DNA of 63,763 nt, the filler included, from Folioceros fuciformis (Eukaryota): assembly GCA_049999805.1 (NCBI GenBank). It is 8 parts of 8 records of this genome, joined end to end, with 100 filler letters (N's around TTAATTAATTAA, not from the genome) between each part and the next. Parts side by side here need not be neighbours in the genome. Positions count along the whole stretch, not along the records: positions 25,456 to 32,639 come from JBNGIO010002889.1; 7 more parts are not named here. The stretch is one strand, 5' to 3'. The notes beneath the pieces are model-generated. The model was given only the letters and a program-made list of their open reading frames with translations, was not told the DNA's origin and searched no databases. Positions 1 through 63,763 of this stretch are shown one piece after another. The translations under genes and the position numbers were made by a program. Within the stretch, counting starts at the first letter, position 1. Each line of letters begins with the position of its first letter.

Positions 1-69
1 GTACGAAGGGTGTGCAAACTGCAAGTTTGCACACTCTTTGTGTATGAGCTTTGTACACTCCAATGGCCT

Positions 70-600
70 AACACTACAAGTGGTACAACATGCATTATAT
101 GGTGCTTCGAGCTGTATGTGACAATCGAAAAATGTTATGGACATGTGGTAATAGCCTAGGAGGTTCAAATGATGTTGGTGTTCTTAGGAACAGTAGTTTA
201 TGACACGACTTGTGACTAAGTGAATTTTTGCAAGGCCGATTATTCAAGTTGAGGGTCTGCCTATTTCTCCATACATTATTGGTGATTCTGCATTTTCGTT
301 GTGACCTTTTCTCATGGAGGGCATTAAGACACCTATAGATGTAGAATAGAGAGCCTTCAATTCATGGTTCTCTTCTGGAAGATTTCTTATTGCTTTAAGA
401 TACCTATAAATGTAGAATAGAGAGCTTCAATTCATGATTCTCTTGAAAACTAGTGATTGAAAATGCATTCTCCTTGCTAAAGAATAGGTGGAGAATCTTT
501 AAGAACTTCAATGCCCGTATGTAATATGCAACAAAGATGGTAGTTGCTTGTTGTGTGTTGCACAATTTTTGCATTTTGGCTAGGGAATTGGATATGTCGA
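70..600 (+). pseudogene. PIF/Harbinger-type DDE transposase remnant (HARBI1/DDE_Tnp_4-like), C-terminal half
   Basis: Manual translation gives MVLRAVCDNRKMLWTCGNSLGGSNDVGVLRNSSL..., PYIIGDSAF... and VIENAFSLLKNRWRIFKNF...MVVACCVLHNFC, which are characteristic Harbinger transposase motifs. Interrupted by stops and a ~45-bp internal duplication (331-375/402-445). Confidence 0.85.
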
Positions 601-784
601 AACGACAATTGCATGAGTTTCCCTTACCACATAACAAACCAGGCATCTTGATTGATGTGGAGGGGATGCCTTGAAGACCTTAGCAAACATTCAACACCAT
701 GCTCTCCTTTAACATTGGCGTAGATGAAGACAACACAAGAGAAGGATTCCCATTGATAGTTGAGGTCAAGTATTTAAAAGCACC

Positions 785-1495
785 TTCTAATCCAAACTTT
801 CACATCCCTTGGCGTGCAATAAAAGCATTTTTTAGACATGATGATGATACCATCTTGTAGAGCTCTACAAGATAATGCAAAGAAATTTACATAATAATGC
901 ATGGAACAAGCATGAGTGCCCTTGAAATTTTGCCAACGTTTTTTAAAACCAAACTTCTAATCCAAACTTTGGCGTCTCATTTTATGCAATAAAAGCATTG
1001 TCCAAAAATTATAAGGATACACTCTGAAGAAATCAACAAGCTCTACAAGATGATATAAAAAAAATGTACATAAAAAGGCATGAAATGGGGCTAAATGACC
1101 TTAGAAGTTTACTATCTTTTTTCAAAACTAACCTTTTGATCGAAACTTTGGAGTCTCATTTTATACCTTAAAATCATTTTCAAGACATACTGAGAATATG
1201 TCGTCTTGTAGAGCTCAATGATATAAAGAAGATGAAATAAAGATGCATAGAACGGAACTTAATGCCCTTGCGAGTCTATCAACTTTCTACAAAATCAAAC
1301 TACGAATCTAAACTTTAGGGTTTCATTTCATGTGGTAAATGCACTGTCTAGACATAGGGATATTATTTTGTAGATCTCAATGAACTCTACAAAATTATGT
1401 AAAGAAGCTGAAATAAGAATGTGTAAAACATGACTAAATTCCCTTTCAAGTTTTTCAATAGTTTTGAAAATAAACATTCTGATCCAAAATTTGCA
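785..1495. repeat. Degenerate tandem array of ~170-180-bp units (about 4 units), probably DNA-transposon internal/subterminal repeats
   Basis: Units restart with ttctaatccaaacttt-like motifs at ~785, 955, 1134, 1302 and 1477. Each carries a ttgtagagctc/ctctacaa (semi)palindromic core. Confidence 0.65.
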
Positions 1496-4151
1496 GAGTT
1501 ATGAAGTAGTAAGTATAAAGAGGACAATAAGTATGAGGAAGCACCACCTATGAATAGGAGACCTGCGAAGCGCTACCTACACGACTGTGAATCAAAACCT
1601 TACCAATGCACAACCATAAAAAAAAAAAAGTCACTCGCCAATCTAATACTTGCAAAAAAAAAGGCCACACACTCTGATCATGTGAACCCGAGATTAGTAG
1701 TGAGTAGAGAAACGGAAGGGATGGTGCTACTTTATGAAAACTCTGGACTAACACCAAATGTGTGTGGTGCCATTTACAAATGCATGCACCCTCACATGGT
1801 GTAACATCTTGTCATAGGTTTCAACAAAAGTCACGGGCAGTTAGATGTAGAAAGGAAATGCTTACTCCCTCACTTAACAAAGAATAGAGTTTGCATTGAC
1901 AATTTATGTGTCACACGTACATGGGAGTCTTGTTTGAGTAGTGCACTCATCATATGCAAACCTTGGCGCACATTGGATCATAGCCTTCACTTGCAAAGCT
2001 TACAGTATAGTCGAGATTTTCTACCTACGGTGTGAGGTAAGATGTTTTGTTGGAAGGAGAACCGAGGGAGAGCATGGAGTCTTGACCCCTAAGCAAGCTT
2101 GCAAAGGTGAAGGAGGAAGGTGATGTACACAGAGTTGCTATTGGGAAACGAAGAGGAGGAGAGGAGGCAAATGGAACTATAAGGACCTCCACAAGAAGCT
2201 CGAATCCTCCCGGCATAAGAAGCCCTAGTCCTCCCGGTATAAGAAGCCCTAGTTCTGCAATCTAACCCCACTTCTTTATCACATCACTTCAATGCACTTA
2301 CAAAGGAGGGACAAGTTCTACCACTGACTTATTGGTGGCAAGGCATGACCTGTGGGAAGTTCTTTATATTAGGGAGGAGGTAGAGTTGAAAGAAGTTATG
2401 TAAGCAATAGCAAACAAAAAAGAGATGAGCTCTTTATGGCTTAATGTTTAGGGTACAGGTGAGAGAAATTGGACTATGGTCAGATGAAGAGAAAGCTCCG
2501 AAGTCCCTAACACCATCTCCAAGACACATCTCAACCTTTGAATGAACCAAGAGCATGGAATTTTTTTTAGTAAAAACAGTAAAGATCAAATACATTGCAG
2601 AAGAACCTACTAAAGGTTATGCGACTAAGATAGGGATTTTCGTTACTTCTCCATTTCATTGGTCGACTTTACCATTAACATAAGCCTGCTAATTAAAACA
2701 CTCTCTTAACTTAGGCTGTGTGTGAATCCATTACCCTCCTTAAGCTTCTTTCACTTGCATAAAACCAACTTGAGTACAATCTTTGGCCTTTAATTAAATG
2801 CGTCCAATCTCTTTGCTTTGATTGATGCAATGATATCTCTCTCAAATTGTGATTATTTTATGTTGCTACATTATGCACAATTTGCACAACAAGACCTTAC
2901 CAAAACATGCATCTTTTGCACAATAGGACCTTACTAGAACATGAATCCTTGCCAACATACAATAAAGCATTTCAATTTAGCCACAATCAAAAGAGACAAG
3001 AGGTCCATAGCGAGCCCTAGTAGTTGGAAAAAGGGCCACTTAAGGTTTTGCATAGCTATGCATAGAAAGAATTTGATTCAAATCCTTTCAAGACCAATTT
3101 CTATTGTTTGTTAAGGACCCCTTATAAACTTGAAATTAGCAAAGATCATTTACTCAATTTAATTTATTATTAACCTATATTAGGATTAAATTTAATTGAA
3201 CCAATATTTAAACAAGATCTAACACGGTTATGAGTCAATTGAAATAAGGAGATTATTTCAATTAATTTGAACACTAAAATGAACTAGCATTCGAAAACCC
3301 AAGGTTTGACAACCAATGAGGTTCAAAACGAAATCCCAAGGGTTGACTAACAATGATGTTCAAATAACATTACAATGTATACATGATATTTTGAACACTA
3401 GCCATCGTTCATATTGGGCGGTCTTCTATGAGCATGATGTCTAACCCTAATCCCTATAAACTAGTAGCACCCTCACATATCAAAATTGTTGATTCAAACC
3501 CATCGAGTAGAAGATCATGAACATGTGAAAGCTTGTATGTTGGTTCAAACCCATTAACTAGTCATCGTGGACTCTTGTATTGTAAAACTGTTGTTGGAGA
3601 ACGCACATTTCCTTGTCCTCCACTCTTACTCCGTAAAATCGTTGTACCAAGATACGCATTTCTCTGTCCTTCACTATGCACAGTACAAACCAACATGAGT
3701 GCAAGTGCATGAGAAAAACTTATGTAAGAGGGAAACACAATATTACATGCCTTACCTATACTGCATGGAGGCAAGTCCCACCCGGGTATTCCTGCGCCTA
3801 AGTACTGTTAAGCATGATTAATGTTGAGATTAATTAGTGCTAATCCAGCTTATTGAGTTTGTGCTAATTAGTGGTAAGAGTGATTAAGGTTATGATTAAT
3901 ATATATCTATAGCTAATAGACTTTGCTATGTTAGGCAAAAAAAGTATTGTAGGGTTTGGGGTCATTTATCCCATATTGGGCACGAAATGAGAGTGCCACC
4001 CATAGGTCCATAAAAGAAGGGATGAACCCACTTAGTATTTGCAGTCTAACTCCCTCTTCACTTGTATTGTGTTGTTTTTGTAATTCTCCTTTTTATTTGA
4101 GTTTAAGAGCCTTGTTATAGTGCTCTTAGTTTTGGGATTCTGCATCTTGCT

Positions 4152-4469
4152 TCAACTAACTTGTTTTAACCTCCTTTGAGCATGGCGGGGGTGACATCTC
4201 AACAAGTACTGCATTACCCGTTCAAACTTCTCATCCAATGCAATAAGAGCATTGCATTCTGCGGATGACCATTTCAAAGCAGGGTTACAACGTATGCGAT
4301 TCTCCATAAGCCAGATGCTCTCCTCATTTTTGTCATTGGTCAAATACTTCTTCGCCAACTTGACTAGTTGTGCCAATTCGGGCTTTTCGGGGGCCCTTCC
4401 CCAAGGCTTGAGTCTCCTCCACTTATCCACATGTCTCATCACTCGAGCTCGTTTCATCTCGTAGGCCAT
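4152..4469 (-). CDS. Small basic hypothetical protein (105 aa), possible orphan gene
   Basis: Intact ATG-to-stop ORF with aaacATGGcc start context, a pyrimidine-rich leader and a CTATAAATA box ~100 bp upstream. No recognisable domain. Confidence 0.4.
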   Translation of the reverse strand: MAYEMKRARVMRHVDKWRRLKPWGRAPEKPELAQLVKLAKKYLTNDKNEESIWLMENRIRCNPALKWSSAECNALIALDEKFERVMQYLLRCHPRHAQRRLKQVS

Positions 4470-4567
4470 GTTTGCAGAATGAAAAGAAACCGAGTGAACT
4501 AGAATAAAATGAAAATAAGTGAGCTAGAATGGAATGAAAGTGTGTGAGAATACACCAACCTTGACTT

Positions 4568-4576
4568 TATTTATAG
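4568..4576 (-). promoter_or_regulatory. TATA box upstream of the 105-aa ORF
   Basis: Minus strand reads gcCTATAAATAaag, followed by a tctcacacac initiator-like stretch. Confidence 0.45.
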
Positions 4577-5170
4577 GCAAAGGCAAAACCCTAAGTTTCA
4601 CAAATAATAGTAGTAATAGTATCTAATAACTCAATATTTCATTTATATATATAAATAGAAGATATTAAAACAAAGCTAGGTGCCCAAAGGTTTCTCCCAA
4701 TAAACTACATACCAGGAATGGCAGGTGTGGAAGCTGTAGATAGTAACTTAAAATGTAAGGTGAGGAAAAGCCTCCAAGTTCCCCTTCCCATTTTCTTTTT
4801 CTCCACGTGTATTTTTTTAGTTCCAGAGTTTGCCAGGTTCAGAGCAGTGACTAGGTTTTGGAGGAGAGTTGTTTAGCTATTGTGAATTTCAACTCTGAGC
4901 TCAGGGCCAAGGCAGGCATTGCTTGCAAGAACGCTTTGCTTAAAATTTTGAAGGTATGTGGAGCATTTGCGAATCGTCCGCAAGGACTTATGGATTTGAG
5001 AGCTGGTTGTTCTTTCAAGGTGCCGTGGATCGGCGGTTGCCTGCCTCCGTCGTCGATCGTGTGTCCTGTCCCTGGCGTTTCTGAGTCCATGTTGGAGTCC
5101 CTGGCACCCTTGATGTAATTGCACGATCGGTTGGGTGTGGGACGTACCTCTGATGTGAGGGAAGGACAAG

Positions 5171-7291
5171 ATGGGCAGCCGTGTGATTCATCTGAGGCTG
5201 GTCGGTAGTAGGTTGCTGGGCTCATGGCGAAATGCCAGGACTTGGAGCAGCGTGAAGGATGAGTGCAGGAGTTATCTTGAATTATCCCCTGCGGTGGGAT
5301 CTGGGAACTGTGGTAGGAGGTTACCTCCGAGTGAATGCCCTCGTGCTGAGCTTGCCAATGCTCTGTCACCATGGAATTCCAGTACGGGTGCTTTGTCACT
5401 TCACAGCTCAGGCTTTAGCACCCTGGCTGAGCATGGGTTGAACCCTGCCCATAATCGGAATGCAAGATCTCCTCTACATACGAATGTATCGTCGGTGGTC
5501 GCTGATGTTGATAGTCACGACAGCCCTGACGACAGCAGTTCGGCCTTCCTGGAAGAGGCTATGAGACATGAGGCCATGATGCACGCAGCGGCTGCTGGAA
5601 TGGCTGCCCCGGTGGACTGGCAGAAACAGCGTGTCAAAATTAGGGAACTGGAAGATACATCCAGAATTCAGCCTGTGGATCCTCCCACTCTAGACGTTGA
5701 ACCAGCGGATGTCTACATTCCTGTCAAGGCCTTTTATATTTCGAGAAGGTCAGCGACGCTTATTAACAATTTGATTGGTGAGGTTTCTTGTCCTGAACCT
5801 TGGGCACACTCGTGGCTAAGGTCAGCTGGCCTTGGGATGTTGCAGCGTGGACCTCAAGGGCCTGGCAGCGGAACCGTTTAGTGATGTCACGGTCGCCAGG
5901 AACAATCTTATCATCAGATGCACGGACCGACCGCCTGGGTCATCAGCAGTTTTGAGCAATCCAGTACATTTTTCGTCCTGTATCTCCCTCTAATCCTGAA
6001 TACCGTGCATAGCCTAGTTTTGAGTACCTGACTAGCTATCTCGTTCTGCATGATCTGCTACATTTTCAACTTTGAGGGATGGTTGGGTCTCGGGAACTTT
6101 GCTATGCTCGAGCGTGAGCAGCTCTGGCTGGTGTTCATGAGGGGTGAACTGGTGTGACAGGGGAATCCTGCTGTGAGTGAGAGGTATATGGTAGCGTTTC
6201 AGTACGGGTCAGTGGTGTTTTTCAACTTTCGGGATCAGGAAGAAGAGGACTCGTTGGATGCTGTGCGGAAGTATTGCACGGATCAATTTCGTGAGTCAAG
6301 AAAGGACGGTATGAGCATTTTTACTGTTACCTGTAAATACAAGGTGCACGTCGTTAGATGAGTCCCACAGTTGTGACTTTCAGCTGAAACCTCCGGGTGC
6401 AGACTATGGGGTGGTTGTGAGACCAACGCTGGCGAGTTGGAGTGAGGGAGGCCATGACAGAATCATGTTGAAGAAGCTGGATACGGACAACATTAGAGTG
6501 ATCTCCAGTATCCTCGGGCAAAGTATTGCCCTTGATCATTATGCCAAGAAGGTGAACTGTGTTTGGCAACTCTCTATGTCTTCTAACTCCTTATCCTTGA
6601 TGCTCTTCAAAGAGATGAAGGTCAGTGGCTAACACGGTGGCTGCAGGTAGATGAGATGGTAAACACCTTCAGTGAATTGAACCGAGGAATGGAGCAAACT
6701 GGTACTTTTACGATGACCCGGAAAAAACTGTTTCAGCTTGTCGCTGCTGCAAACACAACTTTGGCAGATGTCATCCTTCGTCTTGGTCTGTTGGAGAGGT
6801 ACGTTTTTGTTGGACACTCTGCTGACCTTAGTGTTTTCTTTCGAACTTGTGTTCCCCTCTATGGCAACATCACTTGTTGAACGTGCACGCATGCATGTGT
6901 ATTCACATTGTGAGCTCAGACTTTGTTAGCTCTGTTCATCAGGTCAGATGCAGCATGGAAAGATGCAAACTATGCTCAGATCTGGGAGTATCTGAGAGAC
7001 GACTTCGAGCTGGATGAGCGATTTGAAAGTCTTGATTTTAAGCTTAACATCATTCAGGTTGTCCTTCAATTGCGGCTCGATATGGTGCAGCACGGACTCA
7101 GTATTGTGGTAACCTGACATCAACTTATAGTCATTCTGTTCTTGTTGTCGTTGCAGCACAACGTCCGGTTCTTCCTAGAGATACTACAGAATCGGAAGTC
7201 AGATACACTGGAGTGGATCATTATCCTCCTTATTACGGGAGAAATTTGTGTTAGCTTGTACGACATTCTTCACACCGCAAAAGTCCTATGA
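5171..7291 (+). CDS. DUF155/RMND1-family protein (plant RETARDED ROOT GROWTH / RRG-LIKE type), likely mitochondrial; 7 exons
   Basis: Exons 5171-5748, 5846-5963, 6161-6308, 6403-6551, 6647-6798, 6943-7057 and 7157-7291 have GT..AG introns in compatible phase. Spliced peptide contains IPVKAFYISRSVDLK, YMVAFQYGSVVFFN, SILGQSIALDHY, KLFQLVAAANT, IWEYLRDDFELDERF and KSDTLEWIIILLI. N-terminus is Arg/Ser/Leu-rich and transit-peptide-like. Confidence 0.92.
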
Positions 7292-7803
7292 CAGGTTGGT
7301 TTGGGATCCCGTCTATTGAAAGGAACAAGTTTGTCGGCAGACAGGTTGAAGGGCACTGGGCAAACGTTATCAGAAATATCACGAGAATATTTTAGACAAC
7401 AATTTTAGAACCTGAGTTGAATTAGTTGCCGAGTAGCCAACCAGGCCACTGAATCAGTGAATTCACTCTTTAGTTGAAGTACAATCCCATTTTTTCCATC
7501 ACATCTTTTGCTGAGTTGTATAAATGTTGGGAATGTATTCCCGCCAACTTATTCCGGAATCACATTCCTAAAGCCTTGAAAAATAGTGTCTCGTACACAT
7601 TTTCTCAGGTACTTGACCAGTTTGGAGACCTGAGCATCGTGCAACGCTTATGTGATATTCCGATGTTTACATCACAGTGTGTTCTTTGGTTACATCACAC
7701 GTAGTCGATTGTCGCTGGGAGAGCAGAACGCACCTTCCTTTCTGTAATGAGAAACGTCCGCAGGTGACGAGTACAAATGTTGCAAATGTTCTCCTTCCCT
7801 GAT

Positions 7804-10617
7804 TCAGGAAAACAACAGTGTCCTACTTCTCTTGGGATGGTTCTCATCTCCAGCCAAAAAACTATGCACCAGTCCATCCATGTCCGTCCACCAGCTCAGG
7901 CCTGGCTGCTTCCGAGCCAGGATCGTTGTCCTTAGCTCCTGCATGCTCTGTGCCTGCTCCCACATCTTGGCACCAGTGTAAATGTTCGACATCAACACAT
8001 ATGCTGCGGCATCTCTGTCATCTAGCTTCACTGCTTGGTCGAAAGCATAGCGTCCCACCTTCACATTGCTCCACTTCTGACAGGCACCCAGCAAGCTGTG
8101 CCAAACTCCGGCACCAGGCGGGAAAGGCATTGCTCTCACCATAGTTAATGCCTCTTCCAGGTGGCCTGCACGTCCCAGGAGATCCACCATGCACGTGTAG
8201 TGCTCCTCTGTAGGGGTGATGCCGTACTCTGTGCTCATAGACTCAAAGTAAGCTCTCCCCTTGTCCACTAGGCCCACATGACTACAGGCTGCTAGTACAC
8301 TGAGGAAAGTTCTACTGACTGGGTGCATGCCATCCTCTCGCATTCTCCGGAGCAAGTCAAATACCAATTCACTTTCTCCTTGAAAGGCGTAGCCTGCAAT
8401 CAGTGCACTCCAGGTGACAACATCTCTTAAAGGTAACATATCAAATACCTGCTGCGCATCAACCATGCTCCCAGACTTTCCATACATGTGTATCAAACTC
8501 CCAGCTACAAACAAATCAGCTTGAAGTTCTTGTTCTTTGATCTGCTTGTGTAGCCGCCTTCCCAGATGCAAAGCTGATACATTTGCACATACTTGCAGCA
8601 GGCACACAAATGTCACGCGATTGGGTACAGCCATGCCTTCATGCTGCAAGAAATTATACAGTAGAAGGGCTTCCTGGTTCATGCCCTGCTGGGAATACCC
8701 TGTAATTAGAGCATTCCATGTCACCGCATCCTTTTCACATAGTCTGTCAAACAGGTTCCTCGCAGCTTCCAAGTTGCCACACTTGGCGTACATACTCACC
8801 AAACTATTCGCCACAGACACTTCAGCTTGGTGTCCTTGTGCTCTAATCTCTGCATGAAGCTGCTTCCCCTGTTCCAACGCCGGTGGCCCCAGGCTTGCAC
8901 ATGCATGGAGGAGGCACACAAATGTCACAGGGTTGGGTACAGCCAAACCACCATCTCGCATAGCCATGTAGAGACGAAGGGCTTCCTGCCCCATGCCCTG
9001 CTGGGAATACCCTGCAATCATGACATTCCACGTAACCACATCCTTTTGGCATAGTCTGTCAAACAATGACTTAGCATCGTCCAGGCTGCCACACTTTGCA
9101 TACATATTCACTAAACTGCTGGCTACAAACATATCATCTTGATATCCTTCTTGTCTGACATGAGTATGAAGCTGCTTCCCCGTCTTCAACGCTGATTTGC
9201 CCAAACTTGCACATGCCTGCAGGAGGCATACGAGCGTCACAGAATCGGGAACGGAGATGCCTTCTTCTTCCATAACACTGTAGAGACGAAGGGCTTCTTG
9301 CCCCAGGCCCTGCTGGGAATACCCTACAATTAGAGCAGTCCATGTGACCACCTCTTTCTGACCAAGTCCGTCAAACACTCTCTGAGCATCTACCAAACTG
9401 CCACACTTTGCATACATGTTCACCAAGCTACTGGCGATAAACAAGTCTTCGTCACTACCTCGTTCTTTAATCTGCACATGAAGCAGCTTCCCTATCTCCA
9501 ATGCCGGGGGACCAACATTTGCACATGCCTGCAGGAGGCACACAAACGTCACGGAATTGGGTACAGCTATGCCTTCCTCTTGCATTCCACTGTACACATG
9601 GAGGGCTTCCTGCCCCATGCCATGCTGAGAGTATCCTGCGATCATGGCAGTCCAAGTTACCACATCTTTTTGATCGAGCCCACTGAAAAAACTCTGAGCA
9701 TCTTCCAAGCTGCCACACTTTGCATACATGTTCACCAAACTGCTGGCTACAAATGCATCAGCTTCGTGCCCTTTTTCTCGGATTTCCGCATGAAGCTGCT
9801 TCCCCGCCCCTAGAGCTGGAGTTCCCACACTTGCACATGCCTGTAGGAGGCACACAAAAGTCACAGACCCGGGTGCAGCGATGCCTTCTTCTTGCATGGT
9901 ACTGTAGAGTCGAAGGGCCTCCTGACCCATACCCTGCTGGGAATATCCTGCAATCATGGCATTCCACGTTACCACATCTTTTCTATCAAGTCTGTCAAAC
10001 ACTCTCTCCGCATCCTCCAAGCTGCCGCACTTTGCGTACATGTTCACCAAGCAATTCCAGACAAACAAATTGGGCTCAACGCCACTCGACACCACATCAC
10101 CATGCACCTGTTTCCCAGTCTTCAAGTCCGATCGTTTTGCACAAGCCTGAAGAGCGGCCACGAACACATGGTTGTCTGGCTTCATTCTTGACCTCCTCAT
10201 CCGCTGATAAAGTTGTATGGCTTGTTCGTCTTGCCCTTGTTTCACATGCGCAGAAATTATGGCTGACCACGTGTAGGCATCGGGCTTATCAACCACTGCA
10301 AACACATCCATTGCCTCTTGTAACCTGCATTGAGAAGCATACATTCGAAGGATTTGGTTGCACAGGAACGTGTCCGATTGGTACCCTCTGTCCACCGTGA
10401 AGGCATGCACGCGGCGGCCCTGTATAATATCCTTCTTGACTACACATTGCTTCAAGACAGTGCAGAACAGGTATTTCGAAACACAACAGTCTGCCTGCAA
10501 CAGAACTCCCAAAGCCTCAACAGCGTGAGTGAGCCTTCCTTCATGACATAGCTTGAGCACGGTCACAACCGTTGCGCCACTTTCCAATCCAACAGGCCTG
10601 CCAGCGCTTGGAGCCAT
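7804..10617 (-). CDS. PLS-class pentatricopeptide repeat protein (organellar RNA-editing factor), E1-E2 plus WW-type PG box, DYW catalytic part absent
   Basis: 937-aa intronless ORF with ~7 P-L-S triplets (VVTWNAMIAGYSQQG / TFVCLLQACA / SSLVNMYAKCGSLEDA), then HYTCMVDLLGRAG, VWHSLLGAC, AYVLMSNIY and PGLSWWTDMDGLVHSFLAGDENHP. Confidence 0.95.
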   Translation of the reverse strand: MAPSAGRPVGLESGATVVTVLKLCHEGRLTHAVEALGVLLQADCCVSKYLFCTVLKQCVVKKDIIQGRRVHAFTVDRGYQSDTFLCNQILRMYASQCRLQEAMDVFAVVDKPDAYTWSAIISAHVKQGQDEQAIQLYQRMRRSRMKPDNHVFVAALQACAKRSDLKTGKQVHGDVVSSGVEPNLFVWNCLVNMYAKCGSLEDAERVFDRLDRKDVVTWNAMIAGYSQQGMGQEALRLYSTMQEEGIAAPGSVTFVCLLQACASVGTPALGAGKQLHAEIREKGHEADAFVASSLVNMYAKCGSLEDAQSFFSGLDQKDVVTWTAMIAGYSQHGMGQEALHVYSGMQEEGIAVPNSVTFVCLLQACANVGPPALEIGKLLHVQIKERGSDEDLFIASSLVNMYAKCGSLVDAQRVFDGLGQKEVVTWTALIVGYSQQGLGQEALRLYSVMEEEGISVPDSVTLVCLLQACASLGKSALKTGKQLHTHVRQEGYQDDMFVASSLVNMYAKCGSLDDAKSLFDRLCQKDVVTWNVMIAGYSQQGMGQEALRLYMAMRDGGLAVPNPVTFVCLLHACASLGPPALEQGKQLHAEIRAQGHQAEVSVANSLVSMYAKCGNLEAARNLFDRLCEKDAVTWNALITGYSQQGMNQEALLLYNFLQHEGMAVPNRVTFVCLLQVCANVSALHLGRRLHKQIKEQELQADLFVAGSLIHMYGKSGSMVDAQQVFDMLPLRDVVTWSALIAGYAFQGESELVFDLLRRMREDGMHPVSRTFLSVLAACSHVGLVDKGRAYFESMSTEYGITPTEEHYTCMVDLLGRAGHLEEALTMVRAMPFPPGAGVWHSLLGACQKWSNVKVGRYAFDQAVKLDDRDAAAYVLMSNIYTGAKMWEQAQSMQELRTTILARKQPGLSWWTDMDGLVHSFLAGDENHPKRSRTLLFS

Positions 10618-13283
10618 GAATTTTTCAGCAAGAGGACCGTCTGAGACTCCCCATGCCGAAAGTCATGCAAGCAAGGCTCATCTCCTCTTCCCTGTTGACG
10701 TCCGAAAGTACGGGGCCCCGAATCACATCCTGCCCGCGATCGTCGCTGGGAGATCCATCTCCAGCCAGCAATTCTGTTTGATGGAATGGCGTTCTTGCAA
10801 CGGAGCTGACACTGGCGAATCCTTTGTTTGCCCATGTCGACGGTCGATTCCTTGAAGTCGGGGAAGCGGGACCTCTTGCGAGAATACCAGTGAAACCATT
10901 CTGTTCAGTCCACTGTGCCCACCACGGATCCTGGTACCCATAGCGCGCCTGAATCGCTACACCCCAAACAGCCATGGGGCTTTAGAACTTATGAAATGTC
11001 AGCGACAGCAGGTAGCTGTTACACATCCTAAGACCCATACTGGCACTGAATGTAAGTCGTTCCCACGCTTTTTGCCCCGGTACCATGTTCACACATTCAG
11101 GGTCTGCCAGAACAAGAACAAACTGATCATAAATGAGGTCTCTCACGGCATCACCTGGTGATACGCACAACTTGCAAATACGAAGTTCTCATAGGGAGAG
11201 CAAGCGAAGCACGCACAAGCGAACATAGTGACACCCTGAACCGAGCTCAATTCCGACGACTGTGCAATCTGAATGTAAGAACGCGAGTTTCCTGAAGTTC
11301 TTCCTGAATTTGCCGGGCTTTGCACCCAATAAAAGAGTTTGGATTTGGTGGTCAGTCTGAAGGTGGTGCGCAATCATCTTTGCCCGTTACAGATGCATTC
11401 AATCATGACGCACGGTGAGAAGGATCGGGACTCGGTTCCAGACGCGTGATGACAAACGCCTCCAACAGTGCAGAGAGCAGGATGCAGGGTAGAGGGTTAT
11501 CTGAGCGCTGTTCTGAGAGCCATCTTGTCTTTCAGGTGTACAATCGTGACAAGCGGGCCAGTGACGAGGAGGAAACATCTGACTGAAACGACCAAGAGAG
11601 GAAGGTACTCGTAAGAGGTCATCATGTTCGCCTTAAAAAACCATTTGAGAAGTGGCTCGACCATGCACCAGAGGAATCTGTAGAAATTTTGTCCACGTCC
11701 TGCACAGGCACAGGGACGGATTCACAGATGGACCTTCGAAACAGATCAGGGGTAGACAAGCTGCAGTAAGGAACAAGAAAGCCACGATCAATGATGTGCT
11801 TGTACAGCAACCTTTCCTTCACGCCAGCTGCCATGGCTAGTAAGAGCAATTGCCCGACGAAGAGTGGGCCTTAAAGTCCGAATTCGTCGCAACACCTCCA
11901 GGGACCCCGTCGACGCCCGTTAATCATGAACCTGGAGTGCAAAGTAGGTCACACTTCGAATGTCCTCCGCTGTTTCTCATCGTCACTTCCCCCGATTCCA
12001 AGACGACAAAGGTAAGGCCACCAAGCTCCTTGCTCCGTGTCGGCGAGCGATTTCACGCAGACATGCAACAAGACAAAACAGAGTGGCGTGGGGGAATGGA
12101 ACACACGAGACGAAACGAAGAGAGAAAAGGGAGGGGAGAAAGCACGAATCTCCTTTTGGAGGTTGCAAGGCGCGGGATGGACAGCAATTTCCTTATTTCT
12201 GGCATATCTCGTACTGGTTTCTGTCTGTTGGACGTTTTGTCCCTAGAATAGAGGAAGATGGCCAAAAATATATCTTTTTCTTATCCTCTTTCCTTTATTG
12301 TATGCTATATCACAACCGCTTCACATCTAGAATAAAGATTCCATTTTCGTGAGTCAAAAAGTAAAGTCTCCTAGCAAAGTGGAAAGCCAGGTGGGAACCC
12401 TTTATCTCCAAGATCTCTCTAGACTAAGCAGCAAGACTCGAAAGAAAGAATTCATGAAGGTTTATATTAAGACTTTGCAGCTTTTCCGATGACATGCGTC
12501 CATAATGGATAATTTTTTTTTTACAGGGTGAGTTCAAGTATTTCCTGATTCCATTAAAGGTAGTCCAGGTAAGTTTGGGCATGTAATGCACTTGGTATTG
12601 TAGGTGACAAAAATGTGTCTTAGTAAGATCAAAGGGTAATAGAGTAGTAGAGCCTTAACAACAAATGATAACAAGGAAATGGGTTAGTTTTTAATTTGCA
12701 ATAAGGACTAATAGCATTACAACAACTTAAGAATGTAGCTTGAGACCATCAGCAAAGAAGTACGGGGCCTATGTGGCAATGAAGAGATTGAAAAAATTGC
12801 ATCTATCATGTGAAGTTGGAAGAAAGGCAACACATGCAAAGAGGGAGACCCATCTCGTTCCAATGCTTGAGGTAGGCTTTAGTAAAAACTTTTAAAAATC
12901 CTTGTCCATGGTCCTATACGTCACATGGCAGGAGGCTGAAAGTATATTCATTATTTTTCTTGGATTCAATTGACTCTCTCCGTTACTCCATCAATATTTG
13001 GATAGTATGCAATACTCATGTATAGTTACACATTCAAACTTCGAATCAAGTGCTACCGAAATTCTCTTGGGCTTGCCTGTGATACTTGTACATGTATGTT
13101 TTGAACAAGTTGGCTGCCTCAGAAGTTGTCACTCTCTTCTTAATGGGGATGGTGCTTGCTTGGTGAATCTATCCACCATTGTCATGATAGTTGTATACTC
13201 ATTAAACATTAAACAGTGTTTCTTACTAAGGGTCTGATTATACTCAAAGGGTAATTTGCCAATAGTAAACGTGGAAGGTTCTG

Positions 13284-13499
13284 GATTTTGGGCATGAATT
13301 TAGGGGTTTAGAGGTTTTCCAAAAAAGAAGGGTTAAAATAATGGTGTCCATGAGCAAAACGTTAGTCACCCACGTCCATGGTGGTTAACTAGATTTTGGG
13401 CATGAATTTGGGGGTTTAGAGGTTTTCCAAAAAAAAGAAGGGTTAAAATAATGATGTCCATAAGCAAAACATTAGTCACCGACGTCCATGGTGGTTAAC
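13284..13499. repeat. Direct tandem duplication of ~108 bp
   Basis: gattttgggcatgaattt...cgtccatggtggttaac occurs twice in tandem. Confidence 0.8.
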
Positions 13500-14689
13500 A
13501 TCATGGTGTGTTGCTTAATGATTTCTTTTGGAATTATGAATATAATGCCCATGTGTGCTGCAACTTGGGAAAAAGTGTATAGGCACAAAAAAAGCTGTAA
13601 AGCCAACAACACTAAACACAATAAGGATGTTGCCCATACACTATCATCTACACTTCAACACAAAGACTTGGGTTGCGACACCAGCAATGCCTGCCTGCCA
13701 TACTTGTAGTTGATGTGTTTTTGCGGGAAATGAAGAAGGGCGCCGACATGCCGATGCCCTTCTCTGGCACAAGGGGACTATGCATGCGCTAGTGGCATCA
13801 ACTGTAAAAAGGATGACGCTTGAAGTTACCCTTTTCTGCAATACTAAACCACCCACCTACCTTGTAACTTGAAGAAAGCATGCAGTTGTTGGCACCATTT
13901 GCTTGGTAGTGAGTTTGGAATAGGGTGTGGTTGCTACAGTGACATAGTCATGAAGACATTTGCCACATCTGTGGTCCCCTTTCCTTCTTGCCCTTCTACG
14001 CATATGGAACTACGCATCAACCACATGCTCATTGTCAGAGTCAATGCCGTCTTTGGCACCTACTGGAGAGCCATCCTCTTCCTTCTCATCATCACTGTGA
14101 AGAATTGATAGGGTTCTAGGTTAAAGACGCGATTGTATGTCCTTCAGTTTCTACCTGTTTCTTCAGTTTCTTTTTGGAGGAAACCGTAATATTGGAGAAC
14201 AATTTTGTTGACATACAACTTCTGCACATTCAAGGCTTTCATTGTTTTTCCTTCTCTCCCTCTGGACGACCTCTCCTCGTCCTCTCCACTTTGAACAATG
14301 TATTCTCTAAAATAGCGGCCCTCGAATGCATCTGTATGTTCTATCCGCCACCAATGCACTAGAAGGAATGGATTGGCGGCTCCTACGTTTGTCTGGATGT
14401 CTCCCTCACAAGGAGTTACTGTGAACATACCCTTCTGTATTTTTGAGATATTACCGTTCATGCAGTCAATTTCCTCATTCCTTCTTTCCGCACTTTGATA
14501 TGCACCCAAGTACATCTCTCATAGTGCAACATCCCGAATCAATGCTTCTTTTAGAATGGCTTCCTCGAGCAGTTGTATGGGCAGCATTGTGGCAGCTGCT
14601 GACTTCCTATGACAAGTTGTTGAGTTTCTTTATAGCGTTGTCGTATTGTCGACCCCTTTCTATCTTCGTGATAGGCCAAACAAAGAAGT

Positions 14690-16204
14690 TGGCTATCTCC
14701 CACTAAATCACTTGGAGGCGAGGGCATGATGACGTCCATAGAAATACTCTTCCATAGCTCTCTTAGGATAGGTAAGGGCTATAACAAACCTTATCCTATT
14801 GACAAATAACACATGCCTTGACATAATCCAATGTATCTTGATACATTCCTTGCCAATAAAATAGCTTCCTCAACTTCTCATAAGTTGAATCACTTCCACG
14901 GTGACCAACACTTAGCATATCATGACATTCAGCAGGTAATTTCCTTTCAACCCTCCATAGTTAGGGATCACAACTCTCTCTATTTGTACATTAACAAACC
15001 ATTTCTAAGTTTGAGCTTGCTTCCTTTCTTTGCTACCCCTTTCATCCAGTACTGCACTTCATAATCTTACACTTCATAATCTTACATATAAGCTTCTTTT
15101 ATCTCTTAGTGAGCATCCATAGATACAATCACAGTTGTCATTGCCTTCAATTCTTGACTCTACTTGCGACTCAGTTCATCTACAACGTTGTTCTCTTTTC
15201 TAAGCTTATGTATGAGAGTTATAGCGTACATAGCCAGGAAATTTTGTCATTTAGCTTGTCTCGCATTCATTTTCAATTGATTTGAGAAGTACGTTGTAGT
15301 GATATTATTAATATACAACATAAAAGACCAACCCAAGAGATGGTGTCTCCAAGCCTTTAGACAATTGATGACAATAGTCATCTCCTTCTCGTAAGTGGGA
15401 TACTTCATCTATAGTATAAGGATACACTTTTTTGACTCAAAAGCTAACTACTTTTGGTCTTACATCAAAACTCCATCTATAGCCATATTTGACACATCAT
15501 AATACACTTCTATATCTCACTTAGGGTTATACATTCCCAACACTAGAGTAGTGCTCAACTTCTTTTTCAAGTACTCAGCAAAGGCTAGCTGGCATTCAAC
15601 ATCCCATCAACTTCTTTTTCAAGTACTCAACAAAGGCTAGCTGGCATTCAACATCCCATCTCCAAGCTTTTGATGTCTTCAAGAGGTTAGTTATACGGCC
15701 TATTATGTTAGTAAACGCATGTATAAACCTCCTATACATAGAAGCCAAACCCATAAAGCTCTGTACCTCATTAATGTTTTGAGAGGGCTACCAATCTTGA
15801 ATGGCCTGAACGTTATCAAGATCTATCTTGATGCCCTTAGTAAAGACAATGATTCATTGTCTCATCAAAGTGGTCGTCGATGGAAGAATTACATTGTTAA
15901 GTTTCAAAAACCTAAGCATGGAATCTTTATCTTGATGGAATACACTTCTTGATTGCTTGGAATAAAGAATTTTCTCTTTAATCTCTATAATACTTTCCTT
16001 AAGTTACCTCCAAGGTATAACTATATATCAAAATGTAATCCAAATAAATTACAACACACTTACACTTGTCCACTATATCTATAAATATAGTATTCATAAA
16101 AGTTTGAAATGTGGCAAGTGCATTAGTAAGTCCAAATGGTATGACAAGAAACTCAAAAGATCTATACCTTGTTCTATATGCTGTTTGTACTCATGCTCTT
16201 AGGG
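14690..16204 (-). mobile_element. Decayed Ty3/Gypsy pol fragment (RT, RNase H, start of integrase)
   Basis: Minus-strand motifs [23 protein letters not shown] (RT), YPTYEKEMTIVINCLKAWRHHLLG (RNase H) and GLL*PLPILRELWKSISMD (integrase), in Gypsy domain order. Many stops. Confidence 0.8.
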
Positions 16205-16304
16205 NNNNNNNNNNNNNNNNNNNNNNNNNNNNNNNNNNNNNNNNNNNNTTAATTAATTAANNNNNNNNNNNNNNNNNNNNNNNNNNNNNNNNNNNNNNNN
16301 NNNN
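16205..16304. other. Artificial contig spacer
   Basis: N44-TTAATTAATTAA-N44 (stops in all frames). Confidence 0.97.
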
Positions 16305-18790
16305 GATGCTCTTGTTTGTGCACGAGGTGGTCAAGGGGAGCAAGGTGGACTGGGGGAAAATCTTGTACACCAGGATGGACGAGGAAACGCAAAATCTAAC
16401 CCTGTCCTCTCCCCGACCTTCAATGATTTCTCCCTTCCTAATTCCATATCTACTACTATGCTAATCTCGTGTCTGAGCTGGAGGTGCTCGCGTCACTGCA
16501 CATGTGGAGACCAATAAGAGATGTAAAGTGGAAGCCCGCCGAGCCAGCGGAAGCCGACTCCAGCAGCTGGGAGTCAGGCGATGTGGATAGTTCGGAGGAG
16601 GGGACCCCTGCCAGGCAGAAGAGAAAGGCAGGGTCAGGGAAAAAGGCTCCCGCTAAGAGGAGACGGACTAGTGGTCATATTGTCAGAAAAGGAAGCGGGT
16701 TCGCATCACAGGAGGTAGTCCTGGAATGGGCTGAGGGGGAGCAGGGAGCTGTTCAAGAACTAGCAGAGCAGGAATCGAATGAAGAGGAACTAGAAGCACC
16801 CCAGGAGCATATGCCAGCTATGGAAGTGGCCCCTCCTAAGGGGAGGAGTGAATTAGGGCACATTCCAGAGTAGGAAGTCTTCCCAGAATGAGAAGTTTTT
16901 AGAAAAATTCCTCAGGTGGAAAAGTTGCAGGCAGGGGAGCTAGAGAAGTTACGAGCGCCGCTGGGAAGGCAGATAACCAAGAGGGGAATGGCTCCTATGG
17001 GGTCGCAGGAGGTGAATCTGCCAAGACTAACCTCAGCCACGGTGCAGGCACAAGCGAACGTGTTGGACCAGGTGGCTAGGGCATTGACTTGGCTGAGCAG
17101 GCAGGCAAAGAAGGAGGCTGAGGCCCGAAGTAGGGAGGCAGAGGCAAGAGGAAAGGAGTCCGAAAGCCTGGAGACAGCTGGCGGAGTCTGAAACGGCACG
17201 AGGGCAAAGCACAAGCAGAAGAAGAGGTGCGCCAGGCCAAGGTAGAGATCCAGGCGCTGATGGAGCAACAGGAGTCGCTCCTAGCTCAGGTGAGGGTAGC
17301 CCATGAGACTAATTTGGAAATACAGCATGAGATAGCTAAGGCTCAGGAGTAGGAGATGGTTGCGATGGAACAAGCCCAGAAGCTGGCGGATAGGTACAAA
17401 CGGGAGCGGGACGAGGCCAGAGAGCGAGTAAAAGGGAAGGGCAAGACTAGGTGTAGTGGTCGGACGATGACGCCGGTAGCCGAAAGGGCTACCGGTGGTC
17501 CAACTCCAGATCCGGTAGCCGACAGGCCTACTGGTAGTCGGGTTCCAGAACCGGTAAGCGGAGGGGCTACCGGTAGTCTCGCGATGCCCGAGGTAGTTGA
17601 AGGGACTGCCGGTGGGGGAGGTACGACGTCGATACTTGAAGCCACGACCCCGGTAGCCGAAGCAGTAAGGGCAGAGGCGCTTGTGCACAGTCGTTCCAGG
17701 TTGGTGACTCGCACCAAGCGGATTGAGCTGGGGAAAGTAGTAGCAGCTGGAGGGATGGAGGACTCTCAGGTACCCCAGGAGAGCAGGGGTCAGGCAGCCC
17801 GAGGTAGCCCAAGGGAGGAAGGGGTAAGCACCTCCTTTATGATAGAGGGTCAGGTTATGCTGCAGTATGAGGAGGAGGCCTCTTATGTGCCAGGCCTCTA
17901 TGCAGAGGGAGCCCGAGTTCTGAAGCTGTTTTTGTATGTACGTATGGGCATAGGAGGGACGCGGGGCTACGGCCTACAACTGAAGACCCGCAAGGGCATC
18001 TGCTACTACCGCTAGCGGGTATGGGGGCTGCCTCATTGCTATTCTAAGGCAATCTTGGAGGAACTGACGGAGGAGGAGGTGCAGCGGTGGGTTGAACAGG
18101 AGCATGTCCTCATCCTCACTAATCGGCAACGGAGGGAGGAGAGGGATTTCCTGCAACGAGACCCGCTTGCGCCGCCTCCAGCGAGAGCCTGTAGCAGCAG
18201 TAGTGAGGTGGAGGTCCTGTGGGAGGACCTGCCTGACCAGCGGCGAGGTAGGAGGCCAGAGGCGGACCAGTAGGGGGAGGAGCACGACGGCCAGGAGGAA
18301 GGCGCCAGTGGCAAAGAGGGAGGCGATAGTAATTACAATCTAGACTAGTTTTTTTTAGATTGTTTTTGCTTGGACCTAAGCCGCTCAGAATTTAAGAGCG
18401 CTGACTGACCCCAAACAGACTTTATGGTGGAAAGACCGCCACTACCGTGTACAAGAGGCCAGTTTGAGGCCTCAAAAAAATCAGCAAGAAACCAGCCAGA
18501 CATTACGACCTTATGGAAGCCTAGCGATGGCCGTTGCTGGACAGGAGGTCCAGGCAAGCGAGCGCACGTAGTGTTCTGAGGGTGTGGGTGCAGGTGGTGG
18601 ATGCTCCGTAATCGGAAACCAGGAACGAATCGGGAGGAGAGACCTCACAGAGTGGGAGACGAACTCCCCAGCTATTCCCGTGGCGGTTGTATGGAATGGT
18701 AAAGGTGCTGGAGGCCGAATCCACGAGTCCGGAGTAGAAGTGGATACCCCTTCCCTTAGCCTCCGGTGACCCACCATTCCTTCAATTTCG
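16305..18790 (+). mobile_element. Repeat family X copy 1: decayed extra-ORF region of a probable Gypsy-type retroelement
   Basis: Homologous to 29313-31950 and 61270-62622: FVHEVVKGSKVDWGKILYTRMDEE..., coiled-coil, TGS-repeat linker, GVSTSFM..LQYEEEASYVPGLY..LKLFLYVRMG domain and a conserved downstream block. Confidence 0.7.
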
Positions 18791-19994
18791 GAGGCCCTGG
18801 AAGGGCGAGGTGGAGGAGAATGTCGAGAGTCATGAGTGGGTTGAAAAATGAGAGGGTGCGTGTAAGAGAATTAATGAATGTATGTTGGTAGAGAAAGAAT
18901 GCGGATGGAGTGATTAATGTTGCGAAAGCGGTGAGCGGCTGTGGGTCGTGAGGGTGGCGGTGTTAGAAGGAAGAGGTTGTGTGATTGAATAACTATGGTG
19001 ACTGTGTGTGTGTAAGCCTAGGGTGTGGCGAAGGTTGAGCTGAGGAGTTGATCAGCGGGTGTGTGGCGCTGTGACGAGGTGGTCGTGGTTGACAAGAACG
19101 TGCACGGAGTAAAAGGGTGTGACGAAAGCGAAATGTGCCTATGCGCTGAGACAGAATATCGTGAGGTAAAGAGATGACTGTATGTGTGTGAGATTGAGGC
19201 GAGAGGATGCACGACCGATTGAGGATGGGAGTAGAATATGGCAGTGGACGAGAGTGCGCTGACTGATTAGGAGCCGTATATGAACGTGAACGAGTATATG
19301 AACTGAACACCTTCGATCCCAGAGAGAAGCAGTGCGTAGACGAGAGTGGACGGAAGGGCATGCGTTGTGAGGGAGGACGTTCGCCAGCAAGGGAGATAGA
19401 ACGTGATTATTAGAAGGCATAAGTCAGAAAAAGTAAGCCGTGGGGTAAATTAGAGCGGGAGAAAGAGGAGAGAGAGAGTGTGTGTGAGTTAGAGGGAGAA
19501 AGAGAGAGTGTGTGTGTGGACCCCACTGAGGTAGCTGGTTGGGCGACCGTTGCCAGGAGGGAAATGGAAGCAATCGAGTGTAGTAGTAGCTGTCGGGGCG
19601 ATAGAGTAGCCGGGTCGGCCGTAAGGTAGTCCAGGGATAAGGTAGTCGAGGGGGCGATGGTGGTAGTTGAGTCGCGATCAGGTTGAGGTAGCCGGATAGG
19701 TGGTAGTAGTAGTTGTGTGGGACTGACCTGGGGCAGTAATTGACTTTGTGAGACAACATGTGTTATTTAACACAAATTATTCCCTTGGGATCGAATCCCA
19801 ATGCTATAACGATAAAGAGGTTTTGTGTGGACATCGCAGCACCCCCGGGTGCAATATTTTTCCCCACACACCGCGATAGACAAAACCAAGGCAGCTATAA
19901 GCCAAGAGGATATATAAACGTACCCTAGGACTTGCTCCAGATTCGACTGCGCATAATTGGCCTAAACCATGTGAGCGATATTCAAGCCATAATT

Positions 19995-20564
19995 CTATTT
20001 CTGAACTTGCTTTTCCTCCTTTCGTTGAAGCGTTCTAACCATAATTTGATGATCTGTCCGTAGCTCTTCCAACACGTTTGTTAGAAGGTCAACACTACAA
20101 CATTGAGCTTCATCCACACCTCGCCACCAAAAGCCATTGTTGATTTGTTGGCCTTGGTTGGAGGTACCATTGAGAGCCATCTTTGATAGCCTCTCCTCTT
20201 CTTCAAGGAGCAGAAATTGTTTTTCCTTCTCGCTGATTATTTGTGCATTGATTTCATTGTATGTGTGTTGCAACACATCCAATCCTTCAAATCTAGAGGC
20301 TTCCAAGTAGGTGGCCATATCAGGAGCATCTCCTTCAAGCTCTCCTATATTGTGTAAGTGCTTATCAACCACATAGTCCACATTAGGGTTGCCGTAGGAG
20401 AAGGTCTTCCCAACTTGCGAGAATACAACTATAGCAATCTCCGCACCGCACATAACAGCCATCTCATGAGCCTTCTTGAACAATCCCCCTCGCCTCTTAG
20501 AGAAGGTAACTTGCCGTGTGGTGGGGTCCTCAATTTTCTCAATGTCTATTTTCCTCCTTCCCAT
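19995..20564 (-). CDS. Type I (M-alpha/AGL62-like) MADS-box transcription factor
   Basis: Intronless 189-aa ORF starting [60 protein letters not shown]. No K-box. Has a coiled-coil and FWW motif typical of M-alpha proteins. Confidence 0.93.
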
Positions 20565-20838
20565 GTGCTCGAACTTTCATATGTCAGAAAGGGTGTGAGG
20601 AGAAAGGGTGAGAGGATATCGAACTGTAGTTGAGCGCGCCCACAACGTTTCTATAAGGGGCATGAAAAGAAAAAGTTACTATAAGAAGAAGTGGGAAAGT
20701 CCAAAATCCTTGCACCTTAAATATGACCAACACACCATACATGCGCCAACCCTAAGATGGTTCAAGTAGATAATCTCATCCCTATGGAGAATGCCTGTGT
20801 ATATGTAGGTGGTCTTTATTCCCTATTAGGATTGTACG

Positions 20839-21139
20839 TCGCATGTGGTTCAGGATGACCTTGTACTTATAAGGAAAGACTTCGCATGTGGTTCAGGATG
20901 ACCTTGTACTTATAAGGAAAGTCATCGCATGTGGTTCATGATGACCTTGTACTTATAAGGAAAGTCTTCGCATGTGGTTCAAGATGACCTTGTACTTATA
21001 AGGAAAGTCATTGCATGTGGTTCATGATAACCTTGTACTTATAAGGAAAGTCCTCGCATGTAGTTCAGGATGACCTTGTACTTATAAGGAAAGCCGTCGC
21101 ATGTGTTTCAGGATGACCTTTTACTTATAAGGAAAGTCC
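20839..21139. repeat. Tandem array of 7 x 43-bp units upstream of the MADS gene
   Basis: Unit tcgcatgtggttcaggatgaccttgtacttataaggaaagtc(n) starts at 20839, 20882, 20925, 20968, 21011, 21054 and 21097. Confidence 0.95.
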
Positions 21140-22299
21140 ATACTTGTCTTGACTTTAAGTACTAAATTAATAATTTCTATAAAAGAAAATATTCTCTAAT
21201 TAGCATAAAATAAACTTGACATTCTATCCATATCTATCTACCTTCCATATCTATCTATGTTCTATATCTATCCACCTTCCATATTTATCAACTACCATAT
21301 TTATCTATCCATATTTATCAACTACCATATTTATCTATTTATTGATATATACATACTTGCATCATCTTGGTGATGGACAACAAGCTATAGAGGTTACCTG
21401 CAAACATACTAGCTTGGGATGTTTGCGATCTAAGTGCCTCAGCTATGACGCTAACTCTTTCAAACTCTAAAGCGATCTAAGTGCCTCAGCTATGATGCTA
21501 ACTCTTTCAAACTCTAAAGATAGGGAAACACTCCAAAATCCTCCGTCACCGTGCACTTGAAAGTGGTGCAAGAAAGTGGCTAGGTGGCCTCTCTTAGGTA
21601 TTGCTATCCACCAATTTGTCATTCCTAAGGCCATTCCCATGTCCACAGCTCTTGGCCAGGTAACCACTTTCCTATGCTTGGCCCTTCAATGAAAATGGAC
21701 GGCAAGTGCCATTGACCATGTCAACATATGCTCTTCATATTGTCTTATTTTACTTTATCTTAATTTTTATCTTTTACTCTTATCAACATAACTTGAGTAC
21801 TAAGCACAACGTTCGAAGTGCTTATTTTACTTTATCTTTATTTTTATCTTTTACTCTCATCAACATAACTTGAGTACTAAGCACAACTATTCGAGGTGCG
21901 TTGAATTCATTTCTCATAGACTTACGCGTTCGAGGTGCGTTCAGTTTATTTCTCATAGACTTAGACCTTGCCGCAAGAGAGCATTGTCATGGAGCCTCAT
22001 CTTGTACAAGCCATCTATACGGTCATTGTCATCATCATGGTTGTCATTCTTGACCTTTGGAATTTCATCATCTTATCAACAAAAGGCCAATGTATGAGTA
22101 GCATGCTTGTTTTCCTAGATTCTTAAGATTATGCTTCACTTGAGATCATAGCTTGCAAGCAAGCTGTGTGATCTCCAACAAGCAAGCTAGAAGCAACCAT
22201 AGTACCGTTATCTCAACTTGGCGACAATGGGGATGACTGTGGACTCCACATGCTGAACAGACCCCTGGGAAATGATAGGTTTTCTTTTTTTTGGATTTG

Positions 22300-25200
22300 T
22301 GAGTGAGTGTTGTAGAGGAAAGGTTGGGAGATTAGGTTAGAATAGTAGCTAGATTATGGTGAGTCGATAGGGTAGGTAGGTTGTGTGGTAGATAGGACGT
22401 GGGCTCTGGTCCCTGGGCCAAGGGTAAGTAGGCTAGAGGGTAGCCGGATGAGGAATGGGCCGGCTGTTCGGCTAGCCACACTGGTCGGCTGACTTGACCT
22501 GGGTGAGACCGGGCAGTGGCGGCTGAGGCAGAAGGTATAGGAGGCCGATCGGCTGATCTAGCTAGGCTAGTTGGTGGATCCAGTCGGTTAGGCAGCCGGC
22601 TGGCCGAGGAAGGAGTAGGCAGCAGCCAGGTAGGCGACCTGGCTGCTGGCAGGCTGCATGGCCAGACCTAGGCCGGGGTCCTGGCCGGAGCTGCGAGGCA
22701 ATCAACCAAGTAGGCTGCTGGAGCGCTGGCGGGATGCAAGCTCAGGCAGCCAGGCTTACGCGCTGCCTGCAAGCCAGGGGGTACCCTGGTCAGGTAGGCA
22801 ACCAAGTGGATGGAAGGCGGTCCTGCAGGTCCAAGCTTTAGGCCGGTTGGTGGATCCAGCCGGCCTGGACAATAGACCAGGCTAGAGCTTAGAATAGGCC
22901 GGGGAGGCTGGGGGCCTGGCTAGCCGGAGCTAGATGACTTGGGAGTCCACAGAGGCATAGCAACCAAGCTAAGTCCGAGCAAAAGACAGAAGAAAGGTGA
23001 CGGGTCGTTGAGGGGTCTCGACAACCGTGAGCCTGGGACGGATGCATGCGGGCTGGGTAGAATCTAGGTGGAGGGCCAGTAGACTGAGCCGCCAGCAGCC
23101 AGGCACTCTGGAAGGACGGCTGATCGGGCGGCTTAGCTGGTCACAGTTGGGAGCAGAGCAGCAAGGTCGAAGCCAGAAGCAGGCCAGGCCAGAGGCAGCA
23201 CCAAAGCCTGGCCGGCATGGATGAGGTTGGTTGCAGGACCGATGCGTCAGGATCAGCTCCGGGGCTGTGGCGGTCCAGAATCAGGATGCAAGGCAGGCCA
23301 GCTTGCAGGCACCTGGACCGATCAGCAGCAGGTCGGCGGGGCCAGCAAGCTGGCTGGAGTCCAGGTAGGCGACTCGGCACCAGATCAGGCGGGCCACGGG
23401 GGTCTAGCAATTTGGTTGGTTGGATGGGCTGTGGTTAGCTAGCGGTCTGGCTGCCCTATGACCGAAGTGGTACAAGGGGTCGACCGGGCTGCAGGCAGGC
23501 ATCAGGCAGCCAACGTGCCGGCTGATGATAGGTGACCTTGCAGGTAGACAGCCGCCCAGGATTTTGCCTCCACAATGGGGCTGCCCCAACTGGATGTAAC
23601 TGGAGGCAGGCGGCGCAAGTTCAGCCTGCATGCATGTAGTGCCAGCCAGCTGGGCATGGTTGCAGACGGGTAACCGGGCCAGCAGCGGCTGGTCAAGGTG
23701 GATCCTGCAAGCAAGTCGGCGAGCTGGATGTATCGGGTGCCCTGCTGGGTCAGGGCTGGTGGTGACGCGACATCCGGATCTGGGGGCGACGCCAAAGCCA
23801 AGGCAGGGTGTACAGCCGGGGATAGTTGGCTGTTGGTAGATCTGAAGGCCAAGCCGACTGCGGGCTGCCTGGCAGATCTTGGGGCTGGGCAGCCAAGTGG
23901 TGGGCAATTCGGCATCTAGGCTGACTCGTGGGCGGGCTGCATGCAGGCAGGCGCCTCGCCGGATCGCCAAGGTGGGTGGCAGGGTCCGGCCGGGCTGGGT
24001 CAAAGCGGGTTGGTGTAGCCAGTTCGGCCTAGTTGGTGCCTGCCGATTGATGGCCGGGGGGGATCCAGGCCGACTGGCTGGGCTATGGCCAGTCGGCAGA
24101 ACATGCAGGCCGAGCAGGCGGGTGGCCTGAGCGACTCGAGACCAGAGCTGGATCTGTAGTGGTAGCAGGCCGAGGTACCGTCGGGCTGGTCACAACTGGG
24201 GAGCAGCCGACGAGGTAGGCGGCTTGGCTGGAGGTGGCCGGACAGCGAAAGCCGGTAGTTGAGGAGCCTGGTGGCGTTCGGTGGGCTCGGTGGAGATTTG
24301 GACTGGGAAGATGGGCAGCTGGGCAGGTCGAATGGCGGCTGGCCGAGCCGGATCTAGCTAAGCTGGTTGGTAGGCAGGCTGTGTTGGGAGTGAAGCGCCC
24401 GGCTACAGGAGCCAGGCGGCCAAGCAGGCGGGCTGCCTTGCTGGATCGGGAAGCTAAGGGTCTCGGGCCAGTCGACCGGGGCAGGTGCTCGGTGATTGAG
24501 GATGCCCCGGCGGCCATGGCCATAGGTAGAGGGCCAGCAGACCCAAGCCACCAGCAGCCAAGCATCCTGGAGGTGTGTCGGTTGATCGATCTAGGAGGCC
24601 GACTGGTTGGCTAGCCAAGCGGGCCGGTGACGAACGGACCCGGCCGACAACGCCAGGCAGGCTGTGTTGGGAGTGAAGCGCCCAGCTACAGGAGCCAGGC
24701 GGCCAAGCAGGCGGGCTGCCTTGCTGGATCGGGAGGCTAAGGGTCTCGGGCCAGTCGACCGGGGCAGGTGGTCGGTGATTGAGGATGCCTCGGCGGCCGT
24801 GGCCACAGGTAGAGGGCCAGCAGACCCGGGCCACCAGCGGCCAAGCATCCCGGAGGTGTGTCGGTTGATCGATCCAGAAGGCCGACTGGTTGGCTAGCCA
24901 AGCGGGCCGGTGACAAACGGACCCGGCCGACAACGCCAGGCAGGCGGGTTGATTAGGCTAGAGGCAGGCAGCCAGTAGCACACGCGGGTGGCGACCAGGT
25001 CCAGGTGGCCTAGCAGGCGGCCTGATCGTGCTATGTGGTCCGGGTGGGCAGCGTGGCAAGGGATCTAAGCGGGCAGGCGAATTGAAGTAGGGACCATCCG
25101 ACAAGTGACCCAGCATTAGCAGCGCAGGCAGCATGGTCGGCTGCGGGCAGATTGGTGGCTGATCGACTGGCGAGTCGGATCTAGCCATCCATCTAGTCCG

Positions 25201-25355
25201 CGGCCTAGCCAGAAGCCTGATAGGGGGTGGGTTGCGGAGCAGAAGGAGGAGGGCGGCTGGCCTGACGCGGCCATGCTGCCCTTGCGCCTTCACATTGCAA
25301 AAGACAACTCTCATGTTGATAGGGACAGGCAGGTTGCAGGCAGCTTCCTCGAGGG
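22300..25355. repeat. GC-rich low-complexity non-coding tract (probably retroelement internal region)
   Basis: Dense ggcc/ccgg/ctag/gatc/ggcaggc words with G-biased + strand. No coherent protein in any frame. Confidence 0.5.
24372..24945. repeat. Tandem duplication, 283-bp period
   Basis: gctgtgttgggagtgaagcgccc at 24378 and 24661, with near-identical sequence following each. Confidence 0.9.
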
Positions 25356-25455
25356 NNNNNNNNNNNNNNNNNNNNNNNNNNNNNNNNNNNNNNNNNNNNT
25401 TAATTAATTAANNNNNNNNNNNNNNNNNNNNNNNNNNNNNNNNNNNNNNNNNNNN
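25356..25455. other. Artificial contig spacer
   Basis: N44-TTAATTAATTAA-N44. Confidence 0.97.
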
Positions 25456-25500
25456 AAACCAAACCATACCACTATTAACCCTTTTTCAACCAAAACAAAC

Positions 25501-26262
25501 TACTACCCCAAACTTTGGAGGTTCATATTTGGTTTGCTGGATGGACAATTTAACGGATTGATATTGCAAACTGTTTTCTCAAGCTTCGCCAAGAAGACAA
25601 CTTTTGAGGATTTTCTGCTTGAGGTCATGTATGGGGTGGAGGATGCGCACATGGTGAGGGAGGCGATGCAAAAATGGTGCAAAGGGGGTGGTCTGGTTTT
25701 GTTTGTCTGAGATAAGACAAACATGTCAAATGAGCGAGAAGGTTTTGAAATTGTGGAGTACATAATTGTTGCATGGTGCATGAAGGAGGGAAGTAGTAAG
25801 GGCCACACGTCTATGATGCCAGGGCAACATCAAGGAATCTTTAACACGGGTAGGTCCATCATCGCACATGACACTATGGTGAAGAAACATGTCTACCTAT
25901 CGCATGACAAACGAGTTGTTTGCCCATATCAGAGGCCCTTGGGATTGATGGACAGGCTTATCCACATCTTCAGTAAAGAGGGGAAATGAGTTGTCAATGC
26001 TTGTTTTGGTAGCGGCACTAAACTGTTGGCAACGTTGCTTGTTGGCAGAAACCGCGTAACAATCGAAGAAGACAAGCGATGCGCAGCGTATACCCCGCAA
26101 AGAATCCACGGCTATGATGTTCTGCTAGATGTAGAGGAGGAGATGACATTCAATGTGCATCAACGAGGGCCATCCCAATTCTGGGCTAAGGAGGTTTGCA
26201 TCAGCGAAAGAGACAACTCTTCAGCACAAGTTGTGTTACTGACGTCGAAGAGGCGGAGTTGA
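25501..26262 (+). pseudogene. Beta-class DNA N4-cytosine/N6-adenine methyltransferase (N6_N4_Mtase-like) remnant, N-terminal catalytic motif not present
   Basis: One frame reads ...LFV*DKTNM...EYIIVAW...CPYQRPLGLMDRLIHIFSKEGK*VVNACFGSGTKLLATLLVGRNRVTIEEDKRC. This matches the W-x-K, HPxQKP..L..lI...S..GD.VLDPF.GSGT and GR..I.iE motifs (X, I, II) if both TGA (25708, 25987) derive from TGG. Confidence 0.75.
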
Positions 26263-27231
26263 AAGACGAGGCTCAGCGAAGACTTGGAGCCAAGACAAAA
26301 AAACCCTAGAGCAGGTTTGGGAGGGGACAATATCTGATCAGGAAGATATGGAAGATTCACGAGTGGATGAGAAGGCGCCGGAGGAAATTGACAACTTTGA
26401 TGTTGAGGAAGAAGCAAGATTACAGGATGTTGCTATTGTGTTCGACTTCGAGGCTGCAGAACATGCTGGAGAGCTTGAGAGTTTCAACATAGGGTTGGGA
26501 GTCATAGTTAGATGTGTTGTTCACTTTGCAGTAGGTGTTTAGTGACATACCTTTTAATAGTGGTTAATGAAAAACATGTGGGGCCCATAAGTGAACCCAA
26601 CGTCACTGAAATGGTCCTCGGGGGAGACAGTGCCAACGGACCGACGCCCTCTCTTCAGCGCGAGAATTATCTTGCATACAAAGCACAAGTTCAGGCTGGG
26701 CAATACTAAGAAAAGAACCATTGCCTGCATAGAAACTAGCAGAATTTGTTTATTTGTGCAAGGTGTAAATTTTGTCAAAAAGGTCTACCCCCTTTAGAAG
26801 AGGACACAACATTCCCCTGCTTGCAAGTTTATGGCTTTAGTGATGAAACAAAATAAGTTGTTTGAGTATTGGAAAACAGAGGGACCGGAGATGTTTGAGG
26901 TTTTGAAGTAGCAAAGTTGTTTGTGGCATACAGACATACATTGAGAGACTTCGAAATATATGCTTTTGAAATTGCTATGGAAGTTGTCTATTTAAAATGG
27001 TATGAAAGTTGTTCTATGAAGTTGAAACAACCAAATATGAGAGCACACATAAAACAAGTGTACCTATAAGCTACTGCCAAATGCACACATCCTTGACTTG
27101 CAACGTACCACCGAACTCCACTACCTACTAATTAACATGCCACACCATAAGCACACGTGGAGAACATGCTATATATTTGAGTGGTTTAAGAATTGTGTAT
27201 GCGTGTGTCTCCTTGTCTGAGCACACTTTCA

Positions 27232-28393
27232 TCAGGCCACCAAATCCAGACATGCTACTTTCTTGAAGGGAGTCTTCTTGCTAAGATAGCCGTCTCTCTT
27301 GCCTTTTTGGTAGGCAAGTAACTTGCCTACCTTCTTTGATGGGCAAGCAACCTTGCATGGAGCCTTCCTGCCTTGTCTAGAGTCTTGTTCACTTCTTGTC
27401 CTTCTCCCTTCCAAGTCTGTCACAAGTCCTAGGAGTTCCTTTGTCATCTACATCCAACCTTTTGTACCACTTTTGCTATGGTCACCAAGGCCTCCTTCAA
27501 GTAACCCTGCAAGCATCGCTGCAATTTTCAGTTGGTTTTCCATCTGCAATTCATTTCGATGGAGCTCATGCTGCAACATTACTTTTGCATGTGAAGCTAG
27601 TTTGTCATTTTGGCTGCTTCAATCTTTGCTAGACAATCAGCGAAAGATGATAAGCCTGCTGAAATTTCCTTTCCCACTCTTGAAATAAAAGACCTTCTAG
27701 GCTTGACTTTTTTGCCTTGTACAATATCACTTAGATTGTCCTATTCTACAATTTTTAGCTTACTTGGGGATTCTGCACAGTGCTCTTCTATAGGCTCTTG
27801 AGCTTTGGAAGTGATGTGATGAGGTGCATATAGTGAATCACCTTGAGAAGCTTGCTCCAAATCAAATAAGTAAGTTCCACTCTTTGCAATATCTGAAGGT
27901 GAGTTGGTAATACCTTGTGAAGGCTTTGACTTGCTAGGATCCCAGGCACTTGGAATCCCTTGGAATTTAGGGTTTTTTACAAATGTTTTCTACTGCATGG
28001 AAGTGAGGCCATGAAAAATTGATGTTCCTTCTTCTTTCGGTTCCACTTCTCAAGATTTTCCATTTTCATCTTGCACTTTTTTGCACTCACACTAAGAAGG
28101 CCATAGTTGTTGCTAACTTTAGTAGCCACCTCATTCCAGTGTCTTCCAGTGAGATTACCTTGCTTGAGGTGCACCAGGCGCATCTCATGATAGGCTTCCA
28201 TCACAACAATTGCTGCCTCTTCACTTCACATGAGGTTGCCATCACGCTTTGATTTGGCTATAGCATGTTGCTCCTCTAAGCCTGCAAGGAGATCATTGTC
28301 TTGGTCTTCAAAGGCTTTTGCGTCCTCCACAACAGTGAGATGTCCTATGTTTTGTCTTGTAAAGTCTTGGAATTCTTTCAGTTCCTAATCCAT
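27232..28393 (-). pseudogene. Myb/SANT-like (trihelix-type) DNA-binding protein remnant with C-terminal coiled coil
   Basis: From ATG 28393: ...M*SEEAAIVVMEAYHEMRLVHLKQGNLTGRHWNEVATKVSNNY...SAKKCKMKMENLEKWNRKKK, later HAKVMLQHELHRNELQMENQLKIAAML. Contains stops and frameshifts. Confidence 0.75.
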
Positions 28394-28846
28394 GACTAAC
28401 TGATGAAGTGTTGATAGGCAAGGAGGCAAAGTATGTGGCGGAGGCTAAGAAGAGGCTAGAGTACTTGTGGTGAAAGCTAGAAGTTTTGCTGGAAAGGCTA
28501 CAAGAGTCTTCACCCTCGCGAGAGGTGGACGTGTGCGAGAGCGATGACCTAAGTTGTATGATTATTAATTATAATTATACCATCACGGGTATACAATGGA
28601 ACTAGAATAAGTCCTTGAATCGTTTTTTTGGACCAAATATAGAATACTGCAAACTCACCGTGAGCGCAATTTGCTACTTTCTTTAATGGAAACAAACCGT
28701 TTTTTAGAGCTTTTCTTTTCTTTTCAGGAAACGGCGCAGTACTTGAACTGCCATTGTGAAAGGCCCTTCTCAAGTAGCGTTTTGTAGAGGAAAAAAACTT
28801 TGGACACTCCCATTTTGAGTGACAGAATGAGTAGGCTGCGATTTTT

Positions 28847-29030
28847 TGTGTGAAGGAACGAGCGAATCAGCTTAGTATGTGAATAAGATGGGGGTATTCA
28901 TACCCAAAAATGGCCTTGGTCTTTGGGTGTTTGGGATAGCGAAGACCACGATCTGGAAGTGAGTGAGTGGGGGTGTCCTTGGGCCTTGGTGGTTCGGGGG
29001 CATTTAGGAGGTTATATATATCCCCCCTTG
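28847..29030 (-). repeat. Possible 3' LTR with polypurine tract of family X element
   Basis: Minus strand reads caagggggga (PPT-like, 29021-29030), then ~170 bp ending ...ccttcacaca. No second copy is in the window to confirm it. Confidence 0.35.
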
Positions 29031-29312
29031 TGGAAATAAGAAATAGAAATGAGTAGGGAAGGGGGCTAGCTAGTTGTGGATTTAGGAAAAAGGATGGGTT
29101 GAGGTGATTGGGCGACGATGGCCAGTGGGGCAACCGTCGCGAAAAGGACGACTGGTGGTAGGCTAACTGGCAGTAGTGAGAGAAGAAAACAGCCAGTATA
29201 AAAATCCTAAAGGGAAGTCTAGAGGGGAATTAAGTTAGTCTTCGAAACGTGAAGGGCAGTAACCCTGGAGCGTGAAGGCGGCTGGAAGGGAAGCAGATGC
29301 TGAGGCAACAAG

Positions 29313-31950
29313 ATGGGCCGAGGCAAGCAGCGAGTGCTCAGCGAGAGAGAGGAGGGACCGCAAAAGCCGAAGCACAAGGAGGAGATAGGCAGGATGAGGT
29401 CACGTCCTGAACTGCTGCCTGGAGTACCAGAGCAGGAGGGGGAACCTCCTGTTCCCCAGATTGACCTACTCTTGTGGCCCAACATGGAGCATTGGAGGGT
29501 TAGAGCAGGAGGGTTGGTGGATGAATTGGGTATGGGTTTCATGACCCAGAAGTGGAACTACGCAGCGCCACAGTTGGTCAGGGAGTGCACCCTGAGGTTG
29601 AGGGAACCTGTTCGTGAGAAGGGGATCAGAGGCAGACCGCAGGGGTGGAACCTGGAGCTAGTGAGAAGGGTGTATGGCCGTGACCAGCGAGAAGAGGGAG
29701 GATTGGTGCTAGAGTCCCTGAGGAAACGGGGGGGGTACAGGAGACGCTGAAGGACTGCTCAAACCAGGCACGAAGAAGGAGGCTAACGGATGGTTGGTTC
29801 GCGACATGGCGAGCCCGCAGCTGATGGGTCTGGCCAGGTGGTTTCTTAGTTTTCTCCAGGTTCGCAAACAGGATTATTTGTCTGACCATATGCCCTTGTT
29901 TGTGCATGAGGTAGTGAAGAGGACTAGGATTGATTGAGGAAAAATTTTGTATGCTAGGATGGACGAGGAGAGGCAGAATTTGACCCTGCCCTCTCCTCAG
30001 CCTTTGATGATTTCCCCGTTTCTAGTGCATATTTATAGTTATGCTAACCTGGTGTCGGAACTGGAGGTGTTGGCTTCACTGCACATGTGGAGCCCAATCA
30101 ATGATGTAAAATGGAAGCCTGTTGAGCCAGTGAAGGCTAACTCCAATAGTTGGGTGTGGGGACAGCTTGGAGGGGAAGGTTCCTGTCAGGCCTAAGAAGA
30201 GGACAACAGCTTAGGGGAAGACCCTTGCCAAGAGGAGATGAGTCAGTGGGTAGAGCACGAGAGGAGGAAGTAGGCCGGAGACACCAGAGACAGCCCTGGA
30301 GCAAACTGAAGGTCAGACAGAGGAGCAAGATGTACAAGAACAGGAGGTAGAACAGGAGCTCGCTAATCAGGGGGTTATGGATCAAGGACTGGAAGAGCAG
30401 GGGCAGGATGAAGCAGGGCTGGAGGGGTCTCATGAGCCGACTTTAGCCGCCAAGTTAATTCCTCCCAGGCAAAGGCCGAGGTCCAAGCGCTAAGGGAGCA
30501 ACATGGGATCCTACTAGCTCAGGTGAGGGAGGCCCATAAGACTAACCTGGAGATACAACAGGAGATGGCCAAGGCGCAAGAGCTGGAAATAGCAGCAGTG
30601 GAACAGGCCCAGAAGCTGGCTGACAGGTACAAGCGGGAGCAAGACGAAGCCAGAGAGAGTGTGAAGGGGAAGGGTAAGGTTGGGCGCCCAAGTCAAACGG
30701 CGACCCCGGTAGCTGAAGAGACTACCGGTAGTCGAGAAGGGGAACCGGTAATCGAGCGGACTACCAGTAGCCGAGTAGTCGCCAGGGCTACTGGTAGCCC
30801 GGCTGAGCCTAGAGTAGCCGAGGGACCAGCCCTGGGAACCAAGGAAGAAACAGCGAAGGCGCCTGAGCTTAGGCGCTCCAGGAGATTGATCTGCACCAGA
30901 AGGACAGAGCCGGAGGAAGCAACAGCTGGACGGGTGAAGGACCTTCAGGTACCCCAGAAAGATGGGGAACAGACAGCCCACGGTAGTCCAAGGGAGGAAG
31001 GGGTAAGCACCTCCTTTATGACAGAAGGTCGGGTTGTGCTGCAGTATGAGGAGGAGGCTTCCTATGTGCCAGGTCTTTATGTCGAAGGGGCCAGAGTTCT
31101 TAAACTGTTTCTGTATGTACGTATGGGCACAAGAGGGACGCGTGGCTACGGCCTGCATCTGAGGACCCACAAGGGACTCTACCGCTACAGCTGGTGGATG
31201 ACAGGCCTGCCCCATTGCTACGCGGAGGCAGTTCTGGAGGAGTTGACAGAAGAAGAGGCCCAACGATGGGTAGAACGGGAGCCTATTGCCATCCTCAGTA
31301 ACCAGAGGAGAAGGGGGAACAGTGGTTCTCAGCAGCAGGGCCCACCTGTGCCGCCACCGGACAGGTCCAGCAGCAGTAGTGACGTAGAGATCCTTTGGGA
31401 AGATCTGCCCGATCAGCAGAGGGGTAGGAGAGCAAGAGGGGGACCAGTGAGAGGAGACGCGCGAAGACCAGGGGGAAGGCGCCAGCGGCGTGGAAAGTGG
31501 CGATAGTAATTGCAGGCTAGGATAGCGTTATTTTTGGAATGCTTTTACTTGGAATGGAGCGGCTTGGAATCTAAGAGTGCCGACTGACCCCTGACAGACT
31601 TTATAGCGGAAAGACTGCCACCACCATGTATAAGAGGCCAGTTTGAGGCCTAGGAAATTAGCAAAAATCAGCCCAACCACCCAACCTTGCAGGAGTCTAG
31701 CGATGGCCGTTGCCAGACAGGAGGTCCAGGCAAGCGCGCGCACGTAGCAACCTGGGGGTGTGGGTGCAGGTGGTGGACGCTCCATGATCGAGCCAAGGGA
31801 TGAATCGGGAGGTGGAACCTGGGCGAGTGGGAGACGAGCTCCCCAGCTATCCCGGGGGCGATCACGTGGAGTGGTGAGGAAGTCGGGGCCGAATCCGCGA
31901 GTTCAGAGTGGAAGTGAGTATCCCTTCCCTTAGCCCCGGTGTTTCAGCAT
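29313..31950 (+). mobile_element. Repeat family X copy 2: most complete extra-ORF (about 29313-31506, disrupted)
   Basis: MGRGKQR...QLVRECTL...IRGRPQGWNLELVRRVY...LFVHEVVKRTRID*GKILYARMDEE...ISPFLVHIY, then acidic region, coiled coil and the conserved C-terminal domain. Resembles accessory ORFs of plant Tat/Athila-type Gypsy elements. Confidence 0.7.
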
Positions 31951-32639
31951 TCCTTAATTCCAAAGGAGAAGGCCCGGAGAGGTAGGACTGAGTATGGAGT
32001 CAAGAAAATGTGAACAAGCGATGAAGCGGGTTCAAGAGAGGCAGCGAGTGTGAGAGCGAGACGTTGAGCGGTCGTCAAGACAAGACCACGCGATTGGAGT
32101 GTGTATGTGAGAGACGAAGAGTGGTGGCAGAAACATGGGATGGTTGCATGGTGGAAGCTGCCGAGATCCTTGTGAGGGTGAAAGAGACTGGAGACTATAA
32201 TAAAAAAGGGGAAATGTTGGAGGCGTCGCGGAGAGGCACTGTGAACCAAGGGCGTGTGCCAAAAGTGAGAGAAAGTGGAACCATGAAAGAGGAGTAGCCG
32301 AGTTGGGAAGGTCGAACGCCGATAAGACTCTGGCGAGTGTGTAGTTGAAAGGCAATCAAGAGCAAAACGACCTAAGTTTGGGCTTGAGGGTTACGTGAAT
32401 AGATTGGGAACTGTACTGCCAGAAGGCCCTCGCGACTCTCTGAGGGCCGATGTGTGTATGACGGACGTTGGTGCGTTTCGGTCGAGGCTATGAGGGGTTG
32501 ACGAGTAAGGGCGGAGGTCTGTGAGTATGTAGGTGAGAAAGACTGGAGGTAAGTTGCTAGCGGTTTGAAAGGCAAGGACTGTAAAGTAAGTATTAGAGGA
32601 TAACCCCGAGGTAGAGGAGAGAGAAGGAGCGAATTAGAG

Positions 32640-32739
32640 NNNNNNNNNNNNNNNNNNNNNNNNNNNNNNNNNNNNNNNNNNNNTTAATTAATTAANNNNN
32701 NNNNNNNNNNNNNNNNNNNNNNNNNNNNNNNNNNNNNNN
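32640..32739. other. Artificial contig spacer
   Basis: N44-TTAATTAATTAA-N44. Confidence 0.97.
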
Positions 32740-33550
32740 AGCGGAGCCCTCTCAGCAGTTCGCGCTGCGATTTCCTCCTTCAACCTGTCTGCGTTCCTTT
32801 CTGCCTCCACCTTTTCCTCCAATTCTTGGCGTTCCACCGAGGCTTTGCCTAATGATGAGCCTGCCTTCCCACTCTCAGCATCTTCCTTCACCCGCTTCGC
32901 CGGAGACAAACTCGTTGAAGACAGATGACTCGCTGGAGAACTAGCTCTCCCCGTGTCGGTGTTCCCCCCCGTCACGAACACCGATATCCCCACTGCAGTT
33001 GCCAGGAACAGGGGGAGACACGGTGGTGGCGCCGTCCATCCTCTGTCCGCCAGCAAAACGCACAGGCTTTGGGCCCTGACTCCTCATCTCTCCAGAGAAC
33101 CACACCTGCCCAGCGCCCGATCATTGCCGAAGCCCGGTCCACAACCAACCATCCCCGACAAAATCGTGCACCGCAAACCATACTATTCTCATAACCCCCG
33201 CACCCGGAACAGCCAACTGCTCCAGCATCACTTGAGCCCGCCATGCTCCCTACTACCACCATCGCAGTCGCAGTCCTCCACTCCTGCCTCTATCACTACC
33301 ACACAGCGAGGAACAAATCCCGCATAGTCCAAAGATGCCCTCCATCAACCACACTGTCCTTTAACCAAACAACTCCAACGTTCCCACACATTCCTCCACT
33401 CAGTCCTAGCCTTCAGGACGAGTCTTGAGAATCCGACAAGCCCGGGAAAGGGCCCCGCCAGGCCTCCATAGACCACCCCGGTCCCCAAAGATCAAGAGCT
33501 CACACCTTCACCTCTACTCCTCTACTTGTTCTCCCCTTCGCGGGTTAGAA

Positions 33551-34157
33551 CTCTCATACGCTACCCCACAGATTGATGGAACCTACCCTTACCTCCTACC
33601 AAAGACCAAGTCTCCTTGGCTAGCAACACACTAGCAAGGCTAGCATGCGGGAACAGTAGGGTCAGCAACCATGGACACTTGCACCATCAGCCAGCAAGCC
33701 CCAACCTCATCCACATCTACAGCTGCAACTCAGCAACATCTGACCGGAAAGGGAGACGAGGTCTCAACCACATCAATCAGCTAAAACAAGACACATCTGG
33801 AGCTCAAGAAGCAAGAGCTGAAGACTAAAGGGCGGTAAGTGACAAAATGTGTTCAAGGGTCTCTCCCACGCTACCACACAAATTGATGGAACCTGCGCCT
33901 ACCTCCTACCAGACACCAAGTCTCCTTGGCCAGCAACACACTAGCAAGGCTAGCATGCGGGAATAGTAGGGACAACAACCATGGACACTTGCACCATCAG
34001 CCAGCAAACCCCAACCTCATCCACATCTACAACTACAACTTAGTAACATCTTACCGGAAAGGGAGACAAGGTCTCAACCACATCAATCAGCTGGAGCAAA
34101 ACATCTAGAGCTCAAGAAGCAAGAGCTGAAGACTAAAGGGTGGCAAGTGACAAAATC
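33551..34157. repeat. Tandem duplication, 310-bp period
   Basis: ttggc(t/c)agcaacacactagcaaggctagcatgcggg at 33616 and 33926, with near-identical flanks. Confidence 0.9.
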
Positions 34158-34345
34158 AGTTCATGGAACATTCCTAGCCTTATAGGACATCCCCTCTCTC
34201 TTCATGCTCTCTCTCCTTAGGTCAATACTATAAAAATCAACTAAATTAATGAACCTCTTGGCTCATTGACCTAGGCCTTCCTAGAAAGTGACTCGGTGTC
34301 AGAAGTCTTAATGGGCCTACCATTTGGGTCCAATCACCACAAGCA

Positions 34346-34594
34346 TGTTAGAAATCAAGCTCTAATTGAATTGTTATTAAGAGCATACAACACTTAGGAT
34401 AGTGTAGATTATCCCCTATTGAACTCGTAGTTATCTATCACCTAAGTGTTGTCAGGATATACTAGGATATTGCACCCAAGACTAAGGCTTACCTTATCGA
34501 GGGTTGCCGCGCCTGAAGGCTATATATGTAGCATCCTGTGCACCATAAGTAAGGAACAGTGGAGTCCTTCTAGGCCTGTGGTGCTATTTCAACA
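34346..34594 (+). repeat. 5' LTR of Copia A
   Basis: TGTT...AACA, followed by the PBS. Confidence 0.95.
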
Positions 34595-37500
34595 TGGTAT
34601 CAGAGCCAGAGAGAGAGTGCTGGTGCCACCGGTGGCTATGGCGGGGGTTTGAGGCTATGGCTGTGAGCGTGAAGGTGGCTGGCAATGCAAGCCATTGAGA
34701 GGCGCAGGAGGCGCAACGGCGTAGGCGGCGTAGGAAGCCGCAACAGGCTCTACAGGCGCAAGAGCGCGCGAGAGGCACGACAGGGAGAGAGACTCAGGAG
34801 GAGCGTAAAGGAGCCTGAATCATGGCTAATGTACAGGGATCAGACAATATCTCTCAAGTCGTGGGAGAGAAGTTGGATAACAAGAATTTTGCTTTGTGGA
34901 AGTTCAAGATGAAGAACTTCTTGGTAGGTAGAGGCTATTGGGACCTCTGCACAGGTGATGAGAGTGAACCAGAGATGGATCGTATTCCATCACAGGAGCA
35001 AAAGACTGCTCACAAGCATTAGACTGAGAGAGCATATAAAGTCTTACACTGGCTCTCCTTAACCATTTCAGATGCTATGGTCATACAGATCATGGGATGT
35101 GAGTCTCCGACGGATGCATGGGACATTCTCATGAGGAACTATGGAAATGTCACACATGCTAGGAAAATCCAGTTGAAGCAGCAGTTCAACAACTTGTCAC
35201 GAGGTAGCAGATCCATAATCGTGTATACAACAAAGGTGAAGACCATAGCTGATCAGCTTGCTACAATCGGTGCAAGAGTGACGGAAGATGACATGGTTGC
35301 AGTTACTCTGAACGGACTTGGCAAGGAGTACAAGTCCTTTGACACATCAATCTCTGTGAGAGTTGAGTCCCCAAGTTGGGATGAATTGGTTGCTTTGTTG
35401 CTGCATGAGGAAGTTAAGCTTGGTCTGAACATAGGTTCAGGTATATCTCAAGGGAGAGACACTGTTTTGTTTTCTAACCAGCGTGGGAGAGGCCACAGAG
35501 GTCGTGGTTCATTCTGAGGACGGGGTGATGCTTGGAACACGCAAAATCAGCAAGGCCAGAGAGAATCTGGAAGTTTTAGAGGCGCAGATAGAGCCACAAG
35601 AGGAAGAGATGGTTCTTTTCAATCTCATGACCATTCCAATAGAGACAAGGAGTGTTACTACTGTGGTAAGGTTGGTCATATTGCTAAGGACTGCTATAAG
35701 CAGCAAGCAGACATGAGAGGAAAAGGAAGTCAGCATGGGAACTATGCCTCCTCTAGTATTGCTGGAAATGACCAGGATAGGTTGTTTGCCATGCAACATC
35801 TCTCTGAACAGGATGGGCAGAATGATGAGAGATGGTACATTGATTCAGGAGCATCAAACCACATGACTCCGCATGGCGAGTGGTTTAACAAGATGGATGC
35901 AGGTCCCCATGGTCATGTGTGTACAGGAGAGGACACAGAACATGACATAAAGCACAGAGGAATTGTTCCTCTTAGGATGCCGAATGGTCAGCAGAAGAGT
36001 CTACAAGATGTGTTGCATGTTCCAACCATTACGAAGAACGTGTTGTCTATTGGACAGATGGCTGAACAAAATCTACAGGTTCGATTCAATAAAGATGGAT
36101 GCTTTATTGAAGAATATGACAGAGGGCGCAAACTGATTGCTAAAGGTAGTAGGAATGGACGGATGTTCACTCTGGATGCATCCATTCCAGAGATAAATGC
36201 AGCAATGTTTGCAAATGATGCAGGTGCCATACTTGATGTTGAAATATGGCATAAGAGGATTGGGCATGTGAACATAGAGAAGCTGAAATCTATGCAACAG
36301 AAAAGCATGGTGGAAGGATTGCCCAAGTTCAAGTATGCTGATCTTGGTCATGTGTGTTGTGCATGTCAATTTGGAAAACAGTCAAGGTTTCCATTTGTGC
36401 GACACGTGCAGAACAGCTCGAGACCTTTGCAATTGATACACTCTGATGTATGGGGTCCTTCATAGAATGCATCATTTGGAGGAGCCCACTACTATGTCTC
36501 CTTCATTGATGATTTCAGCAAGTACACATGGCTGTACATATTGAAGCATAAGGATGAAGTGTTCGAGTCTTTCAAGGACTTCAAAAAGCATGCTGAAAAT
36601 GAATTCAGCTGCTCCATCTCTTGTCTAAGATCAGATGGAGGGGGAGAATATGTCTCAAATGAGTTTGACAGGTATCTTGCAGATCATGGTATACGAAGAT
36701 AGCTGACTTGCAGATACACACCACAGCAGAATGGTGTTGCAGAGAGGAAGAACAGGGTAGTCATGGAAACAGCAAGGGCAATGCTGAATGAGAAGTGCTT
36801 ACCTAATGATTATTGGGCAGAAGTAGTGATGACAGCAGTGTATGTACTGAATCGAACTCCTACGGCAGGAATTCATAATGCTACACCAATTGAGAGATTG
36901 TATGGCTATAAGCCGGATATTAGGCACTTGAAAGTGTTTGGGTGCATTGCATATGTGCATGTACCTGATGAGAAGTGTAGGAAGCTGGATCCTAAAGCAG
37001 TGAAGAGTGTTTTTCTGGGGTATGCACGAAATAGGAAGGCATATAAGTGTTATGTGCCATCCACACATGAGATCCTGATAAGCAGGGATGTGGTATTTGA
37101 TGAGTTAGCCTCCTGGTACAGCAACTTAGTTGCACTACCCTATGACGAACCCACAGGGGAGAGTACTGTTAAGAGTACTCCAGCAAAGAGTGAGGATGAC
37201 CAATGGTGGATCACCAACGGTGAATCCATAGTCTGGAAGACTGCGGAATGGTAAACTGAAGACCACTGACCCGGATATGTCAGTGAGGGAGAGAGTAGAA
37301 AGCAGCAAAACTGGAAATGAGGGATATGAATCTTCAAGTAGTGAGAGCATTGACAGTGAGTTTGGCATTCCGTATGTGGAAACGCCAGATGCTAAGGAGC
37401 AACAATATGCAAGGCAGGTTCAAAATGAACCAAGACCAAGGAGATCTGAGAGGGTTAGGAAACCCATTGACAGGTACACCTATACAAGCTACAATGTGCA

Positions 37501-39074
37501 ACATTATGCTTATATAACAAGGGTCACAGCTTATAAGAAGCCAACCAAGTTTGTTGAGGCAGTGACAAATGATAAGTGGTGTCAAGCCATGGATGAAGAA
37601 TTCTCAGCATTAGTTGAGAACGAAACGTGGGATTTGGTTCAATTGCCTGATGGCAAGGTTCTTATTGGTTCTAAGTGGGTGTACAAGCTGAAGTTCAAGT
37701 CAGATGGAACGCTGGAGCGTTACAAGGCCAGGTTGGTTGCAAAGGGATATGCACAATAGTATGGTCTTGATTATGAGGAAACCTTTAGTCTAGTAGCCAA
37801 GATGACAACTATAAGTCATAGCATTAGCAGCAACTAAAGGATGGAAGTTATGGCAAATGGATGTCAAGAATGCTTTCTTGAATGATGAGTTGCAGGAGGA
37901 AGTGTACGTGGAACAGCCTGAAGGCTATGTTCATCCTAAGTTTCCAACATACGTCTGCAAACTGAAGAAGGCATTGTATGGACTCAAACAAGCACCTAGA
38001 GCATGGAATGCTCGTATCACAAGCTATTTGAAGGAGCGAGGGTTTGTGATTGGAGACGTAGATCACAGTCTGTTTGTAAAACAGACCAAGGTAGGACAAG
38101 TGTGTCTTGTCGTTTATGTTGACGACCTGATCATCACAGGAGATGATGCAGATGGTATTGTAGATGTCAAGGCGAATCTGCAAAAAGAGTTCAAGGTGAA
38201 GGATCTTGGTGAACTCAGATACTTCTTAGGAATTGAGGTAGTGTCTACACCTCAAGGAATCTGGCTATTCCAAAAACAATATGCTAAGGATATGTTGCAG
38301 AAGTATGGCATGGCAGATTGCAAAGCGATGGATACACCATTGGAGCAGAATGTCAAGCTGCAAATGGATGTAGGAGCTGAGCTGGAAAATGTGACTATGT
38401 ATCGACAGATGGTCAGAAGTTTGATCTACTTGACTATCACACGTCTTGACTTAAGTTATGCAGTGGGACTGATTAGTCAATTCATGCAGAACCCAAGGAA
38501 ACCGCTCTTGGATGCAGTTAGAAGAATCATGAGATATGTGAAAGGAACTACTGAGTTTGGATTGCTCTATGAGCATAGGAAGCATTTTGAACTGACAGGA
38601 TATACAGATGCTGATTGGGCTGGTTGTGCGTATGACAGAAGATCAACCAATGGATATGCATTCAGTCTGGGAAGTAGTATGATCAGCTGGCAAATCAAGA
38701 AACAACCAACAGTTGCTTTGTCAAGCACAGAAGCAGAGTATCGAGGAGCTGCAATGGCAGCCTGTGAAGCAGCTTGGTTGCAGAAGTTGCTAATGATCTT
38801 GGAAATATAGTGAACAGCAAGGTTACAATCTACTGTGATAACATGAGTAGCATGAGGTTGGCTACTAATCCTGTGTTTCATGCTCGTTCGAAGCACATAG
38901 AAGTACATTATCATTTCATCAGGGAAGCGGTATTATCTGAGAAGATAGATCTTCGGCACGTGAAGACCGAAGACCAGGTAGCAGATATCTTTATTAAGTC
39001 GCTAGGTAGAGATAAGTTCTTACACTTTCGTGAACTACTTGGAGTGTTACAAATAGTCTGAGCTTGGGGGGGAG

Positions 39075-39333
39075 TATTAGAAATCAAGCTCTAACTGAAT
39101 TGTTATTAAGAGCATACAACACTTAGGATAGTGTAGATTATCCCATATTGAACTCATAGTTATCTATCACCTAAGTGTTATCAGGATATATCAGGATATA
39201 CTAGGATATTGCACCCAAGACTAAGGCTTACCTTATCGAGGGTTGCCGCGCCTGAAGGCTATATATGTAGCATCCTGTGCACCATAAGTAAGGAACAATG
39301 GAGTCCTTCTAAGCCTGTGGTGCTATTTCAACA
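39075..39333 (+). repeat. 3' LTR of Copia A
   Basis: Matches the 5' LTR with ~7 substitutions and a 10-bp duplication (tcaggatata). Preceded by the PPT. Confidence 0.95.
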
Positions 39334-39513
39334 AAGCCAACATAAACTAAGTCTAAACAGTGGGGTCTGACCCCACTCCTAATAATCCTCCGCAAGCTGT
39401 GTCCTTGGGCGGTAACCTTTTGATCTTTTGCTAGTTGCAATTATCCTCCTCGTCCTCCTGTAGTGTCATCTCATCCGCTGGTCTCTTCCTTGTGGTTGAC
39501 TGAGGTGCAGTTG

Positions 39514-41954
39514 TGAAGGATTGCTAGAGGAGCTACATAGTGAAGGAGGAGAGGAGAAAAGAGAGGTCACGCTCTCACAATGTCTCAATAGCAAGAGAAC
39601 TCAAGGGGGTATTTATACCCTCTAAAAGAGCTCCCTAGGAAGCTTCACAAGAAGCACACAAGAAGCTGCGCAAGAAGCTTCCTACAGATTAGCTTAAGCT
39701 AATCTAAACTAATGGTACTTAATTAGACACTAATTTTAGACTAAACACATTAGTTTAAGCACATTGGGCTTTATTAACCCTACAACCTCCCACTTAAAGG
39801 CCAATTTAACTTCATAGGAGAGTGGTCTACCTCATGCCCATGAGTGAACTCCAAGCTTGTGCGAACTGCTCCGTAGAGAGATTCTTGGTAAGAACATCTG
39901 CAGGGTTCTCGCTGGTGTGAACTTTGACAAGCTGTACCCTCTTGTCTTCCAACACCTCTCGAATGAAGTGATACTTCACTTCCACATGTTTGGTCTTCAC
40001 ATGAAATGATTCTTCGCCAATTGAATAGCACTCTGGCTATCACAATGCAACACTAGCAGCTCAACCTTGATCCCCAAATCTCCCACTAAACGAGCAAGCC
40101 ACATGGCTTCCTTGCATGCCTCAATTGCTGCAACATACTCGGCCTCTATGGTAGATAGCGTTATGTACAATTGCAAACGAGATCGCCATGAGACTGCCCC
40201 TCTTGTGCACATGAAGACATAACCTGATGTGGACCTCCTTTTGTCCATATCCCTTGCATAATCAGCATCTGTATATCCCACGACAGATGAATCTTCTCTA
40301 CCAAAACATAAGCACAAAGCTTTCGTACCATTCAAGTACCTCATAACTCCTTTCACTGCCTCCCAATGCTTCCTGCCAAGGTTTGACATAAACTTGCTAA
40401 CCACTCCCACTACAAAGGCAATGTCACGACGTGTAGCAATCATTGCATACATCAAACTCCCTACAAATGATGAGTATGGAATTTTCTCCATTTTAGCTTT
40501 GCCCTCCGCAAAGCTTGGGCAATTCTTGCTCGACAGCTTCACATATGGAGGCAACTGAGTACTTAATATCTTCCCCTTCTCCATATTGAAACGTTGAAGC
40601 ACCTTGTTAATGTATTCAATCTCAGACAAGTAAAGCAAATGCTTGTGTCTGTCTCGACAAATGCGCATGCCAAGAATATGGCTTGCCTCTCCCAAGTCTG
40701 TCATGTCAAAACGATTATTCAACTTTGACTTCAACGCTGAAAGCTCATAATTGTTAGTCCCATCAATTAGCATATCATCCACATATACGACAAGAATGAG
40801 AAAGCTTCCATCCTTAGCTTGCTTTGTATAGAGGCAATGATCCTCATCGCTACGTTTGTAGCTTTGAGAAAGCATAAATGAGTGGAACTTGAAATACCAC
40901 TCCCTGGGTGCCTGCTTCAAACCATAAAGGCTCTTCTTTAACCTGCACACTAGACTTTCTTTGCCCTTCTCAATGAAACCCTCTGGTTGCTGCATGTATA
41001 CCTCTTCCTGGAGATCACCATGCAGAAATGCCGACTTCACATCCATCTGGACAAGTTCCATGTCGTGCCTCGCAACCTGACCAAGAACACATCGCAAGGT
41101 GGTCATTTTGACAACTAGTGAGAAAATCTCATCAAAGTCAATACCTTACTGTTGCTTAGAACCCTTAGCAACCAATCGTGCCTTGTACTTGGGTTTGCCA
41201 TAATGGGGTATGTTCTTCATCTTATACACCCATTTTCATGGCAATGCCTTCTTGCCCCTAGGCAACCAAACCAACTCCCAAGTTTGGTTCTTGTGGAGCA
41301 AATCTATCTGCAATTGCATCGCCTTCTCCCACTTGTCCTTGTCAGTGACTGACATGGCCTCTTGGTAACAAGAGGGCTCCCCACAATCCGTCAGCATGAC
41401 ATAATCAAGAGATGCAACATACCCGTCAGGAGGACGTGAGATCCTTCCTGACCTACGAAGCACTGGCGCCTCGACTGGAGCTGGTTGCACTCTCTCCTCT
41501 TCTACAAGGGGAGGAACTTGTTCCTGCACATCACGACGTTCTTACTGCGCAGGACGGTCAAATCCATCTTCTTGAAAGACCACTTGTCGGACCTGCACAG
41601 TTGGAGTAGGCTTCTTGTGCATCTTGGTCTCATTGAAGAACACATCATTGCTGCGAACCATCCTCTTGGCCTTTGGATCCCACAGACGGTATCTCATCTC
41701 ACCAAATTCACCATAGCCAAGAAAAATACATTTCTTGGACTTGAGTGCCAACTTGTCCCGAAACTCCTTCGGAACATGGTAGTATGCTTTGCAGCCAAAC
41801 ACTTGTAGATGCTTGTATGACGGCTTCTTTTCAAACCACATCTCCTCTGGAACCTGCTCATTCACAGCCCTATTAGGAGATCTGTTAATAAGATGCATCG
41901 CAGTGACCACTGCTTCTACCCAAAATCCGTTAGGCAATCTAGAGTTTGACAACA
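39514..41954 (-). mobile_element. Ty1/Copia family E, 3' part (integrase end, RT, RNase H, PPT, 3' LTR ~39514-39784)
   Basis: [26 protein letters not shown] and YTDADYA motifs. PPT aagtgggaggt precedes an LTR starting TGTAGG. Confidence 0.93.
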
Positions 41955-42054
41955 NNNNNNNNNNNNNNNNNNNNNNNNNNNNNNNNNNNNNNNNNNNNTT
42001 AATTAATTAANNNNNNNNNNNNNNNNNNNNNNNNNNNNNNNNNNNNNNNNNNNN
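41955..42054. other. Artificial contig spacer
   Basis: N44-TTAATTAATTAA-N44. Confidence 0.97.
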
Positions 42055-44221
42055 AATGAGACCAAGATGCACAAGAAGCATACTCCAACTGTGGAGGTGC
42101 GACGGGTGGTCTTCCAAGAAGATGGACTTGACCGCCCCGCGCAGGCTGAACATCGTGATGTGCAGGAACAAGTTCCTCCACTTGTAGACGAGGAGAGAGT
42201 GCAACCAGCTCCGGTCGAGGCGCCAGTGCTTCGTAGGTCAGGAGGGATCTCACGTCCTCCTGACAGGTATGTTGCATCTCTTGATTATGTCATGCTGACG
42301 GATTGTGGGGAGCCTTCTTGTTACCAAGAGGCCATGTTAGTCACTGACAAGGGCAAGTGGGAGAAAGCGATGCAGTCGCAGATGGATTCGCTCCATAAGA
42401 ACCAAACTTGGGAGTTGGTTCGGTTGCCAAAGGGCAAGAGGGCGTTGCCATGCAAATGGGTGTATAAGATGAAGGACATACCCCATTATGGCAAACCCCA
42501 GTACAAGGCACGATTGGTTGCTAAAGGTTTTAAGCAACAGCAAGGTATTGACTTTGATGAGATTTTCTCACCAGTTGTCAAAATGACTACCTTGAGATGT
42601 GTTCTTGGTCTGGTTGCGAGGAACGACATGGAACTTGTCCAGATGGATGTGAAGTCGGCATTTCTGCATGGTGATCTCCTGGAAGAGGTATACATGCAGC
42701 AACCAGAGGGTTTCATTGAGAAGGGCAAAGAGAGTCTGGTGTGCAAGTTAAAGAAGAGCCTTTATGGTTTGAAGCATGCACCCAGGGAGTGGTATTTCAA
42801 GTTCCACTCATTTATGCTTTCTCAAGGCTACAAGCGTAGCGATATGGATCATTGCCTCTATACGAAGCAAGCTAAGGATGGAAGCTTGCTCATTCTAGTC
42901 CTCTATGTGGATGATATGCTAATTGCTGGGACTAACAGTGATGAGATTTCAGCGTTGCAGTCAAAGTTGAATGGTCTCTTTGACATGACAGACTTGGGGG
43001 AGGCAAGCCATATTCTTGGCATGCGTATTCGTCGAGACAGACAGAAGCGTTTGATGTACTTGTCTCAGACAGAATACATTAACAAGGTGCTTTAACGTTT
43101 CAATATGGAGAAGGGGAAGGTCTTAAGTACTCCGTTGTCTCCATATGTGAAACTTTCGAGCAAGGATTGCCCAAGTTCTGCGGAGGATAAAGCTGAAATG
43201 GAGAAGGTTCCATACTCATCAGTTGTAGGGAGTTTGATGTATGCAATGATTGCTACACGTCCTGACATTGCTTTTGCAGTGGGAGTGGTTAGCATGTTCA
43301 TGTCAAACCCTGGCAGGAAGCATTGGGAGGCAGTGAAAGGAGTTATGAGGTATTTGAATGGTACAAAAGCTTTGTGCTTATGTTTTGGTAGTGAAGATGC
43401 ATCTGTAGTGGGATATACGGATGCTGATTATGCAGAGGATATGGACAAAAGGAGGTCCACATCAGGTTATGTCTTCATGTGCATTGGAGGGGCAGTCTCA
43501 TGGCGATCTCGTTTGCAATCGTGCATAACGCTATCTACCACAGAGGCCGAGTATGTTGCAGCGACTGAGGCTTGCAAGGAAGCCATGTGGCTTGCTCGTT
43601 TAGTGGGAGATTTGGGGATCAAGGGTGAGCTGCCAGTGTTGCATTGTGATAGCCAGAGTGCTATCCAGTTGGCGAAGAATCCAGTGTTTCATGCGAAGAC
43701 CAAACATATGGAAGTGAAGTATCACTTCATTCGAGAGGTGTTGGAAGACAAGAGGGTACAGCTTGTCAAAGTTCACACCAGTCAGAACCCTGCAAGTGTT
43801 CTTACCAAGGGGCTCTCTACGGAGCAATTCGCACTAGCTCGGACACTCATGGGCATGAGCTAGACCACTCTCTAATGAAGGTAAATTGGCCTTTAAGTGG
43901 GAGGTTGTAGGGTTATTAAAGCCCAATGTGCTTAGGCTAATGTGTTTAGTCTAAGATTAGTGTCTAGTTAATGTGCTTAGACTAATGTGTTTAGTCTAAG
44001 ATTAGTGTCTAGTTAAGTATCATTAGTTTAGATTAGCTTAAGCTAATATGTAGGAAGCTTCTTGCGCAGCTTCCTGTGAGCTTCTTGTGAAGCTTCCTAG
44101 GGAGCTCTTTTAGAGGGTATAAATACCCCCTTGAGCTCCCTTGCCAACTACTCTCAATGTGACCTCTTTTTCTCCTCTCCTCTTCTCCTCTCCTCCACCA
44201 TGCTCCTCTAGTGGTCCCACA
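42055..44221 (+). mobile_element. Ty1/Copia family E, second copy 3' part (RT/RNase H, 3' LTR 43906-44221)
   Basis: ORFs 42067-43095 and 43105-43863 are one RT-RNase H frame broken by a single TAA. PPT and TGTAGG...CA LTR follow. Confidence 0.95.
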
Positions 44222-46636
44222 CACAGTAGACGAGGAACTGAAAAGACTAGTCGTGGAACTCCTACCTAGCGAGAAAGACAACAAGGACCTTAAGGCCATG
44301 GTCAGGCGCGTACAGCTCATGAGGTACGAGCAGTGGGAGAACCAGCGGGGGAAATCCAACAGTGAAGCTCAAGAGGGTGAGGAATACCAGCTCAAACCCA
44401 GGCCCCAGCTGGACAAGGAGCTCCACCAAAAAATCAAGACAACCACCTTTGATGGAGGAGCCAAGGATGCCCAAAGCGTCCGTGACTGGTTAGACAAGAT
44501 TGATAAGTATCTTGCTGCTTTTGACAAAGATGACTTGCAGAAGATCCAGTTCTACATCATGTCGCTGGAGGGGTAAGCTTACCGATGGTGGCGCCAGTGG
44601 GAGAAGCAAGTCGACCTCGGCATGGAGTCCCCAGTCTACTCTTGGCCACCTTCTGACAAATCTTCCTTGAACAGTTCCTACCATTGAACCACCTCAAAGA
44701 CCTGTATCAGCAATTCAGGAAGATTTTCCAACAAGGCACAATCCAAGAGTACTGTGACAAGTTCTTACAACTTACACTTGACATGCTCAGGTTGGATGAG
44801 GAGCAGAAAATCGAGAAGTTCATAGATGGGTTGAAGTTCGAGATGAGGGTAGACGTGAACCAAACGAACCCAACAACCCTAGTGGAGGCCATGAAGGCGG
44901 CCATCAACTATGGCACCAACAAGTACAAACATCTCTCCTCGATAGCCCCTCCCAAGCCCAAGTGGAGCAAGTCTGCCAACGTTACAAAGAGGAAGCCAAC
45001 TTTCAGAATTCTCATGGAGGAAGAGAAGGAAGACTACAAGAAGGTCAGGAAATGCTTCACCTGCACAGTGTCCGGTCATGGCTCGAAGTCTTGTCCTTTC
45101 AGGAGGGACTTCATAAACTGCCTAAAGGAGACAAGCAAGTCCACCAGGAGCGGCAACTCCCCAACCCCGGCCAAGAGCGGACACGCCATAGCCATTACAG
45201 AGGTTAGTGAACCACGCTAGCTGCTGCATCCTCGATCCTCTATGTAAACCCAGATCAATTGCTGCATGCCAGCTAGCTCACGTACCTATCAAGCTCAAGG
45301 TATCATTAGGAGGAGTCCGGGCCACAGGGTTGCTTGACCGGGGCCAATCACCACTATGCGCCAAAGGCAGCTGTAGAAAGAGCTAGCCTGTTAGTCAAGG
45401 ACACGGGTTAGGTCTACACAGTGGTCACAGCCTAGGCGAGAAGGAGACAAGTAGAGAGCAGTGGACGGAAGTAGAGCTTACCTTTCCAAGTGGGTTCAAG
45501 GAGGTTCTCAAGCTGACCGTGATGCCCTCGCTTTGCCATAACCTGATCATAGGCAAGCCTTGGTTAGCCAGTCACTCGAATCAGCTAGAAGTAGACTGGA
45601 AGAACAACGTCGTCCACCTCCTGCATAGCCACTAGACATATGTCATGCAGAGGGAGCAATACCTCCCTGACAAGCAACTGTTTGCTGTCTCTGCTCTCAA
45701 TAAAGCAATTGCCATGGGCAGATTCCTATATATAGCAAAGCTCAAGAAGGTGCTTCCCTTAGAAGGCACTACGAAGTCTAGGGCCGCAGAAGCAAAGGCT
45801 CACGAAGACCAAATACCACAGTCTATGAAGGTCCTGCTCCGGGAGTATTAGGACGTGCTTGCTAAACCCACGGAGCTCCCTCCTCGAAGACACGTGGACC
45901 ATGCCATTGAGCTGCTGCTAGGCCACAAACTGGTTAGTATTCAACCCTACAGGACATCGACAATGGAAAATGAAGAGATCAAGAAACAGGTCGATGAGTT
46001 CCTACAAAAAGGTTTTGTACAACCTTCTATGTCGCCCTTTGGTGCTCCAGTCCTCTTAATTCCCAAGCCAGATGGAGGATGGCGCTTGTGCATAGATTAT
46101 CGAGGGCTCAATCGCGCCATGGTGAGGAACGTCTATCAGATGCCAAGGATTGACGAGATCCTCGACCAGCTGCATGGAGCCAAGCTGTTCATCAAGCTTG
46201 ATCTCAAATCTAGTTTCCACTAGATCCGAATTAGGTCAGGAGATGAACACAAGATAGCCTTTCGCACTCGACATGGGCATTTTGAATTCAGGGTAATGTC
46301 GTTTGGTCTTACCAATGCTCCTGCTGCTTCCAGTGTCTCATGCAGGAAGTCTTGCGGCCCTTGCTGGGACATGGCATTGAGGTCTTCCTGGATGACATTC
46401 TCATCTACACCCCTGACCCTGAAACACATCTCCAGCTGGTTAGGAGGTGCTGGACTTCCTACGGGCCAACAAATTATTAGCCAAGAGAAGCAAGTGCATC
46501 TTCATGAGAGAGAGATGTGAATACCTAGGCCATGTGATCAGTGGAGAGGGCATCCAGGTTGATACATGCAAGGTCAGCGTAGTGATGAACTGGCGCTTGC
46601 CACAGGACGTAACCCAGCTCCGAGGGTTCCTGGTAG
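44222..46636 (+). mobile_element. Decayed Ty3/Gypsy gag-protease-RT fragment
   Basis: Gag (IQEYCDKF..EKFIDGLK), zinc knuckle CFTCTVSGHGSKSC, RT ([56 protein letters not shown]). Confidence 0.9.
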
Positions 46637-46930
46637 TGAAAAGACCTAATATTCTAGGGTTAGCTATTTCAATAGTCAGGCATTTGCTAATTAATAATTT
46701 AACGAACGGTCGTAGGTATGAAACGCCATAGCGTTTCGTAGCGTCGTAGCCAATGGTGGTTAAGGGTCACGCCTTGTGAACAGCTGCGACACTTCACGCG
46801 CATGCGACCCAAAAGGGTCTCACGGCCACAAATTAATTATTCCATGTTTTTTTACAAGAAATGTCCTCGATCCTACTTTGCACAGATCTCTATGGTATCA
46901 GAGCCGGCAAGCGCTCATGACCACTAGTAA
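46637..46930 (+). mobile_element. 5' LTR plus PBS of another LTR element inserted in the Gypsy RT
   Basis: RT homology stops at tgaaaagacc. tggtatcagagcc PBS at 46893-46905. Confidence 0.6.
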
Positions 46931-47030
46931 NNNNNNNNNNNNNNNNNNNNNNNNNNNNNNNNNNNNNNNNNNNNTTAATTAATTAANNNNNNNNNNNNNN
47001 NNNNNNNNNNNNNNNNNNNNNNNNNNNNNN
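46931..47030. other. Artificial contig spacer
   Basis: N44-TTAATTAATTAA-N44. Confidence 0.97.
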
Positions 47031-47955
47031 TCATCATACTTCCTTCCACCCATCTGCTCTCACCGTAAGGCATGCTAAACATGTGAACGTCCGCCTTGAT
47101 TCCACGTGTCATGTCCGAGATGCGAAGGCAGATCTGGTCAATGTCACCCACGTAAACGCCAAAATCGATGACAGAATCTTCGGTTACACCAAGTCCAGTG
47201 AGAACCACATGGACCAAGGCGTCCATGTCCCTCTCATAACCAAGGAGCAGGGTTCGCAAGGTGGTGTTCCTGGCCAGGCCCATCCCAATCACTTCTGCTC
47301 CATCCGAGTCCAACCCTATCTGACGCATGTCCAAGTGCTGCAGGCAGGGACACACTTTCCCACTCAGAAGCGCCGCCACAAGTGCGGCCCCTCCATTACT
47401 CCCGCCGCCGCCCAGACTCTGATTCTCACACAAGTTCACGACGCGGAGGGCGGTCTTCTGGTTCTCTTCCAGCTTGGTGCGCAGATGCACCAGCCCGCTG
47501 GCCTCCATGTCCGTGCTCCAGATATCCAGCACGCGAAGCGTACGACTGTGAGCCAGGACGCCACCCAGTGCCTCACATGCAGCCTCACTTCGTCCCAGCC
47601 CTCTACACCCTGCCAAATACAGATCTTGTAAAGCGCAGTTGTTGGCTTTGGATGCCACCTTCAGAGGGCCCCACATGGCTTCCCACTCCCTCTCACGGCC
47701 GCCTTCCCCGACGCACCAGCGCCTGGGCACGTGGATCACTTTCAGAGTCCTGCATCGCGCGATGGCAGCCAGCACCTGCACCCGGACTTCCAACCACCGC
47801 TTTTGCTCCGCCGCCGTCTGCTTCTCCAGTTCCTCTGCGACATTTTCCTTGAAGAAGGGCCCGTAATTGCCGTACTCTTCCTCCAGACTGTCATCAAAAG
47901 ATGTAAGATCTAGGCAAGTGCCGTCAGCTTGAAGCCGACGCCGACTCTGGCCCTC
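47031..47955 (-). CDS. RI-like leucine-rich-repeat protein, partial (possibly N-terminal part of a TORNADO1/Roco-like protein)
   Basis: Open frame of >300 aa with LQDLYLAGC, LRVLDIWST, LRVVNLCEN, LQHLDMRQIGL and LARNTTLRTLLL repeats. Likely cag acceptor at 47958-47956. Runs into the contig end. Confidence 0.75.
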
Positions 47956-49470
47956 CTGTTGCGCCAAGATCACGTAGGAGCTTCACCAGACCAGCAGGAA
48001 GCGGCTCCAGATCCTGCCACTCGCTGCTCTGCTCCCAGCTACCCATGCCTCCACTGCCAAACCTGCCACCACCTCCTCACGCCTACTCCACCACCACAGG
48101 CCTCGCTACACAACTCAACATCAACTGGAGCTAGTGAAGCCGTTCGCCTGGCCACGGAATCCCGAGCTCCCAAAGCATTATCTCGAACGTCTAACCGGTA
48201 CTGCACACACAACATCCTCCTATAGGCATCCACACCACAATCGCCGGTACAATGCTACACAGAACCTCACCCACCTGGCCACATACAATCCATACCACTC
48301 TACACACACAGGGATCATCCGATCACAATGCACTACAAGGATTGCCATGTCTCGCCGAAACACGAACCTACACACCTACCGTGCAACAGCCGTCCGCCCC
48401 ACTCAACAACCATCCATCATCAGCTCATTCTACACTGCTCACACTGCTACACCTCCCCACTATCCTCACACAAAGGCCATTGCCCCTACCTACTGGGCCT
48501 GTTGGCAAAGTACCTGGGGGTCAGCACGTGACACGACTCAACAGTAATCGCGACCACCCACAACCTTCCTCCGCACGCCGCCCACGGGTCCAACGCCCAA
48601 ACTCATCAAGGCAAGCCCTCGGCCCCAGGCCTGCCAAATCACCCTGCTCGGCTTCGGATCACCACCCTTTGCACCACCCAACACACGTACATGTTATCAA
48701 CTACCACACCCTCCAAGCCTATCAATGCAGTCCACACAGAAACACATCAACCTGGCCAGCTACCATGCCACAGTCATCCATATCGATCAATGCAGGAATC
48801 ATTAGCTCACACACTATTGCCAGCACTCGCACACCTCCACAAACCACGACTACCTCTTGCACACTATCTCGAAACAAATGCTATTGCCCATAGCTACTAG
48901 GCCGGTTGCCGAAGTACCTGAGCTCCAACACATCACAAAACTCACTCGAATTCACCCACAACCTCCATCGGCCCTGCGCCCGTCGGTCCCGAATGCCAGA
49001 TAGCAACGTAGAGAGAGACTCTTTCTCGCTCAGTGTGTTCCATTTTGTAGGCAACTTACAACACGATTCAGAAGCTTCCGACCTCTCTTCCTTCGACCTT
49101 CCCAGCACTCTCGCCCGCTCCCCTCCCCTCCCCAGGCCCTGCCACGCATCTTGGCAACTTTTCATCAACTCCCTGGACCCATCCGTCCGTACGGCGCCTG
49201 TGCATCTGACAACACATCGAAAACGCCCACGATAGAAAACAATTTTCTGACTTGCTCCACCCGTGCTCGACAAGTGAGTGGGGTGCAGCGAGGGATAGCT
49301 ACACCATCCCACCTCCTTCCTCCATCACCCTAAACTTACCATCACCTCACCAGCTTCAGGCTATTAACGCTTTGCGCAACTGCGTTCCAACTCGAGATCG
49401 TTGGTGAATTCACGGTCATGCACTCACCTTAGCACAGTGCGTGTGAATGACATGGCTACCAAATGATGAC

Positions 49471-52400
49471 TGAAGGAAATAGCTCAGACACAACACTGCC
49501 TGGGCAACGCACAGATCAACACAGTTAGCACACACAAGCATAGGCTATGAGTGACACACGCAATAGCACCACTGGCTTAGATCAACTCGAAAGTACGAGG
49601 CAATATGGTGCACAGTGTGCTACATATATAGCCTTTAGGCTAGGCAACTATCGAGAAGGTAAGCCCTAGACTCGAGAGTGCAATATCCTAATATACTAGA
49701 GTGAGTAGCAGAGGATTGAATCTCTAACACTTCCCCTTCAAGCTAAAGCTACTTACCAACGCCAACATTCGAACGAAAACGTGCAAACTTTGTGCCACTG
49801 AGGGCCTTGGTGAAGATATCCGCCACCATCTCCTCGGTGCGGAGGTATGAGATTTGAAGCACGCCTTTGTCAACTAAATCACGCACATAATGAAAGTGTA
49901 TGGGAATGTGCTTAGTGCGAGGGTGAAAACCGGGTCGATGAGCAAGAGCAATTGAGCTCGTGCTGTCAACAAAAGCTTAGATAGATTTCCCCGTGACTAT
50001 GCCAATATCTGCAAGAATTTTTTTGAACCATGCGATGTCGGCTCCCCCAATGGATAGGGCAATGTATTCGGCCTCGGCCGAGGAGAGTGCGACAATTGAT
50101 TGTTTCTTGCTGAGCCATTCGACGGCTCCTCCACATAGCATGTAACAACATCCTGTGGAAGATCGGGAATCCTTGTTGGTGCCCCAACCCTAGGCATCAG
50201 TGTAAACCTGAAGATCTGTTGCAAAGCCATTTCCATCATAGGTAATGCCATAAGGGATGGTGCCTTGAAGATACCGTAGAATTCGCTTCACAAGCTGCCA
50301 ATGGGTTGTGGTGTAGCATCCGGAGAATTGACTGACTGTAATCACAGCATAACATAGATGGGTCCATAAGGTACATTAGGCTTCCAATGAGGGCCTGGAA
50401 GGGGACGTCCTTCGGAATAGGGTCCTCAGAAAAGTCTGTCTCAAACAAGCGGAGTCTGGGTTCCATGGGGGAACTTATGGGCTTGTAGTTGTGCATACCG
50501 AACTTTTTCAGAATAAGAGAAGCAAACTTGGGCTGACTAATGTGAATCGTTCGCTTCTGTCTATCCCTGTGGATATGCATATCCAGAAAGAAAGTTGCCT
50601 ATCCAAGATCACGCATCCAGAAACTCATTGCCAATTGTCACTTAACCTCTTGGATTTTAGACAAGTTGTTCCCGAAAATGAGAGCCTCGTCCACATACAA
50701 GACGAGTACCAGGTGAACATCACCAACCGCTTAATGTAGACGTTTGAGTCAACGGAAGATGGTGTAAACCCCAAAAGCTTTAGGGCTTTGTCACATCTCA
50801 TAAACCACCGTAAGGCGGGTTGCTTCAAACCGTAAATGGACCAAAGAAGTTTGCACACCTTATCCTCCATGCTGGGAACCTCGAAACCTGGAGGTTGCCG
50901 CATATAAGATGTCTTCGACTAACTCACCGTAAAGGAATGTAGTCGTAATGTCCAAATGATGTATGTGCCAGTCCTGCTTTGCCGCCACGGCAAATAAGGT
51001 TCGCAAGCTATTCATGCGAACTACCAGGGAGAAGGTCTCCTCGTAGTCCAGCCCTTTCACCTGGGTGAAACCGCGAGCCACTAATCTTGCCTTGTGCCTT
51101 TCCACAGATCCGTCAACATTTTACTTCTTCTTGAAAGTCCACTTGCAGTCGACGGCTTTTCTCCTGGGTGGCAAATCAACCAATGTCCAAACGTTATTTT
51201 CAAGCATCGAATTATACTTAGTACGAATAGCTTCATTCCAAAACTCACCTTCAGGTCCGTTTCGTGCTTCCTCAATTGTGAGCGGGATCTCATCTTCGAG
51301 AAGAAAACATCATTCTGGTCCGCTCACCATGTTGAGCTGGGCATTCTTGCGGACCTTCCGCAAAGGCAGTCGGACCCTTGTCGACCGTCTCAGAATAGCT
51401 GCTGTTGGTTCGTCCTCTGGATCCTTCAATGTTGGAACTAACTCCTCAACTTGTTGCTGCTGTTGTGCTCCTTCTAGATTTCCTCTTCCAAGAATTCATG
51501 TGGGAACAATAGGTGGTAAGACCTCATCTGCTGGGATGTCCTCACCATCACCCTTCGGTATGTGGTGATCCTCTTCTGCTATCGTTGGTGGATTTGGAAC
51601 AAGGAAGGTGTCTTGGATAAACTCAGAGTCGAGATCCGTGTAAACACCCGTGCTCTCTGCATGACTTCCAAAGTTGTTCTCAGCAAACACGACATCAGAA
51701 CTTTCATACATCTGCTTGCTGACAGGATCCCACAATCTGTAGGCCTTTCGCTCATTCGCATAACCAATGAAGCTTCACTTGATGCTTCTGTCGTCCAACT
51801 TCTTTCGCAGTTGCTTAGGAACATGCACATATGCTATGTAGCCAAACACTCGCAAGTGTGAGACATTAGGTTTCTCACCAAACCAAGCTTCGTGGGGTAT
51901 CATGGAGCCGCCTAGCGCCATGGTAATTAACATATTCTGTACGTGTACTGCCGTTGCCACTGCATTTGCCCAAAAATATTTTGGCATCCTGCTTTCCGCT
52001 AGCATACTCCTAGCACCATTGCAGATGGTACGATTTTTCCGCTCGGCGATCCCTGCCTGTTGTGGCGTGTACCTTGTCGTCAACTGCCTCTCAATTCCGG
52101 CTGCTGTGCATTCATCCTTGAAGAGTTTACTCAAATACTCTCCTCCCTCATCAGTTCGAAGTTTCTTCAACTTCTTTCCGGTTTGTTTCTCCGCAGTCAC
52201 CCTGAACATCTGAAATGCTTGGAGGGCATCACTCTTCTTCCGCAGGAAGTACACCGCTGTTCTCCTACTGTAGTCGTCGATAAATGAAATATAGTATTTC
52301 GCCTGTATCATCCTTGCTTCCACTTGCATTGGTCCGCAAAGATCAGAGTGGACAAGTTCCAAGACTTCTTTTGCTCTCTTCATGATTGAAACATAAGATC

Positions 52401-54114
52401 TTCGGGGATGCTTGCCTTTCATACAAGCATCACACAAACCAAATTCTGCCTTCTGGAGCTCCATTCCTGTCAGAAGCTTCTTCCACTCCATCTCCAGGAG
52501 AAACTTCAAGTTGGTATGCCCAAACCGTCTATGCCACAGTAAGGCATTTCCACATTTCTTTGACACTGTCAGAACTTATTGGTCGTTGGGAACCTCCATC
52601 TGGTACAAGTTCCTTGTGCGGTCGCCTTTTGCCACCACATCGCCGTGCATTTGTCCATTCTTCATAAACAAAACTTCCTTCTTCGTAAAAAGGACCTGCG
52701 GACCTGCATCGGTCAATAATGCGACGGACATGAGATTTCTACGTCGATGCGGTACAAACATTGCTCCTTCCATTGCCTTGATCTCGTTGTCGAGCAATCT
52801 GAGTCTGTACTCCCCCACACCCTCGACGCCTATCTCGCTATCGTTCCCTAGGCGCACCACTATCTTCTCCCTCCTGTAGTCTTGAAGGAGCTCTTTATCC
52901 TTTACCATAAAGGATATACATGCAGAATCTATCGTCAGGTATCGTTTTGCTTGTGTACTGTAGCACGCGTGCGATACTTCTTCTGTGAGCATTGCCTCTG
53001 CAACCTCACCTTTACTCTCACCCTCCGTGAGATGTGCGGTCTTTCGATCCTTGCAATCCTTCTCATAATGACCATACTTGAAGCATTTCCGGCACTATCC
53101 CCTCTTCACTATTCTCTTGTCCTTCTGTTACTGCGAGGACTCCCCTTTCTTGTCCTTGTTTCGGTTGTTCCGTCCCTTCCCCTTGATGAACATCGCATGC
53201 TCCAGACCAATGGAAGATCCCGCCATTGCGTCCGATTGGCGAGTCTCCTTCGCCAACATCTTAGAGGTGGCCTCCTCCCATGTGAGAGTGTCTTGGGCTA
53301 TTAGAGAATCTATGAACCCTGACCAAGCTTCGGGCTAGGACGATATAGAAACATCTTCTATATGTCCTCTTGGATAGCAAAGCACTCATTAGCTGATGCT
53401 AGCGCTGTAGACAGTTCGTGAAAGATGTCAATGTGCTTTCGCAAATCGTCTTCGTCTGAATACTTCAATGTTGTCACATGAAAAAACAAGTGAAATACTT
53501 CACCTGCTCCCTTTTGGCCATATTTCTCATCGAGAATATTCCAAATGTACTATGTGCCCTTATCTGGTTCTCCGACCTTCAACTGGACTGCCATAGAGAG
53601 ATTTGTATATAGAAGAGCTGTACCCTTGTGGTCTCTCCACATCCATTCTCTCTACGCTCTCCCCTCATCTTTGGGTTTCGGTTCTTTGCCCTCGGTAATG
53701 CCGTACGCGTCCTCTGCCATCAGCAGAACCTTCATGGAACTCCGTTCCATCAAACACTCACGTCCTCAAGGCCGCGGTGGTTACTGAGCCGATCACCATC
53801 ACAACTCCATCCTCTCTTATCAAGTCTCGCGATTAGTGTTCCTGCTCTGATACCATGAAGGAAACAACTCAGACACAACACTGCCTGGCAACGCACAGGA
53901 TCAACACAGTTAGCAGACACAAGCAGAGGCTATGGGTGACACACGCAATAGCACCACTGGCTTAGATGGACTCGAAAGTACAAGGCAATATGGTGCACAG
54001 TGTGCTACATATATAGCCTTTAGGCTAGGCAACTATCGAGAAGGTAAGCCCCAGACTCGAGAGTGCAATATCCTAATATACTAGAGTGAGTAGCAGAGGA
54101 TTGAATCTCTAACA
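49471..54114 (-). mobile_element. Full-length Ty1/Copia LTR retrotransposon (family B), inactivated
   Basis: LTRs 49471-49729 and 53856-54114, PBS (rc gctctgatacca) 53844-53855, PPT next to 49729, near-TSD atgac/atgat. Motifs WHRRFGH, HSDLCGP, HKARLVARGF and SIYGLKQ. Confidence 0.96.
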
Positions 54115-55331
54115 ATGATGTTTGCAAAACGCTTTCTTACGCCTGCACCACATGCCCTAAGACCCCAGCAACTTCATCCCTCACCCATAATGTGGGGACC
54201 AGTAAGTGCTATTTCACATGGTGGCCTCCATCCACTGCACCACGGCTTCAGAATTACCTTCTCCTCTCGCATACGACAAGTGTACAGGAACATGAATCTC
54301 ACAATCATATACAATGCGTTACAGGTTCCATGAAACTACACACAAGATTGTGTAGAAAACAAATGGTTATGATAGCTATTGCTGGCACCACCTTCCTTGC
54401 ACCAAACAATGCATAATATTATACAAAGACGTGAGTCAAGATCTGCATAATATTATACAAAGACGTGAGTCAAGATCTGGGCCTTGGGAAAAGACCACGC
54501 CTCTTTCACCTTCCTCGTCCTCTTATCCTGTTCAACGACTGGAACCGAGCTGACTGACACCCTACGTTTGCCACTAATTGCAAGAGCTCTAGACACAGGA
54601 CGATAGCCTGGAGGAGCCGTGGACGGAGGATGCCTTGAAACTCGTGACAACATGGTGGGCTGAACCATCGTGACAAATTATGTCAATGCCTACCTATGCA
54701 TCTCATCTCAGTAGCCTTGCCAACCTTCCTGCCCTGCGTGAAGCACAGTGCAGACAGAAACATGAAGAATCAACATGGTTCATCAGACAGCCTTCTGTAT
54801 GCAAGCCCAAGGGCGTTTCTCATTCACGACTCAACGAAACAATGAACTCATGTGGATGTGTTAAGGATTCTACTCTGCAAGCATCATTGGCAAGCATCGT
54901 TATAGAGACAGGGCACCCTGCAGCTTTGAATTCTCGACCATGCACCACAGTCTGCATGGTGCCTCTTCGTGTGTGTGCATGCGAATGCACAGACACAAAG
55001 AGGGAGTTCTAGGCCAGTTGTGGACATCAGGGTGAGCCATAGACGGACATCAGGTGCTTCTACACGTGTCCGGAATCCATCCCACACCTCTAGTGTAATC
55101 TGTCCCACACTCTTTCCAAACCAACGGGAACCACAAAAGCTCTGCCTACTGTGAGCATGTAGGGATACATACAGGTAAGCTGATCGTGGAATTAGGACTC
55201 CAGCGTTCGTGGCCGTTCATGAATAGTCATGACTCACCAGACATATGCTCTCAGAGCACCCTCCTTGTACAGTTTTCCTGACACAACTAATAGAACTCGT
55301 TTTTCAGTCTCGCCATTCTCATCCTGAGACA

Positions 55332-57462
55332 TGGTATCAAAGCCTCGTCCATGACTCCAATAGCCTACAATGGCTTGCCATAATCAAATCTGCAAACAAA
55401 AGCATCACAACCTCATAGCACAGATTAACAGGTTGAGATTGCAGAAAACGTGCTTACAACAATAGGTCACACATACACCTCGTTTTCCTTGCCACCAATG
55501 CAAGGAGATCAGACAAACCATGCAGAAGTTAGAGCAAGTTGCAATAAATAGCCACAAACAAACAACATAATTGAGAAGGCATGTCAACTACCTAGATGCT
55601 ATCATCCAAGCCATTATATTCAAGTAGCTTAGGCTTGTGACACCCCTAAGCAGTAGGATGGCTAGCTCTAGTACCCTTCCTGCCACACAATCGAGACAAT
55701 ACCAGATAGACAAATTGACTCACCAGAATTATGCAACATGGTCCATAAGGGTAGAATCTCTCCTAAAAAAGTTGACACTATGGCCAGTGGTGGATGGCTC
55801 GGAAGCCAAACCAGCCAAGGGTCATGCAGACGAAGATGCTTGGATCGTCAAGGATGCCTCTGCCCATGCGGAGATCATCTTGCACATAGGAGATAGAATC
55901 CTACCCACTGTCACACGACAACCTACTGCCAAATCCCTATGGGACAAACTCGCAACATCATTGCAGGAGGTAAGCTTACCCTCACACAGCTCCTCATTGC
56001 TCAAAGGTTACCCTCCATCAAACTTAAGGACGGAGCTTTGGTCTCTGATTTCTTGGAAACCTAGGAAAGGACACTGGACGAATCTATCTCCACAGGACTC
56101 GACCTAAAGGAGGAACAGCAAGTTACGCAATTACTCATGGCTCTCCCAAAATCGTGGAGGTCATTTGTGTCAACACAAGCGAACGAAGCTACCAAACAAA
56201 AACCTCTAACCTTACCAAGCCTTCTAATCAAAATTCAAAATGAAGATGTCTTAAATGCAGTGGACAACTCCCCTACCTCAGCCCTCTTTGCAAGTGGGCG
56301 CAAGAATCCTAGGTTCAAAATTGGATCTAGGCCAAATTTCGGATCTCCTTCAGGATCCAACCACCCACCTCCTCCAAACCCTAATCACAGGGACAAAACT
56401 TGTCACTATTGCTCCAAGAGAGGGCATATTGCCCCAGACTGCAGAGAGAAACAGCGTGACAAAGTTGCTGGAACTTACAATCCACCAGGAAGTACCTCTA
56501 GCACATTTGCTGTAGCAACCACTTCCAACAATGCTTATATATTTCTGTTGTCTTTGCCTTGGCTGCAAGTTCCATCCTTCCGGATCAGTGGCTACTTGAT
56601 TCATGAGCTACCGAACACAAGACGCCACGTAAAGAATGGTTCCTAGATTATTCTACACTTGAGGTACCCCTCCCCGTACTCATAGGAGATTACTCACCCC
56701 ATATGGCCGTCGGGAAGGGCACCATACAAATTCAAGTGCGTGACATCACAGCTCGCATTAAGGATGTCCTACACGTCCCATGGCTGTCCAAGAATCTGCT
56801 TTCCGTAAATCAGATTATCTGTAACCCTAACCACATAATTACCTTCAACCAACAAGGATGCGTGATACACACAACTACCTCTGAAGGTCAACATCGAAAT
56901 ATCTTTTGCCCTCGTCAAGGAGGCCTCTTCCCCGTAGGTGTTGGGATTCCTCCCCCTACTAAGCCGACATGCGTCAGTTTAGTGGCTAACCCCAACCACA
57001 GCTCCTTGATTAAGCTCTGGCATTTGAGGCTAGCACACCTTCACTACCAGGGCATCAAGAGGATGCAATCTAAACACATGGTAGAGAGGTTACCCCCTAA
57101 TTTCCAGGGTGATCTTCCTTTGTGTGAAGGCTGCTTGTTAGGCAAGCAACATACCCAACCTTACCCTAGGTCAGACAGCACCACAACAAGTGTCTTAGAA
57201 CTGGTGCATGCAGACCTTTGTGGCCCCATGCAAACTGAATCTCTAACAGGGAAATTACATATGTTTGTTCTTCTAGATGACTATAGTCACTACACCCACC
57301 TCCACTTTTTAAGGCACAAGTCAGAAGCATTTGCGTCTTTTTAGCAATACAAAGCCCTAGTGGAAAATCAGACTGGGAAGTTCATCAAGATTTATCGCAC
57401 AGACAATGCTGGAGAACTCACCTCTCCTGCTTTCGAGAATTTCCTTTCTGCTCATGGCATAA
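55332..57462 (+). mobile_element. Ty1/Copia family C 5' part (PBS, gag, protease, integrase)
   Basis: PBS tggtatcaaagcc at 55332. KLTHQNYATWS, CHYCSKRGHIAPDC, WHLRLAH, HADLCGP and RTDNAGE motifs. Truncated at 57462. Confidence 0.9.
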
Positions 57463-57679
57463 TGTTGAGTTATCGAGCTCTATATGAGCTAAACTCATGT
57501 GGTGTTAGTTATCCCAGTTGGGTTCATACTAGACTAGTTCTAGTTATTAGTGAACTTAGGATAGTGTAGATTATCCCATATTGAACCTGGAAGTTGTGTA
57601 GCCCTAAATGTACTACTTAAATGGAGACCTCGGACCTCCATAGTAAGACAATGGTGATGTGTATTGTTTTCATGGTTGT
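57463..57679 (+). mobile_element. LTR start of another element inserted into the Copia C integrase
   Basis: Starts TGTTG where integrase homology ends. Shares a 33-bp block with the Copia A LTR. Confidence 0.6.
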
Positions 57680-57779
57680 NNNNNNNNNNNNNNNNNNNNN
57701 NNNNNNNNNNNNNNNNNNNNNNNTTAATTAATTAANNNNNNNNNNNNNNNNNNNNNNNNNNNNNNNNNNNNNNNNNNNN
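57680..57779. other. Artificial contig spacer
   Basis: N44-TTAATTAATTAA-N44. Confidence 0.97.
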
Positions 57780-60465
57780 TCCAGGCCAGGTACATCTCTG
57801 CCCTTTTCTGAGGCTTGTAGAAGGAACTGCTCATCAAAGATAACATTTCTGGCATGCAGGAAACGACGGTGCAGGGGGTCATAAAGCTTGTAGCCTTTAA
57901 TGCCCTCTGTATAGCCGATGAAAAAGTGTTTGGTTGCCTTAAAGTCCATCTTGCGTCTGACTTCATCAGGTGTATGAGCATAGGCTGGACAGCCCCAGAT
58001 CCGCAAGTGGTCCACCCGAGGCTTGACGCCAGTCCACCGCTCAAAAGGTGTAGCATTGGCAAAAGCACGAGTGGGTAGCCTGTTTTGAATGTAGACAGCT
58101 GTGGCAACAGCTTCTGCCCAGAAGCACCGGGGAAGTCGGGCAAGATGCAGCATAGACTTAGCAACAGCCTGTGTGACCTTGTTTTTGTTCTCAGGCAAAG
58201 GATTTTGCTCATGCTCATAGGGAACGGTGAGTTGCCGAAGAATACCCTCCCGTGAGCAAAACTCCGTGAATTCTCCTGAGGTAAACTCGCCTCCATTGTC
58301 ACTTCTCAAGCATTTCAATTTCTGACCTGTAAAGCATTGAGCATACGAGAGGTACAGAAGAAAGCAAGAGAAGGCTTCACTTTTGTGCTTGAGAAAGTAA
58401 GTGACTGTAAACCGACTCCAGTCATCAATGAGATGCATAAAATAGAGAGCACCACTAAGGGACCGTGTGGACATGGGACCACAGAGGTCAGTGTGCACAG
58501 TTTGGAGTAGGTGAGTGGCCCTCGTCGCATCTTGATTGGGATGAGGAGCCTTATGGTGCTTCCCTTGTATGCAGGCTTCACAGAAAATGGAGTTCTCAGA
58601 CTTGAAGTGAAGCGGAGTCCGATACAAGGATGAAGCAGGCAGGGTCCGGAGACGTTGGATGTGTACATGTCCCAGGCGGCAGTGCCACAGTTGCGTCTCA
58701 TTGGGAGAACTGGTGGCTGTAGCGTGAGCAGCTGGTGGCCTCAACTGCTGTATAGGATTACTCTTCAAGTTGAGCTGGTATAGGTCATTCTTGAGAGTAC
58801 ATGTAACCAATAACTGGTGTGGTGCAGCAGCCTCCCGCAGAGCAAGACCATCAGGTGTCATCTCCAAGGTAAGAAGTGGAGGAGACAGGCGTCTTAATGA
58901 GACTAGATTTTTAGCCATTTGTGGGACAAAGATGACATCTAACAGAGTGATGGTCTTGCCTTGTGCAGGGTGAAGGACGACTGTGCCAGTGCCCTCAATG
59001 CATAGCCCACTGTCAACACCTAAAAGTACAAAGTGTCCCTTAGGAGAAGACGTGAAAGTGGTAAAGGCTGTGCGAGTGTTACAGACATGCGTGGTGGCAC
59101 CTGAGTCTAGATACCAAGCATGCCTGTCTTCAGAAGAGGAGACCATACACATTGTGAGGATGGCCCCTGTATTTTTCTTGGAGGATACGTGAGCAGATGG
59201 AGGGGCTTCTCGCTTAGGTTCACCATTCTGCTTCTTGCGGCATCTGCTGTTGATGAACTCCAAGCTGCAGTGGCCCTCCTTATGTCACTACCAGAAAAAT
59301 ACAACAGCTTCGTGAGCACTCAAAATCAACACACACAGACAGCTCAAGCAGCAGTGGCTGCTGGCACACCATCACCAATCACACTCTCAGATATCATTGG
59401 TGCTCTACTCAACGAGGAGGCTACTCACACTCGTGGTCGAGGCTCCTCCTCTAGTAACCCTGCACGAGCCATGTTCGTTTCCCGAGGATGAGGACGGCGT
59501 GCTCAAGGTGGCAACCGCCCACCTTACAAACCAGGCTCTCCTCGCCCTGCATGGTCAGCCTCCAAGCCCAGTACTGCTAAGAGAGGCCTTTGCACATGGT
59601 GCAGAATACCAGGGCATTTAGAATCTGAATTGCCAGCCGTAATCAATTTGGTACGTAACATCCTGAAGCGGCTAACATGATTCTCAACAGTATCACCATC
59701 TCGCATTCTCAGATTGTAAAAGGCACGTGTGGCATGAACCAGTGTTGTGACACTTTTCTTCTGGTGTACTTGGCAGAGTGAGTCCCAGATTGCCTTCGAA
59801 CTGTTTGCCTCGCGGGCATGAGACATCATGCTTAAATCCAAAGCAGAGTGGATCACGTTTTGGGCGCGAAGATCCTTGAGTTTCCAGGCATGCTGGTCTG
59901 CTCGGCTTGCAGCAGTTGCACCTGTAGTAGGTGTTGCTGGAATTGGAGTTGCTCCAGTAACGAACTCCCAAAGTTCGAGCTCTTGAAGAATAGTACGTAC
60001 TCGAATCATCCAGATATCGAAATGTTGGCCACTAAATCTATCTTTGTCTTTAAAGTCATACTTAAAATTGTTGACTATGACGTTTGCAGGAGGATTAGTG
60101 GTACCCATGACAGTATACTGACTGAATTGCGTTTGACTTAGATCAAACAATTGATCACGATAGAGTGAAGAAGAATGACTAGAGGCAGGTGAATTATGTG
60201 AGGACCTTGGTGTGGAGACCGAACTATCAGAAGAGGGAGACTGAGAGAAAATAACTTCAGACGCTAGCGTGCCAGGAGTGCTGACTGAACTTGGTGCAGG
60301 ATCTGGAAGGGTGTACTCGTCTAAGTAGTCAAAAGGATTTTCTGGAAGGACAGGTGCCTGTTCGAACCCAGAGATTGGTGACTCTTCAGATATCCCCTCA
60401 AATCCAGAAGTTGGTAGCGTTTCAGGTACTTCTTCAGATCCGACCCTCGTTGGGGACAGGTCCAA
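57780..60465 (-). mobile_element. Ty1/Copia family D gag-protease-integrase with an internal ~390-bp inversion
   Basis: Minus strand carries the gag N-terminus (FSGQHFDIWMIRVRTIL) plus WYLDSGATTH, HTDLCGP and LRSDNGGEF. The central gag and zinc knuckle lie on the + strand at ~59243-59630. Confidence 0.9.
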
Positions 60466-60816
60466 ATCTTGAGCTTGAAGGTGACGCTTCAGAGCTCGAT
60501 CTTGGGTGTGACGTTCCGGGTCTAGCAGGAATCCGGCGCGGTGGCCTCCCTGCAGGGCTTGGATCCCAAGGTTCCGACATATTCAACCACCATCTTCCTT
60601 GATTTCTCCTCAAGTGTCATATGTGTCAAGAATGCGGCCACTTCTGAGATGACGTCGTCCTTGGATCTTCCTACAGGTAAAATGCAAGGAAGCTCTGAGG
60701 AGAAGTTTGGCACGGTTTGATGGAGGTTGATAAACACTGTTCTTTCTGGCTCAGTTTCCAATGACTGTGAGGTCCGCTGCTTGATCACTCCTTCCAGGTG
60801 CGCAACCTTTGTGAAC

Positions 60817-61269
60817 AGTCAGATTCCTGCAGATGTTCTTACCAAGGGGCTCTCTACGGAGCAATTCGCACAAGCTCGGACACTCATGGGCATGAGCTAG
60901 ACCACTCTCTTATGAAGGTAAATTGGCCTTTAAGTGGGAGGTTGTAGGGTTATTAAAGCCCAATGTGCTTAGGCTAATGTGTTTAGTCTAAGATTAGTAT
61001 CTAGTTAATGTGCTTAGACTAATGTGTTTAGTCTAAGATTAGTGTCTAGTTAAGTATCATTAGTTTAGATTAGCTTAAGCTAATCTGTAGGAAGCTTCTT
61101 GCGCAGCTTCCTGTGAGCTTCTTGTGAAGCTTCCTAGGGAGCTCTTCTAGAGGGTATAAATACCCCCTTGAGCTCCCTTGCCAACCACTCTTAATGTGAC
61201 CTCTTTTTCTCCTCTCCTCTCTGCCTCCTCTTCTCCTCTCCTCCACCATGCTCCTCTAGTGATCCTACA
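60817..61269 (+). mobile_element. Copia family E 3' end with LTR 60943-61269
   Basis: ADVLTKGLSTEQF* tail, PPT and TGTAGG...CCTACA LTR nearly identical to 43906-44221. Confidence 0.9.
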
Positions 61270-62622
61270 CCTCTTGGGCTCCTATTAACATTGAGGAATG
61301 GTGAGGTACCGGGGCTAAGGGAAGAGGAGTCCCTTCCACTCCGAACTCGCGGATTCAGCTCCGACACCAGCACCACCCCACGTGACCACCTCGAGGATAG
61401 CTGGGGAGCTTCTCTGCCACTCAACGAGGCTCCTCCTCCCGATTCGTCCCCGGACCTGATCACGGAGCGCCCACCACCTACACCCGCACCCCAGGTTGCT
61501 CCGTGCGCTCGCTTGCCTGGACCTCCTGTCCAGCAACGGCCATCGCTAGGTCCCTGCAAGGTCGATTGCTCAGCTGGTTCTTGCTGATTTCTTAGGCCTT
61601 CAAACCGGCCTCTTGTACACGGTGATGGCGGTTTCTTCCGCCATAAAGTTTGTCAAGTAGGGGTGCTGCGCTCTTAAATTCTGAGCGACTTAGGTCCAAA
61701 TAATGCACGCTAAAAAAATCCTATTCTAGCCTGCATTTACTATCGCCCTTTCCCACGCCGCTGGCGACTTCCTCCTGGCCTTCGCGCGTCACCCCTTGCT
61801 GCTCCTCCTCTCGCTCTTCTGCCCCTCCGTTGGTCCGGCAGATCCTCCCAGAGGATCTCCACATCACTGTTGCTACTGCTGGACCTGGCCGGCAGCGCAG
61901 GTGGGTCCTGCCGCTGTGGTCCACCACTCCTCCTCCTTCTCTGGTTGCCGAGGACAGCCATAGGCCCCCGTTCTACCCAGCGCTGGGCCTCCTCTTCCGT
62001 CAATTCCTCCAGAACTGCCTCCGAATAGCAGTGGGGCAATCTTGTCACCCACCAGCTGTAGTGGTAGAGTCCCAGGCGCATCCTCAATTGCAGGCCGTAG
62101 CCCCGCGTCCCTCCCCGTCCTCCCTTGGGCTACCTCGGGTTGCCTGCTCCCCCTCCTGCTGGGGTTCCTGAAGGTTCTCTGCCTGCCCAGCTGTTGCCTC
62201 CTCCAACTCTATCCTCCTAGTACGGGTCACCCTCCTGGAGCGCCTAGGGGCAAGTGCCCCTACTGCTTCCTCCTTCGTTTCCAGGGTTGGTTCTTCAGCT
62301 ATCCTAGGCCTTGCTGGGCCACCGGTAGCCCTGTTGGCTACCCGACTACCAGTAGTCCCGTGGACTATCGGGCTATCGGTAGTCCCATGGATTACCGGAC
62401 TACCGGTAATCCCCTCGACTACCGTTCCCCTGGTTCGGCTACCGGTAGCCCCTTCTGCTACCAAGGTCGCCGACTGACTCGGACGCCCAGCCTTGCCCTT
62501 CCCCTTCACTCTCTCTTTGGCCTCATCCCGCTCTCGCTTGTATCTATCAGCCAACTTCTGAGCCTACTCCACAGTGGGTATCTCCATCTCCTGTGCCTTG
62601 GCCATTTCCTGTTGCATCTCCA
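61270..62622 (-). mobile_element. Repeat family X copy 3 (with internal deletion)
   Basis: ADRYKRERDEAKERVKGKGK, TGS repeats, GLYHYSWWVTRLPHCYSEAVLEELTEEEAQRWVE. Lacks the GVSTSFM..VRMG segment. Confidence 0.75.
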
Positions 62623-62722
62623 NNNNNNNNNNNNNNNNNNNNNNNNNNNNNNNNNNNNNNNNNNNNTTAATTAATTAANNNNNNNNNNNNNNNNNNNNNN
62701 NNNNNNNNNNNNNNNNNNNNNN
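62623..62722. other. Artificial contig spacer
   Basis: N44-TTAATTAATTAA-N44. Confidence 0.97.
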
Positions 62723-63125
62723 AACAGCAAGGTTACAATCTACTGTGACAACATGAGTAGCATGAGGTTGGCTACTAATCCTGTGTTTCATGCTCGTTCG
62801 AAGCACATAGAAGTACATTATCATTTCATTAGGGAAGCGGTATTATCTGAGAAGATAGATCTTCGGCACGTGAAGACTGAAGACCAGGTAGTAGATATCT
62901 TTACTAAGTCGCTAGGTAGAGATAAGTCCCCCTCAAGCTCAGACTATTTGTAACACTCCAAGTAGTTCACGAAAGTAAGAGCATACAACACTTAGGAAAG
63001 TGTAGATTATCCCATATTGAACTCGTAGTTATCTATCACCTAAGTGTTATCAGGATATACTAGGATATTGCACCCTCGAGACTAAGGCTTACCTTATCGA
63101 GGGTTGCCCCGCCTGAAGGCTATAT
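62723..63125 (+). mobile_element. Copia family A 3' fragment (RNase H end, inverted PPT segment, partial LTR)
   Basis: Near-identical to 38813-39260 apart from the 62928-62976 inversion. Confidence 0.9.
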
Positions 63126-63134
63126 TCTTTACCA

Positions 63135-63620
63135 CTACATGTGTCTCAGAAGTGGAATTGCCCTCCTTGCGAGGTATTCCGATCTGCTTCTTACGACATT
63201 CATGCTCCCAATGGCCTGGAATTTGGCACCAATGGCACTTTCTAGCCTTCTTGGGTTTCTTTTGTGTGACACCCTTCTAAGGAGTCCTAGCACTTGAAGA
63301 ATATTGTCGACCTCGGAAATTAGGTTTGCCCCCCTTTCCTCGGTTTGTGGTATAAAGGGCATGTTGTTTGCTCCTTACAGGTCCTCTTGTTGTCTCTTCC
63401 TCAAGAAGAGCTCCCACTAACTCTGTGAATGTCATCTCAGGGAGAGTAACATTTGAAGCCTTTGCCAACTTCATAGCTGTGAGCGTTGAAGCATTTAATG
63501 AGGTCACAAAGTGTGACCATGATGGAGGCAAGGAAAGCATAAAGTATAGGGCTAGCATGTCATCTTTTACACTCTTATTTGAAGCACTCTCAAGTTTTGA
63601 AACTAGGTTCCTAAAGGTCT
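63135..63620 (-). mobile_element. Copia gag fragment (related to family D)
   Basis: MLSLPPSWSHFVTSL, ELVGALLEEE and the zinc knuckle CHWCQIPGHWEHECRKKQ. Confidence 0.8.
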
Positions 63621-63763
63621 GTGGAGGCAAAACCCCAGGCATTGATTGCCAACGGGTTCCACCTTCAGTGGCCACACTTATCCCACTGTTGTTGAGACAT
63701 TGGGTTTCGTTCCCAGGAAGGAGCGATGGGGTTCCTTGCTGCTGTGGATGGAGGGTCGGACTT

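Follow-up and report, generated by a model that had tools for sequence, protein, structure and literature searches.

A decayed amino-methyltransferase beside a Myb/SANT relic in Folioceros fuciformis, and its relatives as putative cargo of transposons other than Harbinger

A decayed amino-methyltransferase (MTase) and a decayed Myb/SANT open reading frame (ORF) lie next to each other in the genome of Folioceros fuciformis, and this locus raises the question of whether the two were carried together by one DNA transposon, as an earlier note on the same DNA had proposed, or came to stand side by side in some other way. The window, that is, the whole stretch of 63,763 nucleotides that was analysed, is composed of eight contigs joined by N/TTAATTAATTAA spacers, and the pair is found at the start of the third contig (25456-32639). 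Both relics are real. The MTase relic (25526-26542, plus strand) and the Myb/SANT ORF (27232-28384, minus strand) are convergent, as had been observed, and the spacing of about 1 kb given for them was confirmed when counted from the end of the MTase domain, shrinking to about 0.7 kb once the tail of the MTase is included. The left part of the locus comprises the following features:

25456..25525, no strand: very-high-copy repeat fragment at the contig start, truncating the 5′ part of the MTase (depth, loose ends, start of homology)
25526..26262, plus strand: relic of the MTase catalytic domain (PF01555, beta-class; Pfam, HMMER, hhalign, hmmsearch, stops)
26243..26542, plus strand: acidic C-terminal tail of the MTase ORF, after a frameshift (99-aa open frame, rich in D/E)

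The MTase relic is a decayed, 5′-cut beta-class amino-methyltransferase, read in the frame of position 25456. The Pfam N6_N4_Mtase match (E 8.4e-5, 23.1 bits) falls under the 26.7 cut-off; a HMMER scan of 1.84 billion proteins returned 112 hits at E <= 1e-3 (best 1.1e-15), and hhalign of the relic against an 11-member family alignment, each member of which passes the Pfam N6_N4_Mtase cut-off, gave 99.6% and E 6.7e-25 over 183 columns. When the family profile was run by hmmsearch against all 48 frames of the window, the MTase relic was the sole match (E 5e-38). Identity between the relic and its relatives reaches 24-32% at most, and a word-based search among proteins of near length recovered no relative. 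The relic keeps a PYQRP motif and, downstream of it, CFGSGT (26005-26022), which aligns to the CSGSGT of the family, in the permuted order. Because motif IV (of the [DNSH]PP[YFW] type) is unrecognisable, with LDGQFNG standing where relatives have DIPYGF, the relic, which its sequence marks as a descendant of a PF01555 member, is taken not to be a working member; the hhalign profile alignment begins after the motif IV position, at residue 37 of the relic.

The manner of its decay was also verified. In-frame TGA codons occur at 25708, 25987 and 26260, the first two of which align to tryptophan columns of the family, bearing out the TGG to TGA changes that had been suspected. A frameshift near 26250-26320 leads into the acidic tail that ends at 26542; family members seem to carry similar acidic tails, a likeness that represents our own reading and not a scored alignment. 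At the other end, contig depth sums to 44849 for the bin 25456-25695 versus 35-110 beyond it, loose ends are found at 25525 (26 in X1 and 22 in X2), and MTase homology begins only past this position. Since the 5′ part is missing, any upstream domains of the MTase gene are invisible in this copy.

The relatives of the relic indicate what kind of gene it may derive from. On fern-like metagenome contigs, an intact MTase gene, in which a ParB-fold binder is fused to the MTase, adjoins a DUF7869 protein of ~890 aa. Such a transposase-like ORF adjoins the MTase gene in 9 of 80 related loci; where 2.5 kb or more of flank is available (17 loci), it is present in 6. Of the 11 well-flanked loci that lack the transposase, some represent plain prokaryote-like MTases and others are flanked on the wrong side only. 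The pairing spans two subfamilies whose MTases are only ~30% identical, the two genes being divergent in one (L007, L027, L030 and L036) and convergent in the other (L003, L004 and L065). In L007 and L027, elements of ~7.8 kb were delimited, with both genes within 37-nt terminal inverted repeats (TIRs); the L007 element spans 3144-10954, its 37-nt TIRs are 81% complementary, and homology between the two loci ends exactly at the TIRs, with different flanks on either side. The second gene of the intact elements is spliced, and its product combines a ParB/Noc fold with a beta-class amino-MTase whose motifs are intact (DIPY, PYQKP and SGTG), motif IV being preserved in all nine loci read (L001-L005, L007, L010, L027 and L030). 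The ParB assignment comes from fold comparison of a modelled family protein by Foldseek (probability 1.00 and E 1.4e-4, with 8 hits at E <= 1e-3); searching PDB sequences with a profile of the N-terminal exon gave no ParB match, and Pfam gave weak hints (HTH_ParB, E 8.6e-4; DUF6551, E 0.019 and 0.076). In the same model, residues 65-175 form an additional N-terminal beta-rich domain. Directly upstream of the ParB-MTase gene there are arrays of a 17-nt palindrome; the palindrome was detected in 9 of the 80 loci and nowhere in the window. Neither a SET nor a 2OG domain was found in the MTase relatives. Named members of the family comprise one Ginkgo protein (Gb_37443) and two from Chara braunii (GBG89295 and GBG75370), all of which are annotated as ordinary genes.

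Other mobile sources of the relic were also weighed. The missing 5′ part would fit an MTase that descends from an MT-bearing DIRS-type retrotransposon or from a piece of giant-virus DNA integrated in the genome, and the available portions of two articles describe DIRS1 elements with an MT domain (PMC4738411) and chloroviruses with many PF01555 MTases (PMC7248222), but the position of the intact relatives in TIR elements speaks against such an origin, which is considered extremely improbable. The DIRS candidate was rejected because the MT domain of DIRS1 is PCIF1-like and distinct from the permuted PF01555 type, according to the same portion of PMC4738411, and because a six-frame search of the contig revealed neither a reverse transcriptase nor an RNase H or a recombinase. 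The giant-virus candidate was also rejected: a scan of 2.9 million viral contigs yielded 22 pattern matches, none of which was confirmed. Taken from its relatives, the MTase family appears to be transposon cargo, though not in Harbinger.

The nature of the carrier was approached through its transposase. The DUF7869 transposase core was modelled with a pLDDT of 80.8, and its long structural matches are all DDE transposases or integrases, namely Mos1 (Z 6.0 over 153 residues), Metnase (Z 5.6, 156 residues), Sleeping Beauty (Z 5.4, 154 residues) and SIV integrase (Z 5.8, 126 residues), which are middling matches (Z < 8); a Foldseek comparison of the core with the PDB returned nothing meaningful. 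Invariant acidic residues are found in IDGMDQ, QLDN and HTHDHID, and its named homologues are proteins of ferns and of one liverwort. As modelled, the core is closest to RNase H folds of the Tc1/mariner type, with middling Z values. For an IS630-Tc1-mariner affiliation, the best long matches (Mos1, Metnase and Sleeping Beauty) have Z of 5.4-6.0; of the 8 ends of elements, 6 have TA before ACAC, but TTAA before CAC also fits 4. No paper on DUF7869 was found in a literature search. Transposase relics of two kinds occur on the first contig of the window:

441..566, plus strand: PIF/Harbinger transposase relic (DDE_Tnp_4, E 8.3e-9, 35.7 bits versus a cut-off of 24.8)
14168..14521, minus strand: relic of a DUF7869-type transposase C-terminal domain (hmmsearch, tblastn)

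The former lies within 70-600, where a Harbinger transposase relic had been reported, and substantiates that report. The latter was recovered with two transposase alignments (A4, E 2.9e-9; A3, E 1e-4) and by tblastn (E 0.001), and it shows that this genome, too, contains the carrier family; beside it, a six-frame Pfam search of 11801-14200 found nothing. A tblastn match of P0001 at 13715-13918 (E 0.37) was discarded, as the family profile did not confirm it. On the contig of the MTase (25456-32639), no DUF7869 domain was detected by Pfam or profile hmmsearch, and the linked DDE transposase that the earlier note had anticipated was not found either, six frames being free of DDE_Tnp_4. The TIRs and 3-bp TTA/TAA target site duplications expected around the pair were likewise not found in the contig, which contains no inverted repeats of at least 20 nt and, at a seed of 8, weak chance-like pairs only. 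Since DDE_Tnp_4 is absent from the contig and the related transposase core best resembles the Tc1/mariner type, the carrier is probably not PIF/Harbinger. Thus, of the proposal that a DNA-transposon family carries its own amino-MTase, the part that stands is that the MTase of the relatives is cargo of TIR elements, and the part that falls is the Harbinger affiliation. Because the contig contains neither a DUF7869 relic nor a TIR, the link between this relic and a transposon is drawn from the relatives and from copy number.

The second member of the pair, and the segment that separates it from the first, are delimited as follows:

26543..27231, no strand: apparently multi-copy spacer between the convergent ORFs, with no recognisable domain (six-frame Pfam, read depth)
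27232..28384, minus strand: Myb/SANT (trihelix-like) ORF relic with a helical, coiled-coil-like C-terminal part (three frames, four in-frame stops)
28022..28207, minus strand: Myb_DNA-bind_4 domain of this ORF (Pfam; residues 1478-1539 of the minus-strand frame)

The Myb ORF is read in three minus-strand frames (28384-27990, 27989-27597 and 27618-27232) and is interrupted by TGA at 28228 and TAG at 27743, 27599 and 27450. Its Myb_DNA-bind_4 domain (PF13837) barely passes the cut-off of 27, with 27.1 bits (E 5.6e-6) for a 131-aa piece, and scores 21.9 bits when the whole frame is used as query. The nearest Atlas clusters of the Myb piece are Myb/SANT-like (score 0.93), and in the nearest one 95% of members carry Myb_DNA-bind_3, a family that we take to include plant Harbinger ORF1 proteins. 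The helical C-terminal part, on the other hand, presumably resembles SIP1/ASIL-type trihelix proteins. A word-based search of 5.8 billion proteins, which requires shared 5-residue words and covered lengths of 211-674 aa, produced 89 candidates for the Myb piece, none at E <= 1e-3, so that a recent origin of the ORF from a catalogued host gene is improbable. The ORF may represent a relic of a Harbinger-type ORF1, a lineage-specific second cargo gene or a trihelix pseudogene that lies in the same repeated stretch. Regarding the decay that was said to be the same in both relics, this is true of the stops, all of which are TGA or TAG and none TAA, but not of CpG depletion, for which the observed/expected ratio is 0.64 in the MTase part and 0.15 in that of the Myb ORF, a difference suggestive of separate histories. 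In the spacer (26543-27231), no Pfam match was obtained in six frames.

Copy number was assessed from the reads of this genome. The MTase, the spacer and the Myb ORF each seem to have several copies of 80-90% identity at similar depth: across 25.7-28.6 kb, several diverged contigs were found, with a summed depth of 35-110 versus ~10 for one exact contig, and in X1 the spacer reaches 37-90 versus about 9-12 for single exact contigs, a summed contig depth not being equal to a copy number. There is no fall to single-copy depth between the three parts, and no read contig spans both ORFs, the pieces listed being of 779 nt or less. Two further runs contained little of the sampled words, X3 a small share and X4, a bisulfite-like run of the same sample, next to none, and gave no information on habitat or strain. 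To the right, two further features were recognised:

28576..28850, no strand: approximate right border of the low-copy repeat unit, with depth climbing towards a high-copy element (read depth)
29890..31960, no strand: unrelated GC-rich high-copy element that flanks the pair (window copies, read depth)

At the right border, X1 depth goes from 109 (28336-28575) to 250 and then 470. The GC-rich element has copies at 16306-18787 and 61290-62622 of the window, with 73-79% identity, and an X1 depth of up to 3670. The contig of the pair is, as a whole, a patchwork of repeats.

These data bear on whether one DNA transposon, of Harbinger type or otherwise, carried both the MTase and the Myb/SANT ORF as cargo or accessory genes, the Myb protein serving to target the MTase. 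The adjacency and convergence of the ORFs, the similar summed depth of all three apparently multi-copy parts and the prevalence of Myb_DNA-bind_3 in the nearest Atlas cluster agree with this arrangement. Additionally, in the closest metagenome subfamily an opposite-strand slot 0.55-0.65 kb downstream of the MTase is occupied by the transposase. The locus recalls PIF/Harbinger elements, which combine a transposase with a Myb/SANT ORF, in that its Myb/SANT-like ORF shows transposon-like decay and a Harbinger relic exists elsewhere in the genome; it differs from them in that DDE_Tnp_4, TIRs and 3-bp duplications are absent from the contig and the MTase relatives ride another transposase. However, 39 related loci, with 100 ORFs between them, yielded no Myb, and tblastx of 26263-28900 against the 80 related loci gave no match, so the Myb link is not supported by the relatives, which already have a fused ParB-type binder of their own. 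A DNA binder of the sequence-specific type, as had been postulated, exists in the relatives, as a ParB-fold domain fused to the MTase, and is not Myb/SANT. Together with the unequal CpG ratios and with the lack of a read contig across both ORFs, these results make a single transposon with both genes rather unlikely. That the Myb ORF belongs to the same mobile unit as the MTase, whatever that unit is, is somewhat doubtful but still conceivable.

At the other extreme, the two relics could be chance neighbours, a host-MTase pseudogene or stray transposon fragment next to a trihelix pseudogene in a repeat-rich region that was later duplicated. The annotation of the Ginkgo and Chara members as ordinary genes is compatible with this scenario, as are the match of the Myb ORF to a trihelix Pfam family, the presumed SIP1/ASIL likeness, the unequal CpG decay and the patchwork structure of the contig. 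Nevertheless, the apparent multi-copy state of all three parts demands an extra duplication story, and the word-based search among proteins of 211-674 aa recovered no relative of the Myb piece from which a recent copy could have been made; mere coincidence is judged very unlikely. A related point concerns the Ginkgo and Chara members themselves, which could be domesticated host genes; if they are, the relic could be a pseudogene of such a gene. The preferred reading, which we regard as fairly probable, is that the MTase relic is a dead, 5′-truncated copy of the cargo gene of a DUF7869 TIR transposon family and that the Myb/SANT ORF is a separate dead gene.

Under this preferred reading, the intact elements would act on themselves. 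The ParB-like module would bind the 17-nt palindromes and tether the MTase to the element's own DNA, and the tethered enzyme would write N6-methyladenine on the element, thereby marking it, regulating it or shielding it from silencing; the aspartate in first position of motif IV favours adenine over cytosine as the target base. The window copy would have lost all of this function, as it is cut at 25525, carries three TGA codons and a frameshift and has no recognisable motif IV. A bolder version, in which streptophyte TIR transposons encode an active adenine MTase with a ParB clamp on palindromes and self-directed 6mA, and in which a Myb/SANT trihelix gene joined the element in the lineage of F. 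fuciformis as a second targeting cargo, is considered quite unlikely. If true, it would reveal a self-marking system in land plants, a group thought to be poor in N6-adenine MTases, as the accessible portion of PMC4738411 describes them.

PF01555 MTases with ParB-like binders on transposons have already been described in red algae. In the accessible part of a preprint on Bostrychia moritziana (doi 10.1101/2025.02.11.637652), the Plavaka accessory genes PAG2 and PAG3 belong to DNA transposons that encode a DNA methylase of the PF01555 type together with a ParB-like DNA-binding domain, with inverted-repeat arrays adjoining the ParB-bearing gene, and the authors suggest that such an element binds its own DNA and modifies it, all of which is similar to the family described here; the movement of cargo between transposon lineages is also counted as shared. 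As far as that part goes, the differences lie in architecture, in carrier and in host. The Plavaka MTase is fused to SET and the ParB-like domain is on a second protein with a 2OG oxygenase, whereas ParB and MTase form one protein here; the red-algal carriers are Plavaka and also Mutator, Zisupton and Fanzor elements, in contrast to the DUF7869 transposase; and red algae are replaced by streptophytes (fern-like contigs, Ginkgo, Chara and F. fuciformis). The streptophyte family was not found in print in the literature searched, and the supplements of the preprint or its Chondrus reference 46 may describe closer relatives.

Other transposons with an epigenetic cargo are mentioned in the available text of PMC12730594, which reports TET/JBP dioxygenases encoded by fungal DNA transposons and cites VANC of VANDAL and the SET genes of HarbingerS/MuDR. 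These are likewise cut-and-paste elements carrying an enzyme or regulator of epigenetic marks that probably acts on their own DNA; they encode, as presented there, 5mC erasers, histone methylases and anti-silencing factors and not amino-methyltransferases, and their transposase lineages differ. Among prokaryotic enzymes, the solved sequences closest to the family profile are DpnA (5hek, E 5.3e-12), CcrM (6pbd), M.MboIIA (1g60) and M.RsrI (1eg2), beta-class MTases that share the permuted order, with motif IV before motif I. ParB-methyltransferase fusions of phages, where they are common (PMC4738411), and those of plasmids share the ParB/Noc fold upstream of the MTase. Unlike all of these, the family described here is eukaryotic, spliced and transposon-borne and has the extra N-terminal beta-rich domain. 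A eukaryotic parallel is N4CMT of bdelloid rotifers, which the accessible portion of PMC8885841 presents as a single host gene whose product bears a chromodomain and is proven to write 4mC. Both are bacterial-type PF01555 amino-MTases that became established in a eukaryote, joined to a module that targets chromatin or DNA, but here, by comparison with that portion, the gene would be multi-copy transposon cargo with a ParB fold and with N6-adenine activity predicted from the motif IV aspartate.

Since the window copy is dead, its value is that of a pointer to the family. Such a family would extend the self-binding and self-modifying transposons of red algae to the green lineage, with a different transposase, and its intact-looking ParB-MTase genes across ferns, a gymnosperm and a charophyte would represent a concrete source of 6mA/4mC writers for plants.

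Of the eight contigs that spacers join in the window, the third (25456-32639) opens with a decayed, 5′-cut gene of a beta-class amino-methyltransferase (PF01555), the MTase relic, and a decayed Myb/SANT trihelix-like ORF convergent with it:

25456-25525, the contig's first 70 bases: fragment of a very high-copy repeat (summed contig depth 44849 in sequencing run X1), with numerous loose ends at 25525
25526-26542, plus strand: MTase relic
28384 to 27232, minus strand: Myb ORF, spread over three frames

The presence of both genes, claimed in the earlier note, was confirmed. Although the MTase relic scored below the Pfam cut-off (N6_N4_Mtase, 23.1 bits versus 26.7), its alignment with 11 family members by hhalign reached 99.6% (E 6.7e-25, residues 37-230). 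With HMMER, run in full over 1.84 billion representatives, 112 matches were obtained at E ≤ 1e-3, seven of them reaching 1e-10 (best 1.1e-15), and Pfam detected N6_N4_Mtase in 14 of the 15 top and long matches checked, the protein match P0033 being the exception. Of ten matches checked for names, three have informative ones (Gb_37443 of Ginkgo biloba and a pair of 'DNA methylase N-4/N-6 domain-containing' proteins of Chara braunii), two are JGI 'hypothetical protein' entries and five are unnamed Logan entries. The frame beginning at 25456 is interrupted only by TGA at 25708, 25987 and 26260, and MTase homology begins only past 25525, which is the junction with the high-copy repeat in reads. 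Both internal TGA codons of the relic align with Trp columns of the family, bearing out the earlier guess of TGG>TGA decay. The motifs PYQRP and CFGSGT are kept, motif IV is not recognisable in the relic, and the acidic tail ending at 26542, apparently similar to the C-terminal tails of relatives, is entered via a frameshift. The window's MTase copy is dead.

The Myb ORF is interrupted by in-frame stops (TGA at 28228; TAG at 27743, 27599 and 27450), and its first piece barely passes the Myb_DNA-bind_4 cut-off (27.1 versus 27). The nearest Atlas clusters are Myb/SANT-like (score 0.93, 180 shared features), and the C-terminal part is helical in appearance, presumably recalling SIP1/ASIL-type trihelix proteins. 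A word-based search with this ORF among proteins of 211-674 aa found no relative, and recent copying from a catalogued host gene is therefore unlikely.

Relatives of the MTase were sought in metagenome contigs with the 11-member alignment, which gave 589 pattern-matching stretches, 94 confirmed by tblastn, and 80 loci kept, many of them eukaryotic with short introns; none of 22 pattern matches in viral contigs was confirmed. In nine of the 80 loci, the MTase gene adjoins an ORF of about 890 aa with a DUF7869 domain (E about 1e-52). When the count is restricted to the 17 loci that have 2.5 kb or more of flanking sequence on one side, this ORF was present in six and absent in 11, several of the latter having prokaryote-like MTases or flank only opposite the transposase side. 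The pairing was seen in two subfamilies whose MTases are only about 30% identical, the genes being divergent in L007, L027, L030 and L036, convergent in L003, L004 and L065, and rearranged in L023. Homology between L007 and L027 (76-83%) begins and ends at 37-nt inverted repeats with both genes within, and these two loci are independent insertions. AACAC was common to all eight element ends located by motif; TA preceded ACAC at six and TTAA preceded CAC at four, so that the target duplication is probably TA or TTAA. The related MTase fragments in L053, L055 and L078 lie near sequences of plant type, comprising DUF4283 ORFs, a LINE and an LRR receptor-like ORF that has LRRNT_2; thus, some metagenome loci are plant DNA.

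L007 3144-3180 and 10918-10954: 37-nt inverted repeats, the element ends
L007 6731-6833 and L027 4103-4300: arrays of a 17-nt palindrome between transposase and ParB-MTase gene
L010, L014, L026, L032, L047 and L058: the 17-nt palindrome just 5′ of the MTase gene

The DUF7869 core was predicted with a pLDDT of 80.8, and its model had no Foldseek match. In an all-against-representatives structure alignment, all matches of at least about 125 residues were DDE transposases or integrases (Mos1, Metnase, Sleeping Beauty and SIV integrase among the long ones; Z 5.4-6.0), and the invariant acidic residues lie within them. The modelled core would fit an RNase H-like transposase, for which the evidence is middling. 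Named homologues occur in Ceratopteris (61% identity), Adiantum, Riccia and Branchiostoma, the proteins closest to the related transposases are from ferns, and Streptophyta and Oomycota make up most of the Atlas clusters.

Two domains are predicted for the first exon of the related MTase gene, one of them beta-rich and the other resembling ParB, Noc, KorB and sulfiredoxin (Foldseek probability 1.00, E 1.4e-4; eight matches at E ≤ 1e-3). The beta-rich domain (product of L007:7079-8776, residues 65-175, pLDDT about 92) is N-terminal to the ParB fold. Motif IV was ADIPYGF or ADVPYGF in all nine related loci read, and NPYQKP and SGTG were read in L001, L007, L010, L027 and L030. By sequence-profile search, the nearest solved structures were the adenine MTases DpnA, CcrM, M.MboIIA and M.RsrI, followed by N4-cytosine enzymes. 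The 17-nt palindrome (core TCGATGCCCCGCATCGA) was found in nine of the 80 loci with at most three mismatches, mostly directly 5′ of the MTase gene, and the ParB-fold domain may bind its arrays in the manner of parS sites. Therefore, the proposal of a transposon-borne MTase with a DNA binder stood as regards the cargo and the DNA-binding partner, but in relatives this partner is a fused ParB fold, not Myb, and the carrier is a DUF7869 element instead of PIF/Harbinger.

Whether the MTase relic and the Myb ORF form a single unit was weighed on the species' own runs and on the relatives. In favour, the two adjoin each other, and summed depth was 35-110 over 25.7-28.6 kb, spacer included, versus about 9-12 for exact contigs, although summed contig depth is not copy number; it was quite different at the left edge (44849) and right flank (250-3670). 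Among the contigs listed, diverged ones (81-90% identity) covered the MTase end, Myb tail and Myb domain, but none bridged the two ORFs. Also against a single unit, no Myb domain was present in 100 ORFs of 39 related loci, tblastx of 26263-28900 had no match in the 80 loci, the DNA binder of the relatives is their fused ParB fold, the terminal inverted repeats looked for around the pair were not found, and CpG observed/expected was 0.15 in the Myb part versus 0.64 in the MTase part. A single unit is, therefore, rather doubtful.

Two transposase relics lie on another contig, the first, without linkage to the pair:

441-566, plus strand: PIF/Harbinger transposase relic (DDE_Tnp_4, 35.7 bits, E 8.3e-9)
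14168-14521, minus strand, first contig: DUF7869 transposase C-terminal domain relic (family profile E 2.9e-9)

The former, already reported in the earlier note, is confirmed; it is frameshifted, and a second frame was blank. The latter indicates that the carrier family occurs in this genome; no Pfam domain was found beside it (11801-14200), and it adjoins what reads as a Ty3/gypsy-like relic. The first contig also has, at approximately 7900-10300 on the minus strand, a long, seemingly intact, intronless gene, in contrast with the decayed transposon genes. By its motifs, this would be a PPR gene of DYW type, ending in an E/DYW-like region, which marks the host as a plant. Three contigs have in common a GC-rich high-copy element (29890-31960, 16306-18787 and 61290-62622; 73-79% identity), and its 356-aa open frame (30436-31506) belongs to no Pfam family. 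Run X4, which shares its sample with X1 and X2, had almost no exact words on 25456-32639; C>T (350) and G>A (206) were in excess of A>G (116) and T>C (79), and sites were fully converted in runs. The library was apparently treated with bisulfite or a converting enzyme and could yield 5mC over this contig.

According to PMC4738411, N6A-MTases are few in land plants and the DIRS1 MT domain belongs to another MTase group; therefore, a DIRS1 origin of the MTase relic was dropped. Known transposon cargo includes TET/JBP, SET or VANC (PMC12730594). Neither published work on DUF7869 nor published ParB-MTase/DUF7869 elements in streptophytes were found, the red-algal preprint's supplements and the Chondrus reference being outside the search. 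The closest case, described in that preprint (10.1101/2025.02.11.637652), is that of red algae, in which Plavaka and other transposons carry PAG2, a PF01555 methylase with SET, and PAG3, a ParB-like domain with a 2OG oxygenase that is adjoined by inverted-repeat arrays. The ParB-MTase family on DUF7869 transposons is thus a variant beside the already described red-algal PF01555/ParB transposon cargo.

Follow-up and report, generated by a model that had tools for sequence, protein, structure and literature searches.

To our knowledge, very few DNA amino-methyltransferases of prokaryotic type outside MT-A70 have a demonstrated role in eukaryotic nuclei; the clear cases for 4mC are the bdelloid N4CMT and the Marchantia DN4MT1. 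MpDN4MT1a and MpDN4MT1b cluster with prokaryotic N4C enzymes and carry a TSPPY motif, as described in the available part of the report (bioRxiv 10.1101/2021.02.12.428880). N4CMT has a C-terminal chromodomain and is said, in the accessible portion of the source, to be without eukaryotic homologues (PMC8885841). According to the same portion, specificity for 6mA or 4mC arose repeatedly in the PF01555 domain (PMC8885841); because of these switches, the modified base cannot be read from membership in this family. A 2015 survey of eukaryotic adenine methyltransferases contains, in its accessible sections, no land-plant clade of the PYQKP kind treated below and reports few such enzymes in land plants (PMC4738411).

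Here, a stretch of 63,763 nt from Folioceros fuciformis (GCA_049999805.1), termed the window, was analysed. It is composed of eight contigs, and the joiners between them consist of 44 N, TTAATTAATTAA and 44 N. The third contig (25456-32639; 7.2 kb) carries at its start a methyltransferase relic, the features of which are compiled in Table 1. This contig is small, unplaced and starts at a gap. Elsewhere in the window, a 952-codon frame encodes a PLS-type PPR protein. Its closest matches, with 45-48% identity, come from the lycophyte Diphasiastrum complanatum; proteins from ferns, conifers, Ginkgo and Selaginella are 33-43% identical to it. Rfam yielded 0 matches over the whole window.

Table 1. 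Coordinates of the relic, its motifs and the adjoining elements within the window
Feature	Position	Strand	Basis
End of a very high-copy repeat, adjoining and truncating the relic	25456-25525		Word depth, contigs diverging behind 25525
Methyltransferase relic, 5'-truncated intronless pseudogene of eukaryote-type beta-class PF01555	25526-26262	+	Frame, Pfam, phmmer, tblastn, tree
W-x-K-x-N family motif, here TGA-D-K-T-N; first in-frame stop	25708-25722	+	Trp conserved in 18/20 family rows
Motif X, C-P-Y-Q-R-P (family [NSC]PYQKP), K to R	25921-25938	+	Alignment
Second in-frame TGA, replacing Trp in family E-G-D-W-V-x-D	25987-25989	+	Alignments
Motif I (SAM binding), N-A-C-F-G-S-G; G-x-G kept	25996-26016	+	Alignment
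Acidic tract, in a frame other than that of the relic	26348-26500	+	17 D/E in 51 residues

The frame starting at 25456 has just two internal stops before 26260, both of them TGA (25708-25710 and 25987-25989). The stop-to-stop ORFs 25711-25989 and 25990-26262 share one frame with 25456-25710, and reading through with X at each stop results in a peptide of 268 residues. An earlier note on this DNA had quoted a read-through peptide that is indeed present in the sequence; the ORF starts given there (25723 and 26026) are first-ATG coordinates. Between 25528 and 26262, this frame contains 3 stops in 245 codons compared to 5-17 in the five other frames. In a shuffle control (n = 2000) the mean was 15 stops, and no shuffle had three or fewer.

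Pfam N6_N4_Mtase (PF01555) matches the read-through peptide with an E-value of 2.8e-06 and 27.9 bits (gathering cut-off 26.7), with peptide residues 150-208 corresponding to positions 162-214 of the 221 profile positions. The two relic ORFs taken singly yielded no Pfam match, and the 268-residue peptide matched nothing besides PF01555, with no chromodomain among the Pfam hits. A phmmer search against 1.84 billion (1.84e9) representative proteins returned 114 matches at E<=1e-3, seven of them at E<=1e-10. The top match (E 1.1e-15) extends over query residues 25-230 (205 residues), while the best prokaryote-type matches cover only the C-terminal third of the relic. Among solved structures, the peptide matched M.BceJIV (8urk, 9c3u), M1.HpyAVI, TTHA0409, M.RsrI and CcrM. 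In tblastn, all 25 family proteins match the relic frame (E 1e-10 to 2.5e-21, widest span 25513-26244), and they have no other match within 25456-29300. A near-length, word-indexed homologue search with the relic provided 235 candidates, none of which was scored. Judged by these sequence comparisons, the similarity of the relic to PF01555 enzymes is far beyond chance, and the proposal of the earlier note, a decayed beta-class amino-methyltransferase in plant nuclear DNA, is supported.

The alignments with the relatives begin at 25540 (in one case at 25525), end at approximately 26145-26244 and are free of intron-like gaps, so that almost the complete domain behind motif IV is present. The relic alignment begins directly past the position of motif IV and continues with motifs X, I, II and III. 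This corresponds to a permuted order, as the relatives align to relic residues 25-230 in the order catalytic region, motif X, motifs I-III. What had been described as the C-terminal half of the enzyme does contain the C-terminal motifs X, I and II, but the match covers more, namely from just past motif IV through motif III.

The family signatures are recognizable in the relic as (TGA)-D-K-T-N, C-P-Y-Q-R-P and E-G-K-(TGA)-V-V-N. In motif I, F-G-S-G is found at 26005-26016, and ahead of it, where 24 of 25 family rows have Asp, the relic has Asn (25996-25998). Identity to the relic is found at 15 of the 20 family columns that are conserved in at least 80% of the rows; at the other five it has TGA for Trp (25708), Ser for Asn, Met for Val, Arg for Lys (in PYQKP) and, before the G-x-G of motif I, Asn for Asp. 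Alignments with the relatives confirm that both TGA codons take the place of Trp, as had been assumed. No frameshift occurs across 245 codons. The retention of 15 of 20 conserved residues together with the lack of frameshifts indicates that inactivation was fairly recent, and a working paralogue may therefore exist.

The 5' end of the gene is missing. Summed word depth reaches about 44,800 (read set X1) and about 34,600 (X2) in the bin 25456-25695 and 24-96 in the following bins. Behind 25525, 25 contigs of X1 and 21 of X2 continue unlike the window, with little mutual agreement. This depth jump and the divergence of the contigs at 25525 argue that the gene is interrupted by a high-copy element and that the assembly breaks there. 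The repeat at 25456-25525 terminates in ...TTCA, and a repeat end at 25525 with a final CA would fit an LTR end. Motif IV is expected at about 25510-25535, where F-G-L at 25528-25536 is all that remains. This means, motif IV and everything upstream of it are cut off by the high-copy repeat, and the loss of the catalytic motif, which the earlier note had ascribed to the contig start or to an insertion, falls exactly at the repeat junction.

The relic locus is a pseudogene that cannot make an enzyme: motif IV and the start are missing, two codons are nonsense, and Asn takes the place of the motif-I Asp. Two ways around the stops were considered and rejected. Decoding of TGA as Trp by the organism is contradicted by long plant ORFs such as the PPR frame, which are open under the standard code. 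U-to-C editing is organellar, and at TGA it would yield Arg, not Trp.

Downstream of the relic, the acidic tract may be a frameshifted remnant of an acidic C-terminal tail, as found in the family proteins P0007, P0008 and P0010. A C-x2-C-x2-C pattern is literally present at 26755-26775, inside a 38-codon piece between stops. Both had been put forward as eukaryote-style C-terminal additions. As sequence they exist, but neither the acidic tract nor the Cys stretch had a significant tblastn match to the 25 family proteins, and Pfam found nothing in the ORF 26243-26539.

The contig that carries the relic is host DNA, since it has a repeat in common with two other window contigs and a like CpG depletion. 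The dispersed repeat at 29890-31959 recurs at 16306-18787 and 61290-62622 with 71-79% identity, and the CpG observed/expected ratio is 0.53 compared to 0.40-0.63 in the other contigs of the window. One of the two contigs that share the repeat also contains a type I MADS-box ORF. A Myb_DNA-bind_4 (trihelix-like) fragment is located on the same contig as the relic, 1.7 kb downstream on the opposite strand; besides the methyltransferase, it is the sole Pfam family among the scanned ORFs of this contig. Furthermore, about 0.65 of the sampled words of the contig are present in each of two runs labelled with the same organism. Direct, inverted or terminal repeats were not found within 25456-32639. 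In summary, the relic sits in genuine plant nuclear DNA, not in a contaminant. Of the two findings that the earlier note had named as fatal to its proposal, a missing methyltransferase profile hit and bacterial contamination, neither was encountered: PF01555 matches, the repeat is shared and the CpG ratio is 0.53.

The top matches of the relic are not enzymes of bacteria and form a group with peculiarities of its own. Where other enzymes have DPPY and HPTQKP, this group has D-[ILFV]-P-[YHR]-G and [NSC]PYQKP; its members also share W-x-K-x-N and E-G-D-W-V-x-D-x-C-S-G-S-G, and often an acidic tail. Among 30 proteins looked up, the clade members with an organism name are from Chara braunii (five: GBG66685.1, GBG75370.1, GBG77312.1, GBG89295.1 and GBG86584.1), Ginkgo biloba (Gb_37443), Riccia sorocarpa (KAL3685543.1) and the hemichordate Ptychodera flava (XP_070539592.1). 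Chara, Riccia and Ginkgo have gene models whose frames are open, and the named plant members are labelled 'DNA methylase N-4/N-6 domain-containing protein' in UniProt. Five clusters with less than 50% identity are found within one Chara genome. In the group P0001-P0003, Arg occupies the position where the aromatic residue of motif IV is expected.

In a quick maximum-likelihood tree (IQ-TREE, 39 rows, 259 columns), the relic and 25 rows are separated from 13 prokaryote/phage rows by a branch with SH-aLRT 98. This value concerns the clade split only, as the relic branch is long (1.4) and its placement within the clade weakly fixed. Seventeen of the 25 rows are without an organism name, and for these 'eukaryote-type' is a label read from sequence features. 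Several of the 13 prokaryote/phage rows combine D-L-P-Y-G with HPTQKP; one of the rows with D-L-P-Y-G is P0118, named 'site-specific DNA-methyltransferase (adenine-specific)' by its source. The relic thus groups with a eukaryote-type clade apart from bacterial and phage enzymes (SH-aLRT 98) and is not a recent bacterial import. 'Bacterial-type', the term used in the earlier note, oversimplifies, as the relic lies on the eukaryote-type side of the split. The proposal to read the modified base from SPPY or DPPY in motif IV finds no support, as the clade has neither of them, and nor does the suggested link to MpDN4MT1 (TSPPY) or N4CMT, judged by the motifs described in the accessible parts of the respective reports. 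In the accessible text of the literature searched, no description of the PYQKP clade was found. Its sequences are already public and uncharacterised: It is a little-studied clade with a patchy distribution over stoneworts, a liverwort, Ginkgo and an acorn worm.

Sequences related to the relic were also found in reads of the same organism. Contigs of X1 and X2 match 25605-25906, 25985-26406 and 28064-28659 at about 86-90% identity, with, for example, 33 differences in 273 letters or 54 in 422. Depth is about 8-12 for contigs identical to the window and 24-96 when summed, a value that does not equal copy number. We read these data as a handful of diverged copies of the relic in this organism. 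One X1 contig with 0 differences spans 25909-26193 and includes the second TGA. At 25710, a G that turns the first stop into TGG (Trp) is found in three X1 contigs (depth 30.4 of 43.3) and in three X2 contigs (28.5 of 28.5); the A of the window accounts for 12.9 of 43.3 in X1 and occurs in none of the X2 contigs there. Because copies diverged to about 87% identity have TGG at the first stop, intact paralogues in this organism are possible. X1 and X2 each contain one contig with a joint that skips 25955-26034, which could represent another broken copy. X5, a single run guessed to be RNA, contains no contig over 25526-26262. The expectation that relatives exist elsewhere was confirmed by the open frames in other streptophytes as well as by these diverged copies.

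The full-length proteins P0004, P0010 and P0020 have two further modules in common upstream of the methyltransferase, the first of which contains G-G-x-x-S-x-E-A-R. In the AlphaFold model of P0004, residues 520-770 have a pLDDT of mostly about 70-95 (10-residue block means 60-95), and the fold matches CcrM (Z 23.3, rmsd 3.0, 217 aligned), M.BceJIV (Z 22.3), M.MboIIA (Z 21.3) and A. vaga N4CMT (Z 20.4). The N-terminal module is modelled with a pLDDT of about 45-60, and the fold search was filled by the methyltransferase domain. A language-model protein atlas connects this module with ParB_N (13 of 30 hits, ~0.93), DUF3723 and DUF6551. With Pfam, the N-terminal part of P0010 gave DUF6551 at E 0.007, below cut-off, and those of P0004, P0020 and P0016 gave nothing. 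A PDB profile search with the module returned nothing relevant, and neither tblastn against phages nor PHROGs went beyond the methyltransferase part. A ParB-like N-terminal module is therefore a lead and not a finding. Neither the G-G-x-x-S-x-E-A-R module nor the middle helical module has a tblastn match anywhere in 25456-29300; in the relic, both would lie beyond the repeat junction.

With good confidence, we consider 25526-26262 a dead, truncated copy of a eukaryote-type PF01555 gene in nuclear DNA, whose family may have been spread by a mobile or viral element. To judge from family and fold, the ancestral protein would have been a SAM-dependent, circularly permuted beta-class amino-methyltransferase. 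It would have flipped a base into a pocket formed by D-x-P-aromatic and methylated the exocyclic amino group, with N6 of adenine as a more likely target than N4 of cytosine. We lean towards adenine because the nearest solved sequences are adenine enzymes, because the prokaryotic D-L-P-Y-G relative P0118 is annotated as adenine-specific and because the Erm/KsgA adenine methyltransferases use the catalytic motif [DN]-[IL]-P-Y. In this genome, the end of a high-copy repeat has cut the gene at 25525, two conserved Trp codons have turned into TGA and the motif-I Asp into Asn. Its distribution suggests that the family spreads, or has spread, together with a mobile or viral element; carriage of this kind is inferred because of the patchiness across kingdoms, the five divergent clusters in Chara, the intronless structure and the presence of several decaying copies. 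On the 7.2-kb contig, no hallmark of a transposon or virus was found.

Alternatively, the relic might be a decayed member of a vertically inherited host family. Its intact paralogues, of the kind that the earlier note had proposed for this lineage, would write 6mA or 4mC, possibly in male germ cells. This view is compatible with a pseudogene at the locus and differs on the nature of the family. TGG at the first stop of diverged copies, the 15 of 20 conserved columns without a frameshift in 245 codons and the open-frame gene models in Chara, Riccia and Ginkgo are in line with it, and so are the swimming sperm of all named plant hosts of the clade. We nevertheless regard vertical inheritance as rather unlikely: a hemichordate member and five Chara clusters below 50% identity fit the spread of an element better than simple descent, and P0001-P0003 with Arg for the motif IV aromatic residue imply that not all members need be enzymes. 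A more far-reaching proposal would be an undescribed eukaryotic clade derived from phage-like enzymes, with a D-x-P-Y/H-G motif and extra, possibly ParB-like N-terminal modules, whose intact members write nuclear 6mA or 4mC in Chara, bryophytes, this genome and Ginkgo; we think this improbable.

Endogenous DNA viruses often carry amino-methyltransferases. That the relic is the remnant of such a virus, either giant or smaller and integrating, would agree with an intronless, multi-copy gene of patchy occurrence across kingdoms and with the atlas, in which the neighbours following a eukaryotic cluster are phage clusters with ParB_N and N6_N4_Mtase (0.88-0.89; leads only). We doubt it strongly, since the contig of the relic lacks a viral hallmark gene, a motif scan of IMG/VR with the family alignment gave seven pattern matches of which none was confirmed, and tblastn with P0004 against 50,697 phage records detected the methyltransferase domain only, at 24-29% identity among the 15 matches listed. 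Motif scans of metagenome contigs yielded 100 (P0004) and 132 (P0008) pattern matches, none of them confirmed. Bacterial or phage contamination at the contig start, or a very recent bacterial insertion, is hardly credible: PF01555 is mainly prokaryotic and the contig, small and unplaced, has a gap at its beginning, but it has plant repeats in common with two other contigs, is CpG-depleted, has about 0.65 of its words in each of two same-organism runs and runs continuously from the relic to a plant-type Myb_DNA-bind_4 fragment, the best prokaryote-type matches are confined to the C-terminal third, and the tree splits the relic off with SH-aLRT 98.

As a locus, the relic is an unremarkable dead gene copy, and the family offers a lead of moderate interest. 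The relic does nothing; its value is that of a pointer to a separate PF01555 clade in several streptophytes and one animal. Should any member of this clade be active, it would be relevant to the debate on whether plant DNA contains 6mA and 4mC. A family carried by a mobile element would parallel, among DNA elements, the retrotransposons with methyltransferases that were reported in 2026. If intact writers exist, plants could have a further amino-methylation system in addition to MpDN4MT1, or the writers could belong to an element that marks its own DNA.

Compared with the prokaryotic and phage beta-class N6-adenine enzymes, CcrM (6pbd), M.BceJIV (8urk), M.RsrI (1eg2), M1.HpyAVI (5hek) and M.MboIIA (1g60) share Pfam family, permuted order and fold with the clade. 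The family profile matches such enzymes with E 5.7e-09 to 1.4e-06, in the case of CcrM over positions 77-246, and the P0004 model with Z 19.7-23.3. In some prokaryotic relatives, too, D-L-P-Y-G replaces DPPY. In contrast, motif X reads HPTQKP in the prokaryotic and phage enzymes and PYQKP in the clade, and identity in structural alignments is about 16-22%. The DAM methyltransferases of retrotransposons resemble the clade in having an adenine domain of prokaryotic descent that occurs in many eukaryotic copies, a large number of them orphaned and degenerate; they differ by an Asn-Pro-Pro triplet and, in the available text of the report, are stated to be absent from Streptophyta (bioRxiv 10.64898/2026.05.21.726589). 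Unlike them, the relic has no adjoining reverse transcriptase or integrase. MpDN4MT1a/b and the bdelloid N4CMT are, like the clade, PF01555-type proteins of prokaryotic origin in eukaryotic nuclei. N4CMT resembles the P0004 model (Z 20.4) and is matched by the family profile at E ~5e-06, but it has a chromodomain according to the accessible part of its report, and by Pfam the relic has none. MpDN4MT1 carries TSPPY where the clade has D-[ILFV]-P-[YHR]-G, a comparison made from the published description in its available part and with the clade, as the relic itself is without motif IV. Closest are the named clade proteins from Chara, Ginkgo, Riccia and Ptychodera. The relic has at most 30% identity to any of them and differs by its truncation before motif IV, its two stops and the D to N exchange, and its contig is without the two upstream modules of full-length P0004, P0010 and P0020. 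With the named proteins it shares W-x-K-x-N, [NSC]PYQKP, E-G-D-W-V-x-D-x-C-S-G-S-G and the C-terminal stretch R-[IL]..L..L.DE.QE.

Eight unplaced contigs are chained in the window, and sequences on either side of a spacer are therefore not genomic neighbours. The spacers and the other features are compiled in the table.

Features of the window besides the methyltransferase relic
Feature	Position (strand)	Details
Spacers, n=7	16205-16304, 25356-25455, 32640-32739, 41955-42054, 46931-47030, 57680-57779, 62623-62722	each N44-TTAATTAATTAA-N44
Repeat end bordering the relic	25456-25525	
Dispersed repeat family, common to three contigs	29890-31959; 16306-18787; 61290-62622	71-79% identity
ORF inside the dispersed repeat	30436-31506	356 codons
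GC-rich stretch	23400-25350	GC 0.56-0.59
Copia-like gag, integrase and reverse-transcriptase frames, several, some broken	35023-38810 (+), 39997-43863, 51775-53094 (-), 55628-59284	
PLS-type PPR frame	7804-10662 (-)	952 codons, intronless
Type I MADS-box (SRF-TF) ORF	19995-20576 (-)	E 4.2e-23
Myb_DNA-bind_4 (trihelix-like) fragment	27977-28225 (-)	E 9.2e-07

The methyltransferase relic, a 5'-truncated pseudogene, is bordered by the end of a high-copy repeat. In the DNA runs, this repeat end has a summed word depth, which is not a copy number, of ~45,000. It is also found in contigs of one run presumed to be RNA. Its terminal CA resembles the end of an LTR. The dispersed repeat family reaches word depths of up to thousands, and a Pfam scan of the ORF inside it yielded no match. 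Because the same peptide blocks recur in the translations of its long ORFs, the GC-rich stretch is suggested to be a tandem or satellite-like repeat with a unit of a few hundred bases. The copia-like frames were recognised solely by eye from ORF translations.

Among the other genes, the PPR frame has its top identities, 45-48%, with proteins from Diphasiastrum complanatum, a hint that the genome may resemble that of a lycophyte. Minus-strand ORFs adjoining the Myb_DNA-bind_4 fragment look like further pieces of one gene, and the reads also hold diverged copies of this region.

In the clade of eukaryote-type PYQKP methyltransferases, the protein relatives P0001, P0002 and P0003 form a subgroup with D-L-P-R-G, in which Arg occupies the expected position of the base-stacking aromatic residue. 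They may be catalytically inactive or have another role. P0057 (XP_070539592.1) originates from the hemichordate Ptychodera flava. It has a long branch and a degenerate PYQKP motif and groups with the plant and Chara methyltransferases in one clade. This membership hints at a transfer between kingdoms.
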